Shown here: positions 1 through 64,000 of the stretch, in pieces | Layout of the letters: each line of letters begins with the position of its first letter | Position numbering within the stretch: the stretch's first letter is position 1 | Virus record (IMG/VR): IMGVR_UViG_3300029258_003649 | Reading direction: 5' to 3' (one strand) | Source: an uncultured virus (IMG/VR IMGVR_UViG_3300029258_003649) | Taxonomy: Duplodnaviria > Heunggongvirae > Uroviricota > Caudoviricetes | DNA: 64,000 nt | Program-made: the position numbers and the translations under genes | The notes under the pieces: model-generated | Told to the model about the DNA's origin: nothing | Seen by the model: the letters and a program-made list of their open reading frames with translations, nothing else | Databases searched by the model: none

Positions 1-1
1 C

Positions 2-724
2 GGCATCAAGCCTGCTCCGATGGGTGCCTCTGGTGGATCGCCTGTGAAGCCTATCGCTGGCACGCAGAACGCCACGATGCTTGCAGGTGGCGGTACGCCG
101 AAGAACCAGGCCAAGACCGCTGGTTGTGGCCCGTACCCCAAGAAGCATAAGGGCAAAAAGAAGATGAAGAAGAAAGCAGACGAGGCGCTCTACTCACGCA
201 TGGGTCAACGTGCCATGCAGCCCGGTAAGGCATCGATGCGTCAGGCTGCCGCCATGCCCGGAGCGAAGTTGGGTGCTCCCTACGCACAGTTCATGCGTCA
301 GTGGGCCTCTGTGGCTCCCAGCGCCTCTGGCTCGGCCCAGATCGGTCAGGGAGGTCTTCGCAACCGTGCGATCAAGCAGTACGGCCAGAAGTACCCACAA
401 GCGCCTGGTTGGCACAACAAGATGCTCGAAGGCGACGTGGGCAACATGAATTCCATGCAGGCACGTCAGTTCGCCAATCAGCTCGGTGGGGCCATTGCTC
501 CGCATCAGCCAAAGCCGGGCTTGCAGGTACAACCTGCTGGCTTCCGCAAGACGTTTAGTGCTGACGGCGCCCAGAACAGCGTGATCGACGCCCTTGTGGA
601 CCTCATCAAGGAAGCTGCACTCCCCGGAGGTATCACGCCTCCCAAGCGTAAGCAGCGTCCCACGGCTGGTCCCCAAGTGACGATGCCCGGTGCAACCGGT
701 GCATGGACGCTCCTGCGAAGGTAG
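2..724 (+). CDS. Low-complexity virion-associated protein, 5'-partial (K-x-A motifs); possibly continuous with 703..2646 through a frameshift
   Basis: Frame is open from the window edge; G/A/P/Q-rich; motifs AKTAG, KKKAD, IKEAA. Confidence 0.6.
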   Translation, partial: GIKPAPMGASGGSPVKPIAGTQNATMLAGGGTPKNQAKTAGCGPYPKKHKGKKKMKKKADEALYSRMGQRAMQPGKASMRQAAAMPGAKLGAPYAQFMRQWASVAPSASGSAQIGQGGLRNRAIKQYGQKYPQAPGWHNKMLEGDVGNMNSMQARQFANQLGGAIAPHQPKPGLQVQPAGFRKTFSADGAQNSVIDALVDLIKEAALPGGITPPKRKQRPTAGPQVTMPGATGAWTLLRR

Positions 725-2646
725 CACCCGCGGCTCCGGCTCCCAAGCCACAACCGATGGGAATGCCCGCACCTGCACAGATGCCCAAGCCTGCGGCAAA
801 GCCTGCGGCAAAGCCTGCGGCTCCTGCCGGACTGCCGCCTGTGCAGGTTCCGCAAGCTCAACAGCGTCAGAGTGCGCTTCCTGCGGCCCCGCAGATGAAA
901 GCGCCCGTAAGTGGTGTCTACCAGGGCATCAACATGGCTCCGCCTGTGGCATCGCAACCACGTGCCCCAGCGGCCGCTCCGGCTCCGTCTCCGTCGACAG
1001 CGGCAGCCGGTGGTGCAGCCCCTGGGCGTACGCCGCAACCGGGCCAAGCTCCTGGGCCACGTCCACAGGATATCACCCAAGCGGATATCGACCATTTCCA
1101 CCGCACTGGCGACGTGAGTGCGTGGAGCAACATCTACCAGCCGCCCGAGCCGAAGGCAGACATCGACTGGTCGGGTGATGAGGCCCTGGCACGACAATAC
1201 GCTGCACAGTCCGCAGGCCGTAAGGCGCCGCAACGACAGAGCAGCGGTGAGCGCCCCGTGGCCAGCCAGGGTCTTGGCGCCCAGCTGTGGGATCCGTATG
1301 CCCGTGGCATCGAATCGGCCAAACAAACGGCCAGCGATGTCGGTGAGGCTGTCCAAGGTGGCGTACGTGCCTATGGTGAAGGTGCACATCAGGTCGGACA
1401 GGCCGTCGTCGGTGCTCCTGGCGCAGCAGCCGAGGCTGTCGGCGGTGCGGTCAAGGGTCAACTGGACCGTATGACCGGCGGAGAGCGTGCCCCGGCGTCG
1501 CAAGATGCACTCGGCCGCATCCGACAGGTCGGTGTGGGCAACCTGACGCCTGAACGCATGACTGCCATGATGAAAAGCGATCCTGAAGGCTTCAGACGAG
1601 CCCAACAGGCGCTCAAGGACTGGCAGGGCCTCAGTGCTGCAGAGCGGGCACAGTTCGGTGCCGACGCTCCACGTGCGCTCACAGAGGGCGGAGGCGTAGT
1701 CGACGCCACTGGACGCGCTCGAGTCTCGCCTACCGACGAGCTTGCGGCTTCCAACATGATGGAATCGCCTAGGAGCACCATCGACGTGGCTGACGCAGAA
1801 GCCCTGCGTGCCAATGCCCCTGGTGACGTGGCTGGCCTCGCTGCCAACCGCCGATCGGGAGCGCTGAGCTCGCCTGTTGACCAGCTCTCCGGCGACAACC
1901 CGTTCGGAACGGCCACGCCAGCTGCGGGTGAGAGCCTTGCAGAGGCAACTGGCCCCGGAGCACCCGCTGAAGCGATCGCTCGAAGCGGTATTCGTGGCCA
2001 GAGCGGTACGGAACGCTTCCAGGATTGGAAGAACATGCGGAACCAGATGGCTTCCCGTGATCCTGGCGGTGCTGCACCCGGCCGTTCGCAGATTGCGGCT
2101 GCGTTGCCTGCGATGGAAGGCCCGACCAAGGACGAGATTCAATCGGCCGGCGAAGGCCTCGTCGATACGTCCAAGGGCATCAGCATGCAAGAAGGGCTGG
2201 CCAAAGCCACGCGTGGCAAGCCCAAGGCACAGCCTGAAGCCAAGAAGGAAGAAGGCGCTGCTGGAGGCAAAGGCGAGAAGGGTGAAACACCCAAGGCGCC
2301 GCACCGCTTCAAAGAGCAGATGGACTTCTGGGACTCGGTGGCAAGCGGTGAGGTCGGCGGAAAGACCTCCCGTGGCAACACCATCACCGAAGGCATGAAG
2401 CGGCGTGCCGGTGACATGCAAAACTACTTCGCCCGCATGGGCCGTGAAGGAGACATCCGTCGAAATCGTCTCCAGGCCCGTGAGGATGCCGGTGCTCCTC
2501 TGAGCGATGCCGAGAACGCCTATTTGGCACGGCGTTCCCGTCAGGAGAGCCCCAAGGGCGATCCCAATACGTTCAACGCACAACGTGATGTGACCTCTGC
2601 CGACCAGCTGCGCCAGCTGGGCAAGATGCAGCAGGGTCTGATCTAA
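703..2646 (+). CDS. Pro/Ala/Gln-rich disordered protein, putative internal virion/ejected protein
   Basis: 647-aa ORF with native codon usage and no Cys; PAAK repeats; sits among K-x-A glycine-zipper genes; no clear SD at 703. Confidence 0.7.
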   Translation: MDAPAKVAPAAPAPKPQPMGMPAPAQMPKPAAKPAAKPAAPAGLPPVQVPQAQQRQSALPAAPQMKAPVSGVYQGINMAPPVASQPRAPAAAPAPSPSTAAAGGAAPGRTPQPGQAPGPRPQDITQADIDHFHRTGDVSAWSNIYQPPEPKADIDWSGDEALARQYAAQSAGRKAPQRQSSGERPVASQGLGAQLWDPYARGIESAKQTASDVGEAVQGGVRAYGEGAHQVGQAVVGAPGAAAEAVGGAVKGQLDRMTGGERAPASQDALGRIRQVGVGNLTPERMTAMMKSDPEGFRRAQQALKDWQGLSAAERAQFGADAPRALTEGGGVVDATGRARVSPTDELAASNMMESPRSTIDVADAEALRANAPGDVAGLAANRRSGALSSPVDQLSGDNPFGTATPAAGESLAEATGPGAPAEAIARSGIRGQSGTERFQDWKNMRNQMASRDPGGAAPGRSQIAAALPAMEGPTKDEIQSAGEGLVDTSKGISMQEGLAKATRGKPKAQPEAKKEEGAAGGKGEKGETPKAPHRFKEQMDFWDSVASGEVGGKTSRGNTITEGMKRRAGDMQNYFARMGREGDIRRNRLQAREDAGAPLSDAENAYLARRSRQESPKGDPNTFNAQRDVTSADQLRQLGKMQQGLI

Positions 2647-2670
2647 CACCCAACCAACGAGGATAATACG

Positions 2671-4350
2671 ATGCCAGATCCCATGGCCCTCGCTGCGAGC
2701 GAGAAAGACCTTGACGAGAAGGCCCAAATGGAAACGACGCAGAACCGCATCGTGGAGAAGGCGATGCGCAAACGTCGCAAGAAGCCTATCCAGAAGAAGG
2801 CTGCTGGGCTCAGTCAAACAGAGCAGATGGACATCATGAACCAGAACATCGTGGACCGTGCGCTCAAGAAGAAGCGCAAGGGTAAGTCCAAGAAGCGAGG
2901 TTCGGTCAAGAAGGTCGCTGCCGACTGTGCTGCACGGCTGCTCAAACAGGCCAATTTGGACTTCCTCAAAGATCCTGTCAATTTCATTCCAGGCAGCGCG
3001 GGTACGGGTGCACGCCGTGGCGGACTGATTGGTGCCGGTCTGCTCGGTGTCGGCGGAGCGTTGCATGGAGCGCTGGCTCCGGGTGAGGATGAAGAGGGTG
3101 AAGAGCGGAGTCGCCTCTTGGAAGCGCTGAAACGTGGCGCTGGTGGCGCACTCGCTGGCGGTGTCGGTGGTGCAGCTGCAGGCGCCGGGCTGGGTGCTCT
3201 GCACGGCCACGGTGTCAATAAGGGTTGGGGGACACGCCAAGGGACTGTCGACGCACTGGCGAATTGGGTTGAACGCCTAGAGAGTCAGCTCACTGACGCG
3301 AACAAACGTGGCGATAAATACTTTGACCAGCTGATGCGTGCCCAATACCCGAGCACCTTCCCGAAGGCTGGCACCGACAAGCAGGCCAATCTCCCAAGCC
3401 TTGTGTCCAACGTGCAGCAGAACGCCACGTACGGCCAATCAGCCCTCCAGGGGCTGCCCACGTCGTCTACGCTGCCCGTACGCACCGATTCAGGCAACGG
3501 CTGGAGTGATCGCAAGCCCGGCGGGCGTGAGAAGACCGCTGAGACGATCGTGCCCGGGCAGGGCCTGTCACAGGGCATCGACCTCGCCCCTGGCGTCGAC
3601 AGAAGCCAAATCAACGAGCAAGTGAAGGATATGCTCACTCCGGGCAACCTTGGCGCGCTCCTGGGCGTCGGCGGCGGCGTCGGCGGAGCCCTCGGCGGCT
3701 TTGGCCTCGGTGGCGGTCTTGGCGCACTGTACGGCGCACTGGCTCCCGGTGAGGACGAAGAAGGCAACCAACGCAGTCGACTGCGCCAGGCCGTCATGAA
3801 AGGCCTGATGGGCGCAGGCGCCGGCGGTTTGGTCGGTGGAACCGCTGGCGCACTCGCTGGCGGCGGAATGGGTGCCGGCATGGGCGACGCATTCCAAGCA
3901 AATCCCGAAGGTGCGAGCCAGGTGCTTCAGACGCACCCCGATAACATGGCTGCACCGCCTCCGGGCCAGAACAAGGTTATCGAGGCGATGTTGCCACCGG
4001 AATACATTGCAAACCGGCCGACGACCAACATGCTCAAGAACCTGTTGGCTGGTACGGCTGTCGGCGGCCTCGGCGGCGCAATGTACGGTGGCCTTGCTCC
4101 CGGGCGAGATGAAGAAGGCCGCGAGAACGACAGCCTCGTGCAAGCTGCCAAGTACGGCTTGCTCGGCGCTGGTGCCGGTGCGTTGGGCGGCGGCCTCTAC
4201 GGCAAAGCCCACGAAACTGGCGGAGAAGGCGGAGCGCTGGCGCTCGAAGACCTCGGCAAGAAGCATTGGCAGAAGAGCCAAGGTGGCCCCAATCCGTTGC
4301 CGCTGTTCGAACCATCGAGGGCGATCAGCCGAAATGACCGCTGGACATAG
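2671..4350 (+). CDS. Glycine-zipper protein with three GALAPGEDEEG-type repeats; putative ejection/membrane-inserting virion protein
   Basis: Three copies of G-x-[LM]-[HY]-G-x-LAPG-x-DEEG flanked by GxxxG runs; KKA, KVA, KQA (x2), KTA motifs; GAGGA SD. Confidence 0.7.
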   Translation: MPDPMALAASEKDLDEKAQMETTQNRIVEKAMRKRRKKPIQKKAAGLSQTEQMDIMNQNIVDRALKKKRKGKSKKRGSVKKVAADCAARLLKQANLDFLKDPVNFIPGSAGTGARRGGLIGAGLLGVGGALHGALAPGEDEEGEERSRLLEALKRGAGGALAGGVGGAAAGAGLGALHGHGVNKGWGTRQGTVDALANWVERLESQLTDANKRGDKYFDQLMRAQYPSTFPKAGTDKQANLPSLVSNVQQNATYGQSALQGLPTSSTLPVRTDSGNGWSDRKPGGREKTAETIVPGQGLSQGIDLAPGVDRSQINEQVKDMLTPGNLGALLGVGGGVGGALGGFGLGGGLGALYGALAPGEDEEGNQRSRLRQAVMKGLMGAGAGGLVGGTAGALAGGGMGAGMGDAFQANPEGASQVLQTHPDNMAAPPPGQNKVIEAMLPPEYIANRPTTNMLKNLLAGTAVGGLGGAMYGGLAPGRDEEGRENDSLVQAAKYGLLGAGAGALGGGLYGKAHETGGEGGALALEDLGKKHWQKSQGGPNPLPLFEPSRAISRNDRWT

Positions 4351-4359
4351 GACATTATC

Positions 4360-7300
4360 ATGACCACAACGAATCAGTCCGCTCCGCAGGGCTGGCCTGC
4401 CAGGCGCTCCACGCCAAACAGCCTGGCAGGTCACCCTGCTTCTTTCCAGAAGCAATCCGCAGAGCCGGTCACGGGTCTGCCGGGTGAGGAACGTGTGCGT
4501 CATTACATCGGTCCTAAGGGCCGGCCGCGGAGCATGGCATATCAGATGCCAGAGGCGCCGCCAGCGCCGCCAGCGCCCGATATGAATGCGTTCCAACATG
4601 CGGGCCAAGCTGGCAAAAAGGTGTTCGACGCGTGGCGTAACGAATGGAAAGCAGCAGCCAGACCTATGGGTAAGTACTACTTTGGCCCATGGCAGTCGTT
4701 GGGCAGACGTGTCGGGTTGCTCGACAAACGTGGGAGCGACTTGGAGAAGCAAGCGGTCCTCGCCGCCCCGGCGTTGGCGGCCGTCGCTGGCGCTACGCCC
4801 CAACGGACTGGCTACAAGGCTGACGAGAACATCTCGCCGATGTGGGAAGGCACCAAGGCCTTCTTCCAGCCGTGGAACTGGCACAAGAACACCACCAGGC
4901 GTCCAAGCACAGCCGGGCGACCCCCGGCGGAGCAAGGGCCTGAGATGGCCGGTGGCGGGCTGTTCACGACGCTCAACGAGTGGTCTGACCTCCACAAGGA
5001 ACAAGGTGGCTCCGCTCCCGGCGGAATGCCCGTGCAGAACAAAGGTATCGCCGGCCGGATCGGTTCGTTCGGTCGTGGCGCTACCGGTATGATGGGCGGC
5101 GCTGTAGGCAACGTCCTTGGTGGCGTCGGAGAGCTTGGTGGACGTGCAACTGACTGGACCGGCCTCACCGAGGGCTGGGGAGAAGGTGCAGCCGCGTTCC
5201 GTCGACCCTACCAGGAAGCACAGAGCCGTGGAGCGTTCCAAGCGCTCAACCCGAGCTCGAGAGCGCTCGACGACTACATGGAGAGCACCGGAGCGTTCGC
5301 AGAAGGTGCTGAACGTGGTGGACAGGGCGTTACGGACATCATCAACAAGTCAGAGGCGCCTGAGATCGCCAAGTTCCTTCCGCGGCTCGGACGTGAGGCA
5401 CACCACGTCGCCGGGACGATGGCTCCGTTCGCTGCGCCCTTTGCACGCATGCCTGCAGCCGGTCCGTTGGCCGGCCGGTCGCTTGGACCATCCCTGACAC
5501 AGCTCGGGCCGACGTTCCTGACGCAGTTCGGCAGCGGTCTCGTGGATGAACCGCTCAGCCGTGCGGTCGGCGGTGATACTTTGTACCCGTATGGCGACCC
5601 AATGCAACAGATGGAAGGCAACATGAGCCTCGATCAGGCCCGACGGTTGCAGAATGAGATCGAAAGCCGCAACCAGCTCCTCCAGGAGGCGTATCCCGAC
5701 ACGCATCCCGGCTACATCGACCAGTTCAACCGTGACGACGTGCTGGGCGAAGCGTACAAGGGCAACATGCCACGAGGCGGGTTTGCTGGTGCCGGCGATA
5801 CGACACCGGACGCTCCGGCTGAAACCCCTGCCGAGCCGCAGGGCGTGATGGACAAGGTCCGTGGCTTCGCCGGTGACGTCAAGGAGAAGGGCAGCGAAGC
5901 ACTGGCACAAGGCACTGAAGCGGCCAAAGGACTGTGGGACAAGTATCAGGCGCTGGACCCCAGCATGAAGTACGGCATCCCGGCAGGCATCGCAGGCTTG
6001 CTTGGATTGGCATACCTTGCATCTCGTGATAACGAGGAGGACCGAATGGGTAAGTACGGAACCGACTGGTATGCCGTGGGCATGAAGAAAGCCGCTGGCA
6101 TCTTTGACGAGCTGGACTCGCCGCAACGTCCGAGTGTGTTTGAACCGCCGCAACGTCCGAGTGTGTTTGAGCCCGGGAAGGGCAGCATACTCGACATGGA
6201 GAGCTATACGAGCGGCTCGCCGCTCAACATGGACAACTTCTCGACACAGTCCAAGCCGATGCCCGGGCAGCCAGGCAAAGCGGACATCCAGGGAGGGTTT
6301 GGGGGAGGGCCAACGCCAGCCCCTCAGCCAGCTCCGCAGCCGGCACCGCAGCTGGCACCGCAGCCGGCACAGCCTCAGGCGCCCCAGCAGCCCCAGGCGC
6401 AGCCTCCAGTTCAGCAGGCCCAAGCACCGGCTCAGCCGCAGCAAGCGCCGCAGCAGCCCGCACAGGCGCCCCAGCAGCCCCAGGCGGCCCCTCAGCCGCA
6501 GCAACCGGCTCCGCAGCAGCCTCAACCGGCCCCGGCAGCCCCCCAACAGGGTGCCCAGCCGGCTCCGCAGGGCCTGCAAGAGCCCGAGGTGACCGTTCCC
6601 GGCACCAATCAGGTCGACGTTGGTTTGGGGGAGATCCCCTACGCACGTCCCGAAACTGGCGTGCAGTTTGTCGACGACAATCTGCTTCAGCCGGAGTGGG
6701 TTGACCAGCAGATTCCGAACATTCTGCAGAGCTACGAGCAGGCGGCAGCCGGCGGAGCGACGGAAGAGCAGCTCATGGAGCAGTTCAGCCCGCAACTCGA
6801 GCCAATCATCAAGCACGGCGTGGCCATGAAGGCCCAGAACGCCCTCGAGAACGGTGCACTTGATCCCTCAGCCGCTGAGCAGTGGTCTGCCGACGAGCTT
6901 GCACGCCTTGCCGACGACAACCTCACCGCCGACGACGTGGAACAGCTGTTCCCGGAGATCGCCAAAGAGATGGGCGTCGATCCGGCCCAGGCAACACAAG
7001 ATCCAGGCATCTTCGGAACGATCCTCAACACGCTGGGCCAGATGAACTGGGGTCAGCGGATCGGTCTCGGCCTCGGTATCGGTGCGGCGATCGGCGGTCT
7101 TGCCTACACGCTGATGGGCAAGGGCGGAATGATGGGCATTCTGACCTCCGTGCTCGGTCTGGGCGGCATTGCAGCCTCTCTGGGCGCCTTTGGAGGCGGT
7201 GGGCCTCTTGAAGGGATGTTCGGCGGGATCGGTGGCCTCTTTGGTGGCGGTCAAGAGGGCGGTGGTCCTCCTGCAGCGGCCGGAGATGCTGCCGCGGCTT

Positions 7301-7731
7301 CGCCTGCCGCGGCGCAGGCCGACGCAACCGTGCAACAGCAGGCCGCAGAGGGTGCCGGCACAGGCAATCCGCCGGCTGCAGCCGATCCGTCGGCCCCGGG
7401 CGGCGCGTTGGAAGGCCAGCCGGACATGGGGTCGTATCCGCCGGAGATCATGGCAGCGCTGGAAGACAACCAGATTTCTCTGGAGGAGCTGCAGGGCTTC
7501 GACAAGGAGATGCTGCGGAAGCTGCCGCGCGCACAGCAGGTGAATCTGATCAATCAGGCCGATCCGGAGCTGCAGGGCAGTTTGAAGCAGCTCGGAGGCC
7601 TCAATTTGAATCCGGGCACGTTCGACGTCCCTGGACAGATCGCACTTGGCGCCGCTAGAGCCAAGTCTGGGCTGGGCAACGAAGATCTGGCGTTGATACA
7701 GAGCCTGTACAACGAAGCACAGAAGTCGTAG
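4360..7731 (+). CDS. Large glycine-zipper, Pro-Gln-rich virion-associated protein (putative polyprotein)
   Basis: 1123 aa, no Cys; hydrophobic GxxxG segments; PQ-rich tract ~6310-6570; motifs KQS, KRG, KQA, KYG, KKA. Confidence 0.7.
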   Translation: MTTTNQSAPQGWPARRSTPNSLAGHPASFQKQSAEPVTGLPGEERVRHYIGPKGRPRSMAYQMPEAPPAPPAPDMNAFQHAGQAGKKVFDAWRNEWKAAARPMGKYYFGPWQSLGRRVGLLDKRGSDLEKQAVLAAPALAAVAGATPQRTGYKADENISPMWEGTKAFFQPWNWHKNTTRRPSTAGRPPAEQGPEMAGGGLFTTLNEWSDLHKEQGGSAPGGMPVQNKGIAGRIGSFGRGATGMMGGAVGNVLGGVGELGGRATDWTGLTEGWGEGAAAFRRPYQEAQSRGAFQALNPSSRALDDYMESTGAFAEGAERGGQGVTDIINKSEAPEIAKFLPRLGREAHHVAGTMAPFAAPFARMPAAGPLAGRSLGPSLTQLGPTFLTQFGSGLVDEPLSRAVGGDTLYPYGDPMQQMEGNMSLDQARRLQNEIESRNQLLQEAYPDTHPGYIDQFNRDDVLGEAYKGNMPRGGFAGAGDTTPDAPAETPAEPQGVMDKVRGFAGDVKEKGSEALAQGTEAAKGLWDKYQALDPSMKYGIPAGIAGLLGLAYLASRDNEEDRMGKYGTDWYAVGMKKAAGIFDELDSPQRPSVFEPPQRPSVFEPGKGSILDMESYTSGSPLNMDNFSTQSKPMPGQPGKADIQGGFGGGPTPAPQPAPQPAPQLAPQPAQPQAPQQPQAQPPVQQAQAPAQPQQAPQQPAQAPQQPQAAPQPQQPAPQQPQPAPAAPQQGAQPAPQGLQEPEVTVPGTNQVDVGLGEIPYARPETGVQFVDDNLLQPEWVDQQIPNILQSYEQAAAGGATEEQLMEQFSPQLEPIIKHGVAMKAQNALENGALDPSAAEQWSADELARLADDNLTADDVEQLFPEIAKEMGVDPAQATQDPGIFGTILNTLGQMNWGQRIGLGLGIGAAIGGLAYTLMGKGGMMGILTSVLGLGGIAASLGAFGGGGPLEGMFGGIGGLFGGGQEGGGPPAAAGDAAAASPAAAQADATVQQQAAEGAGTGNPPAAADPSAPGGALEGQPDMGSYPPEIMAALEDNQISLEELQGFDKEMLRKLPRAQQVNLINQADPELQGSLKQLGGLNLNPGTFDVPGQIALGAARAKSGLGNEDLALIQSLYNEAQKS
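6121..6170 (+). repeat. Tandem duplication with 27-nt period (PQRPSVFEP x2)
   Basis: ccgcaacgtccgagtgtgtttga at 6121 and 6148. Confidence 0.85.
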
Positions 7732-7743
7732 ACCATCGGTCCG

Positions 7744-7800
7744 CCGGGCCAGTTCGTGGACGGTTTCCCTTCCTTTACGTCCACGGCTGGTCCGGTTTAT
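7744..7800 (+). terminator. Long imperfect stem-loop after the virion gene block, possible terminator
   Basis: ccgggccagttcgtggacg (7744-7762) pairs with cgtccacggctggtccgg (7778-7795), followed by tttat. Confidence 0.5.
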
Positions 7801-7810
7801 ACTATAGGAC

Positions 7811-7910
7811 ATGGAAAAACGCTGTTGGAAATGCAAGAAGACGAAGCCTGCGTCGGAATAGAGTAGAGGTGCTGGAAGCCGCTATCACTTATCTCAAGGA
7901 CACACAATGA
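7811..7910 (+). pseudogene. Internally deleted endonuclease VII-type (HNH) gene relic
   Basis: MEKRCWKCKKTKPASE* followed in the +1 frame by NRVEVLEAAITYLKDTQ*; these match the termini of the intact EndoVII at 63015 (MKTCRECRNTKPATQF...PERLGRAIAYLE). Confidence 0.7.
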
Positions 7911-8524
7911 ACAAGGCTCTTATCGCCGTTTTGGCTGCCGTGTTCCTGATGTCCCAGGGGGTTGCCGGAGTCGCACCACAGCCGAACATCGAAATCAAAC
8001 CACCGGGAATCGAGAAGGCCCAGCCAGTACAGGACGACGACTCGTGGGACTGCGGCTACGGCGGCACACCACAATGGGTAGAGACCGGCCTGGAGACCGA
8101 GGTCGACAAGCCGGAGGTTCCTGTCGAAGGCCCAAATACCCATGTGTGCGTGACCGTGCTCTGGTGGGCTGTTCCCGACCACGAAGAACACTGCCACATG
8201 TGGTATAACGACTGCCACTGTTCTTCGTGCATGGACTACTGCTGCGAGGCTCCCGGATACGTCATGTATTCGGTTGAGTTCAGGAGCGAGACCCCGCTGG
8301 GGGTGGTTTTCTACAAACAGATCGGTATGATTGACCAGCGGATCGCCCGAGAGGGCTACGGCCAAGAGGAATGGTCGACGACCAACGAATGGTCGTGCAG
8401 AGGGAAGAAGGGCGTAACGGAATGCCCATACGAAGCCATCCGCTCGATCGTCGAAGAGCAGCTTGGCTTCGAGGTGAATGAAATTGAGATCCTGTGGAGA
8501 GGTGTTGATGAGGACGGATACTAA
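7907..8524 (+). CDS. Secreted Cys-rich hypothetical protein
   Basis: Signal peptide MNKALIAVLAAVFLMSQGVAG; AAGGA SD. Confidence 0.75.
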   Translation: MNKALIAVLAAVFLMSQGVAGVAPQPNIEIKPPGIEKAQPVQDDDSWDCGYGGTPQWVETGLETEVDKPEVPVEGPNTHVCVTVLWWAVPDHEEHCHMWYNDCHCSSCMDYCCEAPGYVMYSVEFRSETPLGVVFYKQIGMIDQRIAREGYGQEEWSTTNEWSCRGKKGVTECPYEAIRSIVEEQLGFEVNEIEILWRGVDEDGY

Positions 8525-8729
8525 GTGTCGAGGGTGTTGTGAAGAGGACCTTCTTCCAGTACAGACAATTCACTACGACCCAGTAACTCGAGAGGTGGTG
8601 CTGCCCGGCGCGGAGCTGGCAGCAGCGTTGGACAATCCGCCTCCGGCATTCTTTGACATCAGCTCGGTGTTTGCACCGGCTGACCGGTATGCATGGGAGA
8701 ACGCCCATGACAAAACAAGACTGGAATGA
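8508..8729 (+). CDS. Hypothetical protein
   Basis: GAGGT SD; overlaps upstream stop. Confidence 0.5.
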   Translation: MRTDTKCRGCCEEDLLPVQTIHYDPVTREVVLPGAELAAALDNPPPAFFDISSVFAPADRYAWENAHDKTRLE

Positions 8730-8796
8730 CTGGTTCGTACGCATCCTGCTTTGGATCGTCGTGATCCTTGGCTTACTGAGGGCATTTCTACGATGA
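8707..8796 (+). CDS. Small single-TM protein (29 aa, MTKQDWNDWFVRILLWIVVILGLLRAFLR)
   Basis: Manual translation; GGGAG SD; ATGA coupling to next ORF. Confidence 0.55.
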   Translation: MTKQDWNDWFVRILLWIVVILGLLRAFLR

Positions 8797-8882
8797 CGTT
8801 CGAAGACAAACTCGAAATCGGCCTGGGTGTTATCCTAGGCGTCTGCATGCTTGTTCTGGGGGTAGCCGTACTCGGAAGCTAG
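8793..8882 (+). CDS. Small single-TM protein (29 aa, MTFEDKLEIGLGVILGVCMLVLGVAVLGS)
   Basis: Manual translation; ATGA overlap with the previous ORF. Confidence 0.55.
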   Translation: MTFEDKLEIGLGVILGVCMLVLGVAVLGS

Positions 8883-8891
8883 GAGGCAAGG

Positions 8892-9089
8892 ATGTCTCTG
8901 CAGCGCATAGTGGGCGTAGTTATGATCGCCTGCGGTCTTGGCGTGTGCATGTTCTCATGCTTCATGCCGCCGGGTATTCCCGCTTGTAATACGACGTTTG
9001 CGGCGTTTCTCCTCGGCGGCGTCGGTGCAGCTCTTGCACAAGAAGCGGAAAACAGGTCGCAGAAGAAGTCTGCCAAACATCGGCGATAG
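8892..9089 (+). CDS. Small two-TM membrane protein
   Basis: AGGAGG SD; two hydrophobic segments. Confidence 0.65.
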   Translation: MSLQRIVGVVMIACGLGVCMFSCFMPPGIPACNTTFAAFLLGGVGAALAQEAENRSQKKSAKHRR

Positions 9090-9150
9090 CTGCTATCATG
9101 GATAGTGCGCTGGACCGATGGTTGGACCAAGTCTTCTCAGGAGAACAATC

Positions 9151-10014
9151 ATGCGACCAGTTTACAGTCTCATCGTGCTCTTCCTTCTCGGAGGAGCGGT
9201 GGCCGCAGCCGAACAGCTGGAGCAAGTCCAGCATCTCCAGGACAGCACTGTGGCTATCTGGAAGAACAGCCGCATCGTAGGCACGGCGTTCGTCGTGGAT
9301 GTGGGCGAGGGGTACGTAGTTGCGCTTACCGCAGCCCACGTGGTCGATCACATTGAGATCGCTGCCCCGCCATCCAAGGACAAGAAGGTCAAGGATGCTC
9401 CGAAGAGCATCTGGACTGCTGTCCCCGTGTCGGGCGTGACTAAGCTCGACAGGCGCGGCTTTGCCCGGGTCATTGTCTACGACGAGGAAGAGGACCTTGC
9501 GCTATTGCTGATCCTGACGCCCGATAAGTTCCCGCACGGACTCAAGCTGGCAGAGGCCAAGAAGCCCAAGCTCGGCGAGGAGGTGTGGCACTGCGGCAAT
9601 CCCAAGGGGCTCATGTGGGGTAGCGTCAGTAAGGGTATTGTCAGCTTCGCTGTTCGCGGTTCGCGAACAGAGAACGGCGTCCAGACCTTTACGCAGTTCA
9701 CGTCGACGACCATGAGCGGCTGCTCCGGCGGGCCTGTGGTCCGGCTGGGGGACAAGGAGCCCGAGGTCATCGGCATTATGACGCGCTTCCTACGTACGCC
9801 CTGCGTGGACGACAAGGGCAAGCAGATGACGGTATTCTCGAATACTGAGAATATGGGCCTGGCCGTTCCAATGACCCGTATTGCGACCTGGGCGAAGAAG
9901 CACAAGATCGGCTGGCTGGTCGGAGACGGTAAGCCGCCCAAGGTCGAAGAGCTCAACAAAATGCAGCCCCGGGAAGGTGCTGCGTTTCTCCCTATGGTGA
10001 TGATGACGAAATGA
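9151..10014 (+). CDS. Secreted trypsin-like serine protease
   Basis: Signal peptide; catalytic triad motifs LTAAHVV, DLALL, GCSGGPV; AGGAG SD. Confidence 0.9.
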   Translation: MRPVYSLIVLFLLGGAVAAAEQLEQVQHLQDSTVAIWKNSRIVGTAFVVDVGEGYVVALTAAHVVDHIEIAAPPSKDKKVKDAPKSIWTAVPVSGVTKLDRRGFARVIVYDEEEDLALLLILTPDKFPHGLKLAEAKKPKLGEEVWHCGNPKGLMWGSVSKGIVSFAVRGSRTENGVQTFTQFTSTTMSGCSGGPVVRLGDKEPEVIGIMTRFLRTPCVDDKGKQMTVFSNTENMGLAVPMTRIATWAKKHKIGWLVGDGKPPKVEELNKMQPREGAAFLPMVMMTK

Positions 10015-10232
10015 TATCGCAGGATACCTGGGTAGCGATCGGGATATTTGCCTCAGTAGCGGCGCTGCTGAGCATCTATCTCGTGTCGCTCTGCCCGAAC
10101 AGCCGTACAAGGCCCTGGATTCGGGTCGTGGGATTTGTTACATTCACCTGTATCGCCGCGGCCATGGGGATTGCCCTTGGCGCACTAGTTCTCGCGATCG
10201 CAGGAGAGTGTAATGTCCAAATCCAACGGTAA
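10011..10232 (+). CDS. Two-TM membrane protein
   Basis: ATGA coupling; two hydrophobic helices. Confidence 0.6.
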   Translation: MISQDTWVAIGIFASVAALLSIYLVSLCPNSRTRPWIRVVGFVTFTCIAAAMGIALGALVLAIAGECNVQIQR

Positions 10233-10638
10233 GAAACCCGTACCGCCGCCCGTTCCGCTCAGACCGGAAAACCACAATGCGGAGCTGATCCGCATGTCGG
10301 TGTACTACGCGTTCCTCCTGATCATCATCGTCGTGGTCGCTCTGTTCCTCAAGAGCATGATCCGGATGGTGATCGACTACAAGACCCAGGGCGAGCCCAG
10401 GCCGGCCGTCGAGGAGGTCTCTGGCGTGCCGATGACCGGCATTCTCGAACCCATTCCCGTCCTACGCCACGGTACGAAGGAGAATACGGGCGACATCATC
10501 TCCTGGGTCGCTGCCAAGGGCCGTTGTGCTGGCTGTGGTGAGTTCGAGAAGGTCAAGTGGGCCGGCGACGTCCAATACAAGTGCATGAGCTGCACCCACT
10601 ACCACAGCTTCCCAATCGTCTTCGAAGGGGGTGACTAA
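10213..10638 (+). CDS. Membrane protein with C-terminal Zn ribbon
   Basis: TM helix; CAGC...CMSC; AGGAG SD. Confidence 0.65.
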   Translation: MSKSNGKKPVPPPVPLRPENHNAELIRMSVYYAFLLIIIVVVALFLKSMIRMVIDYKTQGEPRPAVEEVSGVPMTGILEPIPVLRHGTKENTGDIISWVAAKGRCAGCGEFEKVKWAGDVQYKCMSCTHYHSFPIVFEGGD

Positions 10639-10733
10639 TGGACGGGCTCGAACCCGAGGTCCGCTGGCCTATGGCCTTTCTGCTCATCGGCATCATGATT
10701 GCCATTCTCGCTATGGTCATTGTACTGACGTGA
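10638..10733 (+). CDS. Small single-TM protein (31 aa)
   Basis: Manual translation MDGLEPEVRWPMAFLLIGIMIAILAMVIVLT; TAATG overlap. Confidence 0.5.
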   Translation: MDGLEPEVRWPMAFLLIGIMIAILAMVIVLT

Positions 10734-10735
10734 CG

Positions 10736-10755
10736 AAACGCGGCATTATAAGGTG
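10736..10755 (+). promoter_or_regulatory. Promoter-like motif AAACRCGGCATTATAAGGTG, copy 1
   Basis: 19/20 identical to 17112-17131; both intergenic, ~30 nt upstream of a start codon. Confidence 0.7.
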
Positions 10756-10784
10756 AGTAGTGCCCTTATTTCCTGGAGGATGCC

Positions 10785-11045
10785 ATGGCTACGCAGAAAC
10801 CGATTTATCACCAGTGTTACATGGTCAAGGACGAAGGTCCGCTACGACCACGTAAATTCACGACGAGCTTCCTGCCGGCGAAGTTCGCTAAAGTAGGCCT
10901 GACCGTCAAGCTACGTGGCGAGGACGGATGGGTCGTGCATAAAGTTGGAGATCCTGTCGAAGGACGCCCCAACTATCGTAAGATGATCAAAGGTCACCGG
11001 AAGAATACCGGCGACGACACCCCGAAGGTTTTGGAGGAAGAGTGA
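10785..11045 (+). CDS. Hypothetical protein
   Basis: GGAGG SD directly after the promoter-like motif. Confidence 0.7.
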   Translation: MATQKPIYHQCYMVKDEGPLRPRKFTTSFLPAKFAKVGLTVKLRGEDGWVVHKVGDPVEGRPNYRKMIKGHRKNTGDDTPKVLEEE

Positions 11046-11317
11046 TGCGAGACCGATTGAAGTTTGCGGGTGTCTGTGTGTTGTTCGTTGTACTCATGTT
11101 CGTTGCGGCCGTGATGATTCAGTATGGCCTCAACAACGCGCTTGAGAAACACTACGCACAGTGTGCGTTGGACGGTGTGGATGCGGCGAAAGCCGGAATA
11201 CCGATGGACGCTAACCCCTACACGGGCAAGGGAGCCTCGTGTTGGCTCAAGGGCTACGCTCTTGAGATGTCCAGGCAGGATGCCGAGCAGTTACTCGAAG
11301 AGATCGAGGAAGAGTGA
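11045..11317 (+). CDS. Membrane-anchored hypothetical protein
   Basis: N-terminal TM; C-terminal NPY...WLKGY; GGAGG SD. Confidence 0.65.
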   Translation: MRDRLKFAGVCVLFVVLMFVAAVMIQYGLNNALEKHYAQCALDGVDAAKAGIPMDANPYTGKGASCWLKGYALEMSRQDAEQLLEEIEEE

Positions 11318-11871
11318 TGCAGTTTCCCGGTTGGGTCGTGCCGGTCGTGATTTTCGCGCCGGCCGTGCTTATCTGTATCATGCGGTGGCTCTTGGTCTCC
11401 GCCTACAATCGTGGCGTAGAGAGCGTACGTGCTATCTACAGGCCATCGGACAAGAAAGTAGTCGTCTCCGGCTGCTTCGACGTGCTCCACACGGGGCACT
11501 GCAAGTTTCTCAACGAGGCGAGCGCTTACGGCCGCCTTCTCGTCTATCTTGGCAGCGACGAGAATATCGAGCACCTCAAGGGTGCGCCACCTGTGTTCAC
11601 CGCAGAAGAGCGGCGAATGATGCTACTGTACAACCAGAACGTGTGGAACGCTCTGGTCGTCCCAGGGCTTGGCGACATGCACTTCGCAGTGGAGCTGGCC
11701 ATTGAACGTCCCGATACCTTCGTTGTGAACGAGGACGGGCATACCGAAGAGAAAGAGAAGCTGTGCAAGCGGCTCGGCATCGAATACGTGGTGCTGGAGC
11801 GTAAGCCTATGGCCGGTTGTCCGGCGCACAGCTCAACCGAGATCAAGGAGAAGATACGTGGAACGTCGTAA
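11317..11871 (+). CDS. HIGH-family cytidylyl/adenylyltransferase (RfaE domain II/TagD-like) with N-terminal TM
   Basis: VVSGCFDVLHTGH, GSD, EERR, SSTEIK motifs. Confidence 0.88.
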   Translation: MQFPGWVVPVVIFAPAVLICIMRWLLVSAYNRGVESVRAIYRPSDKKVVVSGCFDVLHTGHCKFLNEASAYGRLLVYLGSDENIEHLKGAPPVFTAEERRMMLLYNQNVWNALVVPGLGDMHFAVELAIERPDTFVVNEDGHTEEKEKLCKRLGIEYVVLERKPMAGCPAHSSTEIKEKIRGTS

Positions 11872-12736
11872 TTTCCTGAGTCTGGCCGCCATCGCAACAG
11901 CTTGCGGTGCTGGCAATCTTGTTTCCATGAATAAAAAGCCCGAGGTCCCCAAGACCACTGGGTTGGCGTCCGTCGGACTCAAGTTCGACCGCGAGCAGGC
12001 CGATCGCGATGCAAAGGCTTACAGAGACGAACAGGAGCGCGCCTATCGCGAACAGCAAGCGAAGCTCTATGCGTTCGAGGACGAGCTGCCCAATGCTGGC
12101 GAGCAGTGGGGTCACGCCATGGAGGTCCCATTCGCCACGCTGCCGATCACTCGGTATGTCCGCGGCGACGTCATCGTCGGCAAAAATCCGCGCTACCCGT
12201 TCTTTGACGAGTTTGCGATGGACGGGCGCGAGTACGGCTTCGGCCATACGAAGCATTGCCAGCGACGTGTGGCCACAGGGCTGGAGAAGGAACTTGAGGG
12301 CGACGCATACGTCCTCGACAGCATTCCCGCTCCGCTGATGCCGAAGGACAAGCCCGGGCGTATCATGACGCCCAAGTTCATCTGGGACGTCGACGAGGCC
12401 ATCTTCGACGGCACCATACATGCACGCGCTGCGTGGGCGCTGATCATCATGTACAAGGGTCTTACCAACGAGGTCATCGACCGTGTGGCGCAGGCGCGTG
12501 CTTGTTATCGGGATGACCTGCCGCCCAATCGGTGGGAAGGCCCGATCATCGTCACTCGGCCGCGCGTCACTGTGACGCTCGAAATGCCGATGGTCGAGAT
12601 CAATGCATACTGCTACTGCATGTGGCAGAAGCAGGCGCAGGAAAGCTTCCTTGCCTACCAGAAGGAGTTCGGCAAGGATTCTTGCCCAAGCTCAGTCACG
12701 ACCGACTACACCAAGAGCATAGGCTACTATGTCTAG
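11858..12736 (+). CDS. Hypothetical protein with twin-arginine-like N-terminus
   Basis: GTG start, AAGGAG SD; MERRNFLSLAAIATACGAG. Confidence 0.65.
   Translation: MERRNFLSLAAIATACGAGNLVSMNKKPEVPKTTGLASVGLKFDREQADRDAKAYRDEQERAYREQQAKLYAFEDELPNAGEQWGHAMEVPFATLPITRYVRGDVIVGKNPRYPFFDEFAMDGREYGFGHTKHCQRRVATGLEKELEGDAYVLDSIPAPLMPKDKPGRIMTPKFIWDVDEAIFDGTIHARAAWALIIMYKGLTNEVIDRVAQARACYRDDLPPNRWEGPIIVTRPRVTVTLEMPMVEINAYCYCMWQKQAQESFLAYQKEFGKDSCPSSVTTDYTKSIGYYV
11919..11934. promoter_or_regulatory. parS-like site, variant TTGTTTCCATGAATAA (intragenic)
   Basis: Part of a 25-nt sequence (11914-11938) identical to 27143-27167. Confidence 0.55.
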
Positions 12737-12753
12737 GCGGTTGGAGGAGTAGC

Positions 12754-13374
12754 ATGTATCAGCGCTGGCATATGGTCAACAACATCGCAGACGCACGCGA
12801 CCTCAAGACCTACCTTGAGGTCGGCGTCGCTGATGGGCAAATGCTGCGCAAGATCAGCATACCGAACCGCGTGTCGGTGGATCCGTCCAATAACGAGCGC
12901 TGTGTGGCGCAATTTCGAATGACGAGCGACGCGTTCTTCACGCGGATCGCCATTCCGAATAACATGAAGTGGGAGGTGATCTTCATCGACGGGCTGCACC
13001 ACGCAGACCAGGTCGAGAGGGACATCGAGAACTCGCTTGACTGCCTGCGCCACGAGCGCAGCGTCGTGATGCTTCACGACTGTAACCCACCAAACGAACG
13101 TGTTCAGCGCGTGCCCCGCACGGGGCACGGTTGCTGGACCGGCGACGTCTGGAAAGCCGTGGCAAAGTTCCGCGCTACGCACTGGGGCGACTACAGGGTT
13201 GTCACGGTGGACAGCGATAACGGTGTTGGGGTCATCTACCACGACCCCCGCACACCGCATCCAGAACTACAGTTACCAGAACCCCTGACCTGGCGTTGGT
13301 TCCGCGAGCATCGCAAAGCAGCGCTGGGTCTGATTTCGCTGCAAGAGTTTCGTTACAGGTTCACCAAGAAATGA
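12754..13374 (+). CDS. Class I SAM-dependent methyltransferase (Methyltransf_24-like)
   Basis: YLEVGVADG, IFIDGLH, LHDCNP motifs; GGAGGAG SD. Confidence 0.85.
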   Translation: MYQRWHMVNNIADARDLKTYLEVGVADGQMLRKISIPNRVSVDPSNNERCVAQFRMTSDAFFTRIAIPNNMKWEVIFIDGLHHADQVERDIENSLDCLRHERSVVMLHDCNPPNERVQRVPRTGHGCWTGDVWKAVAKFRATHWGDYRVVTVDSDNGVGVIYHDPRTPHPELQLPEPLTWRWFREHRKAALGLISLQEFRYRFTKK

Positions 13375-14141
13375 ACAAGAAGCAGATCGTTATAGAGCTG
13401 CAGCGCGTACGCAACCTGCTGCAGGAGATATTCCGTCACCTCGACATGCCGGAGCTTGAAACCATGGGAAACCTGAAAGCCGACAAGAAGCAGTGGGAGA
13501 CCATTGCGCAGACCTGGGAGATCGGATGGTGGGCCAAAGCGGACCCGCCGAAAGACCGTGACGAGGCCGTCGAGGCGGCGTTGCTTATGTCCCGGCGGCT
13601 GCTGGCCCATTTCGAGCTGTTGCATACGCAGCTGGGCAAAAGCATCCTCGAGATCGGTCCCGGGCCTACCGGCAAGCTGATGGCGCTCGAGGACACGTGT
13701 GGTACGCTGTGGGCCATTGAGCCCCTATTTGACCACTACACCAAGCTGGGGTGGCCGTTGCTGGAGCATTTCAACGGTTGCCACGCCCAAGCCGCAGAAG
13801 AGTTCATCCCCGAGTTCGAGGAACAGTGCGATACGGTCATCTCGATCAACGCGCTGGACCACTGCTACGACATCCCGCAGGTGCTGAAGAACTGCTTCAA
13901 GTACCTGAAGCCCGGCGGAGAGCTGTTCATCTCGGTGGACTGCAACAAGCCGGCCGGGTTCGATCCCACGCACCCCATCAAGCCCGACAACATCGAGCTG
14001 TACCAAGCGATCGAGAAGGCTGGGTTCGAGATCACGCGTGTCGACAGCACGCTGGCAATGATCGAAGACTTGGGGTACGATAAGAACAGTTGGGGCGGCG
14101 GAACCGCCTGGCACTATTGGGCCAAGAGACCAGAAGAATGA
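13371..14141 (+). CDS. Class I SAM-dependent methyltransferase (Methyltransf_11-like)
   Basis: ILEIGPGPTG, INALDH, LKPGG motifs. Confidence 0.85.
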   Translation: MNKKQIVIELQRVRNLLQEIFRHLDMPELETMGNLKADKKQWETIAQTWEIGWWAKADPPKDRDEAVEAALLMSRRLLAHFELLHTQLGKSILEIGPGPTGKLMALEDTCGTLWAIEPLFDHYTKLGWPLLEHFNGCHAQAAEEFIPEFEEQCDTVISINALDHCYDIPQVLKNCFKYLKPGGELFISVDCNKPAGFDPTHPIKPDNIELYQAIEKAGFEITRVDSTLAMIEDLGYDKNSWGGGTAWHYWAKRPEE

Positions 14142-14782
14142 TTTTAGTGCGACCGAGTTTTGAGATCCTGACCCCTATCGACGGGGTCGACATCCTCCAG
14201 CGGATTGAAGCCGCCGGCAGGACGTGTTACAAGAGCGAGGACAAGATCACGGACGACAGCGCCATCAAGTTCGTCCGTGGCATCATGAAGCGTGGGCACC
14301 TGTCGGTGATCGAGCACGAGAGCATCTCCGTGCGCTTCATCATCGACCGCGGTGTGTCCCACGAGCTGGTACGCCACCGGCTGTGTGCTTTCTCCCAGGA
14401 GAGCACGCGCTACTGCGACTACGAAGGCGGGCTGCAGTTCGTCATCCCGCCGTGGGTGACGAACCTCGAGCCCGGCGAGTACCACCACATCGACCAGTAC
14501 GACTGGGCGGCGACGCCCGGCGGCTGGTGGGCCGAAGCCTGTTACGCCGCCGAGGAGAGCTACAAGGAGCTCAGAAAGCTCGGCTGGCCTCCCCAGCAGG
14601 CCCGCTCCGTCCTCCCCAACTCTCTCAAAACTGAGATCGTAACCACCGCCAACCTCAGGGAATGGCGGCACATCTTCTCTCTGCGCTGTGCCCAGGCGGC
14701 CCATCCGCAGATCCGTGAAGTGATGATCCCGCTGCGGGAACAACTCCGGCAGCTCATACCAGTGATATTTGACGATGACTGA
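14138..14782 (+). CDS. thyX: FAD-dependent thymidylate synthase ThyX
   Basis: AGRTCYKS, GHLSVIEH, SHELVRHR...SQESTRY, ARSVLPN, NLREWRH. Confidence 0.96.
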   Translation: MILVRPSFEILTPIDGVDILQRIEAAGRTCYKSEDKITDDSAIKFVRGIMKRGHLSVIEHESISVRFIIDRGVSHELVRHRLCAFSQESTRYCDYEGGLQFVIPPWVTNLEPGEYHHIDQYDWAATPGGWWAEACYAAEESYKELRKLGWPPQQARSVLPNSLKTEIVTTANLREWRHIFSLRCAQAAHPQIREVMIPLREQLRQLIPVIFDDD

Positions 14783-15110
14783 AACCCAGATTATCCACCA
14801 GCTTGACCAGCTCGGCGCCGAGCTGCGCGAACACGCAATCGATTTTGGCAAGATGAGCCTGCAGGTTGCGCGTAAACTCGCACAGCCCGGCGTCGACCGG
14901 GCGGCGGTACGCTCGGCGTACAACGAGTTTATCAAACACCACCCGTCCCGGGTCACAGTTCGACAGCTCAACAAGCTTGTCAAAGAGCTTGCGCGCGCCG
15001 CCATCGACGAGGAGACGCGTGAGCGCTGTAATCAAGATGTGCTGCAGGTCGGTATCCATACCATGAAAATCTGCGAGTGCATGCTTGAGACCACTCAGAT
15101 ACTTAGCTAG
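14775..15110 (+). CDS. Hypothetical protein
   Basis: Helical ORF overlapping the thyX stop. Confidence 0.6.
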   Translation: MTETQIIHQLDQLGAELREHAIDFGKMSLQVARKLAQPGVDRAAVRSAYNEFIKHHPSRVTVRQLNKLVKELARAAIDEETRERCNQDVLQVGIHTMKICECMLETTQILS

Positions 15111-15119
15111 GAGAATACG

Positions 15120-15344
15120 ATGGCATCTATTGAATTGCATCCAGCGTACGTGTATGATTGCGATGAGTGCGGGCGAGAGGTTTTCGTCCGCGCTGTGGTG
15201 CCCGAGGGGCTGAGCGAGGAAGACAAGAAGCACATCCTCGAAGAGCTCGGCGAAGAAGGCCCACTTACGATCATCCCCACTGAGGTCATCTGTCCGACCT
15301 GTGGGGCTGCCTACGATACAGAAGCGAGGTGGATTGATGGCTGA
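15120..15344 (+). CDS. Small Zn-ribbon protein
   Basis: CDECG...CPTCG; GGAG SD. Confidence 0.7.
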   Translation: MASIELHPAYVYDCDECGREVFVRAVVPEGLSEEDKKHILEELGEEGPLTIIPTEVICPTCGAAYDTEARWIDG

Positions 15345-15795
15345 CGCCCCCAAAGTTGCCGTTTACACCCCACAAACGACCGTGTTTAACGGCTTCCCAT
15401 GGGGCTGGGCTGAAGTCCAGTTCTACAGCGAAGCTCTCGGCTTCGCTATCGCTGAATTGTTCATTCGCACAGGCAAGCAGACGGCGGTCCAGAAGGAAAC
15501 GACGGACTGCGTGCTTCAATGCGAAAGTGGACGGGCTTTTGTCGAGTTTGCGACGACGAAGGATCTGCCGTCCCCTATGGAACGACTGACCAAGAACGAA
15601 ATCGTCGTCCTCGAGCCCGGTACCACCGTACATATCCCGGCGGGAACGTGGCACTGTGTGCGCTCCGAGGGCGACGCATACCTCAAATGCGTCCATCAGT
15701 ATCCTTACGATGAACCCGAGGAGGTGGACGACTGGCCGACCGGCGAGGAAGAAGAGGAACTCTCGGAAGGCGCCGATTTTGACCCCCTCTTATGA
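15337..15795 (+). CDS. Cupin-domain protein
   Basis: LEPGTTVHIPAGTWH cupin motif 2. Confidence 0.75.
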   Translation: MADAPKVAVYTPQTTVFNGFPWGWAEVQFYSEALGFAIAELFIRTGKQTAVQKETTDCVLQCESGRAFVEFATTKDLPSPMERLTKNEIVVLEPGTTVHIPAGTWHCVRSEGDAYLKCVHQYPYDEPEEVDDWPTGEEEEELSEGADFDPLL

Positions 15796-15806
15796 AGGAG
15801 CGCGCA

Positions 15807-16127
15807 GTGGCTACCAAGACGAAGAGTGAGAAGCTGACGGCCATCGACGTCAAGATGATCGACAGCCGCGTTCTCATTCGACCTAACGACCGCGAGACCG
15901 TTTCGCCTGGTGGAATCGTCATTCCCGACCAGGCCGCCGACGCCCCAGACCAGGGCGTGGTAGTCGCCAAGGGCCCCGGCAGGTGGGGTGCGCACGGCGA
16001 GAGACTGGCAATGCAGGTCGAAGTGGGCGACACAGTGCTGTTTTCGCCTTACGCCGACTCTGTTAAGCTAGGGAATGAGACATTCCTCATTGTCGAGGAA
16101 TCCTCGCTCTACGCTGTGATCAAATGA
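15807..16127 (+). CDS. groES: Co-chaperonin GroES
   Basis: RVLIRP, SPGGIVIPD, GVVVAKGPG, VEVGDTVLF; AAGGAG SD, GTG start. Confidence 0.93.
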   Translation: MATKTKSEKLTAIDVKMIDSRVLIRPNDRETVSPGGIVIPDQAADAPDQGVVVAKGPGRWGAHGERLAMQVEVGDTVLFSPYADSVKLGNETFLIVEESSLYAVIK

Positions 16128-16165
16128 GTTGTGCGATACCGCACGGAGGCTTATCGGAGGATACG

Positions 16166-16378
16166 ATGCCGCAAGGAACCATCAAAAAGTTGGTAATGGA
16201 CCGAGGATTTGGCTTCATCAAGCCCGAGACGGGCGGAAGCGACATCTTCTTCCATTGCTCCGCACTCCCCGTCAAATCGGACTTCGACGGGCTCACGGAA
16301 GGCCTGAAGGTCGAATACACCGAAGGGGAGGGAAATGGCGGCAGGACGAAGGCGGAGAATGTCAACGTCCTGAGCTAA
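16166..16378 (+). CDS. csp: Cold-shock domain protein
   Basis: GTIK, RGFGFI (RNP1), DIFFH (RNP2), AENV; GGAGG SD. Confidence 0.93.
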   Translation: MPQGTIKKLVMDRGFGFIKPETGGSDIFFHCSALPVKSDFDGLTEGLKVEYTEGEGNGGRTKAENVNVLS

Positions 16379-16379
16379 A

Positions 16380-16397
16380 CTTATTCACGTGAATAAG
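16380..16397. promoter_or_regulatory. Perfect palindrome CTTATTCACGTGAATAAG (parS-like site)
   Basis: 18-bp perfect inverted repeat, intergenic; core TTCACGTGAA is shared with the bacterial parS consensus. Confidence 0.7.
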
Positions 16398-16405
16398 ATT
16401 GGCGA

Positions 16406-17113
16406 ATGATTTTCCCACCAGAAGAAGTTCCAGCTCGTGTAGATTTCGCGGGAGGCTGGTTTGATGTTCCGGCGTTTGCCGGTGCAGACCGCCTCATCGT
16501 GAACTGCGCGATCTCACCACTGTTCCAAAAAGACGGCACGCCCTACCTTCCGAGTGGCGGCGTGGGTGGTTCAGCAGCAATGTCCGTGCTAAAGGGCGAG
16601 GACGCTGTGGACGTGGAACTACAGACTGCGGGTTGGCAAGATCCAGCGGTCATCCTGGAAACAGGGCTATGTGTGTGGCAGTCCGGCCCTCGGCCGAAAC
16701 TTCTGCTTAAAACATCGGGTGACGTGCTGAAAGGGCGAATGGCACTCGAATGGGCTGGATACCCACACACCTCTTCTACCAAGCAGGTCTGCGACGGCAT
16801 GCATGCCGAGAACGGACCGGGCCATATCAACAAGCGCGCGCAGGCAGCACGTATTGCTGCCCGCGGCGTGAGTCATAACGACTTCGCCGACATCTGCTGC
16901 GGCATCCGCTGGTCTTACCAGATCCAGCAGGCCGAAGGGATGCAGGAGATCGACGACCGCGCTTCTGGCGCAGTCTACAAGTACTGCGGCGCAGGTTTCG
17001 GCGGATACATCGTCCATCTCTTTCAAGGTTCTGGCGATCGCGATGCGTTCGTCGAACTGGACCCAGATAAGCGCATGGTGGTCGAGCCCTACCTGAGAAA
17101 ACCGTGGGCCTAA
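16406..17113 (+). CDS. GHMP-family sugar kinase-like protein (HddA-like)
   Basis: PARVDFAGGWFD, GGVGGSAA, GWQD, KYCGAGFGGY motifs. Confidence 0.8.
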   Translation: MIFPPEEVPARVDFAGGWFDVPAFAGADRLIVNCAISPLFQKDGTPYLPSGGVGGSAAMSVLKGEDAVDVELQTAGWQDPAVILETGLCVWQSGPRPKLLLKTSGDVLKGRMALEWAGYPHTSSTKQVCDGMHAENGPGHINKRAQAARIAARGVSHNDFADICCGIRWSYQIQQAEGMQEIDDRASGAVYKYCGAGFGGYIVHLFQGSGDRDAFVELDPDKRMVVEPYLRKPWA

Positions 17114-17131
17114 ACACGGCATTATAAGGTG
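17112..17131 (+). promoter_or_regulatory. Promoter-like motif AAACRCGGCATTATAAGGTG, copy 2
   Basis: Matches 10736-10755; upstream of 17160. Confidence 0.7.
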
Positions 17132-17159
17132 TCCAACCTATTTCTCAGGAGGAGTTCAA

Positions 17160-17651
17160 ATGCCACCACCCGCTGCTTTTGCCGAAGCACTTCTGCTTCT
17201 CATTCCACTCGTGCTGATTTACGTCGTAGGCCGTCTGTTGTTCTGGCGATTCAGCAAGCTGTACAAGAGTGACAAGCGCATTGCGCGTAACCTAAGGCAT
17301 CATGACGAACGCAAGTCGGTACTCATCGAGGCGTTCGAGGATGCGCCTGACCTGCGACGCTGTCCGATATGTGACGGCGTCGCACAGCTATCGGGCAGAC
17401 CACTGATTGACGGTTCGGATGACTTCATGGTCACCGTCGAATGCACCCGCACGTGTGGGCTGCGCCTGTTCTGGAGCGGCCCCAACCCGTTGCAGGCCGT
17501 GCACAACTGGAACCACAGATGGGCAGAGTGCAACGGAACGTGTGTCGCTGATCAGGAGCAAGCCAATGATACCGATAATGCTGATGACTCGGAACCGAGT
17601 AGGGTTTCTGGATCTGACGCTCAGGAGTCTGACGGCGAGCAACCTGCCTGA
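17160..17651 (+). CDS. Membrane-anchored Lar-like (restriction-alleviation) Zn-finger protein
   Basis: TM helix, then LRRCPICDG...VECTRTCG...AVHNWNHR. Confidence 0.65.
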   Translation: MPPPAAFAEALLLLIPLVLIYVVGRLLFWRFSKLYKSDKRIARNLRHHDERKSVLIEAFEDAPDLRRCPICDGVAQLSGRPLIDGSDDFMVTVECTRTCGLRLFWSGPNPLQAVHNWNHRWAECNGTCVADQEQANDTDNADDSEPSRVSGSDAQESDGEQPA

Positions 17652-18444
17652 CGACCAAGTGCTGATCATCTTTGACGACGCGTCACAAGAGCTGAACGCG
17701 CATCAGTACCTGTACGGAGACGGCCCGGTCGACGTCGACGTGAAGCTGCCCAACGACAAGTTCTGGCACGACCAGGATCTGGGCCACGTCGTATCCCGCA
17801 CAGATGCCACCGGCATCAAGGGTAAGATCGCGGTCGTGCGGATGGGCGACACGCCCAAGAACGTCGTGAACGCGACCTGCCTTGCCTTCTCGTGGATGGT
17901 AGAGATGTTTGGCCCGGAGCATGGCATTGTCATGCTCCAGGACGACGTTGTCTTCAACCACGACTGGCTGGACAGGATGATAGCAGCGCAAGCGCACACG
18001 GTGCCAGGCGCGCCGCCGCTGGGGCTCATCACGGGTTCGTGGTCCAACTGCCCGAACCCGGACCCGCGTGAGCCCATCACGTACGTTCCATCGCGCGGCA
18101 TCACCGCGCAGTGCTACTTCGTTACCCCCACGGGTATTGCCGCGGTCTATGATTGGACCAAGCGCATGCATCCATACAACAAAGGCTTCGACAACAAGTT
18201 CTGTGCGAACATCCGCACGGGCGGCGCGTCGGTCTACCGTATGCACCCGGCTGTGTGCCAGCACATCGGCATCGTGTCGACCGTGCGGCCGCACTGGGGT
18301 TGGCGTCGCCACGGTGCGCAGGGTCGTGTAGACTTAACTGCAAGAGGCCCTTTCGGCCTTGCCGACCAAGTCCGCTCGTTCCGATGGGAGATTGACGATG
18401 CTGAAGATCCTGGGAGTAGGCCTGCCGAGGACCGGAACGAATAG
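17566..18444 (+). CDS. GT2-like glycosyltransferase
   Basis: MTRNR, IIFDDAS, MLQDDVVF, QHIG motifs; AGGAG SD. Confidence 0.8.
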   Translation: MIPIMLMTRNRVGFLDLTLRSLTASNLPDDQVLIIFDDASQELNAHQYLYGDGPVDVDVKLPNDKFWHDQDLGHVVSRTDATGIKGKIAVVRMGDTPKNVVNATCLAFSWMVEMFGPEHGIVMLQDDVVFNHDWLDRMIAAQAHTVPGAPPLGLITGSWSNCPNPDPREPITYVPSRGITAQCYFVTPTGIAAVYDWTKRMHPYNKGFDNKFCANIRTGGASVYRMHPAVCQHIGIVSTVRPHWGWRRHGAQGRVDLTARGPFGLADQVRSFRWEIDDAEDPGSRPAEDRNE

Positions 18445-18943
18445 CATGTGCGAGGCGTTGCGCATTCTCGGCTATAACGCCATTCACCATGCGCCCGAGC
18501 GCATCCCGCTCGACATCAACCTGGGGCGCGACTTCGCCGTCTACAACGACGTGGACGCCGTCCTCGACGCGCCGGCGTGTTACTTTCAGCGCGAGCTGAC
18601 TCAAGTGTACCAGCCACTGAAATACATCCTCACCGTCCGCGACGACAAGGACTGGTGGGAATCTATCAGAGCGCACTCAGTGCGCATTCTCGAACAGGGC
18701 GATGAGCAGCACGTCGCTTACACCAAGCGGCTGCATGCCATGCTCTTTGGCTGTGAGATCCCACATCGCTGGCTGTACCTGCGGGCCTACCGTCGGCATA
18801 ACCAGCAGATGTGGGAACTCCTGCCGAAACCGCAGACACTGACGATCGATGTGACGAGGGAGGGTTGGGAACCGCTGTGCCGGTTCCTCGGACGCGAAGT
18901 ACCCGACGCACCATTCCCCTGGAACAATAGGCTCGTCTCATGA
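18398..18943 (+). CDS. Sulfotransferase (Sulfotransfer_4-like)
   Basis: ILGVGLPRTGTNSM PAPS loop, ILTVRD..WWES, GWEPLCRFLG..P..PFP. Confidence 0.88.
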   Translation: MLKILGVGLPRTGTNSMCEALRILGYNAIHHAPERIPLDINLGRDFAVYNDVDAVLDAPACYFQRELTQVYQPLKYILTVRDDKDWWESIRAHSVRILEQGDEQHVAYTKRLHAMLFGCEIPHRWLYLRAYRRHNQQMWELLPKPQTLTIDVTREGWEPLCRFLGREVPDAPFPWNNRLVS

Positions 18944-19587
18944 GACGCGACATGGAGTGTAATGCAAATGTCCGGATTGCCGTGCCGGACCGGGGCTTCA
19001 TCTTCGTGGAGACGCCGAAGGTTGCATGCTCGTCCATAAAATTAGCTATTGGAAACAGCGTCGTTGGCGCAAGGACGGAAGCACAGTCGCGGGCGTGGTG
19101 GCAGCCGAAGATGCGCGTCACGCAGGAGCAGGTAGCCAAGAGCGACATGTTCCGATTCGCCGTGGTGCGGAATCCGTTTGACCGACTGGTATCGTGCTGG
19201 TCGGACAAGGTGCGTGCCGGACACTGGGATCCTCCAGACAACAAACGAATGACGTTCCCGCAGCTCGTACACAAGCTGCACGAGTTCAATGTCATCGGCA
19301 ATCGGCACGCAGCACCGATGACACAGCTGCTGACCTACGAGGGGCAGCTGATCATCGATTACGTCCTACGCTTCGAACGGCTCGCCGAGGACTGGGAGCG
19401 ACTGCGTGCGCTGACCGGGCTGGGTCCGTTACCGCACCGTAACCGCAGCAAGCATAAGCCGTACCAGGAGTATTACGACGAGGAGCTTCGCTACATCGTC
19501 TATGGTGCCTACTGGCAAGACCTGGTGAACTTCGGCTACAACTTCGATGGCACGTACACCGACGACGTTCCTTGGATCGTGAGGTGA
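18940..19587 (+). CDS. Sulfotransferase family 2, paralog 1
   Basis: FVETPKVACSSI, VVRNPFDRLVSCW, RFERLAEDW. Confidence 0.88.
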   Translation: MRRDMECNANVRIAVPDRGFIFVETPKVACSSIKLAIGNSVVGARTEAQSRAWWQPKMRVTQEQVAKSDMFRFAVVRNPFDRLVSCWSDKVRAGHWDPPDNKRMTFPQLVHKLHEFNVIGNRHAAPMTQLLTYEGQLIIDYVLRFERLAEDWERLRALTGLGPLPHRNRSKHKPYQEYYDEELRYIVYGAYWQDLVNFGYNFDGTYTDDVPWIVR

Positions 19588-19590
19588 GCT

Positions 19591-20229
19591 ATGGCCAGTT
19601 GGCGTATCTTCATCCCGGAGCTGCAGTGTTTCTACGTCGCCATCTCCAAGAACTGCAGCACGTCGATGGAGCAGTTGCTGATGAATGCGTACGGTGAGCC
19701 CACTTTCGACGCCGAGGACGAGCCGCGCGAGGCGCTGATCGAGTTTATGGCGCCCAGACGCTGTACGCGTGAAGCGATCCTGGAGAGCGCGTTTCCCTCC
19801 TTCACGATCGTCAGAAATCCGTACGACCGGCTGGTGTCAGCCTGGAGCCACCTGACGCGTACCGGGCGCCGTACGAAGGTCTACGACTTCCCGTCCTGTG
19901 TGCGGTGCCTGCACAAGAAGCCGTTTGCGGCGGATAATCACTACCGGCCGCAGATGACGCGCCTGACGTGCGGCGGGAAGCCGATCGTCGACCACATCGT
20001 CCGGTACGAGCGACTCGAGGAGGACTGGGCGAAGCTACAGGATCTGATCGGTATCGGACCGCTGCCGAAGCTGCGGGTGGGGCAGCATGAGCATTACAGC
20101 GAATATTATACGCCGGAGCTGCGGTACATTGCTCAGGGCTTCTACTGGCAAGATCTACAACTCCTGGGATACAATTTCGAAGGCGACTTCACGCCGACGA
20201 TCCCGCTGCTGGAGGCGACACGTGTTTGA
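19591..20229 (+). CDS. Sulfotransferase family 2, paralog 2
   Basis: AISKNCSTSM, IVRNPYDRLVSAW, HYRPQ, RYERLEEDW. Confidence 0.88.
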   Translation: MASWRIFIPELQCFYVAISKNCSTSMEQLLMNAYGEPTFDAEDEPREALIEFMAPRRCTREAILESAFPSFTIVRNPYDRLVSAWSHLTRTGRRTKVYDFPSCVRCLHKKPFAADNHYRPQMTRLTCGGKPIVDHIVRYERLEEDWAKLQDLIGIGPLPKLRVGQHEHYSEYYTPELRYIAQGFYWQDLQLLGYNFEGDFTPTIPLLEATRV

Positions 20230-20887
20230 TTGGCAAAACACCAATATCGTGGCAGTGCCCGAGCTGGGCACAGCATTCATGTCGATGCCGAAGTGCGCCG
20301 GCTCGTCTGTGCGTGCCGGCCTGATGCGCAAGCTCGATCCGGAGAACTGGCATAAGCAAGGCCATCTGGATCGCTGGGTGTCGTTGCACTACTACAGCCG
20401 CGGCCAGATGCGTGAGAGCTCTCTGTTCCGTTTCAGCGTCGTGCGGAACCCGTTCGACCGCCTGGTGTCCTGCTGGGCCAACCGTGTGCGCGGAGGGCAC
20501 TTAGCTGGCCCACGGGGCAAAGAGTGGACGTTTGAGGAGTTTGTGCACCTGCTGCACACCCGCGCGCTCCGGAACGACCGACACATTGCACCGCAGACCT
20601 GGATGCTGTTGGACCGGGAACAGCCGCTCGTCGACCACCTGTTGCGGTTTGAGACGCTGGCGGAGGACTGGAAAGTCATACAGGACTATTGCGGCTTGGC
20701 GCCGCTGAAACACCTGAACAAAAGCGAACACGACCACTACCAGACGTATTACACCGACGAGCTCCGCTACATAGTCCATGGCTTGTACTGGCAAGACCTT
20801 AGGCTCTTGGGATATAATTTTGAAGGCGACTTCACGCCGACGATCCCGTTGATGGAGGACCGAGATGAAATATCTGCAGTTCCTTGA
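20222..20887 (+). CDS. Sulfotransferase family 2, paralog 3
   Basis: MPKCAGSSV, VVRNPFDRLVSCW, HIAPQ; GTG start with GGAGG SD. Confidence 0.88.
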   Translation: MFDWQNTNIVAVPELGTAFMSMPKCAGSSVRAGLMRKLDPENWHKQGHLDRWVSLHYYSRGQMRESSLFRFSVVRNPFDRLVSCWANRVRGGHLAGPRGKEWTFEEFVHLLHTRALRNDRHIAPQTWMLLDREQPLVDHLLRFETLAEDWKVIQDYCGLAPLKHLNKSEHDHYQTYYTDELRYIVHGLYWQDLRLLGYNFEGDFTPTIPLMEDRDEISAVP

Positions 20888-22316
20888 TTTCGAGCTGGGC
20901 CGCGAGTGCAACCTCGCCGATAAGCACAAGATGTGCCCCACCAGCCACCCGGAACGCTACTCGCACATGTCGACCGAACGCGAGCTCGACGACGACACGA
21001 TCGTAGAGATCGCTGTCCGCGCGTACAGGGAGTTCGAGTTCCGCGGCCTGATCGGCTGGCACTACTACAACGAGCCGCTGCTCCAGAAGGAGCGGATCTT
21101 CCGGCTGATCCGGCGTATCAAAGAGCTGGTGCCGCAGGCGCGCTTCATGCTCTGGACCAACGGCGAACTGATCAGCCGAGGCGCCCAGGAGCTGGCCGTC
21201 TTCGAGAAGGTCTGGATCACCAACTACCGGAAGCGCAACTTCGAGCGCGTCAAGAAGATCGTGCCACAGACCACGATCATCCCAGCACGTTTCGATAAGC
21301 GGAAGACCAACGTGGATGTCGTCGTCAACGACCGACGTCCGTGCGTACGCCCGTACGCCGAGATGATCGTCGATTTCTACGGCAACGTGCACATCTGCTG
21401 CATGGACTGGAAGGGGCTGGCCAGCCCGGGCAACGTCTACGAGCAATCGCTCGAGGAGATCGTCGACAAGCTCGGGCGAACCCGCAACACCGTCGCAGGC
21501 TGGACGATGAAGGAGAACGCCCCAGCCGCCTGCAAGCGCTGCAACATGCGCTTCGACGAGTTGATGCCGGACTTCGACCAGGAGATCTGCCGTGAGCAGC
21601 AGATGCACCGCGACTGGGCTGCCACATGGAGCCTGCCGACGCGTGACGTAGCCGTAGTGCTGACGTCCTACAAGGTGCCCACGCGGCGCTTACACGAGCA
21701 TTTCCAGTGGAACCACGCCATCTACGAGCACCTGGGCTGCAAAGTCTACGTCGTAGCCGACCAGGAGTACAAGCTGCCCGACTATGCGACGCCGGTCGTG
21801 TACCCGCACGAGATGCCGGTGTTCAACCTGGCCAAGACCAGCAACTTCGGTATCCAGCACGCCATCAAGCAGGGCCACGAGGTCATCATCAAGAGCGATG
21901 TCGATGTCTGCTTCCCGGCGGAGGCGGCCGAGCGGATGCAGCGGTGCACCGACAACGAGTGCATCATCCCGCTCTACCTGATGGCGATGAACTATCCGGA
22001 GCGGCGATGGAACTACGTCCCGGCACCAAAGGCCGAGGGCACCATCGTCATGAGCGCCGACAACTGGGACAAGCTCCGTTACGACGAGCGGTGCGAGGGC
22101 TACGGAGCCGAGGACGGCATCATGGTCCACGACATCAACAAGCTGAAGCTGCCGATCAACAGGGCGCACCTGGTCTGGCACATCGCACACGTACCGAACA
22201 CACCGCAGGCGGAGTTCAAGGGTCGCCACGACCACTGGGGCCGGGACACCGGGTTCAACCCCGATAAGCTCAAGGACAACATGCAGTTCCACCCCAAGCG
22301 AAGAAAGAAGAAGTAG
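20865..22316 (+). CDS. Radical SAM/SPASM-like domain fused to a GT2-like glycosyltransferase
   Basis: CNLADKHKMCP, YNEPLL, TNG, CVRP...GNVHICCMD...GNV..QSLEEI...CKRC; C-terminal half FNLAKTSNFG, SDVD, YDERCEGYGAED. Confidence 0.8.
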   Translation: MKYLQFLDFELGRECNLADKHKMCPTSHPERYSHMSTERELDDDTIVEIAVRAYREFEFRGLIGWHYYNEPLLQKERIFRLIRRIKELVPQARFMLWTNGELISRGAQELAVFEKVWITNYRKRNFERVKKIVPQTTIIPARFDKRKTNVDVVVNDRRPCVRPYAEMIVDFYGNVHICCMDWKGLASPGNVYEQSLEEIVDKLGRTRNTVAGWTMKENAPAACKRCNMRFDELMPDFDQEICREQQMHRDWAATWSLPTRDVAVVLTSYKVPTRRLHEHFQWNHAIYEHLGCKVYVVADQEYKLPDYATPVVYPHEMPVFNLAKTSNFGIQHAIKQGHEVIIKSDVDVCFPAEAAERMQRCTDNECIIPLYLMAMNYPERRWNYVPAPKAEGTIVMSADNWDKLRYDERCEGYGAEDGIMVHDINKLKLPINRAHLVWHIAHVPNTPQAEFKGRHDHWGRDTGFNPDKLKDNMQFHPKRRKKK

Positions 22317-23126
22317 ATGCCACTCACGATTCTGGTCGCTAGCGTCAACTATAGCGACTTCCTGCGGCTCACTCTGCCGACGCTGACGCCGTTCGGTAAG
22401 GTCTACGTTGTCACCTCGTGGGACGACCCAGCAACCAAAGAGGTGGCGCACGCCAACGGTGCCGCCGTTTGCTACACCGACTCTTGGTACAAGGACGGCG
22501 CGACGTTCAATAAGGCCGCGGCGCTCAACGACGCCCTGCGACTGGCCGCCGACGACGAACCACTCGACTGGGTCCTGTCACTCGACAGTGATATCATGCT
22601 GCCACCGCCGAAGCCGGGCTCCGCGCCGCTCGAAACGCTGCATCCGGCCAAGATGTACGGCGTCAGGCGGCTCGATTGCATCGACATGGAGACGTTCGAG
22701 CGGTGCAACACCGAGGGCGGCTGGTTCGATCTGCCTATGATCCCGCTGCCGAGCATCTTCAGTACGCCGAAGGGTCCGCGGTTGTGGGGGCACCGGCTGA
22801 CAGCCAATCCGATCGCCGTGCAAGGCTACTTCCAGCTCTGGAACCAGGACTACTGGGGCCGCGAGTTCAAGGAGTATTCGACGGCAGCGCATTATGACGT
22901 TGAATTCGCGCTGCGTTGGGCCGATACTGATCGTATGCTGATCCCGTGGCCGGACTACACCGCCGTGCACCTGGGAGAGGCCAGGCTCAACTGGAAAGGA
23001 CGCACCACGCCGGAGTTTGCCACGTCAGAACTGGACTATCCGGCGTTCTGTCGAGCAGCTGAGGAGCATTATCGTGATCAGAGTCAAAAGGCGGCTGATT
23101 CGGTTCGGCGGACAGCCGATTCGTAA
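22317..23126 (+). CDS. GT-A fold glycosyltransferase
   Basis: SVNYSDFL, FNKAAALN, WVLSLDSDI (DxD), GYFQLW. Confidence 0.8.
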   Translation: MPLTILVASVNYSDFLRLTLPTLTPFGKVYVVTSWDDPATKEVAHANGAAVCYTDSWYKDGATFNKAAALNDALRLAADDEPLDWVLSLDSDIMLPPPKPGSAPLETLHPAKMYGVRRLDCIDMETFERCNTEGGWFDLPMIPLPSIFSTPKGPRLWGHRLTANPIAVQGYFQLWNQDYWGREFKEYSTAAHYDVEFALRWADTDRMLIPWPDYTAVHLGEARLNWKGRTTPEFATSELDYPAFCRAAEEHYRDQSQKAADSVRRTADS

Positions 23127-23892
23127 GCAGTACAGGTTTCCCTGCATCATCCAGGTCTGCTTCAAGCACGGGCTGTGCAACCGGCTCCGTGGTTGGGGCA
23201 GTATCGGTGCGCTCGCTGACCTCGACAACATCCCGTTCATCGTCTGTTGGCGGCGCGACGGGGAGTGCCAGAGCAACTTCACGGATCTATTCGTGCCCTG
23301 GCGCTGCATTCCGGGGCCGTTGGCAGCCCGGGCGCACTTCAAGCGCCCGCTGGTGTTCGCCGGCGGCTGCCGATCGCTGTACTCCGGCGTGAACTGGCCC
23401 TGCAGCTACCGGCGGTTCACCCGCGGACGCAACGCGGAGTTCGACGAGAAGGTCGCGGAGCGCTGGCGCAACCTCAAGCTCCGCGACGAGTACCAGCAGT
23501 CCGTCGACGACTTCATGCGCAGGGTGCCAGATGACGTAGTGGGCGTGCATGTGCGCCGTACCGATCTGCTGAAGCGGCACGAGAACTCCGACGGGATCCT
23601 GTGCGACCGCCTCGACGCAGAGATCGAGAAGAATCCAGACATACAATTTCTGCTGTGTGCCGACAACCCCGCCAGCGTCCGGCTGCTGCAAGAGCGCTAC
23701 GGCGATCGCATGCACTGGCGCAAGCAATGGCTGAAAGAGGGTTGGCGAAAGCACCAGCGCAACGGTCCGATCTCCGAGGCGGCAGTCGATCTCTTCTGCC
23801 TTGCCCGGACGACCCGGATCATCGGGACACACCGATCGTCTTTTTCACTTTTCGCGTCCCGTCTCGGCGGGATCAAGGTAGACCGTATTTAG
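23074..23892 (+). CDS. Fucosyltransferase-like glycosyltransferase (GT11/O-FucT-like); start uncertain
   Basis: GLCNRLR, VGVHVRRTD, LCADN, DLFCLA...IGT..SSFS. Confidence 0.8.
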   Translation: MIRVKRRLIRFGGQPIRKQYRFPCIIQVCFKHGLCNRLRGWGSIGALADLDNIPFIVCWRRDGECQSNFTDLFVPWRCIPGPLAARAHFKRPLVFAGGCRSLYSGVNWPCSYRRFTRGRNAEFDEKVAERWRNLKLRDEYQQSVDDFMRRVPDDVVGVHVRRTDLLKRHENSDGILCDRLDAEIEKNPDIQFLLCADNPASVRLLQERYGDRMHWRKQWLKEGWRKHQRNGPISEAAVDLFCLARTTRIIGTHRSSFSLFASRLGGIKVDRI

Positions 23893-23900
23893 GAGGACAA

Positions 23901-24557
23901 ATGTCAGAACAAGTCTTAGTCGTGCCGGAAGAGGTGGCGTTCGAGAACGGCCAGCCCAACGGGTTCAGCTCATGTCTGGACTCCTTTTGGCAAATCTTTG
24001 ACGAGAAGAACCAACTGTTCATGGACAGGGAGGAGGCTGAGGAGAACCCAAAGTTCAAGCAGCTGATCCCGTACGTGATCATACAACGAGGCGACCTGTG
24101 CTTTTCGTATTACCGAGGTAAGGTGCAGGGCGAGAAGCGTTTGCATGGTAAGCGCAGCGTCGGGGTCGGTGGGCACATCAACCCGATCGACGACTACGAC
24201 GTGAAGTACGACCGCTACACCGCAGCCGTGCTCCGTGAACTCAACGAGGAGATCCGATTCCAGCCACCGGCTACGTATTGGAGCTTCCCTCCGATTGGGG
24301 TTATCTACGACGGCAAGGACGACGTTGGCCAGGTGCACCTCGGCGTCGTCCACAAGCTGATCCTGCCACTGTCCTGTAGTCCTACAGGTTTCGAGGACGG
24401 CATTCTGTCCCCAACGTTCCTCGCGGCTTCAGAGCTCGAAGCCAAAGCGGAAGATTTTGAAGGATGGAGCCAGAGCTGTCTGGAGCACGGGCTGTGCCGT
24501 CCGTCGTTCCAGATCCCGCGTAACCCATTGTTTGACGACCCACCATGTTTCGATTGA
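23901..24557 (+). CDS. NUDIX-like phosphoesterase (COG4112 type)
   Basis: REEAEENPKFKQLIPY, EKRLHGKRSVGVGGHIN, RELNEEI, VHLG; AGGAGG SD. Confidence 0.85.
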   Translation: MSEQVLVVPEEVAFENGQPNGFSSCLDSFWQIFDEKNQLFMDREEAEENPKFKQLIPYVIIQRGDLCFSYYRGKVQGEKRLHGKRSVGVGGHINPIDDYDVKYDRYTAAVLRELNEEIRFQPPATYWSFPPIGVIYDGKDDVGQVHLGVVHKLILPLSCSPTGFEDGILSPTFLAASELEAKAEDFEGWSQSCLEHGLCRPSFQIPRNPLFDDPPCFD

Positions 24558-26989
24558 TTCGGCGCTGGTTTCGGCGCCGTCGCTACAAGATCCAGGTACC
24601 GTGCGGCGGCGAGGAGATCTCTGGCCTGACCAGCGTGACTGTCTGGACCGACTGGGTACCTGTAACAACCAACCGCCGTACGACAAAGTGGCTCCACACC
24701 GCTGTCGAACAGGCGGAGCGATTAACACGCCTTGATGGCGATGACGGCAGTGTGCCGTATCAAGCTGCGCGAGTCGTCGATGCGCATGACGAGTCGCGTG
24801 TCTTCTACACATTTACAGAGCCCCACCCGGCTTACGACATGGTCGTGGACCAGTGGGGCAACGGTACGGTGGATAACCCAATTATCCACCGTATCGTAGT
24901 ACATGAAGAGGAGCTGGACCCGGCGCCTGACGAAATCCATCGTTACACGCCTGGCGTACCGCCGCACCTCGACGAGCTGGCGATAATCTCTGGCTTCCTT
25001 GAGGAGCACGGCCGCAACTGGGCCTGGGTGCGCCAGCTGGTAGAGTACCACTGCGCGCGTACGCGTGCCGAGCAGGAGGACACACGCGTCCGCAACGAGG
25101 GCATGTCCGTGCCCGGCATACCTGACGGCTTAGCCACCGACGTCGACAACCGGCAGGCGATACGTCGGTGCGAAGACAGCACGTGCCGCCACGGCGATGG
25201 CCGATGGGTGCTGCAACAGCGGTACCAGGACTCTGGCTGGGAGACGTTGGTCGCCCAGCGCAACGGCCGCGAGGTCGCGTGGACGTATAACTACCTGGGC
25301 GAAGCCTTGCGTACTGCGGAGCTGATGTCGCGCGATGCCCTCATCTATGGCATGGTGCGCGTCTGCGACATGCTGAGCACCTTCGTCTACGAGTTCAGTG
25401 CCGGGCATGCACAGTACGTCGTCGACCGTACGGCCCGTCATCCGGCGGAGTTTACCATCTATACGTATGCCGAGTCAGTTGATGCCCGTGTGGTTGTCGA
25501 CATCATTACGCAACCCGAGGCCGAAACTTCGGAGCGTATAGGTACTGACGATACGCCGCAGGAAGAGATGCAGGAGGTATACGGCCAGCGTCGTGGGCGT
25601 AGCGGAGATATGTTGCATCGCAATACCGCCCGTTACGGCACGATCGAACAGGTCAGTCCATATCAGGATGCGCGTTACCAGGTGCTTGCGTGGGACGGCG
25701 CGGAATGGATCGAAACCGGCTTCGGTTATCGTCGGATCCTTGACGCATTGCTCGAGACTGAGCAACTCTCACGTGACGAGCACTCTAATAACCTGCGTGT
25801 CATGGATACGCATCGCACCGGCAGCGGGATCATCTGGACGTTTACCGGCGGCCATGCCCCGGAGCGCTGGTTCTGGAACGATGCTGAGGACCACTTCATG
25901 CTGGTCCGGCCGCACGGGCGCGCAGACGGCACCGATGCCGTACTCACCGAGTTCCGTCACGAGGTGGTGCGTGAGGTCCACAGCCTCGACGATGACGTCA
26001 TTGCGCGGCGCAGGGATCGACTGGACCCGCGTAACTGGTTCCAGTATCCAGAGTCGCTTACCATCGGTCAGTGGGAGCAGGTTCGCACGATCGTCAATAT
26101 CTCCCGTCAGCGTTGGCGGGAGATCTCCGAGGCGATAACCAGTGATCACGGTCCGCAGGCCGAGCAACTCATGCGAGAGGAGCTGGCCGTTGCGCTACAA
26201 CAGGAGCAACACCCTGACCGCGGGGACCTTGTAAATGAGTTTGTATACCACCGACTCATCCAAGACCCAGTGATCCTCACGGCCGACCAAGCCGACGTAG
26301 ACGCTGTACTCGCGCCCAACTTCGAGGGTACGCATCCGCCGGAAGGGCTGGCTTACAATGCGGTAACAGTCGGCGAGATAGAGGAGTCCATGCGCGCCGC
26401 GATCGAGAACCGCTCGGAGAACGATCGCGTATTCGTGTTCGACTCGATGGGCGGTGAGCTGCCTGAGAACGCGCAGGTCGTTGGTGAGTTGCAGGACGGC
26501 ACTCCGGTCGTATCGGTCGAGGTGCCTCGTTCAGCAGTCGAGCCAGAGCCGGAGGTCGAGCCTGTGCAATCGGGCTCTGACTGGCGCCGCGACCTCTCGA
26601 TCGCGGCGCAGAACCGCGTGCGGGAGGAGCGCGAAGCCGAGGATCGCCGCCGCGAGGCTGCACGTCGGCGTCGTCAGACAGATCGCGAACGTCGCGAAGC
26701 TGAGCGCGCCCGCGAGGTCCGCGTTGACCGCGGGGCCCGCGTTGACCGCGGCGCCGGCAGTTTGGGTGTTACCGGCGTGTTCAGTTCTCGGATGACACTG
26801 GACGACATGCCGCAGGAGCTTCGGGACCGTCTCGAAGCGCTGGAAGAGTTTGCACGCAGCTTGGGCGCCGCCCCCGGCGAAACGCCAGACCGCCGCCCCA
26901 GAGGTATCCGACTAGACCGCAATGGAGGGGATAATGACGTGGTTTCTGGCGATTCTGTCGATAATAGCGATGGAGCTGACAGTTCGTAA
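24545..26989 (+). CDS. Large lysine-depleted hypothetical protein with three internal repeats
   Basis: 814 aa with only 2 Lys; repeated W...A...AE.L[ST]R...RV.D unit; C-terminal RRPRGIRL. Confidence 0.75.
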   Translation: MFRLIRRWFRRRRYKIQVPCGGEEISGLTSVTVWTDWVPVTTNRRTTKWLHTAVEQAERLTRLDGDDGSVPYQAARVVDAHDESRVFYTFTEPHPAYDMVVDQWGNGTVDNPIIHRIVVHEEELDPAPDEIHRYTPGVPPHLDELAIISGFLEEHGRNWAWVRQLVEYHCARTRAEQEDTRVRNEGMSVPGIPDGLATDVDNRQAIRRCEDSTCRHGDGRWVLQQRYQDSGWETLVAQRNGREVAWTYNYLGEALRTAELMSRDALIYGMVRVCDMLSTFVYEFSAGHAQYVVDRTARHPAEFTIYTYAESVDARVVVDIITQPEAETSERIGTDDTPQEEMQEVYGQRRGRSGDMLHRNTARYGTIEQVSPYQDARYQVLAWDGAEWIETGFGYRRILDALLETEQLSRDEHSNNLRVMDTHRTGSGIIWTFTGGHAPERWFWNDAEDHFMLVRPHGRADGTDAVLTEFRHEVVREVHSLDDDVIARRRDRLDPRNWFQYPESLTIGQWEQVRTIVNISRQRWREISEAITSDHGPQAEQLMREELAVALQQEQHPDRGDLVNEFVYHRLIQDPVILTADQADVDAVLAPNFEGTHPPEGLAYNAVTVGEIEESMRAAIENRSENDRVFVFDSMGGELPENAQVVGELQDGTPVVSVEVPRSAVEPEPEVEPVQSGSDWRRDLSIAAQNRVREEREAEDRRREAARRRRQTDRERREAERAREVRVDRGARVDRGAGSLGVTGVFSSRMTLDDMPQELRDRLEALEEFARSLGAAPGETPDRRPRGIRLDRNGGDNDVVSGDSVDNSDGADSS

Positions 26990-27179
26990 GATCTGGTGGG
27001 CGTGGGGTTTAACCCTCCTCAACCAGGTTTTCTGGGCATTTTACCTGCTTGACACCGAGCAGTATGGTCTGCTATTATTGACAGCAGCCATGACCATACA
27101 GGCTTTACGTGGTATGCGTAAGTGGTGGAAGGACAGCCATTCCAATCTTGTTTCCATGAATAAAAAGGGGAACGCGTGA
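26934..27179 (+). CDS. Small PnuC/SemiSWEET-like membrane protein
   Basis: Three short TM segments, RKIWWAW...NQVFW...QYGL; GGAGG SD. Confidence 0.7.
   Translation: MTWFLAILSIIAMELTVRKIWWAWGLTLLNQVFWAFYLLDTEQYGLLLLTAAMTIQALRGMRKWWKDSHSNLVSMNKKGNA
27148..27163. promoter_or_regulatory. parS-like site, variant TTGTTTCCATGAATAA
   Basis: 25-nt exact match with 11914-11938. Confidence 0.55.
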
Positions 27180-27940
27180 AGCGTCAGCCACTTTTCAGGG
27201 ACAAGCTAATCGTCTGGATCAACTCTGCAAGTCTTGAGCGATCTGTCGCGATCGCTCGGGACTTGCGGGGTTGTTCTAAGACGGCCCTCGTGAGTCCGAC
27301 CTTTTTTTTAGCTAATGGACCTCATGGGGTGCGGTGTTTCTTTGAGCTTGGAATCCCGGACGTGATCCTCGACATGAGGATCTTAGGCGACTCGAAGGAG
27401 ATCTGGCAGTGTACCACCGCAGCAGCAGTCCACGGAGCGAAGGCCATTTCAGTTCACGCCCTGGCGGGGACGAAGGGACTGGAGATGGCGCTGGAGGCCG
27501 CGGAAGCCAGCAAGCAGATGACATACAAAGTGCGGAGACCTTTGATCCTTGGGAGCCTACTTCCGGCATCCATGGACGATGCCACGATCATCGACGATCT
27601 TGGTCTAAGAGAGCGAAGAAGCAAACACGTGGAGCGCCTGGCGCGGAGAATCATCACCGTGGGCGCCGACGGAATCATCGCAGAGTATGAAGACATCAAG
27701 ACGATCAGACGGGTGAGTAGACGGATACCTCTGTTCATTTTCTCACAACGGGCCGCGAACAACTTTGCAGAGGTGCAGCATCCAGAGGACGCAGAACTGG
27801 CCGGCATCACGGAGATACTCGAAGCCAAGGCCGACCATGTCATATTTGATTCGACATTCGTTGAGCGGACGGACGTCGAATGGGCAGCGGACTTGATCAA
27901 CAAAGAGTTAGAGCCTTTCAAGGCTCGGGAGAAGGTGTAG
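27176..27940 (+). CDS. pyrF: Degenerate orotidine-5'-phosphate decarboxylase-like protein (catalytic Lys missing)
   Basis: VILDMRILGD in place of DxKxxD; ISVHALAG...LEAA; EAKADHVI. Confidence 0.6.
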   Translation: MKRQPLFRDKLIVWINSASLERSVAIARDLRGCSKTALVSPTFFLANGPHGVRCFFELGIPDVILDMRILGDSKEIWQCTTAAAVHGAKAISVHALAGTKGLEMALEAAEASKQMTYKVRRPLILGSLLPASMDDATIIDDLGLRERRSKHVERLARRIITVGADGIIAEYEDIKTIRRVSRRIPLFIFSQRAANNFAEVQHPEDAELAGITEILEAKADHVIFDSTFVERTDVEWAADLINKELEPFKAREKV

Positions 27941-28651
27941 GTGTACGACTCCGGTATCATCTACCTGATGCGACACTGTTCGACTCCGAACGACGAGTTG
28001 AACTACCCGAAGCTCGTAGGCCAGAAACGGCTACAGCATTGGTGCGGCAACTGCATGCCCGACTACTACCTTTCGGAAGCAGGCACGCAGCATGCCAAGA
28101 TGCTGGCGGATTATTTCGCCAACAAAGACATAACGGCTGTTTACTCCAGCACGCTTCCAGAAGCGGTGGAGACGGCGGCCTGGATCGGCAACCAGATTGA
28201 CAACCTGGGCGTGCTTGCGTACGACTCAGCGTTGCAGGAAGCCGACATGGGAGAGTGGGACGGACTCGAGTGGGACGAGATCAAACGGGACGACTATGAG
28301 CGGTATGGTAGTTTCCTGCGAGATCCCGGCACCTACGGCTTTCCGAATGGGGAAACATATTCGGAACTGTGCCGCAGGGGCCTCGCGTTCGTCGAGAAGG
28401 TTTCGCGTGAACATGCAGGGGAGCGAATCCTGTTGGTCTCGCATAGCGAGCTGAACAGGGCGGTGTTGGCGGCGTTATGCCAATTACCGTTGCAACGCGT
28501 CCGGGAGATCGACCAAGACCCCGGAGGCATCAACCTGATCCGTGTTTTTCGCGGGCACATGGAGCTTCAGGCAGTCAACTACACCAACGAGTTTGAACTG
28601 GCGGAGCTCGAGGAGGAAGACGATGAGACTTGTATTCACCCGACCGTGTGA
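27941..28651 (+). CDS. Histidine phosphatase (PGM/CobC-like)
   Basis: IYLMRH, VYSS...AVETA, LQEADMGEWDG, GET, LLVSH. Confidence 0.9.
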   Translation: MYDSGIIYLMRHCSTPNDELNYPKLVGQKRLQHWCGNCMPDYYLSEAGTQHAKMLADYFANKDITAVYSSTLPEAVETAAWIGNQIDNLGVLAYDSALQEADMGEWDGLEWDEIKRDDYERYGSFLRDPGTYGFPNGETYSELCRRGLAFVEKVSREHAGERILLVSHSELNRAVLAALCQLPLQRVREIDQDPGGINLIRVFRGHMELQAVNYTNEFELAELEEEDDETCIHPTV

Positions 28652-28862
28652 GGTTGCCGTCCGTACTCCCGAAGGGGATATGACGCGGTTCACCTTCGGC
28701 GTTGGCGAAGTCTGCTTCGTCGAGCCGGTATGCGAAGTCGTCACTCTTGAGGCCCGGCCTTGGGAGCAGACGAGAGATTTTACGTTGGTCGATGGCACCG
28801 TCCTTATCGGCGTGCCGACCGACGCGTTCATGATGGAGTTTGAGGATGCTCATTGCGTTTGA
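28623..28862 (+). CDS. Hypothetical protein
   Basis: GAGGAGG SD; beta-rich 79 aa. Confidence 0.6.
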   Translation: MRLVFTRPCEVAVRTPEGDMTRFTFGVGEVCFVEPVCEVVTLEARPWEQTRDFTLVDGTVLIGVPTDAFMMEFEDAHCV

Positions 28863-29499
28863 AGGCATCGACGGTAGCGGCAAGGCCACACAGGCCGAAA
28901 TGCTACGAGGAGCGATGCACCTGAGTCAGCGTGCAGCCACGCTGATGAGTTTTCCGATGTACGACTCGACGATGTTCGGGCCGCACATCAAGACATATCT
29001 GCGGGGAGGGTTCGGCCCTATCGACCAGAACGACCCGTTCCTGGTCTCCCTGCTGTACGGCCTCGACCGGTTCGAGGCGCTGCCGCTAATCCGGCGTTAC
29101 CAGCACGCAGAGCACCATATCATCTTCGATCGATATGTGCCTTCCAATATTGCTCACCAGTGCAGCAAGCGGGCCAAATTGGCCCCTGACAACTGGAAAG
29201 AGCTAGCCAGCCAGATCGAGCGGGTGGAGTACGACTTGCTAAAACTCCCCCGCCCAGATCTGGTCTTCTACCTGGACCTCACCGCTGAGCAGTCCTACCG
29301 AATCACGCATGAGCGTGACGATGAAAAAGACATCCACCAGGACGACATCGACTACCTGTGGTGGGTCCGCGAGGTTTACCTCGAATACGCCAGTTCTCAC
29401 GATAACTGGCACGTGATACAATGCTTCGACGAACAAGGACGCAGAAGCGTCGAAGATATCCACAAACAGATCTGGACGATCTTTACCACACAGGAGTAG
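28846..29499 (+). CDS. tmk: Thymidylate kinase
   Basis: IAFEGIDGSGKATQ, FP.Y, DRY..SN.AHQ, PDLVFYLD. Confidence 0.93.
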   Translation: MLIAFEGIDGSGKATQAEMLRGAMHLSQRAATLMSFPMYDSTMFGPHIKTYLRGGFGPIDQNDPFLVSLLYGLDRFEALPLIRRYQHAEHHIIFDRYVPSNIAHQCSKRAKLAPDNWKELASQIERVEYDLLKLPRPDLVFYLDLTAEQSYRITHERDDEKDIHQDDIDYLWWVREVYLEYASSHDNWHVIQCFDEQGRRSVEDIHKQIWTIFTTQE

Positions 29500-29503
29500 A
29501 CCG

Positions 29504-29734
29504 ATGGCCGACATTCTCGACCGTATCCTACATAAGCTGCCCGGTGACGATGACGAAGGAAAGTCGGAGACCAGGGTCATGACAGTACGCATGCCGGCGA
29601 CGTTGCACGCGGCCCTCAAGGACGAGGCCCGTGCGCGTAAGACCTCGGCCAACAAGCTCGCTGTTGCGAAGCTAAGTGTGAAGGCGGAAAGCCTCGACAA
29701 AGTCGCAGTGCTGGTACAAAGAGAGAATACGTGA
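29504..29734 (+). CDS. Ribbon-helix-helix DNA-binding protein (HicB C-terminal-like)
   Basis: MTVRMPATLHAALKDEARARKTSANKL; AGGAG SD. Confidence 0.8.
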   Translation: MADILDRILHKLPGDDDEGKSETRVMTVRMPATLHAALKDEARARKTSANKLAVAKLSVKAESLDKVAVLVQRENT

Positions 29735-31260
29735 TCTGGATCCCGATTATCGTCTCATTGCTTCTGGCAATGGTGACGGTCGGCATCTTTCGTAAGATGC
29801 TGGACGTAAAGGCCGCGCTGATCGACCGCGAGTTCGATCGGCATCAGCGGCTGATCGAATCAAACCGTCGGCTTTCTGAGCGCAACTACGACAACGGTAA
29901 CGCGTTTCAGGATACGCTCGACGAACACCGACGGTCTTTACACAATCTCGGTCATTCTCGGACCGAGATAGAGCAGGCGCAGCGTGCGTCTGCTGCTGCG
30001 ATTCGAAGTCTTGAGCAGCGGTCTAGCACCCACGAGGCGCGCATCAACCACTGCGATCACGCGATCATGGCGCTTCCGTCAGCGGGGCCACTCACCATCC
30101 GGTCGATGCACGATGCCATCGAGTCGCTGCGTGCGCGGATCGACACCGTGGCCGCGTCCCACAACGTCGACGGTACCGTCATTTCGGAATGGCGTGATGA
30201 GCTTAGGGCCGTGACCCAACGGAACCGTCTCGACATTGCGCGAATGGCCAACGCCACGTCCGTTGCGCTCGAGCTCCATGCGCGGGCCCTTGAGGCCCTT
30301 GAGGCCCTTGAGGATTACCTTGACGACAGCGACCCGGATGCCCCGCACAGGGAGTCGAAAGAGGAGCGGCAAAGTGAGCTGTTCTATCGGATCAACGCCA
30401 TTACCCGCGTTTTTACGGAGAACAGCCATGCGCCGGACGAAGGCAACCATCTCGCAGAGCTCTTGGAAGCGTACCTGCACGACTACCTGCCGTATCATCG
30501 GCGTACAGAGGTCGAGATGGATCTCATCGCTGCCACGGAGCTCCAGGAGTCCTTTGCAGAGGCGTGCCAGGGCTTGATGGTCTCGGGCCCGCCACTGCAG
30601 GGCCTGCCCGGTCCCGTCGATTTAGACGGTACGCTGCCCGACCCCGTCGATTTAGACGGTAATCCAGCCTTCGCGGACGGTCACGCCGCTGCCGCCAACG
30701 AGGAGTTTCGTCAACGCATAATGCGGGACCTGGATGAGCGTATCATTCGCGACATCAACGCTGTGAACGCGAACGGCGTGTTCTCCGGCGAGACCGGCGA
30801 GGAGAATGTCGGCGGCATCACCCGCGACACGGTCGCCGAGGCGCTGCAGTCGCTGCCTGCGCGTGACGTGTCTGAGATGCCGGTGGAGACGGTGTCGGAG
30901 ATCCTGCGTAACGGTTGGTACGACGGCCCGCGCGGCGTCGATCAGCTTAGGACGCCTGCGAATCCCTACGCCATCGACAGCAATATCGACTCGATCGAAC
31001 CGTGGTCGCACCATCTCGATGCCGGCGGCGGCGACTACGTCCTCGACAATGTCCGTACAGCGCGGATCGTAGCCGATCGGATCGTTCTCGACGCCAGACA
31101 GGTTATCATCCACAACGGTGTCCTCCGACGGACATTCTCGGACGACTTCGATGTCAGTACGCTCGAGGGCACGGACCTTGCTCGGGATGTCGGTGCGGAA
31201 GCTGCCACTGATGCCGAGCTAAATGGCCGTACCCCGCGCGGGGTAAGGTTCCGAGAATAA
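29731..31260 (+). CDS. Membrane-anchored, lysine-depleted coiled-coil protein
   Basis: N-terminal TM; 3 Lys in 509 aa; ends RTPRGVRFRE. Confidence 0.75.
   Translation: MIWIPIIVSLLLAMVTVGIFRKMLDVKAALIDREFDRHQRLIESNRRLSERNYDNGNAFQDTLDEHRRSLHNLGHSRTEIEQAQRASAAAIRSLEQRSSTHEARINHCDHAIMALPSAGPLTIRSMHDAIESLRARIDTVAASHNVDGTVISEWRDELRAVTQRNRLDIARMANATSVALELHARALEALEALEDYLDDSDPDAPHRESKEERQSELFYRINAITRVFTENSHAPDEGNHLAELLEAYLHDYLPYHRRTEVEMDLIAATELQESFAEACQGLMVSGPPLQGLPGPVDLDGTLPDPVDLDGNPAFADGHAAAANEEFRQRIMRDLDERIIRDINAVNANGVFSGETGEENVGGITRDTVAEALQSLPARDVSEMPVETVSEILRNGWYDGPRGVDQLRTPANPYAIDSNIDSIEPWSHHLDAGGGDYVLDNVRTARIVADRIVLDARQVIIHNGVLRRTFSDDFDVSTLEGTDLARDVGAEAATDAELNGRTPRGVRFRE
30604..30661 (+). repeat. 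Tandem duplication with 30-nt period (LPxPVDLDG x2)
   Basis: cccgtcgatttagacggta twice. Confidence 0.8.
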
Positions 31261-31286
31261 GCTATGATTGATAGCATCAGCACGCC

Positions 31287-31316
31287 TTCACATTCATGCT
31301 CGCAATCGGGTATAAC
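31287..31316 (+). promoter_or_regulatory. Sigma70-like promoter TTCACA-18-TATAAC
   Basis: Near-consensus hexamers directly upstream of the GGA-rich leader. Confidence 0.5.
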
Positions 31317-31321
31317 GAGGG

Positions 31322-31627
31322 CAGGGATAATGCAGGGATGCACTCGACGGCAAGGACGCCGAATCCCGAACTGTTTTCTAGGTGATCTAGTCAAGCCACT
31401 GACCGGTAATGGAAGGCATTCATCCGACCACGGACGCGAGGATTTGCCTGAGAAAAGTCGTGCCATAGAATTGCTGAGGTACGATTGGTGGAGCGGTAGA
31501 CGTGGCCTCGGTCTACTGCGAGGTGGAAGTCGTGAGACTGAAGCACGGAGCTTCCGGAGAGGGGAACCGGAGGTAGATTACCAAGGAGCAGAGCTGCATG
31601 TTAACTCAGGGCAAGGAGGCCACGATT
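31322..31627 (+). ncRNA. Structured GGA-rich RNA: CsrA-binding leader of the holin operon or CsrB/RsmZ-like sponge
   Basis: Seven CANGGA motifs, four in hairpin loops: TGC-AGGGAT-GCA, CGGC-AAGGAC-GCCG, GAAGC-ACGGA-GCTTC, GGC-AAGGAG-GCC (the SD). Confidence 0.6.
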
Positions 31628-31981
31628 ATGCCTTTTCGCGGTGCTGACCCGATTTGGATTTTCTTGTCGGCCTTTGCGATCTCATCTTTCGGCGGAATCG
31701 CTGCCAAGCTGCGCGGCCACGAAGAACTCACGTGGCGCGGCGTGATCGGTGCGTTTCTGTATTCTGGGATCATCGGGCTAATCGTCGCACTCGCCTGGTA
31801 CGAGTACTTTGACGGCAAGAACAACATACCGTTCCTCTTGGCCATTTCCGGCCTAGCGGGTATAGGTGGGGCAAACGTCCTCGACATTTTGAAGATGTTC
31901 ATCAAGGGCAAGGTGAACGTCTCAGTTGAGGGGGTGCAAGACGATGACCCCGGCCCTGGAGACGAACCAGATGACAACTAA
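31628..31981 (+). CDS. Putative holin (3 TM, LydA/lambda-like)
   Basis: FGGIA, SGIIGL, AISGLAGIGG hydrophobic segments; acidic C-terminal tail. Confidence 0.7.
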   Translation: MPFRGADPIWIFLSAFAISSFGGIAAKLRGHEELTWRGVIGAFLYSGIIGLIVALAWYEYFDGKNNIPFLLAISGLAGIGGANVLDILKMFIKGKVNVSVEGVQDDDPGPGDEPDDN

Positions 31982-32525
31982 GCTGCGAAAGCGTTTGTCG
32001 TGGATGGTATACGGCTTCATGCTTCTGTTTGTGGTCTGCGCTGGCGCAATGCTGCAGAACGCCCAGAGCCAGTACGAAGCGGCACATCACGATGCGCTCA
32101 TGTGGAAGGACGTGATCGACCACGTTCCGACCGGCCTCGTCGTCACCGACGACAAGGGATACATTATCGCCTGGAACAACGGCGCAAAAGACTTGCTCGG
32201 CTGGGAAGAGCAGGAGGTGGCAGACCACCACATCAGGTTTCTTATGACCGATGAGGACCTCAAGCACGCCCACGACCACATCTTCGACCGGGTCGACGAC
32301 TACGACGGCTGCCTCGACGAAGAGGGCCAGATCGTCCGATCGGTGTGCTGGGTGCCTACCAAGGATGGCGAGATGCGGGAGGTACGCGTCCGCGTACTCT
32401 GCGTGAAGAACAGCCATCACTGCTTTCTGGTACACATTGAACCCGAGGAGCGGCTCGCTCCGTTGCAGCGCCAGGAACGTCCAGACGAAAAGACGTTCAG
32501 GCTGCATCTGCAGCTCCGCAAATAG
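31971..32525 (+). CDS. Membrane-anchored PAS-domain protein
   Basis: TM, then IDHVPTGLVVTDDKGYIIAWNNGAKDLLGW...EV, TKDG. Confidence 0.82.
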   Translation: MTTKLRKRLSWMVYGFMLLFVVCAGAMLQNAQSQYEAAHHDALMWKDVIDHVPTGLVVTDDKGYIIAWNNGAKDLLGWEEQEVADHHIRFLMTDEDLKHAHDHIFDRVDDYDGCLDEEGQIVRSVCWVPTKDGEMREVRVRVLCVKNSHHCFLVHIEPEERLAPLQRQERPDEKTFRLHLQLRK

Positions 32526-32527
32526 CA

Positions 32528-34054
32528 ATGTCTATTCAGTCTGAGGCGCTTGACCTGTTCAAGAAGGCCGCTGCCGCGTCGTCGCCGCAGCTCAAGGGCA
32601 AGCTCTATCTATCCAGCACGGGCTGGTTGATGCTCCAGGTGCCGAACTCCCTCGGCCGGGGTATCTTTGATGCCATGAACGAACCTGGTATCGAATTGCC
32701 CGTAAGTGATACAACGGAGCAGTACAACGCTCACATCAGTGTGATGCGGCCAGAGGAGATCGCGGAGATCGGCGGGCCCAATCGCATAACGGAGCGCGGT
32801 CACGAGTTCAGCTACTCACTCGGCAAGATGAAGGACTTCAATCCGACCGGCTGGCCGGAGATGACCCGATGCTGGGTGGTAGAAGTGCGGAGCCCAGAGC
32901 TCGAGAAGCTTCGAAAGAGCTACGGGCTCAGCGCGATACCGAATGAGGGAAAGTACAAATTCCACATCACGGTAGCCGTACGTCGCGCGAAGGTCTTGGG
33001 TGATAACGAAGTGGCCAAGGCCAGCGAAAAGCACAACCCCGTCGAGAAGACCGACGGGATCACGCTGACCGACAAACCGGGTACCCATCTTCTCAAAGCT
33101 GGAGGGTCACATGAGCATGACCAAGGAGCAGATGGAACGGGAGGCGAGGCGCAGAGCTTTTGTGTACATCGAGCAGCGACTGGACTTCCGCCCAACCCTG
33201 CTGAAAAAGTGGGAGGATCAGGACTACGACCTGTTCCGGGCGACGCTGCGACACATCATGCCGCTGATCATGGAGGAACGGCGACTACAGGCGCTGCACA
33301 GGCAGGAGCAGGCGGAAGCGAAAAGCGAGCGGAAAGCCCTGATCTTTCGTCGGTGTTTCGACGTCATGTTGGTCCTTTCGCTAACAGCGATGTTGCTGGG
33401 GACCTGGTTAAATATGCCAAAGTGACACCAGCGCAGGCCATTGCCCGCGCCGCACGCCGCGCCGTCGCCCCCAAATCTGAAGCGCAGGCCGAAGCCGGTA
33501 ACTACCGGAAGGGCCACGCTTCGCTTCACGGGCTCCGCGTCGCGATCGAGAACCCGCGCGGCAGCACCCGGTCCGGCGTCGGTCCGACCGGGAAGAAGTG
33601 GGAAACCACGATGAGCCACCACTACGGTTACATCAACCGTACCGAGGACCTGGACGGCGATCACGTCGACATCTTCATCGGTCCGCATCCGGAGGCAGAG
33701 CTCGTCTACGTGGTGGATCAGGTCGATCCGTCCACCAAGAAGTTCGACGAGCACAAGTGCATGCTCGGATTCCTGACGCTCGACGAGGCCCGTAAGGGCT
33801 ACATGGACAACTACGAGAAGAACTGGAAGGGCCTTGGTGCGATCACGCCTGTCACGATGCAGCAGTTCCGCGAGTGGCTCAGCGAGGGAAGTCAACGCCG
33901 GCCGATCGAGTCGCAGACGTTCAAGATGAAGAAGAAGGCCGGAGACGACGCGTCTGTGCTGGTCCTGCAGAAGGACACGACGCGGTTCATTTTCCCGGAA
34001 GGTGGCACGGATGCGCAAACACGAGCTGACAATAGTGACGGGGGCGAGCAGTAA
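32528..34054 (+). CDS. Polyprotein-like: 2H phosphoesterase + phage inorganic-pyrophosphatase-like domain
   Basis: HISV/HITV dyad; QAEAGNYRKGH...IENPRGS.RSG...HYGYI...DGDHVD...FDEHKCMLGF; KKA/KAS/KYA/KKA at the domain edges. Confidence 0.8.
   Translation: MSIQSEALDLFKKAAAASSPQLKGKLYLSSTGWLMLQVPNSLGRGIFDAMNEPGIELPVSDTTEQYNAHISVMRPEEIAEIGGPNRITERGHEFSYSLGKMKDFNPTGWPEMTRCWVVEVRSPELEKLRKSYGLSAIPNEGKYKFHITVAVRRAKVLGDNEVAKASEKHNPVEKTDGITLTDKPGTHLLKAGGSHEHDQGADGTGGEAQSFCVHRAATGLPPNPAEKVGGSGLRPVPGDAATHHAADHGGTATTGAAQAGAGGSEKRAESPDLSSVFRRHVGPFANSDVAGDLVKYAKVTPAQAIARAARRAVAPKSEAQAEAGNYRKGHASLHGLRVAIENPRGSTRSGVGPTGKKWETTMSHHYGYINRTEDLDGDHVDIFIGPHPEAELVYVVDQVDPSTKKFDEHKCMLGFLTLDEARKGYMDNYEKNWKGLGAITPVTMQQFREWLSEGSQRRPIESQTFKMKKKAGDDASVLVLQKDTTRFIFPEGGTDAQTRADNSDGGEQ
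33111..33425 (+). CDS. Nested +1-frame gene, small protein with C-terminal TM
   Basis: GGAGG SD; G/C-ending codons in this frame; lies in the linker of 32528..34054. Confidence 0.6.
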   Translation: MSMTKEQMEREARRRAFVYIEQRLDFRPTLLKKWEDQDYDLFRATLRHIMPLIMEERRLQALHRQEQAEAKSERKALIFRRCFDVMLVLSLTAMLLGTWLNMPK

Positions 34055-34886
34055 TCACTTCCTCTGCGTGAAGCGACTGCTCCCGACCGTCCTCAAGCAC
34101 GAGGCCGATGCTGCCAACATGGTGGTGTACGATCTCGGTCTAGCATCCAGCGAAGTTGCAGATCTTGCCCACAACTGGCCGGACACCATCTACCGCAAGT
34201 TCGACTTCGACTCGTACCCGCAGCACTTCAAGATGGGGCAGTCCGGGCGGTTCTTCGCCGGCTCGTACGCGTGGAAGCCCGTGATCGTTGCCGACATCAT
34301 GGACGAGTTCGGCGGGCTGGTGCTGTGGCTCGACTCCAGCTGCGTGCTTACGGAGCCGCTGACCCAGGTCCGTAGCGCGTTGAAGAAGGACGGGCTGTAC
34401 GTGCCGACCAACCCGTGCCGCCACACCATTGCGCAGCTCACGCACCGCGGCACGATGCAATACCTGAACGCCAGCGCGCGTGTCTGCAACACCAGACAGA
34501 AGGACGCCAGCACCGTCGGCGTCGACGCCAACAACTCGTGGGGCCGCGACATCATTTACGCTTGGCGCGATTGTGCCATGGACCCCGACTGCATCGTGCC
34601 GGTCGGATCCAGCCGGCGGAATCACAGGCAGGATCAGTCGGTCATCTCGATCCTGGCGTACCAGCTGTGCGAGTGCCTGCAACGCCCGATCGAGTCGCGC
34701 CGATTGCAGACGCGTCACCTGTCGGACGTGCGTGGGCCAGGAAATAAAGCACGCACCGTCGTGCGGTCGGGTCAGCGCGAAATGCCTAAGAAAGCCGGGA
34801 AAGCACACTCCGGACCGAAGCCGCATGGTGGCAGTGATCGCAACTGGAAGCGCGCACGGCTGCGAAAACGGGGATTTCGCGCATAG
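34011..34886 (+). CDS. DUF1647-like putative glycosyltransferase
   Basis: VTGASSNHF, YDLGL, YAWKP, LWLDSS, NHRQDQS. Confidence 0.8.
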   Translation: MRKHELTIVTGASSNHFLCVKRLLPTVLKHEADAANMVVYDLGLASSEVADLAHNWPDTIYRKFDFDSYPQHFKMGQSGRFFAGSYAWKPVIVADIMDEFGGLVLWLDSSCVLTEPLTQVRSALKKDGLYVPTNPCRHTIAQLTHRGTMQYLNASARVCNTRQKDASTVGVDANNSWGRDIIYAWRDCAMDPDCIVPVGSSRRNHRQDQSVISILAYQLCECLQRPIESRRLQTRHLSDVRGPGNKARTVVRSGQREMPKKAGKAHSGPKPHGGSDRNWKRARLRKRGFRA

Positions 34887-34945
34887 CAAGTTACGCCCCA
34901 TAACTACTATACTGAAAGCAAGCAGAAGGACCGCGAGGACAGGAC

Positions 34946-37900
34946 ATGGAAAAGTCGGCCGGGTTCATGGACATGCTGAAGGCTCTGATCGAGCCACTTG
35001 TACGCAAGTGGGTCGAGAGCAAGGGGCTTGTGCTTGGCCCGTTCCGTCCACAGGGCAGCCTGATGGACCACCTCGAGTCTCAGCAGTTCGAGGACATGAA
35101 GACCAACCTGATGCGCCAGGCCGCGTCTTCCGATCCCGCCCCGCGCAAAATTCTTACCGGACTGGCCACCGCACTCGGCATCGACCCGAAGAACATCGGC
35201 GGTCAGGTCGAAGACCTCACCGAAGGCTATGCCGAGGTCGCGCCGTACTTCCAACGCTGGTCGCCGGAGTGGTGGGACACGCTTCATGGCAGCTCCGGCT
35301 CTACCGCTTCGCTCGCGTCCGCCATCGCCGACGCGCACCGCTACCAGGATATGGACGCTCCGACTGCCGTCGGCATGGCGGAAACGATCTTCGACGAGTT
35401 CTACAGCGACCCGATGAAACACCGCGGCTTCTCCGCGCGAGATCTCGGAAAGATCTACCGGGAGGGTGCGAAGCGAGGTTACTTCCATGTGGGGATGGAT
35501 CCCGACCAGATGGTCGAGGAAATGACGCCTGTCGTTGGCGTCGCCTCGGCTGTCCGGGATTCCATGCCGTCCGACTACGATCGGAGCGACATCGCCGGCA
35601 TCTTCGAAGGCATCGACAAGACGCTCCCGGCGTACGGCAACCAGGGCTGGGGCGAGATGGAGAAGCACATCCGCACCACGAAGCACCTGTCGCCGGAGCG
35701 CGGCGGGCTGATGGCCGCTGCCTTGAGGGACACCCCGCTGACGGGGAGTCGGACCACGCTGCCCGAACTGGAGGCCCAGCACGCCCGTCTGACGCAGCAA
35801 GCCGCAGGCAGCCCGGTAGCCGCCCAGCTCGCTGCAACGTCCAGGATGGTGCAGGACGGGCTCATATCGGAGAATTCTGAGGCTGCCCGGATGCTGGAGG
35901 AAGATCCGGGCGCTCTGGCAGCCATGAACCCCCAGGAATGGGTGGCAGAGGTGGGTCGGGCCGGCGTTGATCAACAAGTCGCCATGACCATGATGAACCA
36001 GCCAAATGAGCAGCTGATCACGCCGTCGCTGGCACAGGCGATCCGGCAGCAGCAGTACAGCCTGGACATCCAGCCACAGATCGACCAGATGCACCGGGCG
36101 TTCCCGCAGAAGGGAAAGACCTGGGATTCGATCCGCAGCGGTGAGCAAACTCGCATCGCAAAAGGGATGGGCTACAACAACTGGGCCCATCTCCAGCAGC
36201 TTCACGGAAAACCGCTCCAGAACGTACAAAACGTACGAAACCGCGCCCAGCGTCTGGGTCAACAGGAGCAAATGACCTCCCATCTGGCACAGAGTGGGCC
36301 CGTAGAGCGCGTAATTGACGATATTAAGCGCGGGCCGACCATGGGGTCCCTGACGACGTCCTTCTTCAACATCCAACCGATGCAGAAGATGTCGGCCCAC
36401 CAGACCACGATCGCGGTCGACCTGGACGGCACGTTGGCCAAGCAGATGAAGCCGTACGACAACAACAAGGTCGGCGATCCTCGTCCCGGCGCCAAGGAAG
36501 CAATGGAGTTGCTGAAGAAGAAGGGCTGTAAGATCATCATCAACACAGTCCGTGGTAACGACAAGCTCGTCAGCTCGTGGCTGAAGGAGCACGAGATTCC
36601 CTATGACCATATCAACGAGAACCCGGACCAACCGCCGGGAGCCTCCGATAAGCCCCTGGCAGATCTGTACATCGACGACCGTGGCGTCGATGCTCGTCCG
36701 GCCTGGCGAAAGGTCATAGAGAAGGTCGTACCAAGGATCGATCGGATGCGGAAGGAGGGCGCTGAGGAAGTATTGCCGGAAGACATTATGCAGCAGCTGC
36801 TCGATCGGTCCGAGCTCATGGGCTCGCGTGGCCGCGCGTTGAAATATGGCCGGCCGGAGCCAGAAGGCCGTGACTACGATCGGTTCATCTTCACCGATGA
36901 TCCCAACGATCAGCAAGCGATCATGGAGCAGATGCGTTCGTTGGCGCCATTGGGCTATCAGATGCGTGAGCGCCCAGGCGGCATGATGACTGCAGCCAGC
37001 CCGACACAGGACTTCAGCGTCTATCCGACGGCCAAGCGCGACCAGATCCACAAGGCGTGGGAGCTGATCGAAGGCGGGATGACCAAGGACGAGGCGTGGG
37101 ACCAGATCAATAAGCAGGCCGATTATCGCCCCCTGGGAATTCCGGACAAAAAGAACTTCGGTGATCCGTCCAAGCTGGCGGACATCGTCGACATGTTCGT
37201 ACAGAGGCATGATGCCCGCCGCGCAGGCGAGCATTACGACTACCGCGTCGGTTCGCCGGAGACCGGACTGCTTTCATGGGCCACGAAACCCACTGAGCTG
37301 CCGGAGCCCGGACAGAAGCGGTTTATGAGGCAGCAGCCTGTGCATTCGCACTGGTATGGAGACTTCCAGGGTACGATCGGCGGCACCGGTTACGGTGCGG
37401 GCACCGTGCGCCAGGAACAGAAACAGCGTGTGATGATTACCAAGGCGTCGCCGACCAAGCTTGAGTACACGGTCGCGTCGTCTGGTGTGCCTGAACGGTT
37501 CATTCTGCTGAAGCCCGAGAAGTGGGGAGATCGTGACTGGCTACTTATCAATGCAACGCCAAAGGAGGTGATCCCATACGAGAAAGTGCGTTACAAGAAG
37601 GTACCTGCCGAGAACGTCGAACCGCTTCTCGGGCAGATGCAGGAAGGGAGTTCTGTTCAGGCGAAGATCGATGGTGCGTCGTCACTCATCAAACTGATGC
37701 GAAACGGAGCCGAAGTTGTAAGTTACCGCACATCCAAGAAAACCGGACGCCCGATTGTCCATACGGAGCGATTCTTCGGCGGTAGGCCAGAGATGGAGAT
37801 TCCGAAGGAGCTGGTCGGGACAGTATTGAAAGGCGAGATCTATGGAACCCGACCGGATCGAAGCACCCAGCTGCCCTCCGCCCAGCCAGGACGAGCCGTC

Positions 37901-38581
37901 GCTGAAGCAGCTAAGGGAGGACCCGACCTGGAAGGCGGTGGTGGATTGGACGATGGGGATGGTGATCGAGGAGTTATCCCGCCGCAAGAACTCGGAGGAA
38001 TCCTCAACGCCTCAATCGAAAAGTCCCTCGGAACCCAGCGCGACCGCGGCATCCAGCTGAAGAACATGCTGTATGACATCCAGCAGCGCGGCAAGCAGCC
38101 CGTCGGCGACGTTCCGTACGCTGAGCGTCGCAAGATGATCGAGGAGGTGCTACAATATCTTCCTCAGGACAAGTTCCATGTCGCCGAGGAGGAGACCACG
38201 CCCGAAGGCGCGCAGAATCTCTGGCGACAGATCGTTGAGGGCAAACATCCGCTGACCCGCGAAGGCATCGTGATCCACCCGCCGACCGGGAAGCCGATGA
38301 AAGCCAAGCAGTTGGAGGAGTCAGATGTCCACATTCGAAGTATCTTCCCAGGACAGGGAAAGTACCACAATATTGGTGCCGGAGGTTTCGACTATTCCTT
38401 GTCGCCTGGTGGACCAACAGTGGGCCGAGTCGGTACCGGGCTATCAGACGATATGCGGCGAGATATGCATGCAAACCCGGACGCATACACTGGAAGAGTC
38501 GCTCGTATACGCTCGCAGGAGCAGCTTCCCTCTGGAGCTTGGCGTGCACCAGCCATGATCGGACTGCACGAAGACTACTAG
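34946..38581 (+). CDS. Polyprotein: unknown helical domain + HAD phosphatase + Pol-beta-type nucleotidyltransferase + LigD 3'-phosphoesterase + ATP-dependent DNA ligase
   Basis: IAVDLDGTLA...YIDDRG; MGSR...RDYD; VQRHDARRAGEHYDYR...LSWA...YGAGTV; AKIDG, GEIY, YDI, EGIVI, GRVGTG. Confidence 0.85.
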   Translation: MEKSAGFMDMLKALIEPLVRKWVESKGLVLGPFRPQGSLMDHLESQQFEDMKTNLMRQAASSDPAPRKILTGLATALGIDPKNIGGQVEDLTEGYAEVAPYFQRWSPEWWDTLHGSSGSTASLASAIADAHRYQDMDAPTAVGMAETIFDEFYSDPMKHRGFSARDLGKIYREGAKRGYFHVGMDPDQMVEEMTPVVGVASAVRDSMPSDYDRSDIAGIFEGIDKTLPAYGNQGWGEMEKHIRTTKHLSPERGGLMAAALRDTPLTGSRTTLPELEAQHARLTQQAAGSPVAAQLAATSRMVQDGLISENSEAARMLEEDPGALAAMNPQEWVAEVGRAGVDQQVAMTMMNQPNEQLITPSLAQAIRQQQYSLDIQPQIDQMHRAFPQKGKTWDSIRSGEQTRIAKGMGYNNWAHLQQLHGKPLQNVQNVRNRAQRLGQQEQMTSHLAQSGPVERVIDDIKRGPTMGSLTTSFFNIQPMQKMSAHQTTIAVDLDGTLAKQMKPYDNNKVGDPRPGAKEAMELLKKKGCKIIINTVRGNDKLVSSWLKEHEIPYDHINENPDQPPGASDKPLADLYIDDRGVDARPAWRKVIEKVVPRIDRMRKEGAEEVLPEDIMQQLLDRSELMGSRGRALKYGRPEPEGRDYDRFIFTDDPNDQQAIMEQMRSLAPLGYQMRERPGGMMTAASPTQDFSVYPTAKRDQIHKAWELIEGGMTKDEAWDQINKQADYRPLGIPDKKNFGDPSKLADIVDMFVQRHDARRAGEHYDYRVGSPETGLLSWATKPTELPEPGQKRFMRQQPVHSHWYGDFQGTIGGTGYGAGTVRQEQKQRVMITKASPTKLEYTVASSGVPERFILLKPEKWGDRDWLLINATPKEVIPYEKVRYKKVPAENVEPLLGQMQEGSSVQAKIDGASSLIKLMRNGAEVVSYRTSKKTGRPIVHTERFFGGRPEMEIPKELVGTVLKGEIYGTRPDRSTQLPSAQPGRAVAEAAKGGPDLEGGGGLDDGDGDRGVIPPQELGGILNASIEKSLGTQRDRGIQLKNMLYDIQQRGKQPVGDVPYAERRKMIEEVLQYLPQDKFHVAEEETTPEGAQNLWRQIVEGKHPLTREGIVIHPPTGKPMKAKQLEESDVHIRSIFPGQGKYHNIGAGGFDYSLSPGGPTVGRVGTGLSDDMRRDMHANPDAYTGRVARIRSQEQLPSGAWRAPAMIGLHEDY
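37842..38060 (+). CDS. Nested +1-frame ORF in an insertion of the ligase domain
   Basis: Codon bias switches to this frame over ~37842-38000 while the host frame reads as a G/D-rich loop. Confidence 0.4.
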   Translation: MEPDRIEAPSCPPPSQDEPSLKQLREDPTWKAVVDWTMGMVIEELSRRKNSEESSTPQSKSPSEPSATAASS

Positions 38582-38612
38582 CCCGTGGTACAATGAAGGT
38601 TTGGGCCCAAAT

Positions 38613-38628
38613 TTATTCAGGAGAATAA
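38613..38628. promoter_or_regulatory. parS-like palindrome TTATTCAGGAGAATAA (overlaps SD)
   Basis: TTATTC-N4-GAATAA. Confidence 0.55.
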
Positions 38629-38635
38629 AATTGCT

Positions 38636-39700
38636 ATGAGCGATAGCAGCCAGAACTGGGCGATTGTGCCGCACCGGGTGAAGGAGCTGTACGTCAAGTA
38701 CGCCGCCGACGCCCACGCTGCGTACGAGGCTGATCCAGGGGCCCCTGGCTGGACCGTTGTCACCGACGAGTTCGGCCCGCTGTTCATCAAACGGGCTGAA
38801 AGCCTGTGGTCACGGGACGCCCTGCCGACGATCGGCGCGGCCGGTCGAAACATCCAGCGCATCCTCGGCGGACCGAATCCAGCGACCGCTGCCCTCCTGA
38901 TGGGTGGGTTGGGTGCCGGGCTCGGCTACACCGGCGGGTGGCTGGCCAACAAGCTGTTCCCGAAGTGGGTCGACGAGAGCGCCAAGAAGAAGTTCTCGAT
39001 CGCCGGCGGCCTTGGCCTTGGGGGACTTGCTGGGTTGTTCCACGGCTACCCCAACGTCAAGCACTACGGTATCAAGGGCCTGTTCAAGCCTGCGCCGATG
39101 CAGGGCGGCCCTGCGTACCCGACGGGTCCGTCGGTCCCACCCAACCAGCGATCCTGGACTGGGGACCCGCAGGCACAGGCGCCGAGCGAGGCGCTTGGCT
39201 ACGAGCCACCGTACGATCCCGGTCCGTACGAGGATTGGAAGCGCGAGTTCGGCAAGATGTCGTCCGACCGCTTCGGCGAGATGCTGCAGCGTGCTGAGAA
39301 CAAGTACATGTTGAAGTGCGCGCAGCCCGACTGGATGGGCATCGGCCGCGCGGCAACCCGACCGATCCGCAACATGGCCGGGTCGGTGCTTGAGAACTAC
39401 GATGTGTTCAACAAGGACCAGTGGGGACGCGTCATCGAACGCGATCCGTTCTTGTCGGCAGCCAACAAAGTTATCGCGACAGCCGCTCCTGCCGTAGCGG
39501 GGTACGCCAAGCGTTCCAACTGGGTCTCGCCGGTAGACGTCGCCAAAGTGGCGGCTGGTGCCGGGCTCGGTGGCGCATTCGGCATGGCCATCGGGAAGAT
39601 CGGCGGAGCCTTCCTTGGTTTGACACCGGAAGCCCAACATGGTATCCAGAGGGGTGGTATGCTCGCAGGAGCGATCAAATCACTTACTGGAATCGTGTAG
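38636..39700 (+). CDS. Glycine-zipper virion-associated protein
   Basis: GGLGAGLG, GAGLGGAFG; KYA, KRA, KMS, KCA motifs. Confidence 0.7.
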   Translation: MSDSSQNWAIVPHRVKELYVKYAADAHAAYEADPGAPGWTVVTDEFGPLFIKRAESLWSRDALPTIGAAGRNIQRILGGPNPATAALLMGGLGAGLGYTGGWLANKLFPKWVDESAKKKFSIAGGLGLGGLAGLFHGYPNVKHYGIKGLFKPAPMQGGPAYPTGPSVPPNQRSWTGDPQAQAPSEALGYEPPYDPGPYEDWKREFGKMSSDRFGEMLQRAENKYMLKCAQPDWMGIGRAATRPIRNMAGSVLENYDVFNKDQWGRVIERDPFLSAANKVIATAAPAVAGYAKRSNWVSPVDVAKVAAGAGLGGAFGMAIGKIGGAFLGLTPEAQHGIQRGGMLAGAIKSLTGIV

Positions 39701-39707
39701 GATCACA

Positions 39708-40385
39708 ATGAGTAATCGTCGTCCGCGTCTGATCCGGATGAACCGCGGGGATCGCCCCGACGGGGCACTCTCTCCGGAACAATACCTCGAGATGGCGTCC
39801 GAGATGTCGGAGGAGCTGCGCGAGCTCGAGGAACGCCGCGAAGAGTTGATGCGTGAACGTGCGCGCGTCCGTGACGCTGCGAACGGTACGGGTATGCGTG
39901 ACCGCAGCCAGGCGGCTGCAAGCGAGTACCAGCGCACGCAGAACATCATCTCGATGCTCGACGAGGCGGCACGGCAGGCGCGGGACACGCAGAACGGCGT
40001 GCAGCAAGTTATGCAGATGCACGAGCGGCTGTACAACGAGCACGGCGAGGAGTTCAGGCGGCAGAGCGTAATCAAGATGCACACACTGCCGGGCGGCAGG
40101 CCCGACATGACCGTGTACACGGACCAGGTGCGCAGCTCGGCGTCGCCTGACATCGTGATCAACGATGTGCACAACCTGCCGCAGCGGCAGCAGCACGAGC
40201 CGGTGCCGGAAATCGCGGCAAGCATCTCATCGACGATGCGCGAGATTCAGGAGACAGGCCACTACCCGACACTCGAAGACCAACTAGCAGGAAGGGGTCC
40301 AGTTCACGACACACGCCGCACGCCCAACGAAACCCGCGACTATATGCGAGAGTTCGTTCGCGAGCTAGTGCGCCGCAACCGCTAG
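39708..40385 (+). CDS. Lysine-depleted coiled-coil protein
   Basis: 1 Lys in 225 aa; N-terminal RRPRLIRM. Confidence 0.7.
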   Translation: MSNRRPRLIRMNRGDRPDGALSPEQYLEMASEMSEELRELEERREELMRERARVRDAANGTGMRDRSQAAASEYQRTQNIISMLDEAARQARDTQNGVQQVMQMHERLYNEHGEEFRRQSVIKMHTLPGGRPDMTVYTDQVRSSASPDIVINDVHNLPQRQQHEPVPEIAASISSTMREIQETGHYPTLEDQLAGRGPVHDTRRTPNETRDYMREFVRELVRRNR

Positions 40386-40395
40386 GGAGACAATC

Positions 40396-41055
40396 ATGGA
40401 TAGAATCAGCATCCCGTACAACAAAGCAAGGAAGTACATTCTTGACGGCGACATCCTGCTCTTCCGGGGCCGGATGCCCGTCATCGCACGCGCAATCCGC
40501 GTGTTTACCAACTCCCAGTACGCCCACGTCGGCGTAGCAGGTTGGTCGAACGGTGACACCGAGAACCCGCTGGCAGATCTGATGATCTACGAGATGCTGC
40601 CCGGCGGAGGGCGGGGCGTCAAACTGTCCAGTAGGGTGGAGAGCTGTCCGGGCGACATTGACGTCTACCGGGTCGCCGACTACTTCACCACGCTGCGCTG
40701 GAACGATGCGCTGGGCATGGTCAGTGGCGATACCCACGTCTTCGACAGGCGCAAGGCTGTATCCCTGATGCGCGACTTCTGCGCACCGGGGAACTACGGC
40801 ATGATGCACCTGATGTGGGTAGCATTCAGCCACCTACCTATTATTCGGTGGTTCATCAAGCCGCCGACGGACGACGCTCTCGCAGAGAAGAAGCAGGCAC
40901 CGATCTGCAGCGAAGCCACGTCATATGCAGTCCGCCACTCGTTTACCGACCTGGTGAGAAACACCGCTGACAGCTTCACGACGCCGGGCGATCTCGGCAA
41001 GTCGCCGCTGTTGCACTACATGTTCACCCTCATGCCACCCGAGGCAACTGAATAA
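40396..41055 (+). CDS. Permuted papain-like NlpC/P60 enzyme (YaeF/YiiX, C92)
   Basis: GDILLF, TNSQYAHVG, ICSE, TPGDL. Confidence 0.85.
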   Translation: MDRISIPYNKARKYILDGDILLFRGRMPVIARAIRVFTNSQYAHVGVAGWSNGDTENPLADLMIYEMLPGGGRGVKLSSRVESCPGDIDVYRVADYFTTLRWNDALGMVSGDTHVFDRRKAVSLMRDFCAPGNYGMMHLMWVAFSHLPIIRWFIKPPTDDALAEKKQAPICSEATSYAVRHSFTDLVRNTADSFTTPGDLGKSPLLHYMFTLMPPEATE

Positions 41056-41060
41056 CTGCC

Positions 41061-41089
41061 TTGACCTTACGACACGGCAGGCAGATAAT
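41061..41089 (+). promoter_or_regulatory. Sigma70-like promoter TTGACC-17-GATAAT
   Basis: Near-consensus hexamers and spacing, intergenic. Confidence 0.65.
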
Positions 41090-41126
41090 AGCGCAGTACA
41101 CACCACCCACTACAAGGAGGACTCAC

Positions 41127-41564
41127 ATGCGAGGCCAAAAATTCGCAGTTCTGTTTTTCGCGTTTATGCTGATGTCGCCGTTGATGTTCATGGGCCCCGC
41201 GCCCTACGGCGTCTCCAGCGAAGCCACTCCGATTACCATTCCGGCCCAGATTACCACTGGCGCTGAGACGATTCTCATCGGAGACGGAGAGGAGAAAAAG
41301 GCAGAGTCCAGCGACGCCGGACTCACGCGGCGCCAACGGCGCAAGCTCGGCCTTACCTTCCGCAATATCAGGAAAGTCGCGAAGGAACTGAACGCTGCCG
41401 GAGAACTGAGCCCTGACCGTACGGTCGCGTCGGCTCAAGTCCTGGCTGTACTTACCGAAGAGAATCCGCGCGCTTTCGAGGAGGAAGCCGCCGCTATCGA
41501 CTGGGATTCGCTGTTGGACTTCATCGAACGGCTGATGTCGATCATCATGAAGTTCTTCATATAA
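41127..41564 (+). CDS. Exported/membrane protein with C-terminal amphipathic helix
   Basis: Signal-like N-terminus; IDWDSLLDFIERLMSIIMKFF; AAGGAGG SD. Confidence 0.75.
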   Translation: MRGQKFAVLFFAFMLMSPLMFMGPAPYGVSSEATPITIPAQITTGAETILIGDGEEKKAESSDAGLTRRQRRKLGLTFRNIRKVAKELNAAGELSPDRTVASAQVLAVLTEENPRAFEEEAAAIDWDSLLDFIERLMSIIMKFFI

Positions 41565-41585
41565 GGCGCGAATAGCGCCCACACT

Positions 41586-41616
41586 GCCGCTGCCCGCTGT
41601 GGGCAGCGGCTTTTTT
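41586..41616 (+). terminator. Rho-independent terminator
   Basis: gccgctgccc-gctgt-gggcagcggc-tttttt. Confidence 0.85.
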
Positions 41617-41638
41617 CCCACACCAAAGGAGTGAAGCA

Positions 41639-42436
41639 ATGAAACCCTTCCTGAGCATGTTTGCTCTGTTCCTGATGCTGTTCGCCACGTCGGCGTACGG
41701 CATCGTCATTGACGGCCCGACGACGTGCAAGGTAGGCGAAACTGTGACGCTCCGCATTAGCGACGTGCAGTTCGACATCGATGCTGATGCACGGCTGGGC
41801 GATATCTGGAAAGCAGTCCGTCAGGTGCAAATCCAGCACGGCGACGAGCTGCTCGGTGTCGAAGTACGGATGAAGTTTGTGCCAAACGGAGTACAACTGA
41901 TTCTTGAGGCAGAGGTTACGCCAAAAGAGAACAGTGATGCAGTGATCCTGGCAATCGACCGTACGAATAAAGACTTGGCCGTGTTACCTGCTGCGATCCA
42001 CCTGATCAAGGTCGGTAAGGGAGGTCCGACGCCGGACCCTCAGCCAGAGCCGGACCCGGACCCCGATCCAGGCCCGGTGGAGAAGGGCCCCCGTTACTTA
42101 TTGTTCCTCCTAGAGAAACACCCGGTGGGCGACGCGTCTGTGATGAAGACGGCTGCCGAGTGGAACTCCCTGCTGACCCGGATGCGGGCGGAGGAGGGGA
42201 AGGGCGCATTCAAAGGCCATGTGATCAATGTGGTGGACGACGATGCGACGACCCAAGCCTATGCCCGTTTTCTCAATGGAAAGGACCCGGAGACGGGGGA
42301 GCCGTATCGGAAGAACAACGACCCGACTCCGACCCTGATCATTCTGGAGAAGAAGTCCGGAAAGATCCTGTGGCACGGTCCTGCCCCGAAGGGACTTGCG
42401 GAACTCAAAGCACTTCTCGCCGAACACGGAGGGTAA
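41639..42436 (+). CDS. Secreted protein with a Pro-Asp repeat linker
   Basis: Signal peptide; PTPDPQPEPDPDPDPGP; AAGGAG SD. Confidence 0.75.
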   Translation: MKPFLSMFALFLMLFATSAYGIVIDGPTTCKVGETVTLRISDVQFDIDADARLGDIWKAVRQVQIQHGDELLGVEVRMKFVPNGVQLILEAEVTPKENSDAVILAIDRTNKDLAVLPAAIHLIKVGKGGPTPDPQPEPDPDPDPGPVEKGPRYLLFLLEKHPVGDASVMKTAAEWNSLLTRMRAEEGKGAFKGHVINVVDDDATTQAYARFLNGKDPETGEPYRKNNDPTPTLIILEKKSGKILWHGPAPKGLAELKALLAEHGG

Positions 42437-42440
42437 AACG

Positions 42441-43295
42441 ATGGTAGCCGGACTTGTTCCTGAAAAACTGAAGGACGAGTGGTGTGACGTCGACTTCGAG
42501 GTCGCGTGCAAAGACGCGAACCGGTTGTGCGGTTTCCTGCCGGAGACCGAGGAAGAGCGTGAGATGTATTGTGCATCCACGCCCTTCGCCAACACCAAGA
42601 TCGATATCATCCCCGAATCCGACTGGCGGGAAGTCTACGAGATGAAGCAGGGCGTCACGCCCCGCATTCTCGGCGTCCCGACCAAAGACCAAGACGGGGA
42701 AGGCAGCTGCACCTCGTTCAACCAGACGATCGAATACGAGTACATGTTCGTCCAGAAGTACGGGCGTCAGTACTGGATCGAATTCTCGCCGCAGTCGCTG
42801 TATCAGCTCTGCGGGTCTGGTCCGGGCAGCGGCAGCTCGCTCTCCTGCAACATGGAGAAGATCCGCACCAGCGGCTTGATCCCGGCGGATACGCCGGCCA
42901 ACCGCGAGCGTTTCGGAGACATGGTGCTCAAGAACGTCGGCTGGTCGCAGCGGAGCAATCCGCGGCCGAGCGGCTGGCAGGAGTTCGCCAAGAACTTCCG
43001 CGTGAAGGAGTGGGTGCGCATCCGCACCATGGAAGAGTTTGTCACCTGCCTGTTGCTCGATCGCCCGGTCAGCTACGGACGCAGCGGTCACTCGATCTGC
43101 GGCGTCGCGCTGGTATGGCGCAACAACAGATGGTACATTATGTACCACAACAGTTGGGGCAACTGGGGCGACCAAGGCTTCGGCTACGATTCGCTTTCGG
43201 GTCGGCTGCTCGGCTACGGCTGCTACGCACCGATGTCGATCTACCACCCGGACATCGAAGGTCTTCCACTACCACCCGCACCACAAGGAGGCTAA
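42441..43295 (+). CDS. Papain-like C1 cysteine peptidase
   Basis: KDQDGEGSCT, SPQSLY, GHSIC, HNSWG.WGDQG. Confidence 0.88.
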   Translation: MVAGLVPEKLKDEWCDVDFEVACKDANRLCGFLPETEEEREMYCASTPFANTKIDIIPESDWREVYEMKQGVTPRILGVPTKDQDGEGSCTSFNQTIEYEYMFVQKYGRQYWIEFSPQSLYQLCGSGPGSGSSLSCNMEKIRTSGLIPADTPANRERFGDMVLKNVGWSQRSNPRPSGWQEFAKNFRVKEWVRIRTMEEFVTCLLLDRPVSYGRSGHSICGVALVWRNNRWYIMYHNSWGNWGDQGFGYDSLSGRLLGYGCYAPMSIYHPDIEGLPLPPAPQGG

Positions 43296-43296
43296 C

Positions 43297-43596
43297 GTGC
43301 CACGCAATTTGCGAAACATCAACTGCCAAGTCAGTAGCACCATGAGCCAGGCTCGGATGCTGCTGCGGCAACTGGCCGCCCATAAGGTGCCCGACGACAT
43401 CAACAGTGTCTTCGAGGGCGCCGGCCAGCTGGTCACCGAACTTCGCGAGCTCGTTGCGACCGTGAAGGTAGCCGGGATCACGGTCCACGGACCGCTGGGT
43501 TCCCGCCATATTGAACTTGGTGATCACACGGAAGGCAGCGGCCTTCTCGACATGATCACGAACCTTTTCAAAGATGAGGAAGAAGACGATGGCTGA
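43297..43596 (+). CDS. Hypothetical protein
   Basis: GTG start, AAGGAGG SD. Confidence 0.6.
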   Translation: MPRNLRNINCQVSSTMSQARMLLRQLAAHKVPDDINSVFEGAGQLVTELRELVATVKVAGITVHGPLGSRHIELGDHTEGSGLLDMITNLFKDEEEDDG

Positions 43597-44449
43597 TGAC
43601 ACCACCACCCCGGAACCGGATGACGATCACATCGACATCCCGGAACCGGAAGAAACCGTCGAGGCCCAAGGGCCCACCAAGGCGGTGCCGCAAATGTCGG
43701 CTGAGGAACTACGCGAGAAGTTCCTCAATGACCATGACGTACCGCACACCGACATCTCCCAGCCGCCCGCAGGGCCGGTGAAGGAGAAGCCGGCGTATGA
43801 GCGCGGTGCGAAGCTCCCCGAAATGCCTTCGGAGATCGCGGAGCAGATGCAACCGGACGGCACCTATCCCGTCAACATCTTGGAGGAGTGGGCGCTGTTG
43901 AACAAGGTCGACGATGTTCTGGAACGTGCCAAGGCTCAGCTTGGCGATCGCGGCTATGCCGTGCTGCGCGAGCGCGTCGTGGAAGCGATTCCGCACGTGG
44001 TCGAACTGGTCATGCCCGATCGGAAGCACGAGTGCGAGGAAGACTGCTCCGAAAAGACCGTCTGCGACGGAGACTGCGATTGCGACTGCGACGACACCAT
44101 CGTCGAGAAGGTCGTCGACCGCTGGCCGCGGCTCAAGAAGTACGCCGCGGTTATCGTCGCTGTCATTGGCGGGCTGATCGGCGGTTCTGCCGGCACCGTT
44201 GCCGTGCAGGAAGTCACGACTCCGCCCGCTATCGAGGATCCGGTCGTCGGCCCCGAGCTGCCTGACCGGGACGCCGCACTTGCCAGCCTCTACTTCGAAC
44301 TGTGCAAGCACGGCCATCCGCTGACCACGGACGAGGACGGCAACGTGTCGTTCACGATCCACAAGATGAGCGTCGAGGGCAACCGCGGCTACGACGCTAC
44401 GTTTCGTGCGACAAAGAACGGTCACCTGAACGTGACCTTGAAGCGATAG
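43589..44449 (+). CDS. Membrane protein with acidic and Cys-rich segments
   Basis: CEEDC...CDGDCDCDC; TM YAAVIVAVIGGLIGG. Confidence 0.7.
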   Translation: MADDTTTPEPDDDHIDIPEPEETVEAQGPTKAVPQMSAEELREKFLNDHDVPHTDISQPPAGPVKEKPAYERGAKLPEMPSEIAEQMQPDGTYPVNILEEWALLNKVDDVLERAKAQLGDRGYAVLRERVVEAIPHVVELVMPDRKHECEEDCSEKTVCDGDCDCDCDDTIVEKVVDRWPRLKKYAAVIVAVIGGLIGGSAGTVAVQEVTTPPAIEDPVVGPELPDRDAALASLYFELCKHGHPLTTDEDGNVSFTIHKMSVEGNRGYDATFRATKNGHLNVTLKR

Positions 44450-44456
44450 ACCTCTC

Positions 44457-44494
44457 GGCCACTGCGCCCGCCTTCGGGCGGGCGTTGGCTTTTT
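44457..44494 (+). terminator. Rho-independent terminator with cUUCGg tetraloop
   Basis: cgcccgcc-ttcg-ggcgggcg then ttggcttttt. Confidence 0.75.
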
Positions 44495-44506
44495 CAGGAG
44501 GGACCG

Positions 44507-45010
44507 ATGGAAACGCTACGCAACGGACCCGAGCCGATCCGGGAGCCGGACTACAACTACTGGTGTTGGGTCCCCGATCGCTGCCTCTGCTTCCCCGACG
44601 GCATTCAGCCGGAGCTCGACGTCTACGATGGCGACACGCTCAAGCTCGTCATCGATCTGGGCCTCAACCAGTTCGTCAGCCCGATGTACTATCGGCTGTA
44701 CGGCATCCAGGCCCCCGAGATCCGACCACGGGCAACGCGGCAAGCTGGCATTGCTGCCAGGGACCATCTGATCTGGCTGATCAAGGAAACAGCGTTCTCC
44801 AAACAGAGCAACGGGTTCCCGACTCCTGGGTACCGGCTGCTCGTCCGGACGTACAAAAAACTACGTCCTAAGCGGGATTATCGACCCAAAGCGGTCAAAG
44901 GCAAGTACGGACGCTACCTGGTCGAGCTGTACGGCCAGCGAGGGCCCAACCTCATCAATCTCAATCAGAAGATGATCGAGGAAGGGAAAGCTGTTGCATA
45001 TTCCCCCTGA
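44507..45010 (+). CDS. Thermonuclease (SNase-like)
   Basis: YDGDT...IDLG, RLYGIQAPE, GKYGRYL, NLN..MIEEG.A. Confidence 0.9.
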   Translation: METLRNGPEPIREPDYNYWCWVPDRCLCFPDGIQPELDVYDGDTLKLVIDLGLNQFVSPMYYRLYGIQAPEIRPRATRQAGIAARDHLIWLIKETAFSKQSNGFPTPGYRLLVRTYKKLRPKRDYRPKAVKGKYGRYLVELYGQRGPNLINLNQKMIEEGKAVAYSP

Positions 45011-45061
45011 CAAACCCCAGGCGGATCAGCTATCATAGGATGACATACGGAGAACCCTGCA

Positions 45062-45589
45062 ATGCCAGTACAAGAAGGCCCCCACTACCGTTTCCAGAAG
45101 TACGAGTTCTGGGCGGAACGTGGCATGATCTCACTCATCGACACGGAAGCGGCCGCGGACAGCGCCCACGCTAACGATCCCGACCAGTTCCACTGGCGGA
45201 TTCCTCCGGGCCAGTTCATGAAGCGGGCGGTCAGTGCACTCATGCACGATCCCGAGAAGTATCCCAGCCAGCGCCGCGAGCTCAAGAAGATGCTCGAAGA
45301 CGCCGCGGCTGCGTGCAAGCTGGCCAAGGCGCAGGGCGACCCGACTGATCCGAGCGTCATCGAGGATGTGGTCAAGCACCAGCGGAAGCGCTCGATCGTG
45401 CTTCCCGGAGAGCTGCCGCCCATGCCCGGTATGCCGGAGCAGAAACACAAGATCCAGAATCATGGACGATCCGCTGGCCAGATCCTGGAGAAGGGCGTCG
45501 ACGTGGTGCCCGACTTCACCATCAGCCCGCAGGAAATGCTCACACCCAAACGTGCGGAGAAGCTCAGAGCTAAACCTACAGGGAGGTAG
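45062..45589 (+). CDS. Hypothetical protein
   Basis: Native codon usage; upstream CTGACA-18-TATCAT. Confidence 0.75.
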   Translation: MPVQEGPHYRFQKYEFWAERGMISLIDTEAAADSAHANDPDQFHWRIPPGQFMKRAVSALMHDPEKYPSQRRELKKMLEDAAAACKLAKAQGDPTDPSVIEDVVKHQRKRSIVLPGELPPMPGMPEQKHKIQNHGRSAGQILEKGVDVVPDFTISPQEMLTPKRAEKLRAKPTGR

Positions 45590-45591
45590 GA

Positions 45592-45924
45592 ATGAACTCC
45601 AAAGAAGCTTTCAAGATCGGGTTCCTTCACAAGTGCGCTGAGGATGGTCTCACCCCGGACGAGACCCTCGAACGCGTTCGCCACGCCACGCTGCTGGTCA
45701 AATCCGCTGGTTGGGGCATGCCTACCATGGCCGCTCTGACGCTCCTTGGTGCCACGCCGTTCCTGGTCGGTACGACCGGCGGCTACGCGCTGCAGCAGAT
45801 GCGTGAGAACACCGGGCTCGACGCCAAGGATATGAAGAAAAGGGAGGTGATTGCGGAGTATCGACGCGCCGTTGACAGGATGAGACGCTTGCAACAGCGG
45901 GTCGCGCCTGACGCAGTCTCGTAG
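45592..45924 (+). CDS. Small K-x-A motif protein with a hydrophobic segment
   Basis: AFKIGFLHKCAE, LVKSAG; GGAGG SD. Confidence 0.7.
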   Translation: MNSKEAFKIGFLHKCAEDGLTPDETLERVRHATLLVKSAGWGMPTMAALTLLGATPFLVGTTGGYALQQMRENTGLDAKDMKKREVIAEYRRAVDRMRRLQQRVAPDAVS

Positions 45925-45927
45925 TAG

Positions 45928-46326
45928 ATGCAACATAGTAAGTACCATGGTGAACAGCATGCACGGTACGGCGGAACACTACATTGGCCAGGCGCCAATG
46001 GTGTGCCGCTGCTTGGAGATGCTGCACCATCGCTGAAGCAGCACGAGATCGAACGGCTGACCGTCCGCGGCACGGCGTATGAGCGGCTGTTCGACATGTC
46101 GCAGGAAGAGGACCGCGAGTACTACAACTGGGTGCGAGACCGCATCCGCAACGGCCAGTTTGTGAAAGACCACGAGACTCGCAAATGGCCTGACGATTGG
46201 GAGTATCCAAAAATCTGGCTGGAGTGGACCCAACTGTACGTACAGGCCCCTCCACAAGTCCAAGGCATAGGGAGCAACGGGCATGGAAGCCACAGACAAT
46301 TCACGTTACGACGCCCTGATGGATAA
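45928..46326 (+). CDS. Hypothetical protein
   Basis: Operon position; globular composition. Confidence 0.65.
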   Translation: MQHSKYHGEQHARYGGTLHWPGANGVPLLGDAAPSLKQHEIERLTVRGTAYERLFDMSQEEDREYYNWVRDRIRNGQFVKDHETRKWPDDWEYPKIWLEWTQLYVQAPPQVQGIGSNGHGSHRQFTLRRPDG

Positions 46327-47185
46327 AGAAGCTGGGTTCGATGAGCTGAACCAAACGGCCAGAGAGCAGGCCAACCAGCGCATCTGGCAGATGATCCTGG
46401 GCGGAGCAGGCCTGGGACTCGGATTGCGGGGCGCGTTCGGTCTGGGCGAGCTGATGATGCCGCGTGGTCGCGGCTATCAGGCCAGTCCGACTTCGCAGAC
46501 CGTCGACCTGATGCTGCCGCAGCCGCAGGACGAGGAAGAGAAGTACGGGATGGACAAAGAGGCGATCGAGTGGAAGGGCCCTGGCGACCTCTTCGACCCG
46601 AAGTTCTACGCCCAGTTCACCCAGCCGCTCTTCGACAAAGACTGGGGACCCGTTGGCAACTACATCAAGGGCGACCAGTCAACCCACTACGGCGGCGTGC
46701 CCGCTACCTGGGCTGTCGGTGTTCCTGCCGGCGCGCTCGCACTGGCTGGCGGCTGGAAGGGCATGGACGCGCTCATGAAACGTCGGCGCGAAGCTGCTCT
46801 GGAAGCCGAGGAAGAGTCGTACAAGAACGAGTATCGCGAGATCCTCGAGAAGCTACAGAAGCGTGGCTCCGCCAACGACTTCCTCGAAGAGGAGCTTGAC
46901 GAGCTGGCTGACGCATACGCCGAGGCGCAGACGCACGAGAAGCAAGCGGCGTTTGGCTGGGACGAGCTGAAGCAGAAGGCCAGCAACATCGGCGGCTTCG
47001 GCACCGGCGCCTACATGGCTTACGCCACGCTGGCGGCGCTGCTCAGCGGCAAGCTCAGCTACGACTACTTCAAACGCCGCGGCCGTCGAAACGTCGCGCA
47101 AGAGGCAATGAAGCGCCGGAGTAAGGAACGCACTGGCGGCGTCGCTCCGATTCAGTTCCGTCCAGGTGCACAGGACCTTGTGTAA
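46283..47185 (+). CDS. Glycine-zipper virion-associated protein
   Basis: Three hydrophobic segments, each preceded by KEA/KEA/KQA; no Cys; TAATG-coupled to the RNAP gene. Confidence 0.7.
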   Translation: MEATDNSRYDALMDKEAGFDELNQTAREQANQRIWQMILGGAGLGLGLRGAFGLGELMMPRGRGYQASPTSQTVDLMLPQPQDEEEKYGMDKEAIEWKGPGDLFDPKFYAQFTQPLFDKDWGPVGNYIKGDQSTHYGGVPATWAVGVPAGALALAGGWKGMDALMKRRREAALEAEEESYKNEYREILEKLQKRGSANDFLEEELDELADAYAEAQTHEKQAAFGWDELKQKASNIGGFGTGAYMAYATLAALLSGKLSYDYFKRRGRRNVAQEAMKRRSKERTGGVAPIQFRPGAQDLV

Positions 47186-50100
47186 TGCCGAACCTCTATT
47201 CCTCGTTGGCGCCCGGGCCCGAAGGGGCCCGTGCCATGGGCGACGTGGCCGCCACCAGGACGGCCATCTTCGATAACGCGTTGTCGGCGGCTCAGCAATT
47301 CAAGCCGGCGACCAACCAGCGTTATATTATGGACGTCTCGGATGCTCGTTACGAGGGCCCGGAAGGATTTACAAAAGCCGATGAGAAGCGCGCAATCTTG
47401 GAGGGCCGCTCGCTGGGTCGCAGGCTGCGTGGAACCGTACGCCTCCGCACCAATGACGACAACCAAGAGGTTGTCGACCAGAAGCGCGTCACCCTCGCCC
47501 AGATCCCTTACATCACCCCACGTGGTACGTTCATTCTCAACGGGAACGAATACTCCCTCTCTCACCAAATGCGTCTTAGACCCGGTATCTTTACGCGGGT
47601 CAAAGAGTCGGGAGAACTCGAATCCCACGTCAATGTCGCTCGAGGTGTGGGACATAGGTATTTTCTAGACCCGGAGACCGGCGTGTTCCGGGCACAGTTC
47701 GGCCAAGCGCGGATGCCGCTCATGCCGATCCTCAAGGCGCTCGGCGCGACCGACTCGCAGCTGCGCGAAGCCTGGGGGAACGAGCTGTATGCAGCCAACG
47801 CTGCCAAGTCGGACCCCAAGACGCTCAAGAAGCTCTACAAGAAGCTGCTGCGCAAGGAACCGACCGACGACGAGAAGACCATGACCGAGGCCATCCGCGA
47901 CGTGTTCGCGCAGATGGAGGTCGACCCAGAGGTCAACAAACGCACGTTGGGTACCGACAGCAAGAACGTGGACGTTGCCACGATCCTCGCCGCGACGCGG
48001 AAGCTGCAGCGTGTGTTCAAGGACGAGGAAGGCCCCGACGATCGTGATGCCATGGCGTTCCAACGCGTCATCGGCCCGGAGGATCTGTTCGCCGAGCGGC
48101 TCACCAAGGGCGGTGCAGCGCTGCGGCAGGCCCTGTGGAAAGCGACCCTCCCCGGCAACCTCGGAAAGCTCGGCACCGGCCTGTTCGACAAGAGCGTTCG
48201 TGGCGCTCTGCTGGACTCCGGCCTCGGCAGCCCGCTCGAAGAGATCAACCCGGCTGAACTGTACGATCAGCGCGTGCGCGTGACCCGTATGGGCGAGGGC
48301 GGCATCCCAACCAGCGAGGCCGTGCCGGACGAAGCGCGTTCGGTGCAGCCGAGTCACATGGGCTTCATCGACCCGGTCCACACACCGGAGTCGGGCAAGA
48401 CCGGTATCGACGGGCGGATCGCCAACGCGACCCTCAAGGGCAAGGACGGGCGGCTGTACAGCCAGTTCTTCAACAACAAGACCGGCAAGGTCGAGTGGGT
48501 GACGCCCCAGGATCTGGCCGACGCAGTTGTCGCCTTCCCGGGCGAGCTGCAATCCGACGAGCCGTACGTGCGTGCCCAGGAGAAGGGCAAGCTGAAGTAC
48601 GTGCCGCGCGACAAAGTGGACTACCAGCTGAATCACATGACCGAAGCGTTCGGTCCGTTGGCTGGTATGGTCCCGATGAAACAGAACGCATTTGGCCAGC
48701 GCGTGTCTATGGGGAGTCGCATGCTTACGCAGGCGCTGCCACTGGTGAACGCCGAAGCACCGCTGGTTCGATCAGGGATGCCGGGCACCGAGGACTCCTA
48801 CGAGTCCCTGCTCGGCGAGGACATGGGTGCCGTAAGGAGCGGAGTCGATGGAACAATTCTCGAAATCACGCCGGATAACGTCAAGATCAGGGGAACGGAC
48901 CGGAAGATCCACAACGTCGAGCTCTACAACAACCACCCCTACAACCGAAAAACGTTCGTGCATAACACGCCCGTCGTTCGGCCAGGTGATCGCATCAAGG
49001 CTGGCCAACTTCTCGCAGGCTCTAACTTCACGGATAAAGAAGGAGTCACAGCTCTAGGGCTGAATGCGCGAATCGCCTACATGGCGTACAAGGGGCACAA
49101 CTTCGAGGACGCCATCGTGATCTCGGAGTCGTTCGCCAAGCGATCGGCGTCTGAGCACATGTACCAGAACACGCTCGACCTCGGCGAGGGCGTCAAGCAC
49201 AGCAAGAACGCGTTCCAGTCGATCTTCCCCGGCAAGTACGACCGGCGGGTCCTGGAAAAGTACGACGAAGACGGCGTCATCAAGCCCGGCCAGGAGGTCG
49301 ATCTGGATGAGCCGCTCGTCCTGGCAGTGAAACAGCGACAGACCGGTCCGCGTCTTGGCCGACGCAAAGCCTCCTGGTCCGACGCGTCGATCAAGTGGGA
49401 TCACCACGCAACCGGTACTGTCACTGACGTACACAAGGGCAAGAAGGGCATCTCCGTGGTGGTGAAGGCCACCAACCCGACCACCGTCGGCGACAAGTTC
49501 TCCGGGCGCTACGGCGACAAGGGCGTCGTAGCCAAGATCGTCGCGGACGAGGACATGCCGCGCGGCGCGGACGGAAAGCCCTACGAGATGCTGCTCAACC
49601 CGCTCGGCATCATCAGCCGCGGTAACCCCGCGCAGACGCTCGAAGCCAGCCTCGGCAAGATCGCGCAGCTGACCGGGAAGCCATACTCGATGGCCGACTT
49701 CGACAGCATCAGGGACGTGCGCGCGTACGTCGAGAAGGAGCTGCGTAAGCACGGCCTCAACAGCACAGAGGAAATTGAAGATCCGCGTACAGGCCGGACG
49801 ACGAAGGGTGTGCACGACGGTGCCCGCTTCATGATGAAGCTGCACCATACCGCTGAAGCCAAGCTGCAGGGGCGAGCGACAGGCGGGTACACAGCCGAAG
49901 GATCTCCGGCCAAGGGTGGTGAATCAGGCTCGAAGCGTGTTGGTATGCTCGAATTGAACGCGTTGCTTTCGCACGGCGCGTATCAGACTATCCGCGATGC
50001 CTCCGTCATCCGTGGACAGCGCAACGAGGATTACTGGCGTCAGCTGATGAGTGGGTACACGCCACCGGAGCCCGAAGTGCCGTTCATCTACAAAAAGTTC

Positions 50101-51558
50101 ATGGCCCAGCTGCAAGGCGCCGGCATTAATCCCGTCAAGCGCGGGAGTCGCCTGAACATCATGGCCATGACAGGCAAGGACGCTGTCGAACTGACTGGCA
50201 ATCGAGAGCTGCGCAACGTAGATACGGTTGACTGGCGTGTGTCCAAGCTCACCCCGGTCAAGGGCGGACTGTTCGACGAATCTCTCACCGGCGGGCACAA
50301 CGGCAACCGCTGGAGCTACATCAAGCTCCGCGAACCCATGCCGAACCCGGTGATGGAGGAACCGATCCGCCGCATTTTGGGTCTCACACAGAAGCAGTTC
50401 AAGAGCATCCTGGCAGGCCAAGAGTCGATGCCAGGGCGCGAAGGACTCACTGGCCCCAAGGGGCTCGCCAAAGTGCTCGAGGACATCAACCTCGACAAGG
50501 AGATCGAGCGAGCCCGCGCCGAGATGAACAGCGGTAAGAAGACCTACCGCGACAAGGCGATCCGTCGACTGCAGTTCCTCAAGTCAGCGAAGAAGCTCGG
50601 GCAGCACCCGAAGGACTGGATGATGGATCGAGTCCCGGTGCTGCCGCCGATGTTCCGCCCGGTCTCCATGATGGGGTCCGGTGGCCGGCTCGTCGACGAC
50701 GCGAACTTCCTCTACAAGGAGCTGTTCGACGCGAACGACAACCTGAAACAACTCACCCGCATGACGGATGACGTGTCCGACGAGCGGCTAGCGGTCTACG
50801 ACGCCTTCAAGGGTGTCACAGGCCTTGGCGATCCCATTCGCCCAGAGAACAAATCACAACCGGTCAAGGGCATCCTGAAGCACGTCTTCGGGACCAGCCC
50901 GAAGTTCGGCACCGTGCAGCGCAAGCTTCTCGGGTCCACCGTGGATCTCGTGGGCCGTGCTGCTATTTCGCCAGATCCCAACCTCGACATGGACCAGGTA
51001 GGAATCCCGGCCGACAAGGCGTGGACGCTGTATCAGCCGTTCGTCGTCCGTCGACTGGTCCGCCGCGGCATGAGCAAGATCAAGGCGATGGAGGCCGTCA
51101 AAGACCGTACCGATACAGCTATGCGTGAGCTGCAATCCGAGATGAAATCCCGTCCTGTCGTGATCAACCGAGCCCCGGTGTTGCACCGGTTCGGGGTCAT
51201 GGCGTTCTGGCCACAACTCACGTCCGCAAACACCTTGCAGATTCCGCCACTGATCGTGAAAGGCTTCAATGCCGACTTTGACGGCGACGCCATGCAGTTT
51301 CACCTGCCGTCGACCGACGAAGCCGTGCAGGAGGCGCAGGAGAAACTCCTGCCGTCGAAGAACCTGTTCGCGGTCAGCGACTTCGAAGTCATCCACGCCC
51401 CGTCGATGGAGTACGTCGGTGGATTGTGGGAGGCGACGACGCGGAACGACAAGAAGAAGCCCGTCCGAGTCTTCAACTCGAAGCTCGACGCGATCAAGGC
51501 TTACAAGCGCGGAGAGATTGGCGTAGGTCAACGAATCGAGATTCGCGAAGGACGCTAG
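47185..51558 (+). CDS. rpoBC: DNA-directed RNA polymerase, beta subunit fused to the N-terminal half of beta' (contains the catalytic motif)
   Basis: GTFILNG.E, TPES...G, NFEDAIVISE, GDKFSGRYGDKGVV, LNPLGIISR.N, KLHH; then GLFD, PVLPP.FRP, NRAPVLHR, FNADFDGD (51268-51288). Confidence 0.95.
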   Translation: MPNLYSSLAPGPEGARAMGDVAATRTAIFDNALSAAQQFKPATNQRYIMDVSDARYEGPEGFTKADEKRAILEGRSLGRRLRGTVRLRTNDDNQEVVDQKRVTLAQIPYITPRGTFILNGNEYSLSHQMRLRPGIFTRVKESGELESHVNVARGVGHRYFLDPETGVFRAQFGQARMPLMPILKALGATDSQLREAWGNELYAANAAKSDPKTLKKLYKKLLRKEPTDDEKTMTEAIRDVFAQMEVDPEVNKRTLGTDSKNVDVATILAATRKLQRVFKDEEGPDDRDAMAFQRVIGPEDLFAERLTKGGAALRQALWKATLPGNLGKLGTGLFDKSVRGALLDSGLGSPLEEINPAELYDQRVRVTRMGEGGIPTSEAVPDEARSVQPSHMGFIDPVHTPESGKTGIDGRIANATLKGKDGRLYSQFFNNKTGKVEWVTPQDLADAVVAFPGELQSDEPYVRAQEKGKLKYVPRDKVDYQLNHMTEAFGPLAGMVPMKQNAFGQRVSMGSRMLTQALPLVNAEAPLVRSGMPGTEDSYESLLGEDMGAVRSGVDGTILEITPDNVKIRGTDRKIHNVELYNNHPYNRKTFVHNTPVVRPGDRIKAGQLLAGSNFTDKEGVTALGLNARIAYMAYKGHNFEDAIVISESFAKRSASEHMYQNTLDLGEGVKHSKNAFQSIFPGKYDRRVLEKYDEDGVIKPGQEVDLDEPLVLAVKQRQTGPRLGRRKASWSDASIKWDHHATGTVTDVHKGKKGISVVVKATNPTTVGDKFSGRYGDKGVVAKIVADEDMPRGADGKPYEMLLNPLGIISRGNPAQTLEASLGKIAQLTGKPYSMADFDSIRDVRAYVEKELRKHGLNSTEEIEDPRTGRTTKGVHDGARFMMKLHHTAEAKLQGRATGGYTAEGSPAKGGESGSKRVGMLELNALLSHGAYQTIRDASVIRGQRNEDYWRQLMSGYTPPEPEVPFIYKKFMAQLQGAGINPVKRGSRLNIMAMTGKDAVELTGNRELRNVDTVDWRVSKLTPVKGGLFDESLTGGHNGNRWSYIKLREPMPNPVMEEPIRRILGLTQKQFKSILAGQESMPGREGLTGPKGLAKVLEDINLDKEIERARAEMNSGKKTYRDKAIRRLQFLKSAKKLGQHPKDWMMDRVPVLPPMFRPVSMMGSGGRLVDDANFLYKELFDANDNLKQLTRMTDDVSDERLAVYDAFKGVTGLGDPIRPENKSQPVKGILKHVFGTSPKFGTVQRKLLGSTVDLVGRAAISPDPNLDMDQVGIPADKAWTLYQPFVVRRLVRRGMSKIKAMEAVKDRTDTAMRELQSEMKSRPVVINRAPVLHRFGVMAFWPQLTSANTLQIPPLIVKGFNADFDGDAMQFHLPSTDEAVQEAQEKLLPSKNLFAVSDFEVIHAPSMEYVGGLWEATTRNDKKKPVRVFNSKLDAIKAYKRGEIGVGQRIEIREGR

Positions 51559-51579
51559 CAACACTAGCAAAAAATTCGC

Positions 51580-51601
51580 GCGACGACTGCGTCGTCGTTT
51601 T
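51580..51601 (+). terminator. Possible terminator after the RNAP large gene
   Basis: cgacgac-tgc-gtcgtcg-tttt. Confidence 0.45.
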
Positions 51602-51672
51602 GGATTGTAGAATCAACGCAACCCCTGTAAGCTACTAGTAGTGTCACATGAACAACGAACGGAGTCGCACTA

Positions 51673-52359
51673 ATGTCCCACGAAATGAACCCGATGCTTT
51701 TCGATCTTGCCGAATGGAGGTTGGCCGGTGAGAACGAGAAAAAGGCTTTCGTACCAGGTGATCCGGCGGCGGGCGGAATGCCGCCGGGAGCGATGCCGCC
51801 CGGAGGAGCTCCGCCGATGGATCCGATGGCAGGAGGCGGAGCACCGCCGATGGACCCGGCGATGGCAGGAGCCGCCCCGCCGATGGACCCGGCTGCAATG
51901 GCGGGAGCACCGCCAGCCGCTGCCCCTGCGCCTGCAGCTGGTGGAGCCCCAGGAGCCGGTGGAAAGCCCAAGATCGATCCTACCTTCATCTACATGGAGC
52001 TCTCCCGCGTTCGGAAGCTCTTGACCCACATGATGAAGCACACGGGCATCGACATGCCTCCCGACATTCTGGACGACGGTGCTGTGGCGATGGTCGCTCA
52101 AGGCCAGATGCCGCAGAGCGCGCCGCTCGGAGCCGGCGCCGAAGGTGCCCCGCCCGAGGGTGGCGGCGGCGGACCGGCGTTGCCGGGTATCGGCGGGAAC
52201 GCGCCCGTCAGCCCGATTGAAGCCCCGTCCGGGCCTGAGAAAGCAGGAGCCGATGCGTTGTCGATGTTCCGCGGTCCAGTCGACGGGGAGCGAGAGGACG
52301 CGTCGCAGTTGCGGCTCGATGCGATCTCCGCCATGTCCCGAAGCCTGCACCGTAGGTAA
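51673..52359 (+). CDS. Pro/Gly/Met-rich K-x-A protein
   Basis: EKKAFVPG; PPMDP repeats; no Cys. Confidence 0.75.
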   Translation: MSHEMNPMLFDLAEWRLAGENEKKAFVPGDPAAGGMPPGAMPPGGAPPMDPMAGGGAPPMDPAMAGAAPPMDPAAMAGAPPAAAPAPAAGGAPGAGGKPKIDPTFIYMELSRVRKLLTHMMKHTGIDMPPDILDDGAVAMVAQGQMPQSAPLGAGAEGAPPEGGGGGPALPGIGGNAPVSPIEAPSGPEKAGADALSMFRGPVDGEREDASQLRLDAISAMSRSLHRR

Positions 52360-52361
52360 TC

Positions 52362-52649
52362 ATGATTGTTGAACTCCACAACAAGTTGGGCAATCCGCAG
52401 CGCATCGAAGCGACTCGCGTTGTACTGCGGTGCCCAATCAACGGCGTCATTGCTGTGGCCCTGGAACCGACTCCAGGGCACCAGTACATCATCGATCGCG
52501 GCGACGGCGACGAGGTCATGAACAAGATGCTCTCTCAGTTGGGCATCAACGAGACCGTCATCAGCGATCATATCGACAAGGATTCCTTCGCGGCGCCGCC
52601 TAAGGGCAGCCGCCTCTGGAAGCCTGGCGAGGATCCTCCGCATGCTTAA
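52362..52649 (+). CDS. Hypothetical protein
   Basis: Between 51673 and beta'-C, overlapping its start. Confidence 0.7.
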   Translation: MIVELHNKLGNPQRIEATRVVLRCPINGVIAVALEPTPGHQYIIDRGDGDEVMNKMLSQLGINETVISDHIDKDSFAAPPKGSRLWKPGEDPPHA

Positions 52650-54528
52650 GACGACCATTGGACAACTGCTGGTCAACGAGGCCCTGCCGAAAGAGATGCG
52701 TGACTACACACGCACCTTGGACGGTAAGGGCGTCAAGAAGTTGCTCCGTGAGATCGCAGAGAAGGATCCGGACAAGTACCGCGAGATCTCGAAGAAGCTC
52801 GCCGATGTCGGCCGTGACGCGGCGTATACAACCGGCGGTCAGTCGTTCAGCATCGAGCACCTGCGTCCGACCAAGTCCGTACTGGCGTCTCGCCAGCGCC
52901 TGAACCGGCGCATCCGCGAGATCATGTCGAAGGACAACTGGGACGAGGACAAGAAGGAAGCCAAGATCATCGAGGCGACCGCCGCCGAGCACGAGAAGCT
53001 GCTCGATGGCGTGTACGCTGACGCCAAAGAGCTGGGCAACCCGCTCGCCGACCAGGTCGCATCGGGTGCCCGAGGCAACAAAATGACCCTGAAGCGTTTG
53101 ATCGGCGGCGACATGCTCTACGTCGACCACCACGACCACACGATCCCGTTTCCGGTGCAACAGAGCTACGGCGAGGGTCTCGACCCCGCTTCGTACTGGG
53201 CGGGCACGTACGGAGCCCGGAAAGGCATCATCGACGAGAAATTTGCCACGATGGACGTCGGATACTTCTCGAAACAGCTGAATCAGCTCACTCATCGGCT
53301 CATGGTGCTCGCCGACGACGCTGAAGAGGACAAAACGGCCAAAAAGAGCCGTGTTTTGCGTGGTTTGCCGGTCAAAACCGACGATCCGGACAACGAAGGG
53401 GCACTTTTGGCCTCAGATATGGGCGGATACAAGCGAAATACAGTTCTGACGCCCAAAATCCTTGAAGATTTGGCCGATCAGGGCATGGAACGCATCCTTG
53501 TGCGTTCTCCGACGGTCGCCGGCCCGTCAAGCGGCGTATACGCCCGTGACGTGGGCGTACGCGAGCGCGGAGACCTGCCCCCGGTTGGAGACATGGTTGG
53601 CATCGCAGCCGCACAGGCGCTCTCTGAGAAGCTCACACAGGGTGCCCTGAGTTCGAAGCACTCCGGCGGCGTGAAGGGCGAAACACAGTCCGTGACGGGC
53701 TTCCAGCACGTCAATCAGCTCGTGCAGGTGCCAAAAACGTTCAAAGGTGGCGCTGCGCACGCCCAAATGGACGGAAAAGTGACCGATATCACAGAAGCGC
53801 CCGCCGGTGGCCAGTACGTGACCATCAGCGGCGAGCGGCACTTCGTTTTGCCCGGGTTCGGCCTCAAGGTGAAGCGTGGCGACAACGTCGAAGCCGGCGA
53901 CGTGATCAGCGACGGCATCCCGAATCCGTCCGAAATCGTCAAGCACAAGGGCATCGGTGAGGGTCGGCGCTACTTCATCGACATCTTTGCCGATGCGTAC
54001 CGTGCCGGTAAGATGTATGCCAATCGCAGGAACATCGAACTGCTGTCTCGGAGCCTGATCGACCACGTCGAGATGACCGACGAGGACGACGATCACGTCC
54101 CCGGCGATGTGATCCCGTACCAGCAGCTCGAGGCCGGGTGGCAACCCCGTGACGGGATGCGTTCCGTAGCCCCCAAACTGGGCGTCGGCAAGTACCTGGA
54201 GAGCCCGGTGCTGCACTACACGGTCGGCACCCAGATTAAGCCGTCAATGCTACCAGTTTTGGACGAGTTCGGTGTCAAGAACATCGATGTCCACGACGAA
54301 GCTCCGCCTTTTCGACCGTACATGGTCCGGGCGCAGGCTTCGGTCGGACACGACCCGGACCCGCTCGTCCGCTTCCTAGGAAGTGATCAGAAGAAGAACC
54401 TGATGTCCGCGGTCCATCGCGGTGCCGTCTCGGACACAAAGAGCACCAGCTTCGTACCGTCGCTGGCCGCCGGAGAAGATTTTGCCAAGAACTGGCCTCA
54501 GAGCGTACTGAAGCCTCCAAAAACCTAG
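52642..54528 (+). CDS. rpoC: DNA-directed RNA polymerase beta' C-terminal half (bridge helix, trigger loop)
   Basis: TTIGQLL.N, SGARG, EGL...Y...GARKG..D...T...GY, VRSP, VGIAAAQALSE.LTQ...KHSGG, V..GD.VEAGD. Confidence 0.93.
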   Translation: MLKTTIGQLLVNEALPKEMRDYTRTLDGKGVKKLLREIAEKDPDKYREISKKLADVGRDAAYTTGGQSFSIEHLRPTKSVLASRQRLNRRIREIMSKDNWDEDKKEAKIIEATAAEHEKLLDGVYADAKELGNPLADQVASGARGNKMTLKRLIGGDMLYVDHHDHTIPFPVQQSYGEGLDPASYWAGTYGARKGIIDEKFATMDVGYFSKQLNQLTHRLMVLADDAEEDKTAKKSRVLRGLPVKTDDPDNEGALLASDMGGYKRNTVLTPKILEDLADQGMERILVRSPTVAGPSSGVYARDVGVRERGDLPPVGDMVGIAAAQALSEKLTQGALSSKHSGGVKGETQSVTGFQHVNQLVQVPKTFKGGAAHAQMDGKVTDITEAPAGGQYVTISGERHFVLPGFGLKVKRGDNVEAGDVISDGIPNPSEIVKHKGIGEGRRYFIDIFADAYRAGKMYANRRNIELLSRSLIDHVEMTDEDDDHVPGDVIPYQQLEAGWQPRDGMRSVAPKLGVGKYLESPVLHYTVGTQIKPSMLPVLDEFGVKNIDVHDEAPPFRPYMVRAQASVGHDPDPLVRFLGSDQKKNLMSAVHRGAVSDTKSTSFVPSLAAGEDFAKNWPQSVLKPPKT

Positions 54529-54618
54529 ACATTGCAGTATTGCAGTCAGATCCAGTAGGATATAAAGCATATCTTAGGACGGAACCTGGGTCGCTCCCAT
54601 TGACAAGGACGTCTGCAC

Positions 54619-56991
54619 ATGAGTACAAACCTACGACAGATGGGTGGGGTAAGCTACTGGCGCGGTGTCTGCCGCTCGCTCCAACGCTCCGACTTTCTCA
54701 AACAGGCGGACATGGGTGGAGAATCCGGCGACAGCCAGAGCTTCGAGAGTGCCTTCAGCAACTTGGCACACGCCTACCTCAAAGACAAGGCTCCACAGCT
54801 GCTCGACTTCATGCTGGGCTTCCAGCTTCTCGAGAAAAATGAGGACAACGATCGGGCTGTCGGTGTCTTTGGCTTCAAGGTGGGGCCGCAACTCATTTAT
54901 GCTCCGGTGTTCTTCCTGAACGGCGAACTCCGCGGGCACGAGCTCATGTACCTCAAGGAGAGCGACACGTTCGTTCCCCTCAAAGAGAACTGGGTCAACT
55001 ACGTGCTGAACCGCAAGCCGAACGTCATCGGCGAAGAGGTCACACGCAACCTGAGCATGCTCGGCGTCAGTCGCCCATCGCTCGACCAGTTCCGCGAATC
55101 ACCGAACAAGTACGCGTCGGATCAATGGCTCGACGCCGGTATGCCCGGCCTCATGCACGCGCTCGGTCGCGTCGCTAAGCGTGAGCCGAAAGCGCCGGAG
55201 CTGATCAAGGCCAGTGCCGCGGTCGCTACGCGGTTCCTCCAGGTCCTTGACTCCACGCCGCAGCTGGCTCGCCCGATCGTCGAAAACTACGGTCGGGAGC
55301 TTGTCGACGAAGCGATCGGCGTTGCCAAGACCGCCAGCACCGTCTGTCCGACGGAACCGCCGCGCAAGAAACGAGACATCCAAGTCGGTGGTAGCATCTT
55401 CCGCGAGAAGTCCGCGATGGACCAAGCGAAAGAAGCCGATCCGATCAACACTGGCAGCCTCCGCATTTGGACATACAACGGCACGAAAGCATGCCGCAGG
55501 GGGCTGACCGAAAAGCAGGCCGAGCAACTGCAACGCGACGGCGTCTACATCAAGGACGACCGCTACGACAAGTCGAAGGTCTACAAGGTCCAGGAGCCGA
55601 TGACGCTCCAGAACCCGGACGAGACTGGACACTACGACGTCCTCTGCAAGCCGGACTCCTTCGAGAAGTGCCTGTACATCCACGCCCCGCACGGCCCGCG
55701 TGGCCGCAAGCCGAACGGCGTCCTGGTACGGGTCGGCGGCGACAAGAAGGCCTATACCGAAGTGCACCCCGGCGACATCTACGTCATCGAGAAGTACTCC
55801 GGTAGCGACTACAACGACTGGTTCAACGGACTGCCGAACGCGGACAGCCTGCAGGTCGGAGCGACCTATGCGCTGCTCACCACGACCGGACACGGTACGA
55901 GCGTGTTCGAGGTCGAGGACACTCTGCCCTCCGAGGGCGAGGAAAAGCGGTACAAGGTCCGCTGGCGTCATTACGGTAACGTCCGGCGTCGGGCCGACAA
56001 GCTGATCCCGTCGCCGAGCCACGGCCACTACGAGTGGGACAACACCAGCAGCGTCGAACAGATTGTGCTGAACCGCATCAAGGGCCACAAGCTCGTGTCG
56101 CGGTTGGACGAGCTGCTCGTACCGCCCGGCGCCAAGGCACTGAAGATTGCCGACCCGCCGAAGGACGAGGACGGCGACAGCATCCCCGGGTGCTGCAACC
56201 CGTGCGCGGACTCGAGCGACCCGCCCGCGCTTGTGCCAGGCGACCACGTCGACCTCCAGCTGGGCATCTACAAGACGTCCAGCGCGCTGGAAGTCTTCAA
56301 CAACGGCACCGAAGCGATCGTCAACGGCAGGCACTCGACGCCCAAGGCTGCGCTCATCTCGCTCGTCCGCGACTACGGATGCGCCGAGAAGACCGCTAAG
56401 GACGTGTTGAAGAACGCCCAGCTGCAGCGAGGCGTGAAGTACCGGATCAAGTACGCCCAGCCGTACGATCTGCTCTCCAGCGCCCCGTCGGCTCCGGCGA
56501 TCCCGGAACAGTACGAGTCCACCGACTTCATCATGGGCTCCGGCCTGCCGACCAACTACGGCATGGAAGAGGAGTACCCGGTCGACGACCTGCGTGGCGG
56601 ACGCCGCCAGCGCGGGCAGATGGCCGAGCCGCCCGAGCCGATGATGGGGCAGCAACTCATGGAAGCAGCCCAGACAGGCCAGAAGGAAGTGCTCGACACT
56701 TCGCTCCTGTCGAACCTGCTCAAGGGCTCGCAGAACGAGACTCTGATCGATCGGCACCTGCCGGACCTGATGAAGGGTCTGGACAGCATGGGCCGGCTGC
56801 TGTTCAACATGTACTGGCATCACGACAAATTTGAGGACAGATACGGCAGCAACAATCTGCCCGAGCTGGAAGATGCCATGCGCAACTCGTTCGAGAGCCT
56901 GGGTGACGTGACCCTGGAACTCAAGCAGAAAACAATCGAGCCCTACCCGGACGAGGGAGTCGACGTCGACTTCGGCGAGGGTGAGGTCTAA
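54619..56991 (+). CDS. Large K-x-A motif protein, putative virion structural/head protein
   Basis: KQA, KYA, KTA, KSA, KTS, KYA motifs; lies between the RNAP and prohead protease genes. Confidence 0.7.
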   Translation: MSTNLRQMGGVSYWRGVCRSLQRSDFLKQADMGGESGDSQSFESAFSNLAHAYLKDKAPQLLDFMLGFQLLEKNEDNDRAVGVFGFKVGPQLIYAPVFFLNGELRGHELMYLKESDTFVPLKENWVNYVLNRKPNVIGEEVTRNLSMLGVSRPSLDQFRESPNKYASDQWLDAGMPGLMHALGRVAKREPKAPELIKASAAVATRFLQVLDSTPQLARPIVENYGRELVDEAIGVAKTASTVCPTEPPRKKRDIQVGGSIFREKSAMDQAKEADPINTGSLRIWTYNGTKACRRGLTEKQAEQLQRDGVYIKDDRYDKSKVYKVQEPMTLQNPDETGHYDVLCKPDSFEKCLYIHAPHGPRGRKPNGVLVRVGGDKKAYTEVHPGDIYVIEKYSGSDYNDWFNGLPNADSLQVGATYALLTTTGHGTSVFEVEDTLPSEGEEKRYKVRWRHYGNVRRRADKLIPSPSHGHYEWDNTSSVEQIVLNRIKGHKLVSRLDELLVPPGAKALKIADPPKDEDGDSIPGCCNPCADSSDPPALVPGDHVDLQLGIYKTSSALEVFNNGTEAIVNGRHSTPKAALISLVRDYGCAEKTAKDVLKNAQLQRGVKYRIKYAQPYDLLSSAPSAPAIPEQYESTDFIMGSGLPTNYGMEEEYPVDDLRGGRRQRGQMAEPPEPMMGQQLMEAAQTGQKEVLDTSLLSNLLKGSQNETLIDRHLPDLMKGLDSMGRLLFNMYWHHDKFEDRYGSNNLPELEDAMRNSFESLGDVTLELKQKTIEPYPDEGVDVDFGEGEV

Positions 56992-57005
56992 GCAAAGGTA
57001 GCCAC

Positions 57006-57464
57006 ATGCATATCTACAAGAGAGAACTGTCCGTCGCGAACGGCGAAGCACTGGTCATGCCAGCCGGTGAGACCTCGATGTGCTTCCGTATTGGGTACCC
57101 GCAAGAGGGTTCGATCAAGCGTCTACAAGTCTGCCAGGTCGCCGATGACCCGGTCCAGGTAGGCTACAGCGTCAGGCTGCTCGATCGGGCTGTCTGCGAG
57201 CTGGGCCCCGAAGCGTCGCACTCGGCAGAAATCGACCCGATCTGCTTCAACACGGCCAAGATCATCCCCGACGACCAGCTCCCGGCCAAGGCCGCGGGCG
57301 AATCGCTGGAGTTCTACAGCCCCACGGGGTACGCATACCGCAATCGGGTGGGCTCGTACTCGGTCCCGGACCGCGCGGTCTACCTGCAGCTGACCGTCGA
57401 CGATGACGGCCAGGATACCAACTGGGAAGTTGCGATCACCGGGGAAGTAGGCAACGAGGACTAG
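57006..57464 (+). CDS. Hypothetical beta-rich protein
   Basis: Native codon usage. Confidence 0.7.
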   Translation: MHIYKRELSVANGEALVMPAGETSMCFRIGYPQEGSIKRLQVCQVADDPVQVGYSVRLLDRAVCELGPEASHSAEIDPICFNTAKIIPDDQLPAKAAGESLEFYSPTGYAYRNRVGSYSVPDRAVYLQLTVDDDGQDTNWEVAITGEVGNED

Positions 57465-57468
57465 AAAA

Positions 57469-57484
57469 TTATTCTCGTGAATAA
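57469..57484. promoter_or_regulatory. parS-like palindrome TTATTCTCGTGAATAA
   Basis: 15/16 match to 16381-16396; intergenic. Confidence 0.65.
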
Positions 57485-57499
57485 AATTCAGAGGTGTAG

Positions 57500-58465
57500 A
57501 TGTCGATTCTGGTAAACAGACCCGATAACAAGAGGCGTCCCGCAGACTGGCGGTGGCAGCGGGCTGGCGAACTCGCCAACGGCTCGCGCCTCATCGCTGG
57601 ACGGGATGACAGCATCGTAAGGGAGCTGACGAAGTTCCGCCGACTCCTGGACCGCTGTGAGACGGACGAAGACCGGCTCGCGGCGCTGGATGCCGATCCC
57701 GTGCTGTTTTCGGCCTATTTGATTTACGATGCCAACGAAACCCCCACTGAGACTCGATGGGAGCTCGAGGCTCGCCTGTTGGCCCGTGAGTCCTTCGAAA
57801 GCATTGGTCAGAAGATCCACGAAGACGTGGATGTGATCAAGCGCTACGAGGAGGCCTTCTTCGATGTGATGAGTCGTATTGATCATCCAGGCTTGATCAC
57901 CCACATCATTGTCGGCAAAGCTGTGCAGACCGGCCTTGCGGAGCGGCAATACGATTTGCTGTGGAAGCTGTTTGGATACCACTGCGGCCCGCTAGTCTTG
58001 GACGCCTTTATCTACAAGTTCAACGCGCCGACGCGCCCGGAGACCCCAAGTCAGGTCTCAGCGCATTGGGGCGACGACACGAAGGAAGTGATCAAAGTGA
58101 AGGCCAACGTGGCCGCGCGTACCATCCAGATCAACGGCTACACTGCCGAAGGCATCCTGAACATGTTCCACAACATGGCCGCACTCGAGCAACAGGCTGG
58201 TGCGGCGGGTGGCGGCAGCGAGCTGATGGCTGAGAACGTCCAGGCGATGCAGAACTGCATCCCGTGGATCAAGTACATCGAAGGCGTCTCGCCGAAGATG
58301 ATTGGTCGTTCCACCGAGTTCGAGAAGGATGGTATGACCCTGCGATCACACGAGTTGATGATGCTCTCGATGGGCATCGAGCCGGAAGGCTTGGAATATC
58401 TTACCACCGACATTGGATACCCAGACGGAGATGACCAAAATGCAAAGGCTCACGAAGGAGAGTGA
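57500..58465 (+). CDS. Hypothetical helical protein
   Basis: GAGGT SD; 321 aa. Confidence 0.75.
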   Translation: MSILVNRPDNKRRPADWRWQRAGELANGSRLIAGRDDSIVRELTKFRRLLDRCETDEDRLAALDADPVLFSAYLIYDANETPTETRWELEARLLARESFESIGQKIHEDVDVIKRYEEAFFDVMSRIDHPGLITHIIVGKAVQTGLAERQYDLLWKLFGYHCGPLVLDAFIYKFNAPTRPETPSQVSAHWGDDTKEVIKVKANVAARTIQINGYTAEGILNMFHNMAALEQQAGAAGGGSELMAENVQAMQNCIPWIKYIEGVSPKMIGRSTEFEKDGMTLRSHELMMLSMGIEPEGLEYLTTDIGYPDGDDQNAKAHEGE

Positions 58466-60101
58466 GCAGCGGATCAGCAACGCTCTCGCAAAGGTCACAG
58501 ATTTGACCAACTCCGGAACGAATCCGGACGATGCGATTGTTAAGGTTGCGACCGCCGCAAAACTGCCGGCTGGCCATGTCAATCTCATGGTGCGGGCGTT
58601 CAACAACGGCCGAAGCCTCGGCCATATCCGCGAACACGAGACGCTCACCGAAAAGGCTGCGGCGTTCCCGCTGGCTGACGGTAGGAAGATCCTTGAACGG
58701 ATGTTCCCGTCGGAGGTCAAGACGGCTGCCGAGGAAGCCCACGGTGTGTCCATCTCGGACGACTACAACATGTCGCCTGCTGGCTGGCTCAAGCGCCGGG
58801 CAGAGGCTGCGCGCACTGTGTCGCTGGTGAAGTCCGCCGAAGAGCTGGAGATCGAGACCAAGGCGCCAGGAGGCGGCGTCATCGAAGTTGAGATCGAAGA
58901 CGGCGAAGTGGAGGTCGAAAGGGAGTCCGCCGAAGAAGAAGCTGCCGAAGAAGAGGCAGAGGAAAAAGAGGCAGCGTACCCGGCATACCCGTACCGCCAG
59001 GAGAAGAAGGCCCTGTCGGCCATGCACGATCTCCGGCGCGAGCACCAGCAGCGCAAGGACGCTGCGATCAAATCGGCGTACGACGTGACGAACGGCGTCG
59101 AGAAGCTGGCCAACTACTTCCGCCGGTTTGACAGCCGCCCGATCAACGAGGTCTGGGCCAATGCCGGAGCACGCTACGGACAGACGGGCCGCGGCCTGGT
59201 CGAGAAGTCCACCGTGATGTTCAAGCAGGCGTACGCCCAACCATCCCAGGTGACCCACGATGTCGACTGGGACGAGGCGCCCTACTCGCTGATCAAGTCC
59301 GCTGTCGACGCGATCGCCCGCTTCAACGACACCAAGAAGGCCCTGGCCGACTTCGAAGCCGCTCTCCCGGAGAAGCGCGCGGAGACTCTGCGCCCTTTTG
59401 CACCGGACCGTCCAAACGTGATCACAGGCTCAGTATGGGACAATCAATCGCAGACTAAGTCTGCGTCGTTCATGGGTCTGACAATGGCTGGCGCGTTGGG
59501 CGGTACCGCAAAGGGTCTTGCTGAGAAGTACGCCCCGGAGACGCGCGAGGAGCTGATCCAGAAGCACCTCAAGTCGATTGCCGATCCGGGCCACGAAGAC
59601 CACCTGCGAGCCATCCGTGCCCAGGCCATGATCCACGAGATGATGTCCGCCGACCCGGTCATCAGCGGCTACGACCACTCCGACGTGATCGACGCCTACA
59701 ACCACCTGGCCGAGGTCGCGCCGCGCGCCATGCAGCACCGGGTGATGGCCCAGGGCCTGATCCGCAAGTACCTGGAGCAGGCATCGGCGATCGACCCGTT
59801 CGACGTCGAGCAGGCGCTCAAGATCGAGGGACAGGTCGCCGACCGCGACATGCCGCAACAGCTGGCCAACGTCGGCCGTATGGGTGTGTCCCGCGAGCTC
59901 GGCCCGCCGAACCCGCTGCCGACCGGTGCGCAAATGCCGGTGCTGCCGTCTGACGTCAGCAGCGCGATGCGCCCGTCGTTCCAGCACTTGACGCCGGGAC
60001 AGGATCGGGAGAATCGAGATCTAATTACTGAGCAGAAGAAGCAACTTGCTGAGCAGAAGAAGCAGCTCGACGCGCTCAGAAAGCCCAAGCCCAATCCGTA
60101 A
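58440..60101 (+). CDS. K-x-A motif virion-associated protein
   Basis: KTA, KSA, KEA, KQA, KSA motifs; acidic stretch; no Cys. Confidence 0.72.
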   Translation: MQRLTKESEQRISNALAKVTDLTNSGTNPDDAIVKVATAAKLPAGHVNLMVRAFNNGRSLGHIREHETLTEKAAAFPLADGRKILERMFPSEVKTAAEEAHGVSISDDYNMSPAGWLKRRAEAARTVSLVKSAEELEIETKAPGGGVIEVEIEDGEVEVERESAEEEAAEEEAEEKEAAYPAYPYRQEKKALSAMHDLRREHQQRKDAAIKSAYDVTNGVEKLANYFRRFDSRPINEVWANAGARYGQTGRGLVEKSTVMFKQAYAQPSQVTHDVDWDEAPYSLIKSAVDAIARFNDTKKALADFEAALPEKRAETLRPFAPDRPNVITGSVWDNQSQTKSASFMGLTMAGALGGTAKGLAEKYAPETREELIQKHLKSIADPGHEDHLRAIRAQAMIHEMMSADPVISGYDHSDVIDAYNHLAEVAPRAMQHRVMAQGLIRKYLEQASAIDPFDVEQALKIEGQVADRDMPQQLANVGRMGVSRELGPPNPLPTGAQMPVLPSDVSSAMRPSFQHLTPGQDRENRDLITEQKKQLAEQKKQLDALRKPKPNP

Positions 60102-60112
60102 GGAGCATTACC

Positions 60113-61492
60113 GTGCTACCCGACGTAGACTTCAATGAGATGAGTTATGACGAGGGCCATGCACTCGTCAAGGAGGCACTCAGCCTTGCTGAACTCAAGC
60201 AGGGTATCGGGGATGCTGCGTCGGGCGCCAAAGACTGGCTGGGCCAACAGGCCGGGCGGGTCGGCGACTGGGCGGCTGAACGCGGGATTACCGCGGCAGG
60301 CAAGAGTGTCCTCGATAAGGTCAACCAATATCCGAATCTGCGCAACATTGCCATCGGTACGGCTGGTGGCGCTGGGCTCGGCGCGCTGAGCACGCTGTTT
60401 CAACCGCGGCGACGTCGCGGGGACTGGGTTGGCCGTACGCTGACCGGCGGTCTCCTCGGCGGCGTAGGTGCCGGCCTCGGCAGTGCGCTTTACCGCGGGC
60501 AGCACGGTCGCCACGCAGAGTCCCAAGACGTGATGAATAAAGCTACGACTGAAGCCGCGCGTGAGCATTTGGTCAACCGCGAAGCCGCGCGTCCGCGCTT
60601 TGAGAGCGAGCCAGGCATCGGCGAGCCGATGAGCGGGCGTGAATGGGCGCTACGCCGTGGCGGTGTTACTGCCGACCCGGAGAGTGGCGAGTGGGGGTGG
60701 GATTGGCGTAACATGCAGCCGCTAGAAGCAGCCACAGACGTCTTCACGCCTGACGACGCTGTGACTCCGGTTGCGTCAGCTGTTGGCGCTTCGCTGCCGT
60801 GGCTCGACAAGGTGCCGATTTTGAACAAGCTCGAGGCCATTCAACGTATCAAAGGCCGTGTGCCCACAGACGCGCCGGCGTTTCAACAGGGCCGTGACGT
60901 GATGAAGCATCTCGGTCTGAGTCCTGCAGAAGCAGACAAGGTTATGCTGCGAGAAGGTACGCACGATGCCGTAAACAAGCGGTGGCGTAAGCACAAGAAG
61001 CAGCTGAAGAACCTCGAAGACTCTCGACCACAACGGATGGCTGATTCTGCGCAGGCCGCCAAAAAGGTGCGGCAGATCCAAAAACAGATCGACCAGCAGC
61101 TGAAGACTGGTGCACAACCGCCGAGCCCACAGATCCAGCAACAGCTTTATGAGGCCCAACAGGAGTTTAAGAAGATCCGGGATGCTGAGCGTCTCAAGAA
61201 CAAGGAGTGGCGGCGGCTGAGCGAGGGCGCAAAGCAGCTGACCGCGGGCGACAAGAAAGATTCGCTGCTCAGGAAATTCCGCGGAACGGATCAGATGGAC
61301 ATGGCCCGGGCACAGGCACAGCGTCGGGCCTCCAAGGGCCCCAGCAAACGTATGCGTGGCGCCGCGTCGCTCGGTCTGGCCGCATTGCCGCCGGTCGTGG
61401 ACGCTGCGATGCAGGGCCTCCGCGGCGGACCCACGTCGATTACGCAGCGGCTGGCTGAGGCAGAACGTAAAGCCAACGAATCGCTTCAATAA
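60113..61492 (+). CDS. Glycine-zipper virion-associated protein
   Basis: GTAGGAGLGAL...GGLLGGVGAGLG; VKEAL; no Cys; AAGGAG SD. Confidence 0.72.
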   Translation: MLPDVDFNEMSYDEGHALVKEALSLAELKQGIGDAASGAKDWLGQQAGRVGDWAAERGITAAGKSVLDKVNQYPNLRNIAIGTAGGAGLGALSTLFQPRRRRGDWVGRTLTGGLLGGVGAGLGSALYRGQHGRHAESQDVMNKATTEAAREHLVNREAARPRFESEPGIGEPMSGREWALRRGGVTADPESGEWGWDWRNMQPLEAATDVFTPDDAVTPVASAVGASLPWLDKVPILNKLEAIQRIKGRVPTDAPAFQQGRDVMKHLGLSPAEADKVMLREGTHDAVNKRWRKHKKQLKNLEDSRPQRMADSAQAAKKVRQIQKQIDQQLKTGAQPPSPQIQQQLYEAQQEFKKIRDAERLKNKEWRRLSEGAKQLTAGDKKDSLLRKFRGTDQMDMARAQAQRRASKGPSKRMRGAASLGLAALPPVVDAAMQGLRGGPTSITQRLAEAERKANESLQ

Positions 61493-61504
61493 CAGGAACC
61501 CACC

Positions 61505-63013
61505 ATGGCACTCACGAAACTTTTGACTCCTGGATCGTACGACTTTCACGCTCCGGTGGCACAGCAGATCAAGACGGGCCGCGACGGCAGGCTCCGTGGA
61601 TCTGATATGGATGAGTTCGTGAAACGCGCGTCGGTGCAGTTCATCGACAAGGTGGCCAGCATGCAGCTTGGCCCTGGGGAGGTCCCTGTCCACTTGCTAG
61701 CCGTCGGTGCCCAAGAGTACTACGGAGCCAACCGCAACGGCGACGGCTTCCGTGAGGAGGTCTTGCAGGCATATCACCCGACTTTCCAGAAATTCGCCCG
61801 CTGGTACCGCGATCATCAGAACAAGGACGTCTCCAAGGGACGTGGTATCATCAAAGCTTCCGCGTATAATGGCGATATGCGGCGCGTGGAGCTGATCGTT
61901 GCGCTCAACGGCACCAAGGAAGCTGCCGATCGCAACGGCGGGCTTGTCGCTGACGAAGAGCTCGAGAAACTGGCACGAGGCGAAGACATCCCGGTGTCGA
62001 TGGCCTGCCGTGTCAGCCATGACGTCTGTTCTGGCTGTGGCAACCATGCCAAGAGCCGCAAAGAATACTGTGGACCGGAGATGTGCAAATATGGCGGATG
62101 CAGAGATAACCTCGCCAAGACTTTCGATGACGGACATACGCTCCATGTCGACAACCCAGATCCATGCTTCTTCGACATCTCGAAGGTCTTTCGCCCGGCA
62201 GATCGCATCGCTTACACGCTTGGTAAATGTGCTGCAGCAGAAGACTACCAAGAAATGCTCAAAGCCGCCGCAGACACCTACGGATCTGAGCAAAGTGCTG
62301 CAGCGCTTGCGGAGCGACTTGGGGTTACCCCGCCTCTCTGGATCCTCACAGACGGCCCCTGGAGTGACCCGCGTGTCGTTGGACAACTCAAGGTGGCAAA
62401 CTACCTGATCCAGCAAGAGAACGCACTGGAGGTCGACGGGAGCCCAATTGCGCAAGATCGTGCGTGCCAGCCGGTTGTGCAACCGCTCCGGATCGACGCT
62501 CCTGACGTCCGCAAGGGTCCGTACAAGCTGGCCCACGTCGTGACAGCACTGGCAGCAGAGAAGTGCATGCTTCCTGTTGATTCGTTCATCGCCATGCTGA
62601 CCGGCGAACACAACACCAAAACAGCAGCCGCAGCGGACGCCGTTGCGGACCGCTTGCCAGGCGTGTACAATCGTCTGGCATCTGATCCGAGGCTCGAAGA
62701 GGACCTCCGTCAGAACCCCTATTTGCCCGGTGGTCCAGCGCCAAAACGCGTCAGGCATTGGGTGCTGAAACACGCCGGCGAATGGTCGCTGGCTCGCGAC
62801 CGCGTCATCGAGCGGCTCCAACTGTCCGTTTTGCGGCAGCCGAAGGCGCCTGACCCCCGTCGGTCGATGACCAAGATAGCTATGGTCGACAGTGCTGAGG
62901 AGCTGGCCAAGCAGTACGCCTTGTACCAGCTTGGCTTCCTCCAAGCCCATGCGGCTGATCCAGACGCCGCATTCATGCAGGAGATGGCCGTCAGATCAAA
63001 CTTTGTGAGGTAA
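61505..63013 (+). CDS. Putative prohead (capsid maturation) protease with Zn-finger insertion
   Basis: NRNGDGF, YRDHQN (His), VSMAC (Ser), DVCSGCGN...YC...C, NPDPCFFDIS.V..PAD; upstream of a scaffold-like gene. Confidence 0.75.
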   Translation: MALTKLLTPGSYDFHAPVAQQIKTGRDGRLRGSDMDEFVKRASVQFIDKVASMQLGPGEVPVHLLAVGAQEYYGANRNGDGFREEVLQAYHPTFQKFARWYRDHQNKDVSKGRGIIKASAYNGDMRRVELIVALNGTKEAADRNGGLVADEELEKLARGEDIPVSMACRVSHDVCSGCGNHAKSRKEYCGPEMCKYGGCRDNLAKTFDDGHTLHVDNPDPCFFDISKVFRPADRIAYTLGKCAAAEDYQEMLKAAADTYGSEQSAAALAERLGVTPPLWILTDGPWSDPRVVGQLKVANYLIQQENALEVDGSPIAQDRACQPVVQPLRIDAPDVRKGPYKLAHVVTALAAEKCMLPVDSFIAMLTGEHNTKTAAAADAVADRLPGVYNRLASDPRLEEDLRQNPYLPGGPAPKRVRHWVLKHAGEWSLARDRVIERLQLSVLRQPKAPDPRRSMTKIAMVDSAEELAKQYALYQLGFLQAHAADPDAAFMQEMAVRSNFVR

Positions 63014-63014
63014 G

Positions 63015-63410
63015 ATGAAAACCTGCAGAGAGTGTAGAAACACCAAACCAGCCACACAATTCCCGCCAAATCGGCGGGTGTGTCTGGCGTGTACGCGGGC
63101 GTATCACCGCCAAAAATACGTTGAACGCCCGTATCGACAGACTATGGCCTACCATTTGAAGCGCTATGGGCTGTCGGTCGAAGATTACGAAAAAATGGCG
63201 GCTGACCAGAATGGCGTCTGTGCTATCTGCGGGCAGCCAGAGCGTAAAAAGTCGGCACTTTCGGTCGATCACGACCACGAGACCGGCGAAGTCCGCGGAT
63301 TGCTGTGCGATGCCTGCAACCGTGGATTGGGCGCTTTCAGGGATGATCCGGAGCGGCTGGGCCGGGCCATCGCATACCTGGAGGCGGCCACGATTGGAGT
63401 ACCCAGCTAA
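63015..63410 (+). CDS. Endonuclease VII-family (HNH) homing endonuclease
   Basis: YGLS..DY..M...QNG.CAICG...LSVDHDHETGEVRGLLC..CN.GLG..RD. Confidence 0.92.
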   Translation: MKTCRECRNTKPATQFPPNRRVCLACTRAYHRQKYVERPYRQTMAYHLKRYGLSVEDYEKMAADQNGVCAICGQPERKKSALSVDHDHETGEVRGLLCDACNRGLGAFRDDPERLGRAIAYLEAATIGVPS

Positions 63411-63529
63411 AATTTCGTACGTTAAGCAGAAAGTCCGTATTGACTGCACTGCTTCAATTAGTCCAAAATACAACCTGACGGGTTTAACACTGCCGCGGCA
63501 GAGACCCTACCAAGTCATGGAGGACAAAG

Positions 63530-64000
63530 ATGCCTAGCCTATTCGACAACGTCACTGACCTCGTCAACGAGATCGGTGCGGAAAAGACGGCCGCCGACAA
63601 GTCCGCGATGGACGACCCAGGTGGCTATGAGGGTCCTACCTCGCACCCGTCCAAGAAGCCGGACGACAACGAACAGGATCCCGTGGAAGGTTTCCAATCC
63701 GCTGACAACGAGCGGAAAGTGAAAGAGGACATTCCCGACACGACGAACAAGAAGCCTGAGCTCACCGAAGGCTCGGCCCCCAAGGCCGAAGACGTGCAGC
63801 TCGGACAGGGCGTCGATGCCGCGAAGCCGACCGGCCAAGATCCTTCGACCGAGGAGGACTACAAGGGTACGCTTCAGGGCGACAAGCGGGAAGGCGACCA
63901 GGGTGGCACGAGCCATCCGGCCAAGGGCGACTACGGCGAGAAGTACTCCGCCGACAAGCTCGCCGAACTTGGTGACGACGATCTCTGCAAGTGCGCCAAG
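63530..64000 (+). CDS. Acidic disordered scaffold-like protein, 3'-partial
   Basis: Manual translation MPSLFDNVTDLVNEIGAEKTAADKSAMDDPGG...EKYSADKL...; GGAGG SD; open to the window end; follows the protease. Confidence 0.65.
   Translation, partial: MPSLFDNVTDLVNEIGAEKTAADKSAMDDPGGYEGPTSHPSKKPDDNEQDPVEGFQSADNERKVKEDIPDTTNKKPELTEGSAPKAEDVQLGQGVDAAKPTGQDPSTEEDYKGTLQGDKREGDQGGTSHPAKGDYGEKYSADKLAELGDDDLCKCAK

What the first reader, a model, noticed from the sequence alone, without database searches (positions are those of the whole stretch)
31287..31630. About 300-nt leader packed with CsrA-type GGA hairpins ahead of the holin
Seen: after a TTCACA-18-TATAAC promoter, CANGGA occurs seven times (31322, 31333, 31351, 31429, 31544, 31582, 31612). 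Four are loops of short stems (31331-31342, 31348-31361, 31540-31554, 31610-31621), and the last loop is the holin SD. Known: CsrA/RsmA binds ANGGA loops and blocks translation, and CsrB/RsmZ RNAs carry arrays of them. Inference: lysis timing tied to a Csr switch, or a phage-encoded CsrA sponge.
Basis: partly seen in the sequence, partly recalled or inferred. Interest (0 to 1): 0.78.

Follow-up and report, generated by a model that had tools for sequence, protein, structure and literature searches.

The report
Phage leader RNA with CsrA-type loops
The GGA-rich stretch before the phage's holin-like gene is a conserved, intricately folded RNA not described before, and it probably docks the CsrA regulator that these large phages carry themselves, pointing to a virus-borne copy of a bacterial translation-control circuit.

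Summary
The seven CANGGA motifs are real and locally exceptional: 7 in 300 nt, the window maximum, reached by 0 of 200 shuffles. The 367-nt gap is non-coding. Its core (31381-31582) is one copy of an undescribed pseudoknotted RNA of about 220 nt. It has seven helices, and 53 of 63 pairs show compensatory changes in 28 relatives. It occurs once per genome in a family of ~200-kb phages with a fused RNA polymerase, always before a small membrane-protein gene, here holin-like.

Its most conserved unpaired bases are G-rich: a C-[A-N-G-G-A-U]-G hexaloop (ANGGA in 53 of 57), GGUUAGG, GGnGG and AGGGGAU. The phages encode their own CsrA (18 of 19 near-complete genomes, including all 16 with the RNA). 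Only in CsrA-bearing genomes do ribosome-binding sites sit in exactly that A-N-G-G-A-N hexaloop more often than the motif elsewhere (odds ratios 2.6-6.7). The holin-like gene's site is one of them.

Best reading (0.6): a CsrA-docking leader or decoy in a virus-borne Csr circuit. Binding is untested. No Rfam family matches.

The parts
31264..31647 (+). 127-codon ORF spanning the gap: not a gene
   Evidence: GC3 is 0.48 against 0.62-0.89 in 20 reference genes of the window. The codon-usage score is -0.37 against +0.08 to +0.45. No Pfam or PHROG hit. The frame is not kept in G004.
31287..31316 (+). Promoter-like TTCACA, 18-nt spacer, TATAAC (function not shown)
   Evidence: Read. Not listed by the consensus scan. 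G004 has TTCCCA-18-TACACT at the aligned place, and G006 keeps the TATAAC box. Distant relatives have a TAAAAT/TAAACT-type box shortly 5' of P0 (seen by eye).
31320..31361 (+). Lineage-specific 5' extension with three CANGGA and two CsrA-type hexaloop hairpins (31331-31342, 31348-31361)
   Evidence: Predicted P(unpaired) of the GGA is 0.81-1.0 in the two hairpins. G004 keeps the first hairpin as UGC-AUGGAC-GCA and loses the GGA of the second. The extension is absent in G006 and in the distant relatives.
31381..31582 (+). Core structured RNA, closed by helix P0 (31381-31389 with 31574-31582)
   Evidence: Model R2 hit at 31371-31599, 74.9 bits, E 1.6e-22, the only hit in the window. All consensus helices are canonical in this sequence. 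The constrained fold is -71.7 against a free MFE of -74.4 kcal/mol. Covariation.
31390..31403 (+). P1 hairpin; its loop 31395-31399 (GCCAC) forms the pseudoknot with 31502-31506 (GUGGC)
   Evidence: Pseudoknot helix: 5 of 5 pairs change on both sides and 99.3% of cells are paired in 28 sequences. The two strands are swapped between the window clade and the distant clade.
31404..31448 (+). J1/2 (family GGUUAGG; here GGUAAUGGAAGG) and P2 with apical C-[ACGGAC]-G at 31429-31436
   Evidence: GGUUAGG in 54 of 57 distinct sequences. ANGGA in the P2 apical loop in 53 of 57, with N = G 36, U 14, C 2, A 1. The closing C-G pair is present in 54 of 57. In the window itself the local fold of P2 is ambiguous.
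31458..31484 (+). P3 hairpin (31458-31464 with 31478-31484; 31466-31468 with 31474-31476)
   Evidence: helices 6 and 7. A sigma-70-like match at 31444-31471 lies inside it and is probably incidental.
31485..31519 (+). J3/4 (GGUGGA; family GGnGG) and P4 (31493-31501 with 31511-31519)
   Evidence: GGA in J3/4 in 52 of 57. In P4, 7 of 7 pairs are compensatory.
31528..31573 (+). P5 (31528-31531 with 31536-31539) and P6 (31551-31557 with 31567-31573, loop AGAGGGGAA at 31558-31566)
   Evidence: The P6 loop holds GGGGA in 54 of 55 sequences with letters there. P6 stems covary in 6 of 7 pairs. P(unpaired) of the loop GGA is 0.96-0.99.
31583..31600 (+). AAGGAG followed 9 nt later by an in-frame upstream AUG (31598): a possible second start
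   Evidence: Not seen in G006. Not followed further.
31610..31621 (+). Shine-Dalgarno hairpin GGC-AAGGAG-GCC, 8 nt before the ATG at 31628
   Evidence: The same type occurs before the downstream gene in G039 (GAC-AAGGAG-GUC) and G013 (UGAC-ACGGAG-GUCA). It is a member of the class enriched in CsrA-bearing phages.
31628..31981 (+). Holin-like membrane protein (117 aa)
   Evidence: phrog_6384 'holin' E 3.3e-8 and phrog_785 E 1.5e-7. Pfam Phage_holin_3_3 scores 23.0 bits, below the cut-off of 28.4. Homologues follow the RNA in 35 of 50 related records.
31926..32525 (+). Membrane-anchored PAS-domain protein, overlapping the end of the holin-like gene
   Evidence: Pfam PAS E 6.2e-8. The same gene pair occurs in G006 and G010.

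Best explanation
Window 31381-31582 is a single-copy member of a new family of ~220-nt structured RNAs. It has a closing helix P0, hairpins P1-P6 and a P1-loop/P4-loop pseudoknot. It lies in the 5' leader of a small membrane-protein gene, here a holin-like gene followed by a PAS protein, in a family of ~200-kb phages that carry a fused multisubunit RNA polymerase.

Shown: the fold, its conservation, its position, and the fact that its most conserved unpaired bases are G-rich motifs. The most telling is a hexaloop A-N-G-G-A-U closed by C-G in which N takes all four bases.

Inferred: the RNA is a docking platform for a CsrA-family protein, most likely the CsrA these phages encode. In the window's lineage the platform has grown. 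It has two more hexaloop hairpins at 31331-31361 and the Shine-Dalgarno sequence of the holin-like gene sits in the same kind of hexaloop (31610-31621). A CsrA dimer anchored upstream could therefore occlude the ribosome-binding site and hold back the membrane protein until CsrA is titrated or turned over. The same RNA, if abundant, would also titrate CsrA away from the many other phage mRNAs whose ribosome-binding sites sit in such hexaloops. My split within the CsrA reading is about two to one for control of the downstream gene in cis over a mainly decoy role.
For: Structure:
- On a structure-blind MAFFT alignment of 28 relatives, 63 pairs show 93.6% of cells paired against 36.7-45.0% when partners are slid. 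53 pairs have changes on both sides. The pseudoknot scores 5 of 5.
- On the model-fitted alignment of 88 hits (57 distinct), 95.7% are paired against 34.1-48.7%, and 48 of 53 pairs are compensatory.
- There is one copy per genome: 14 of 15 near-complete records and 2 of 4 more.

CsrA link:
- PF02599 scores above cut-off in 14 of 15 and in 4 of 4 near-complete records. All 16 RNA-bearing near-complete records have it. G007, Salmonella phage Arash and Vibrio phage D69 lack both.
- In G063 and G072 csrA lies 1.2-1.5 kb from the RNA, and in G064 it lies in the same gene cluster.
- The phage CsrA aligns 1-48 with RsmE 2jpp (E 4.7e-12).
- The P2 loop holds ANGGA in 53 of 57 with a free N. E. coli CsrB repeats read CAGGAUG-like.

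Regulon signature:
- A-N-G-G-A-N hexaloops closed by at least 3 pairs, at Shine-Dalgarno position against elsewhere: G002 13/93 vs 42/1032 (p 2.9e-4); G004 21/121 vs 105/1416 (p 4.7e-4); G011 26/97 vs 39/752 (p 3.7e-10); G039 20/106 vs 69/1178 (p 1.3e-5); G064 29/113 vs 95/1128 (p 3.2e-7); window 6/33 vs 31/433 (p 0.037).
- CsrA-less relatives: G007 6/104 vs 77/1325 (p 0.57); Arash 6/86 vs 76/1434 (p 0.32); D69 7/86 vs 75/1301 (p 0.24).
- Shifted loop registers show no enrichment, apart from G011 at p 0.015 for one register.
Against: - No binding, expression or RNA-end data exist.
- A seven-helix pseudoknotted fold is far more than known CsrA partners need. It looks more like a riboswitch aptamer or a ribonucleoprotein scaffold.
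- Outside the window's lineage the RNA carries a median of only 6 GGA per 239 nt. That is near the window's background of 20.5 per kb and well below CsrB's 59.6 per kb.
- The invariant J1/2 and J3/4 motifs conserve GG doublets (GGUUAGG, GGnGG) rather than GGA as such.
- By eye, a GGA at the downstream gene's Shine-Dalgarno site occurs in only 6 of 28 leaders plus 4 of 5. Occlusion of the ribosome-binding site therefore cannot be the family-wide mechanism.
- In the window, P2 may fold so that its GGA is paired.
- G064 has CsrA and the hairpin signature, but no RNA was found.
- Co-occurrence of RNA and CsrA rests on essentially one clade against three outgroups, so it amounts to about one independent contrast.
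- The window and G002 data sets overlap, because G002 covers the window from about 37980 onward.
- Gene starts were called by a crude automatic rule.
Confidence: 0.6

Rival explanations
1. Riboswitch or other ligand- or signal-sensing leader. The pseudoknotted multi-helix core is an aptamer for a metabolite or ion. Ligand binding changes translation of the downstream membrane protein. The G-rich motifs build the binding core; for example, the four GG doublets of GGUUAGG and GGnGG could form a two-tier G-quadruplex.
For: Complex conserved fold with a closing helix and a pseudoknot, with conserved bases concentrated in junctions and loops. It sits in a 5' leader on the same strand as the gene in every locus examined. 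The invariants in J1/2 and J3/4 are GG doublets rather than GGA.
Against: No Rfam family matches, even at E up to 10. No terminator-like site was found. I saw no conserved alternative helix that would serve as an expression platform, though I looked only by eye. The downstream genes vary (holin-like, or transmembrane plus coiled-coil proteins) and point to no metabolite. The free N inside an otherwise invariant A-N-G-G-A apical hexaloop fits a protein site better than a ligand pocket.
Confidence: 0.15
2. Structured RNA with another role. It could be a scaffold for a different phage protein, a stabilising 5' domain, or a ribosome-recruiting standby element whose four Shine-Dalgarno-like motifs boost translation of a gene that often has a weak ribosome-binding site.
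For: GGAGG, AGGAG and AGGGGA are Shine-Dalgarno-like. Many distant relatives have weak sites before the downstream gene (by eye). The closing helix P0 starts close to the promoter-like box, as in stable RNAs.
Against: P2 loops such as CAUGGAU and CACGGAC are poor Shine-Dalgarno mimics yet keep A-N-G-G-A. This reading does not explain why the RNA is found only in genomes that have csrA.
Confidence: 0.2
3. Nothing special: a chance cluster of GGA in an ordinary spacer, or the 31264-31647 ORF is the real conserved element.
For: The motif CANGGA was picked after the fact. An open frame of 127 codons spans the gap.
Against: 0 of 200 shuffles reach 7. The ORF lacks a coding signature, has no family hit and is broken in G004. 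The compensatory changes preserve RNA pairs, not codons.
Confidence: 0.01

Closest known systems
CsrB/CsrC and RsmX/Y/Z decoy RNAs of Gammaproteobacteria
   Same: They carry GGA motifs in hairpin loops and linkers. The hexaloop A-N-G-G-A-N closed by C-G matches the repeat seen in E. coli CsrB. They occur in a genome that encodes a CsrA-family protein. The window's leader reaches 45 GGA per kb against 60 per kb in CsrB.
   Different: No Rfam model matches. This RNA has a compact pseudoknotted seven-helix fold with many conserved non-GGA positions. Only 3-4 G-rich motifs are conserved. It has no terminator of its own and lies inside an mRNA leader. It is encoded by a virus.
CsrA/RsmE-repressed mRNA leaders (glgC and hcnA type; recalled from the literature, not read here)
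   Same: Upstream GGA hairpins plus a GGA hairpin that holds the Shine-Dalgarno sequence, as at 31331-31361 and 31610-31621.
   Different: A 200-nt structured domain sits between the upstream sites and the Shine-Dalgarno site. The GGA at the Shine-Dalgarno site is missing in most relatives (by eye).
Phage-encoded RsmA/CsrA homologues (Campa et al. 2021, PMC8450108; passages read)
   Same: CsrA genes in phage genomes, including IMG/VR contigs, proposed there to manipulate the host.
   Different: In the passages I read, that paper describes the proteins and mentions neither a partner RNA nor phage-internal targets. Here the phage genomes carry a conserved RNA and a genome-wide hairpin signature at their own ribosome-binding sites.
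Riboswitches in phage lysis or structural modules (recalled, not checked here)
   Same: A conserved complex fold in a 5' leader of a phage gene.
   Different: No known class matches, no ligand is indicated and no expression platform was found.

Membership tests
CsrB/RsmY/RsmZ-type decoy RNA families (Rfam) | Match to the family covariance model | tested here: not met
   No match at gathering score in the window or in 13 related loci. No Csr/Rsm family among matches up to E 10.
CsrB/RsmY/RsmZ-type decoy RNA families (Rfam) | Many GGA motifs exposed in loops and linkers | tested here: inconclusive
   Window leader: 14 GGA in 310 nt, with 3 closed hexaloops. Family median is 6 per 239 nt, of which 3-4 are conserved.
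CsrB/RsmY/RsmZ-type decoy RNA families (Rfam) | Stand-alone small RNA with its own terminator | tested here: not met
   No terminator-like site on the + strand between 30800 and 32200. RNA ends could not be mapped.
CsrB/RsmY/RsmZ-type decoy RNA families (Rfam) | Binds and sequesters CsrA | not testable with these tools
   Needs EMSA, ITC or CLIP.
CsrA-repressed mRNA leader | GGA overlapping the Shine-Dalgarno sequence, presented in a hairpin loop | tested here: met
   GGC-AAGGAG-GCC at 31610-31621, 8 nt before the ATG. By eye, a GGA at the Shine-Dalgarno site occurs in 6 of 28 plus 4 of 5 relatives.
CsrA-repressed mRNA leader | A CsrA-family protein in the same system | tested here: met
   PF02599 scores 78 bits in G002, the same phage, and is found in 18 of 19 near-complete relatives. 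There is none inside the window itself. The host is unknown.
CsrA-repressed mRNA leader | CsrA-dependent translation | not testable with these tools
   Needs reporter and toeprint assays.
Riboswitch | Conserved fold with covariation in a 5' leader | tested here: met
   position.
Riboswitch | Expression platform (terminator or helix that sequesters the Shine-Dalgarno site) | tested here: inconclusive
   No terminator-like site. Alternative helices were looked for only by eye.
Riboswitch | Specific ligand | not testable with these tools
   No ligand is indicated by the gene context.
CsrA protein family (Pfam PF02599), for the phage protein | Score above the curated cut-off and a full-length alignment to solved CsrA/RsmE | tested here: met
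   78 bits against 27. Residues 1-48 align to 2jpp chain A residues 1-48, E 4.7e-12, with the REE motif near residue 44 and the N-terminal MLxLxRK kept.
Phage holin (downstream gene) | Match to a holin family above threshold | tested here: inconclusive
   PHROG holin families at E 3.3e-8 and 1.5e-7. Pfam LydA-type holin scores 23.0 bits, below 28.4. No endolysin gene adjacent.

The most novel reading that the evidence does not exclude
These ~200-kb phages carry a complete Csr circuit of their own. It has a CsrA protein, dozens of phage mRNAs whose ribosome-binding sites sit in A-N-G-G-A-N hexaloops, and one compact pseudoknotted RNA that acts as the dedicated high-affinity partner of the viral CsrA, either as antagonist or as timer. 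The RNA's fold pre-positions the GGA sites. Together they would schedule phage protein synthesis, including the membrane or lysis protein encoded right behind the RNA, independently of the host's own Csr system.
Probability: 0.3. Interest if true: 0.9.

Novelty: new variant of a known kind. Interest (0 to 1): 0.8.

Why it matters
Phage-borne CsrA genes are on record, but in the passages I read (PMC8450108) they are discussed as tools against the host. This locus suggests the viral protein has viral RNA partners: a conserved structured RNA and a genome-wide set of hairpin ribosome-binding sites. If so, large phages run their own post-transcriptional timing circuit.

That idea is directly testable with one small protein and one 300-nt transcript. 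The RNA is also a new, well-supported structured RNA family, with 88 hits, a pseudoknot and no Rfam match. It would be a good target for structure determination, and a candidate for how CsrA sites can be pre-organised by tertiary folding.

Tried and rejected
- DNA search of the 'phages' collection with window 30000-33000: no match. A tblastn with the holin-like protein also found nothing.
- Single-protein scans of viral contigs with the 509-aa, holin-like and PAS proteins found no confirmed relative. Relatives were reached only through the RNA polymerase.
- A BLAST of the leader against 40 related records found only G004.
- The pattern GTGGTGGYCGRYYGGTTAGG gave 28 bacterial contigs. None was confirmed by R2 (best 16.3 bits). 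About 17 chance hits are expected by my own estimate, so I treat them as chance.
- The metagenome pattern scan gave 11 loci. Three were real: two identical to the window and one like G004. It therefore added no new close relatives.
- RNA sequencing runs: none was listed.
- Records behind the metagenome loci are not held.
- A resemblance of GCCACUG in P1 to the cobalamin riboswitch core was considered and dropped. The distant clade lacks it and no Rfam cobalamin model matched.
- The sigma-70-like site at 31444-31471 lies inside conserved helix P3 and is not kept in relatives.
- The ORF 31264-31647 was rejected as a gene.
- The 31540-31554 hairpin occurs only in the window and overlaps P6.
Full report
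**Observation.** The + strand of the window holds 126 of them, about 2 per kb. Seven in 300 nt is the window's maximum, and none of 200 Markov shuffles reached it. The four short hairpins are correct as read from the sequence, and the last one presents AAGGAG 8 nt before the ATG at 31628. Under a stricter definition (a hexaloop A-N-G-G-A-N closed by at least three pairs), 25 such hairpins exist on the whole + strand and 3 of them lie in this leader. The caveat is that the motif was chosen after looking.

**The gap is non-coding.** The gap 31261-31627 is 367 nt, one of the longest in a densely packed, all-plus-strand window. The 127-codon ORF across it has GC3 of 0.48 against 0.62-0.89 in 20 reference genes. 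Its codon score is -0.37 against +0.08 to +0.45. It has no Pfam or PHROG hit and is not kept in the nearest relative. ANGGA density is 21.8 per kb here against 0-11 per kb in the other long gaps. One 90-nt gap, with two motifs, reaches 22 per kb.

**What the genome is.** The window encodes a fused beta/beta-prime RNA polymerase (47185-51558, with a further piece at 52642-54528), thymidylate kinase, a 2H-phosphoesterase/InPase protein and a large kinase-phosphoesterase-ligase protein. Two IMG/VR fragments are the same phage. G001 is identical from window 35880 onward. G002 is 100% identical over window 44001-63018. CheckV's completeness estimates put the genome near 210 kb. The polymerase retrieved 77 related loci from IMG/VR, mostly on contigs of up to 235 kb. 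The nearest named phages, Salmonella phage Arash and Vibrio phage D69, are only about 32% identical in the polymerase.

**A conserved element.**
- DNA search of the closest relatives hit only a 115-nt piece inside the gap (G004, 74% identity), although the flanking genes differ there.
- G006 and G010 have the same blocks before a holin homologue.
- A holin profile found homologues in 35 of 50 records. The 600 nt upstream of 30 of them align into one long conserved element.
- Model R2, built from 28 of these sequences, finds exactly one hit in the window (31371-31599, 74.9 bits, E 1.6e-22).
- It finds one hit per genome in 14 of 15 near-complete records, including records without the holin, and in 17 of 25 further records.
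- It finds 88 hits in the loci collected by a sequence pattern and by synteny.
- No Rfam family matches the window or the relatives.
- The 28 bacterial contigs that share a 20-nt pattern were not confirmed.

**The fold.** RNAalifold on the MAFFT alignment predicted 53 pairs, 45 of them with compensatory changes. I added an inner P4 helix and a pseudoknot between the P1 loop and the P4 loop. The pseudoknot was noticed because the two 5-nt strands are swapped between clades: GUGGC/GCCAC in the distant clade, GCCAC/GUGGC in the window, CCUGC/GCAGG in G006. On the same structure-blind alignment the 63 pairs give 93.6% paired cells against 36.7-45.0% for slid partners. 53 pairs change on both sides, and 0 of 500 shuffles reach any of the five measures. 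The pseudoknot has 5 of 5 compensatory pairs. The model-fitted alignment of 57 distinct sequences agrees: 95.7% against 34.1-48.7%, and 48 of 53 pairs. In the window every consensus helix is canonical, and the constrained fold costs only 2.7 kcal/mol over the free minimum. Coordinates are in the parts list. Helix P0 (31381-31389 with 31574-31582) closes the domain.

**What is conserved outside the helices**:
- GGUUAGG after P1, in 54 of 57 distinct sequences.
- The P2 apical hexaloop A-N-G-G-A-U closed by C-G. ANGGA is present in 53 of 57, with N = G 36, U 14, C 2, A 1.
- GGnGG between P3 and P4, with GGA in 52 of 57.
- AGGGGAU in the P6 loop, with GGGGA in 54 of 55.

An invariant A, GGA and closing C-G around a free N is the pattern I recall for CsrA/RsmE sites. 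E. coli CsrB, fetched here, repeats UCAGGAUG/CCAGGAUG-like words and holds 22 GGA in 369 nt.

The motifs at 31322, 31333 and 31351 lie in a 5' extension shared only with G004. There, 31333 is kept as a hairpin whose only loop changes are at the two N positions. The motifs at 31544 and 31582 are private to the window, and 31612 is the Shine-Dalgarno site.

**CsrA.** The family encodes CsrA.
- G002, the same phage as the window, has a 57-aa protein at 78 bits. It aligns residue 1-48 to RsmE.
- PF02599 passes its cut-off in 14 of 15 and in 4 of 4 near-complete records.
- Of the 19 near-complete records, 16 have the RNA by whole-record search, and all 16 have CsrA.
- G007 lacks both. G063 has a weak syntenic RNA hit (20.4 bits with filters off). 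G064 has none.
- Arash and D69 lack both.
- In G063, G064 and G072 csrA is inserted, on the opposite strand, between the 2H and InPase genes. Those two genes are fused in the window. In G063 and G072 this puts csrA 1.2-1.5 kb from the RNA.
- The window itself holds no csrA.

**A genome-wide signature.** I asked whether A-N-G-G-A-N motifs that sit 3-11 nt before the start of an ORF of at least 70 codons are closed into a hexaloop more often than the same motif elsewhere.

| Genome | CsrA | At SD position | Elsewhere | Odds ratio | p |
|---|---|---|---|---|---|
| window | + | 6/33 | 31/433 | 2.9 | 0.037 |
| G002 | + | 13/93 | 42/1032 | 3.8 | 2.9e-4 |
| G004 | + | 21/121 | 105/1416 | 2.6 | 4.7e-4 |
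| G011 | + | 26/97 | 39/752 | 6.7 | 3.7e-10 |
| G039 | + | 20/106 | 69/1178 | 3.7 | 1.3e-5 |
| G064 | + | 29/113 | 95/1128 | 3.8 | 3.2e-7 |
| G007 | - | 6/104 | 77/1325 | 1.0 | 0.57 |
| Arash | - | 6/86 | 76/1434 | 1.3 | 0.32 |
| D69 | - | 7/86 | 75/1301 | 1.4 | 0.24 |

Shifting the loop register by one base either way removes the effect, with one exception (G011, p 0.015). With four-pair stems the trend holds in G004, G011, G039 and G064. It is not significant in the window or G002, and Arash reaches p 0.027.

Limits of this test: the start-calling rule is crude, the window and G002 overlap, G039, G064 and D69 were only partly fetched (200 kb, 200 kb and 180 kb), and the contrast is one clade against three outgroups. 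A hand-listed set of 62 starts in the window gave 5 of 14 against 20 of 305 (p 0.0024). The holin-like gene's site is one of these hairpins. Others precede the genes at 45592, 51673, 54619 and 63530.

**Reading.** Shown: a new, single-copy, pseudoknotted RNA domain in the leader of a small membrane-protein gene. Its conserved unpaired bases include a canonical CsrA-type hexaloop, and it occurs in phages that encode CsrA and whose ribosome-binding sites carry a CsrA-type hairpin signature.

Inferred (0.6): the RNA docks CsrA. In the window's lineage it has three more closed A-N-G-G-A-N hexaloops, one of them holding the Shine-Dalgarno sequence. The likeliest effect is therefore CsrA-dependent control of the holin-like gene, with titration of CsrA as a second or alternative effect.

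Not shown: transcription, RNA ends, binding, direction of regulation, any role in lysis timing, and the host.

**Rivals.** A riboswitch-like sensor (0.15) and another ribonucleoprotein or translation-enhancing role (0.2) are kept alive by four points:
- The fold is more complex than CsrA partners need.
- GGA density is low outside this lineage (median 6 per 239 nt).
- J1/2 and J3/4 conserve GG doublets rather than GGA.
- Most relatives lack a GGA at the downstream gene's Shine-Dalgarno site (by eye).

Chance, or a hidden gene, is excluded by covariation.

**Literature.** Four full-text searches were run.
- Phage-encoded RsmA/CsrA homologues are on record in Campa et al. 2021, PMC8450108 (passages read). 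That paper cites a survey of CsrA on mobile elements, PMC7366521, which I saw only in a search listing.
- Passages of PMC8545117 and of the preprint 10.64898/2026.09.22.753630 did not bear on this RNA.
- None of the listed titles, abstract starts or passages describes a partner RNA or phage-internal targets of a phage CsrA, or a structured RNA before a holin gene in such phages. These searches cover only open-access papers and preprints.
- What I say about SELEX and RsmE-hcnA recognition, and about riboswitches in phage lysis modules, is recalled and was not read here.

Noticed in passing
window 47185-51558 and 52642-54528: A multisubunit RNA polymerase with beta and the N-terminal half of beta-prime fused in one 1457-aa protein, followed by a separate 628-aa beta-prime C-terminal piece. 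It defines a large uncultured phage family (96 of 97 candidate stretches confirmed; 77 loci). The nearest named members, Salmonella phage Arash and Vibrio phage D69, are only ~32% identical.
   Followed up: partly
window 45580, 51659, 54605, 63517 (and genome-wide in G002, G004, G011, G039, G064): Ribosome-binding sites are presented in A-N-G-G-A-N hexaloop hairpins. They are enriched only in CsrA-encoding phages and only in that loop register, which is a candidate phage Csr regulon.
   Followed up: yes
L299 3590-3784, L300 3957-4160, L298 about 2468-2623: In G063, G064 and G072 the csrA gene sits on the opposite strand between separate 2H-phosphoesterase and InPase genes. In the window these two are fused into one 508-aa protein (32528-34054).
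   Followed up: partly
window 31583-31630: Two in-frame starts (31598 and 31628), each preceded by AAGGAG at 8-9 nt. This resembles the dual-start arrangement of some holins (recalled). It was not seen in G006.
   Followed up: no
window 31926-32525: A membrane-anchored PAS-domain protein directly follows, and overlaps, the holin-like gene. The same pair occurs in G006 and G010. It might be a sensor or an antiholin-like partner.
   Followed up: no
window 34946-38581: A 1211-aa protein combining a kinase/isomerase-like region, a LigD-type 3'-phosphoesterase and an ATP-dependent ligase domain. It looks like a nucleic-acid repair enzyme.
   Followed up: no
window 29504-29734: A 76-aa protein next to thymidylate kinase is well conserved in G004 and G006. 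It looks to me like a ribbon-helix-helix regulator, but it has no family hit.
   Followed up: no
window 31230-31245: A perfect 16-nt palindrome, TACCCCGCGCGGGGTA, lies inside the last codons of the upstream gene, just before the leader. The only database echo is a weak sub-threshold CRISPR-repeat match (E 6.8).
   Followed up: no
loci L110, L111, L114, L116: In distant relatives a tRNA gene lies a few hundred bases beyond the holin homologue. The window has no tRNA.
   Followed up: no
upstream of the RNA in distant relatives (alignment): A conserved CTCTTTGACAA box is followed by a variable hairpin and a TGnTAAAAT-like box. The spacing is too long for a standard -35/-10 pair. It may be a regulated or phage-specific promoter.
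   Followed up: no
window 8525-9117, 10015-10212, 10639-10784: Several apparent gaps hold short ORFs that look like small hydrophobic peptides.
   Followed up: no

Follow-up and report, generated by a model that had tools for sequence, protein, structure and literature searches.

The virion RNA polymerase (RNAP) of phage N4 contains no Cys in its 3500 aa, as the initial annotation of the present locus had stated. It is a single-subunit, T7-like enzyme of a podovirus. Ejection proteins of the N4-like phages (Schitoviridae) contain 0.00075% and 0.0055% Cys, compared with 0.865% for the proteome (PMC11445570), and their Cys suppression has also been published in PMC3915230. The rationale offered in both of these papers for Cys suppression in N4-like phages is passage. 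Multisubunit two-barrel RNAPs can also be carried in virions. Those of phiKZ and AR9 are reported to be packaged and injected (PMC7598289). The phiKZ-type phages are described as having two RNAP sets, with much-split subunits and no sigma factor (PMC7824862). The beta' zinc-binding domain has been described as common to all msRNAPs, with the non-virion RNAP of AR9 as a published exception that is without it (PMC7618050).

Deep-branching bacterial-type RNAPs have been described from the mReC (RNAP-encoding Caudovirales), which, like the phage studied here, are uncultured large metagenomic phages (Weinheimer and Aylward, 2020, PMC7481178). The defining criteria were matches to COG0085 and COG0086, each at least 800 aa long, with NADxDGD, together with a T4-like capsid protein. 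The words "cysteine", "zinc", "virion", and "packaged" are absent from the main text of that paper, and "fused" or "fusion" is used for crAssphage only. Searches of the literature, and word searches within papers, found no published mention of Cys suppression or Zn loss in the RNAP clade considered here. Two other phages, Yersinia phage YerA41 and Rhizobium phage RHph_Y65, possess beta and beta' homologues with 25-29% identity, and YerA41 splits beta' as well. Their RNAPs retain both Zn sites and ordinary Cys contents (16 Cys in 1127 aa for RHph_Y65 beta'; 7/556, 5/518, and 4/924 for the YerA41 chains), and the genes adjoin those for DNA polymerase and helicase. The RNAP genes of YerA41 are early genes, yet the enzyme is reported to be particle-associated, among 63 proteins. 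This means that particle mass spectrometry of this kind lacks specificity or that packaging is possible despite Cys and Zn.

The nearest cultured relative is Salmonella phage Arash (OQ632216), which is a myovirus (PMC10585845). According to the Arash paper, virion mass spectrometry detected gp206 most often (3516 spectra), with 1210 spectra for gp216 and 467 for the sigma factor gp10. In the particle preparation, from a sucrose gradient, 116 proteins were detected, among them a primase and ribonucleotide reductases, and the Arash authors themselves raise the carry-over of abundant proteins. The RNAP genes of Arash are located on the structural strand, adjoining the portal gene. No Cys is present in gp10, and three are present in a second sigma factor, gp196, which the main text of the Arash paper does not mention by name.

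The window examined here is a stretch of 64,000 nucleotides from an uncultured virus. The genome that carries its RNAP is that of an uncultured Arash relative, approximately 200-220 kb in size. Arash homologues could be detected by tblastn for only 4 of the 64 window ORFs, and a megablast of window positions 44000-58000 against the phage collection returned no near-identical DNA. A related virus record (G002) represents the same phage over window positions 37982-63018.

Loss of both zinc sites in the core RNAP

The genes and sites of the core enzyme are as follows.

47185..51558 (+), fused RNAP subunit, 1457 aa, 0 Cys; beta at approximately residues 1-985 and N-terminal beta' at approximately 985-1457, including NADFDGD
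50263..50328 (+), where the beta' zinc-binding domain is deleted; residues 1027-1048, reading GGLFDESLTG-GHNG-NRWSYIKL
52642..54528 (+), C-terminal beta' subunit (beta'C), 628 aa, 0 Cys; Rpb1_5, with the bridge-helix and trigger-loop region
53503..53556 (+), former second Zn site, RSPTVAGPSSGVYARDVG; A293, Y300, and D303 at the positions of E. coli C888, C895, and C898

The 1457-aa ORF was matched in Pfam to Rpb2_6 (PF00562, E 1.6e-54, residues 573-903), Rpb2_3, and Rpb1_2 (PF00623, E 2.3e-26). Rpb1_1 remained below threshold, at 29.5 bits against a cut-off of 39.7. The beta' Mg-binding motif, NADFDGD, was found in the translation, and the region around it aligns to beta' of solved RNAPs in the PDB; the N-terminal stretch of the PDB alignment is weak. 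The 628-aa ORF was matched to Rpb1_5 (PF04998, E 1.6e-20) and to PDB beta' chains (E 8e-37, residues 2-492), and its AlphaFold2 model has a pLDDT of 83.4 and a pTM of 0.72. The best PDB matches of the core chains reach E 3e-57. Judged by these matches, the two ORFs together encode the complete catalytic core of a bacterial-type RNAP of minimal size. Like the E. coli core, it has the conserved domains in the same order, the catalytic NADFDGD motif, clamp helices, and an Rpb1_5 region. However, it is approximately 660 residues shorter overall, with beta fused to the N-terminal part of beta' and the rest of beta' in a separate chain. Fusions of beta and beta' are also known in Helicobacter and Wolbachia. 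E. coli beta and beta' together have 22 Cys, whereas the phage core has no Cys, no zinc-binding domain, and no second Zn site.

The coordinates and motif strings given in the initial annotation were exact, and its statement that neither subunit contains Cys was confirmed by counting in the translations (0 of 1457 aa and 0 of 628 aa). ORFs on the plus strand of the window, taken as a greedy non-overlapping set, contain 224 Cys in 19,954 residues (1.12%). At that rate the chance of finding none in 2085 residues is approximately 6e-11. The genome-wide Cys level of the phage is 1.1-1.8%.

In E. coli beta', the Zn ligands are Cys 70, 72, 85, and 88 at one site and Cys 814, 888, 895, and 898 at the other. 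The N-terminal site had been described as reduced. When the subunit is aligned by MAFFT to E. coli beta' and to five relatives, Arash gp206 among them, approximately 32 residues are seen to be deleted, and only G-H-N-G is left between the two flanking motifs. The second site had been described as lost, and all four of its ligand positions are indeed substituted, since A227 (53320-53322) aligns with E. coli C814 in addition to the three substitutions listed above. The same substitutions are present in all four of the close relatives aligned, while Arash retains the Cys. The AlphaFold2 confidence around this site, residues 281-310, is 94, 87, and 85 for successive blocks of ten. Both Zn sites are thus lost from this phage RNAP, the zinc-binding domain by deletion and the second site by replacement of its ligands.

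The fused subunit has 32% identity to Arash gp206 at 100% coverage, and the 628-aa ORF matches gp216. The layout of a fused beta and N-terminal beta' with a separate C-terminal beta' is the same in Arash and in Vibrio phage D69. The window RNAP shares with Arash (gp206, gp216, and gp10) and with Vibrio phages D69, D181, and D148 the deletion of the zinc-binding domain and a Cys-free, gp10-like sigma factor. It differs at the second site. In Arash gp216 and D69 0264, all four Cys ligands of this site are retained and the chain has no other Cys, whereas the window clade has replaced all four. The fused subunits of Arash and D69 contain one and two Cys, respectively, and that of the window contains none.

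Cysteine suppression in homologues, sigma factor, and genome

When Cys was counted in homologues, a near-total absence was found for both chains. For the fused subunit, 120 homologues were listed (54-100% identity) out of more than 1000 relatives in the database. Among those listed, 99 have no Cys, nine have one, and 12 have at least six. All 12 of the latter carry inserts. Twenty inserts were examined: the first residue is Cys in 18, the last is Asn in all 20, the residue that follows is Ser or Thr in 19, and the exteins are Cys-free in 17. With these features, the inserts of the Cys-rich homologues are identified as inteins, which would be spliced out. The 108 homologues without inteins contain 9 Cys in 158,169 residues (0.006%). 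For beta'C, 107 of the 120 homologues listed have no Cys, and the pooled level is 0.059% with inteins counted.

The same suppression is seen in a sigma factor. A 254-aa ORF (G002 102856-103620) matches Sigma70_r3 at 27.1 bits, above the cut-off, and has 31% identity to Arash gp10 (E 1e-17). Its gene lies in another part of this genome, surrounded by genes for the baseplate and sheath, and it was found in all four relatives searched. It contains no Cys, as do 93 of its 94 homologues (2 Cys in 22,661 residues, 0.009%). A second sigma factor of 280 aa was considered as the conserved Cys-free partner and rejected; it has four Cys, and a homologue was found in none of the four relatives searched.

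The core probably works with the gp10-like sigma factor. A predicted fold of N-terminal beta' (residues 985-1457) with the 254-aa protein gave an ipSAE of 0.72, compared with 0.00 for the best of three controls. This mark is attained by 116 of 157 solved complexes, compared with 2 of 215 mismatched pairs; these counts hold only roughly here because custom alignments were used for the fold. The runs share at least 56% of contacts, and the partner pLDDT is at least 70. The predicted interface is at the beta' clamp helices, residues 1168-1206. Since sigma-core complexes have already been solved, the passing fold indicates likeness only.

Chance loss was weighed as an explanation of these counts. 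Once the Zn sites were gone, few Cys would be left, and these could be lost by drift; the 1342 aa of E. coli beta include only 7 Cys, and a small enzyme could shed them. However, the homologues have stayed nearly Cys-free while differing at up to 46% of positions, and the phage genome overall is at 1.1-1.8% Cys. The suppression extends to beta'C and to the unlinked sigma gene, and even the residue following the inteins is almost always Ser or Thr. Drift therefore has next to no chance of being correct and is refuted for practical purposes. The counts for the fused subunit, together with a sigma factor that is equally purged, show that the Cys absence reflects selection and not chance.

The suppression is also nearly specific to these proteins. 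A scan was made of 39 ORFs of at least 150 aa with orthologues in at least two of four genomes. Only four have a pooled Cys level of 0.2% or lower: the two RNAP chains, the sigma factor, and a 562-aa ORF. None are found between 0.2 and 0.5%, and the other 35 are at 0.5% or higher. As a separate observation, a 1211-aa end-healing and ligase-like enzyme is indicated by the Cys-suppression signature too.

Gene setting and neighboring ORFs

The following ORFs are located around and between the RNAP genes.

45928..46326 (+), 132-aa conserved ORF, directly upstream of the RNAP, Cys-poor; candidate accessory protein
51673..52359 (+), 228-aa Pro/Ala/Gly-rich ORF between the RNAP genes, 0 Cys
52362..52649 (+), 95-aa ORF between the RNAP genes, 1 Cys
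54619..56991 (+), 790-aa ORF like Arash gp218 (annotated structural); tblastn match to Arash 142735-144558
58413..60101 (+), 562-aa ORF, no assigned function; the only other Cys-suppressed conserved ORF
61505..63013 (+), 502-aa ORF like Arash gp222 (annotated structural), ordinary Cys; tblastn 38% over 216 aa

The homologue of gp218 suggests that the RNAP lies in a structural gene block, and the homologue of gp222 is also located downstream. The gp218-like ORF has an ordinary Cys content (0.96% pooled over its orthologues). Cys is also kept by a sheath-like ORF (11 in 666 aa) and by a baseplate-wedge-like ORF (5 in 516 aa). These three ORFs rule out that the region, or virion proteins in general, are poor in Cys. 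Among the tail-fiber-like ORFs, one of 572 aa has no Cys and one of 770 aa has a single Cys. An endonuclease VII of the same phage (131 aa) contains 8 Cys, and a SPASM protein (483 aa) contains 13.

The 562-aa ORF is a candidate for a co-ejected protein because of its Cys suppression. A search of the ESM Atlas gave leads at chance level only, with a tape-measure cluster at 0.78, below the bar. The 132-aa ORF has orthologues in 61 of 75 related loci, of which 41 are without Cys (0.30% pooled), and no family match was found for it in Pfam or PHROG. The two ORFs between the RNAP genes were considered as core subunits and ruled out, as their orthologues are present in only 3 (228-aa) and 5 (95-aa) of the 75 related loci. 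The distribution of the 228-aa ORF, which has no Pfam or PHROG match, indicates that it is probably not a core subunit.

Only one RNAP set appears to be present. PF00562 was matched just once in each of five related records, of which four have a completeness of 90% or more, although a very divergent second set could escape Pfam. A search for a shared early promoter found no 9-mer in at least 5 of the 81 intergenic gaps of the composite genome.

Proposed packaging and ejection of the enzyme

The initial annotation proposed that this RNAP is packaged and injected. With the virion mass spectrometry of Arash, the single RNAP set, and a Cys suppression like that of the Schitoviridae, it is somewhat likely that the enzyme would be packaged in the particle and ejected into the cell. 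Pooled Cys levels are 0.006% for the fused subunit, 0.059% for beta'C, and 0.009% for the sigma factor, compared with 0.00075-0.0055% in the Schitoviridae. A conserved, near-total absence of Cys and a proposed role in injection for early genes are shared with the N4-like virion RNAP. The two enzymes are unrelated in sequence and fold, however; here the core is of the two-barrel bacterial type, with a sigma factor, in a relative of a myovirus. With the virion RNAPs of phiKZ and AR9 it shares the multisubunit two-barrel type. It differs from phiKZ-type RNAPs in having one set, a fusion, and sigma factors.

The proposal finds partial support, and several comparisons limit it. The notes in the phiKZ record mark four virion RNAP subunits as structural head proteins. 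With the subunits assigned to virion and non-virion sets, Cys makes up 0.61% of the virion RNAP of phiKZ (16 of 2614 aa), compared with 1.16% of the non-virion enzyme (33 of 2850). The virion enzyme is thus Cys-reduced and not Cys-free, unlike that of the window, and an injected multisubunit RNAP need not be Cys-free. Its N-terminal beta'-like subunit, gp180, has only two Cys and so cannot have a four-Cys zinc-binding domain. The signature is therefore not necessary, and with the AR9 non-virion RNAP it is not fully specific. Arash and D69 keep the second Zn site, and the YerA41 RNAP, which has both sites, is reported to be particle-associated. What stands in favor of packaging is the conserved suppression that extends to the sigma factor and is nearly specific to the holoenzyme, the Arash homologues in virions, the single set, and the apparent structural-gene setting.

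An explanation that joins these results is fairly likely. The core and the sigma factor would be made late and packed into the head. They would leave the particle together with the DNA, pass down the contractile tail and across the periplasm, refold, and transcribe the first phage genes without the host RNA polymerase. Selection for this passage would have stripped every Cys and both Zn sites. Chains without Cys could cross an oxidizing, disulfide-forming compartment unfolded, and chains without Zn could refold with no metal insertion. As there is just one set, this enzyme could take part in later transcription as well. For the fuller statement, that a complete sigma holoenzyme works without zinc or cysteine and evolved in this way for ejection through a contractile tail, the chances appear to be about even.

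The RNAP could instead be made after infection and serve only to take over transcription in the middle or late phase. Cys and Zn would then have been lost under another intracellular pressure, for example stress from oxidants or thiol-reactive agents, attack on Zn-Cys sites by a factor of the host or the phage, or a need to be independent of the zinc supply. The Cys of the phiKZ virion enzyme and the missing domain of the AR9 non-virion enzyme (PMC7618050) both fit this explanation. So does the particle mass spectrometry of Arash and YerA41, which lists many enzymes and is thus not specific, and the only RNAP set must be useful after infection too. However, other enzymes of the phage, such as endonuclease VII and the SPASM protein, are ordinary or high in Cys, and only four of the 39 conserved ORFs are suppressed. 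The RNAP genes appear to sit in structural blocks, gp206 tops the Arash particle data, and the degree of suppression is on a par with that of known ejection proteins (PMC11445570). A non-virion enzyme is thus unlikely. A different possibility accepts packaging and relates the loss of Cys and Zn to long storage of the particle in oxygenated water, where thiols and Zn-thiolate sites oxidize, and not to passage through the tail and periplasm. Cys suppression alone cannot separate storage from passage, the relatives come from environmental metagenomes, and the tail-fiber-like ORFs are nearly Cys-free too. Yet the surface-exposed sheath-like and baseplate-like proteins keep their Cys, Arash and D69 retain the thiolates of the second Zn site, and the published reasoning for N4-like phages is passage (PMC11445570, PMC3915230). 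Storage is quite improbable as the cause.

Packaging with ejection through the tail, the preferred explanation, would mean that a myovirus delivers a whole sigma holoenzyme and that such phages are free of host transcription from the first minute. If the purge of Cys marks ejection, the injected proteins of uncultured phages would be predictable genome-wide from sequence alone. A small, Cys-free, two-chain RNAP with no need of a metal center may also suit biochemistry. The more than 1000 relatives of the fused subunit indicate a large clade with a natural RNAP that is without either Zn site and without thiols, and this clade thus offers a clean model for the purpose of the Zn sites of RNAP. 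If the complete holoenzyme does work without zinc and cysteine, the beta' Zn sites, which are described as universal, would be dispensable for both assembly and catalysis.

RNA polymerase genes and zinc sites

A minimal bacterial-type RNA polymerase (RNAP) core of two chains is encoded in the window.

47185-51558, + strand: 1457-aa ORF, fused RNAP subunit (translation, Pfam)
52642-54528, + strand: 628-aa ORF, beta'C (translation, Pfam)

Rpb2 domains 3 and 6 and Rpb1 domain 2 were identified by Pfam in the 1457-aa ORF, and Rpb1 domain 5 is located in the 628-aa ORF. The longer ORF also contains NADFDGD and a match to Rpb1 domain 1 of 29.5 bits, below the cut-off of 39.7. Bacterial beta' chains of known structure can be aligned to residues 985-1457 of the longer ORF (E 3e-57) and to the 628-aa ORF (E 8e-37). 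On one of them, 8k60_D, the match to the 1457-aa ORF stops at 628 and that to the 628-aa ORF begins at 659. Since these matches abut on a single chain, the 1457-aa ORF is a fusion of beta with the N-terminal portion of beta' (beta'N), and the 628-aa ORF is the remaining beta'. The initial annotation described both subunits as lacking Cys, and their translations indeed contain none. All + strand ORFs of the window, chosen by a greedy non-overlap rule, together have 224 Cys in 19,954 residues (1.12%). At that rate, the computed chance of no Cys in 2085 residues is about 6e-11.

In E. coli beta', the zinc sites have Cys at 70, 72, 85, and 88 (first site) and at 814, 888, 895, and 898 (second site). 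When aligned by MAFFT, the window protein lacks the segment with the first four and has GHNG instead. This gap is common to four close relatives and to gp206, the fused subunit of Salmonella phage Arash, the nearest cultured relative. The second-site positions are A227, A293, Y300, and D303 in the window protein and A/D/G/Y, G, Y, and D in the four relatives. Both zinc sites are lost from this RNAP, and the coordinates and strings first given for them were exact. AlphaFold2, given 57 sequences, modeled the 628-aa chain with a mean pLDDT of 83.4 and a pTM of 0.72. The block means for residues 281-310 are 94, 87, and 85, from which the former second-site region is expected to fold metal-free.

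Cysteine suppression in homologues and in the sigma factor

Cys was also counted in homologues, as the initial annotation had suggested, and the absence extends to most of those listed. Among the 120 fused-subunit homologues listed of 1199 (54-100% identity), 99 have no Cys, nine have one, and 12, which are 1791-1906 aa long, have six or more. For beta'C, 107 of the 120 homologues listed of 2923 have no Cys, and lengths of 758-1001 aa are seen in those listed with at least three. Twenty inserts were mapped onto the RNAP proteins of the window. They begin with Cys (18) or Ser (2), all end with Asn, and are followed by Ser or Thr in 19 cases and by Cys in one. These inserts are inteins at about ten different sites, and are found in fused-subunit homologues P0011-P0040 and P0115 and in beta'C homologues P0135-P0220.

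1457-aa ORF: relatives have inteins inserted after the positions of residues 148, 383, 402, 589, 772, 812, 903, and 1242
628-aa ORF: relatives have inteins inserted after the positions of residues 209 and 336

The exteins have no Cys in 17 of the 20 cases and 1, 1, and 3 in the remaining three. Because the downstream nucleophile is nearly always Ser or Thr, not Cys, splicing removes the intein Cys and leaves a Cys-free enzyme. Some RNAP inteins of relatives possess LAGLIDADG homing-endonuclease domains. The 108 listed fused-subunit homologues that have no intein contain 9 Cys in 158,169 residues (0.006%). So few Cys, at a divergence of up to 46% of positions, show purifying selection against Cys in the fused subunit. 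Drift as the cause is excluded in practice.

The specificity of this suppression was explored in a composite phage (199,798 bp) of the window and G002, an IMG/VR record of the same phage (161,817 bp; window 37982-63018 matches at 99.97%). Its ORFs were pooled with orthologues in Arash and in three related virus records (G003, G004, and G005). Orthologues in two or more of these four genomes are available for 39 ORFs that are 150 aa or longer. Pooled Cys is at most 0.2% in four of them, which are the two RNAP chains, a sigma factor, and a 562-aa ORF. None falls between 0.2 and 0.5%, and 35 have at least 0.5%.

Window 58413-60101: 562-aa ORF, Cys-suppressed
G002 102856-103620: 254-aa ORF, Cys-free sigma factor, between baseplate-like and sheath-like genes

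Of the 94 ORFs in G002 that reach 200 aa, 10 lack Cys altogether, and these make up a mode of their own. The purge is neither regional nor general to virion proteins, since Cys is kept in the gp218-like neighbor of the RNAP (0.96%, 75 related loci), the sheath-like ORF (11 in 666 aa), and the baseplate-like ORF (5 in 516 aa). The suppression is strong, conserved, and nearly specific to the holoenzyme, including the unlinked sigma gene.

The 254-aa sigma factor has Sigma70_r3 above the cut-off and a match to PHROG 351. It is 31% identical to the Arash sigma factor gp10 (E 1e-17) and was found in all four relatives searched. No Cys is present in 93 of its 94 homologues (2 Cys in 22,661 residues, 0.009%). 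There are 4 Cys in a second sigma factor, a 280-aa ORF that includes regions 2 and 4, and a search of the same four relatives found no homologue of it. When beta'N (985-1457) was folded with the Cys-free sigma, the score was 0.72; the best of three controls scored 0.00. The runs share at least 56% of contacts, partner pLDDT is at least 70, and the predicted interface is the beta' clamp helices. Among solved complexes, 116 of 157 reach the 0.72 mark, as do 2 of the 215 mismatched pairs; for this fold the counts are only approximate, because our own alignments were used. As sigma-core complexes have already been solved, the score shows likeness to them and not binding.

Related records are as long as 204-229 kb, with a rating of complete. 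PF00562 has one match in each of five related records, four of which are at least 90% complete. Thus, each genome has a single RNAP set, whereas phiKZ has two.

Other genes in the window

703-2646, 2671-4350, and 4360-7731, + strand: adjacent ORFs of 647, 559, and 1123 aa with 0, 1, and 0 Cys
14090-16127, + strand: ThyX thymidylate synthase and GroES-like co-chaperonin
18940-22316, + strand: two sulfotransferase-family ORFs, then a SPASM-domain (radical-SAM maturase-like) ORF with 13 Cys
32528-34054, + strand: 508-aa ORF with InPase and 2H-phosphoesterase ('Swiss Army Knife') domains
34946-38581, + strand: 1211-aa multidomain ORF with 1 Cys
63015-63410, + strand: endonuclease VII gene, 131 aa, 8 Cys

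The 1211-aa ORF matches polynucleotide-kinase/phosphatase-like, LigD 3'-phosphoesterase, and ATP-dependent ligase families; Cys is absent from its homologues, which are 1350 aa long in G003 and 1138 aa in G005. The protein may be packaged too and serve in end healing and sealing. Two RNA ligases are reported from Arash particles (PMC10585845). The 508-aa ORF also matches PHROGs for a minor head protein, a virion structural protein, and a DarB-like antirestriction protein; its module is of the kind that occurs in large injected polyvalent proteins. The 647-, 559-, and 1123-aa ORFs have no match in Pfam or PHROG, and a partial homologue of the last in G003 is Cys-free as well. The sulfotransferase and SPASM-domain ORFs may form a modification cassette. 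GC is 57-59% in the ThyX and GroES-like region and about 61% elsewhere in the window. The stretch 63019-63408 has no alignment to the otherwise 99.97% identical G002, and this segment is variable and may be mobile.

Cultured relatives and packaging

The fused subunit was searched by tblastn against 50,697 phage records and matched 59. Only four of these, Arash and the Vibrio phages D69, D181, and D148, cover at least 80% of it, with an identity near 32%.

Arash: fused subunit (gp206), 1 Cys in 1525 aa; beta'C (gp216), 4 Cys in 606 aa, at 232, 284, 291, and 294
D69: fused subunit, 2 Cys in 1527 aa; beta'C, 4 Cys in 609 aa, at 232, 284, 291, and 294

In the alignment, the four Cys of gp216 correspond to the four second-site zinc ligands. 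Arash and D69 beta'C keep these Cys only, whereas the window lineage has them replaced too. The zinc-binding domain was therefore lost before the window, Arash, and D69 lineages split, and the second-site Cys later in the lineage of the window.

Sucrose-gradient particles of Arash yielded 116 proteins, and spectra were reported for gp206 (3516, the most detected), gp216 (1210), the gp217 helicase (1148), and the gp10 sigma (467) (PMC10585845). Its authors propose early transcription, and also raise carry-over of abundant proteins (PMC10585845). The gp10 sigma has no Cys and gp196, a second sigma, has 3; the name gp196 is absent from the main text of that paper (PMC10585845). The Arash RNAP genes are on the structural-gene strand, immediately after the portal, and homologues of the Arash structural proteins gp218 and gp222 are downstream of the window RNAP. 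The gp217 gene (141261-142679 of the Arash record), directly after beta'C, encodes 472 aa with no Cys; a tblastn comparison with the window gave no homologue.

N4 virion RNAP was the premise for proposing a packaged enzyme, and it is Cys-free as claimed (0 Cys in 3500 aa). Two Schitoviridae ejection proteins have 0.00075% and 0.0055% Cys, compared with 0.865% in their proteomes (PMC11445570). The values for the fused subunit (0.006%) and sigma (0.009%) are similar in magnitude. Passage through the disulfide-forming periplasm is cited as selecting against Cys (PMC11445570), and a version of this idea involves passage through the tail (PMC3915230).

Other phage RNAPs bear on whether this is instead a non-virion enzyme that lost its Cys and zinc under some other pressure. 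The phiKZ subunits that we take to be those of the virion RNAP have 16 Cys in 2614 aa, and those presumed to be non-virion have 33 in 2850; record notes support the four virion subunits. The virion enzyme has fewer Cys, the expected direction, yet it is not Cys-free. The zinc-binding domain is retained in the phiKZ non-virion RNAP and absent from that of AR9 (PMC7618050), so its loss alone is no marker of a virion enzyme. The YerA41 and RHph_Y65 RNAPs, whose genes adjoin DNA polymerase and helicase genes, retain both zinc sites and an ordinary Cys content. In YerA41 the subunits are listed as encoded by early genes, yet also as particle-associated among 63 proteins (YerA41 paper). Either such particle data are unspecific, which would weaken the Arash evidence, or Cys and zinc are no bar to packaging. 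With the particle spectra and the ejection-protein-like Cys content set beside these cases, a non-virion enzyme is considered unlikely. A packaged RNAP, with oxidation during storage as the pressure behind its loss of Cys and zinc, is less likely still.

The lines of evidence jointly suggest that the core and sigma are probably packaged, ejected, and used to transcribe early genes, and that the purge serves passage and refolding. A literature search, including word searches within papers, found no published mention of Cys or zinc loss in this RNAP clade. The phage would appear to possess a multisubunit, sigma-dependent virion RNA polymerase whose sequence signature is shared with the unrelated N4 ejection proteins.
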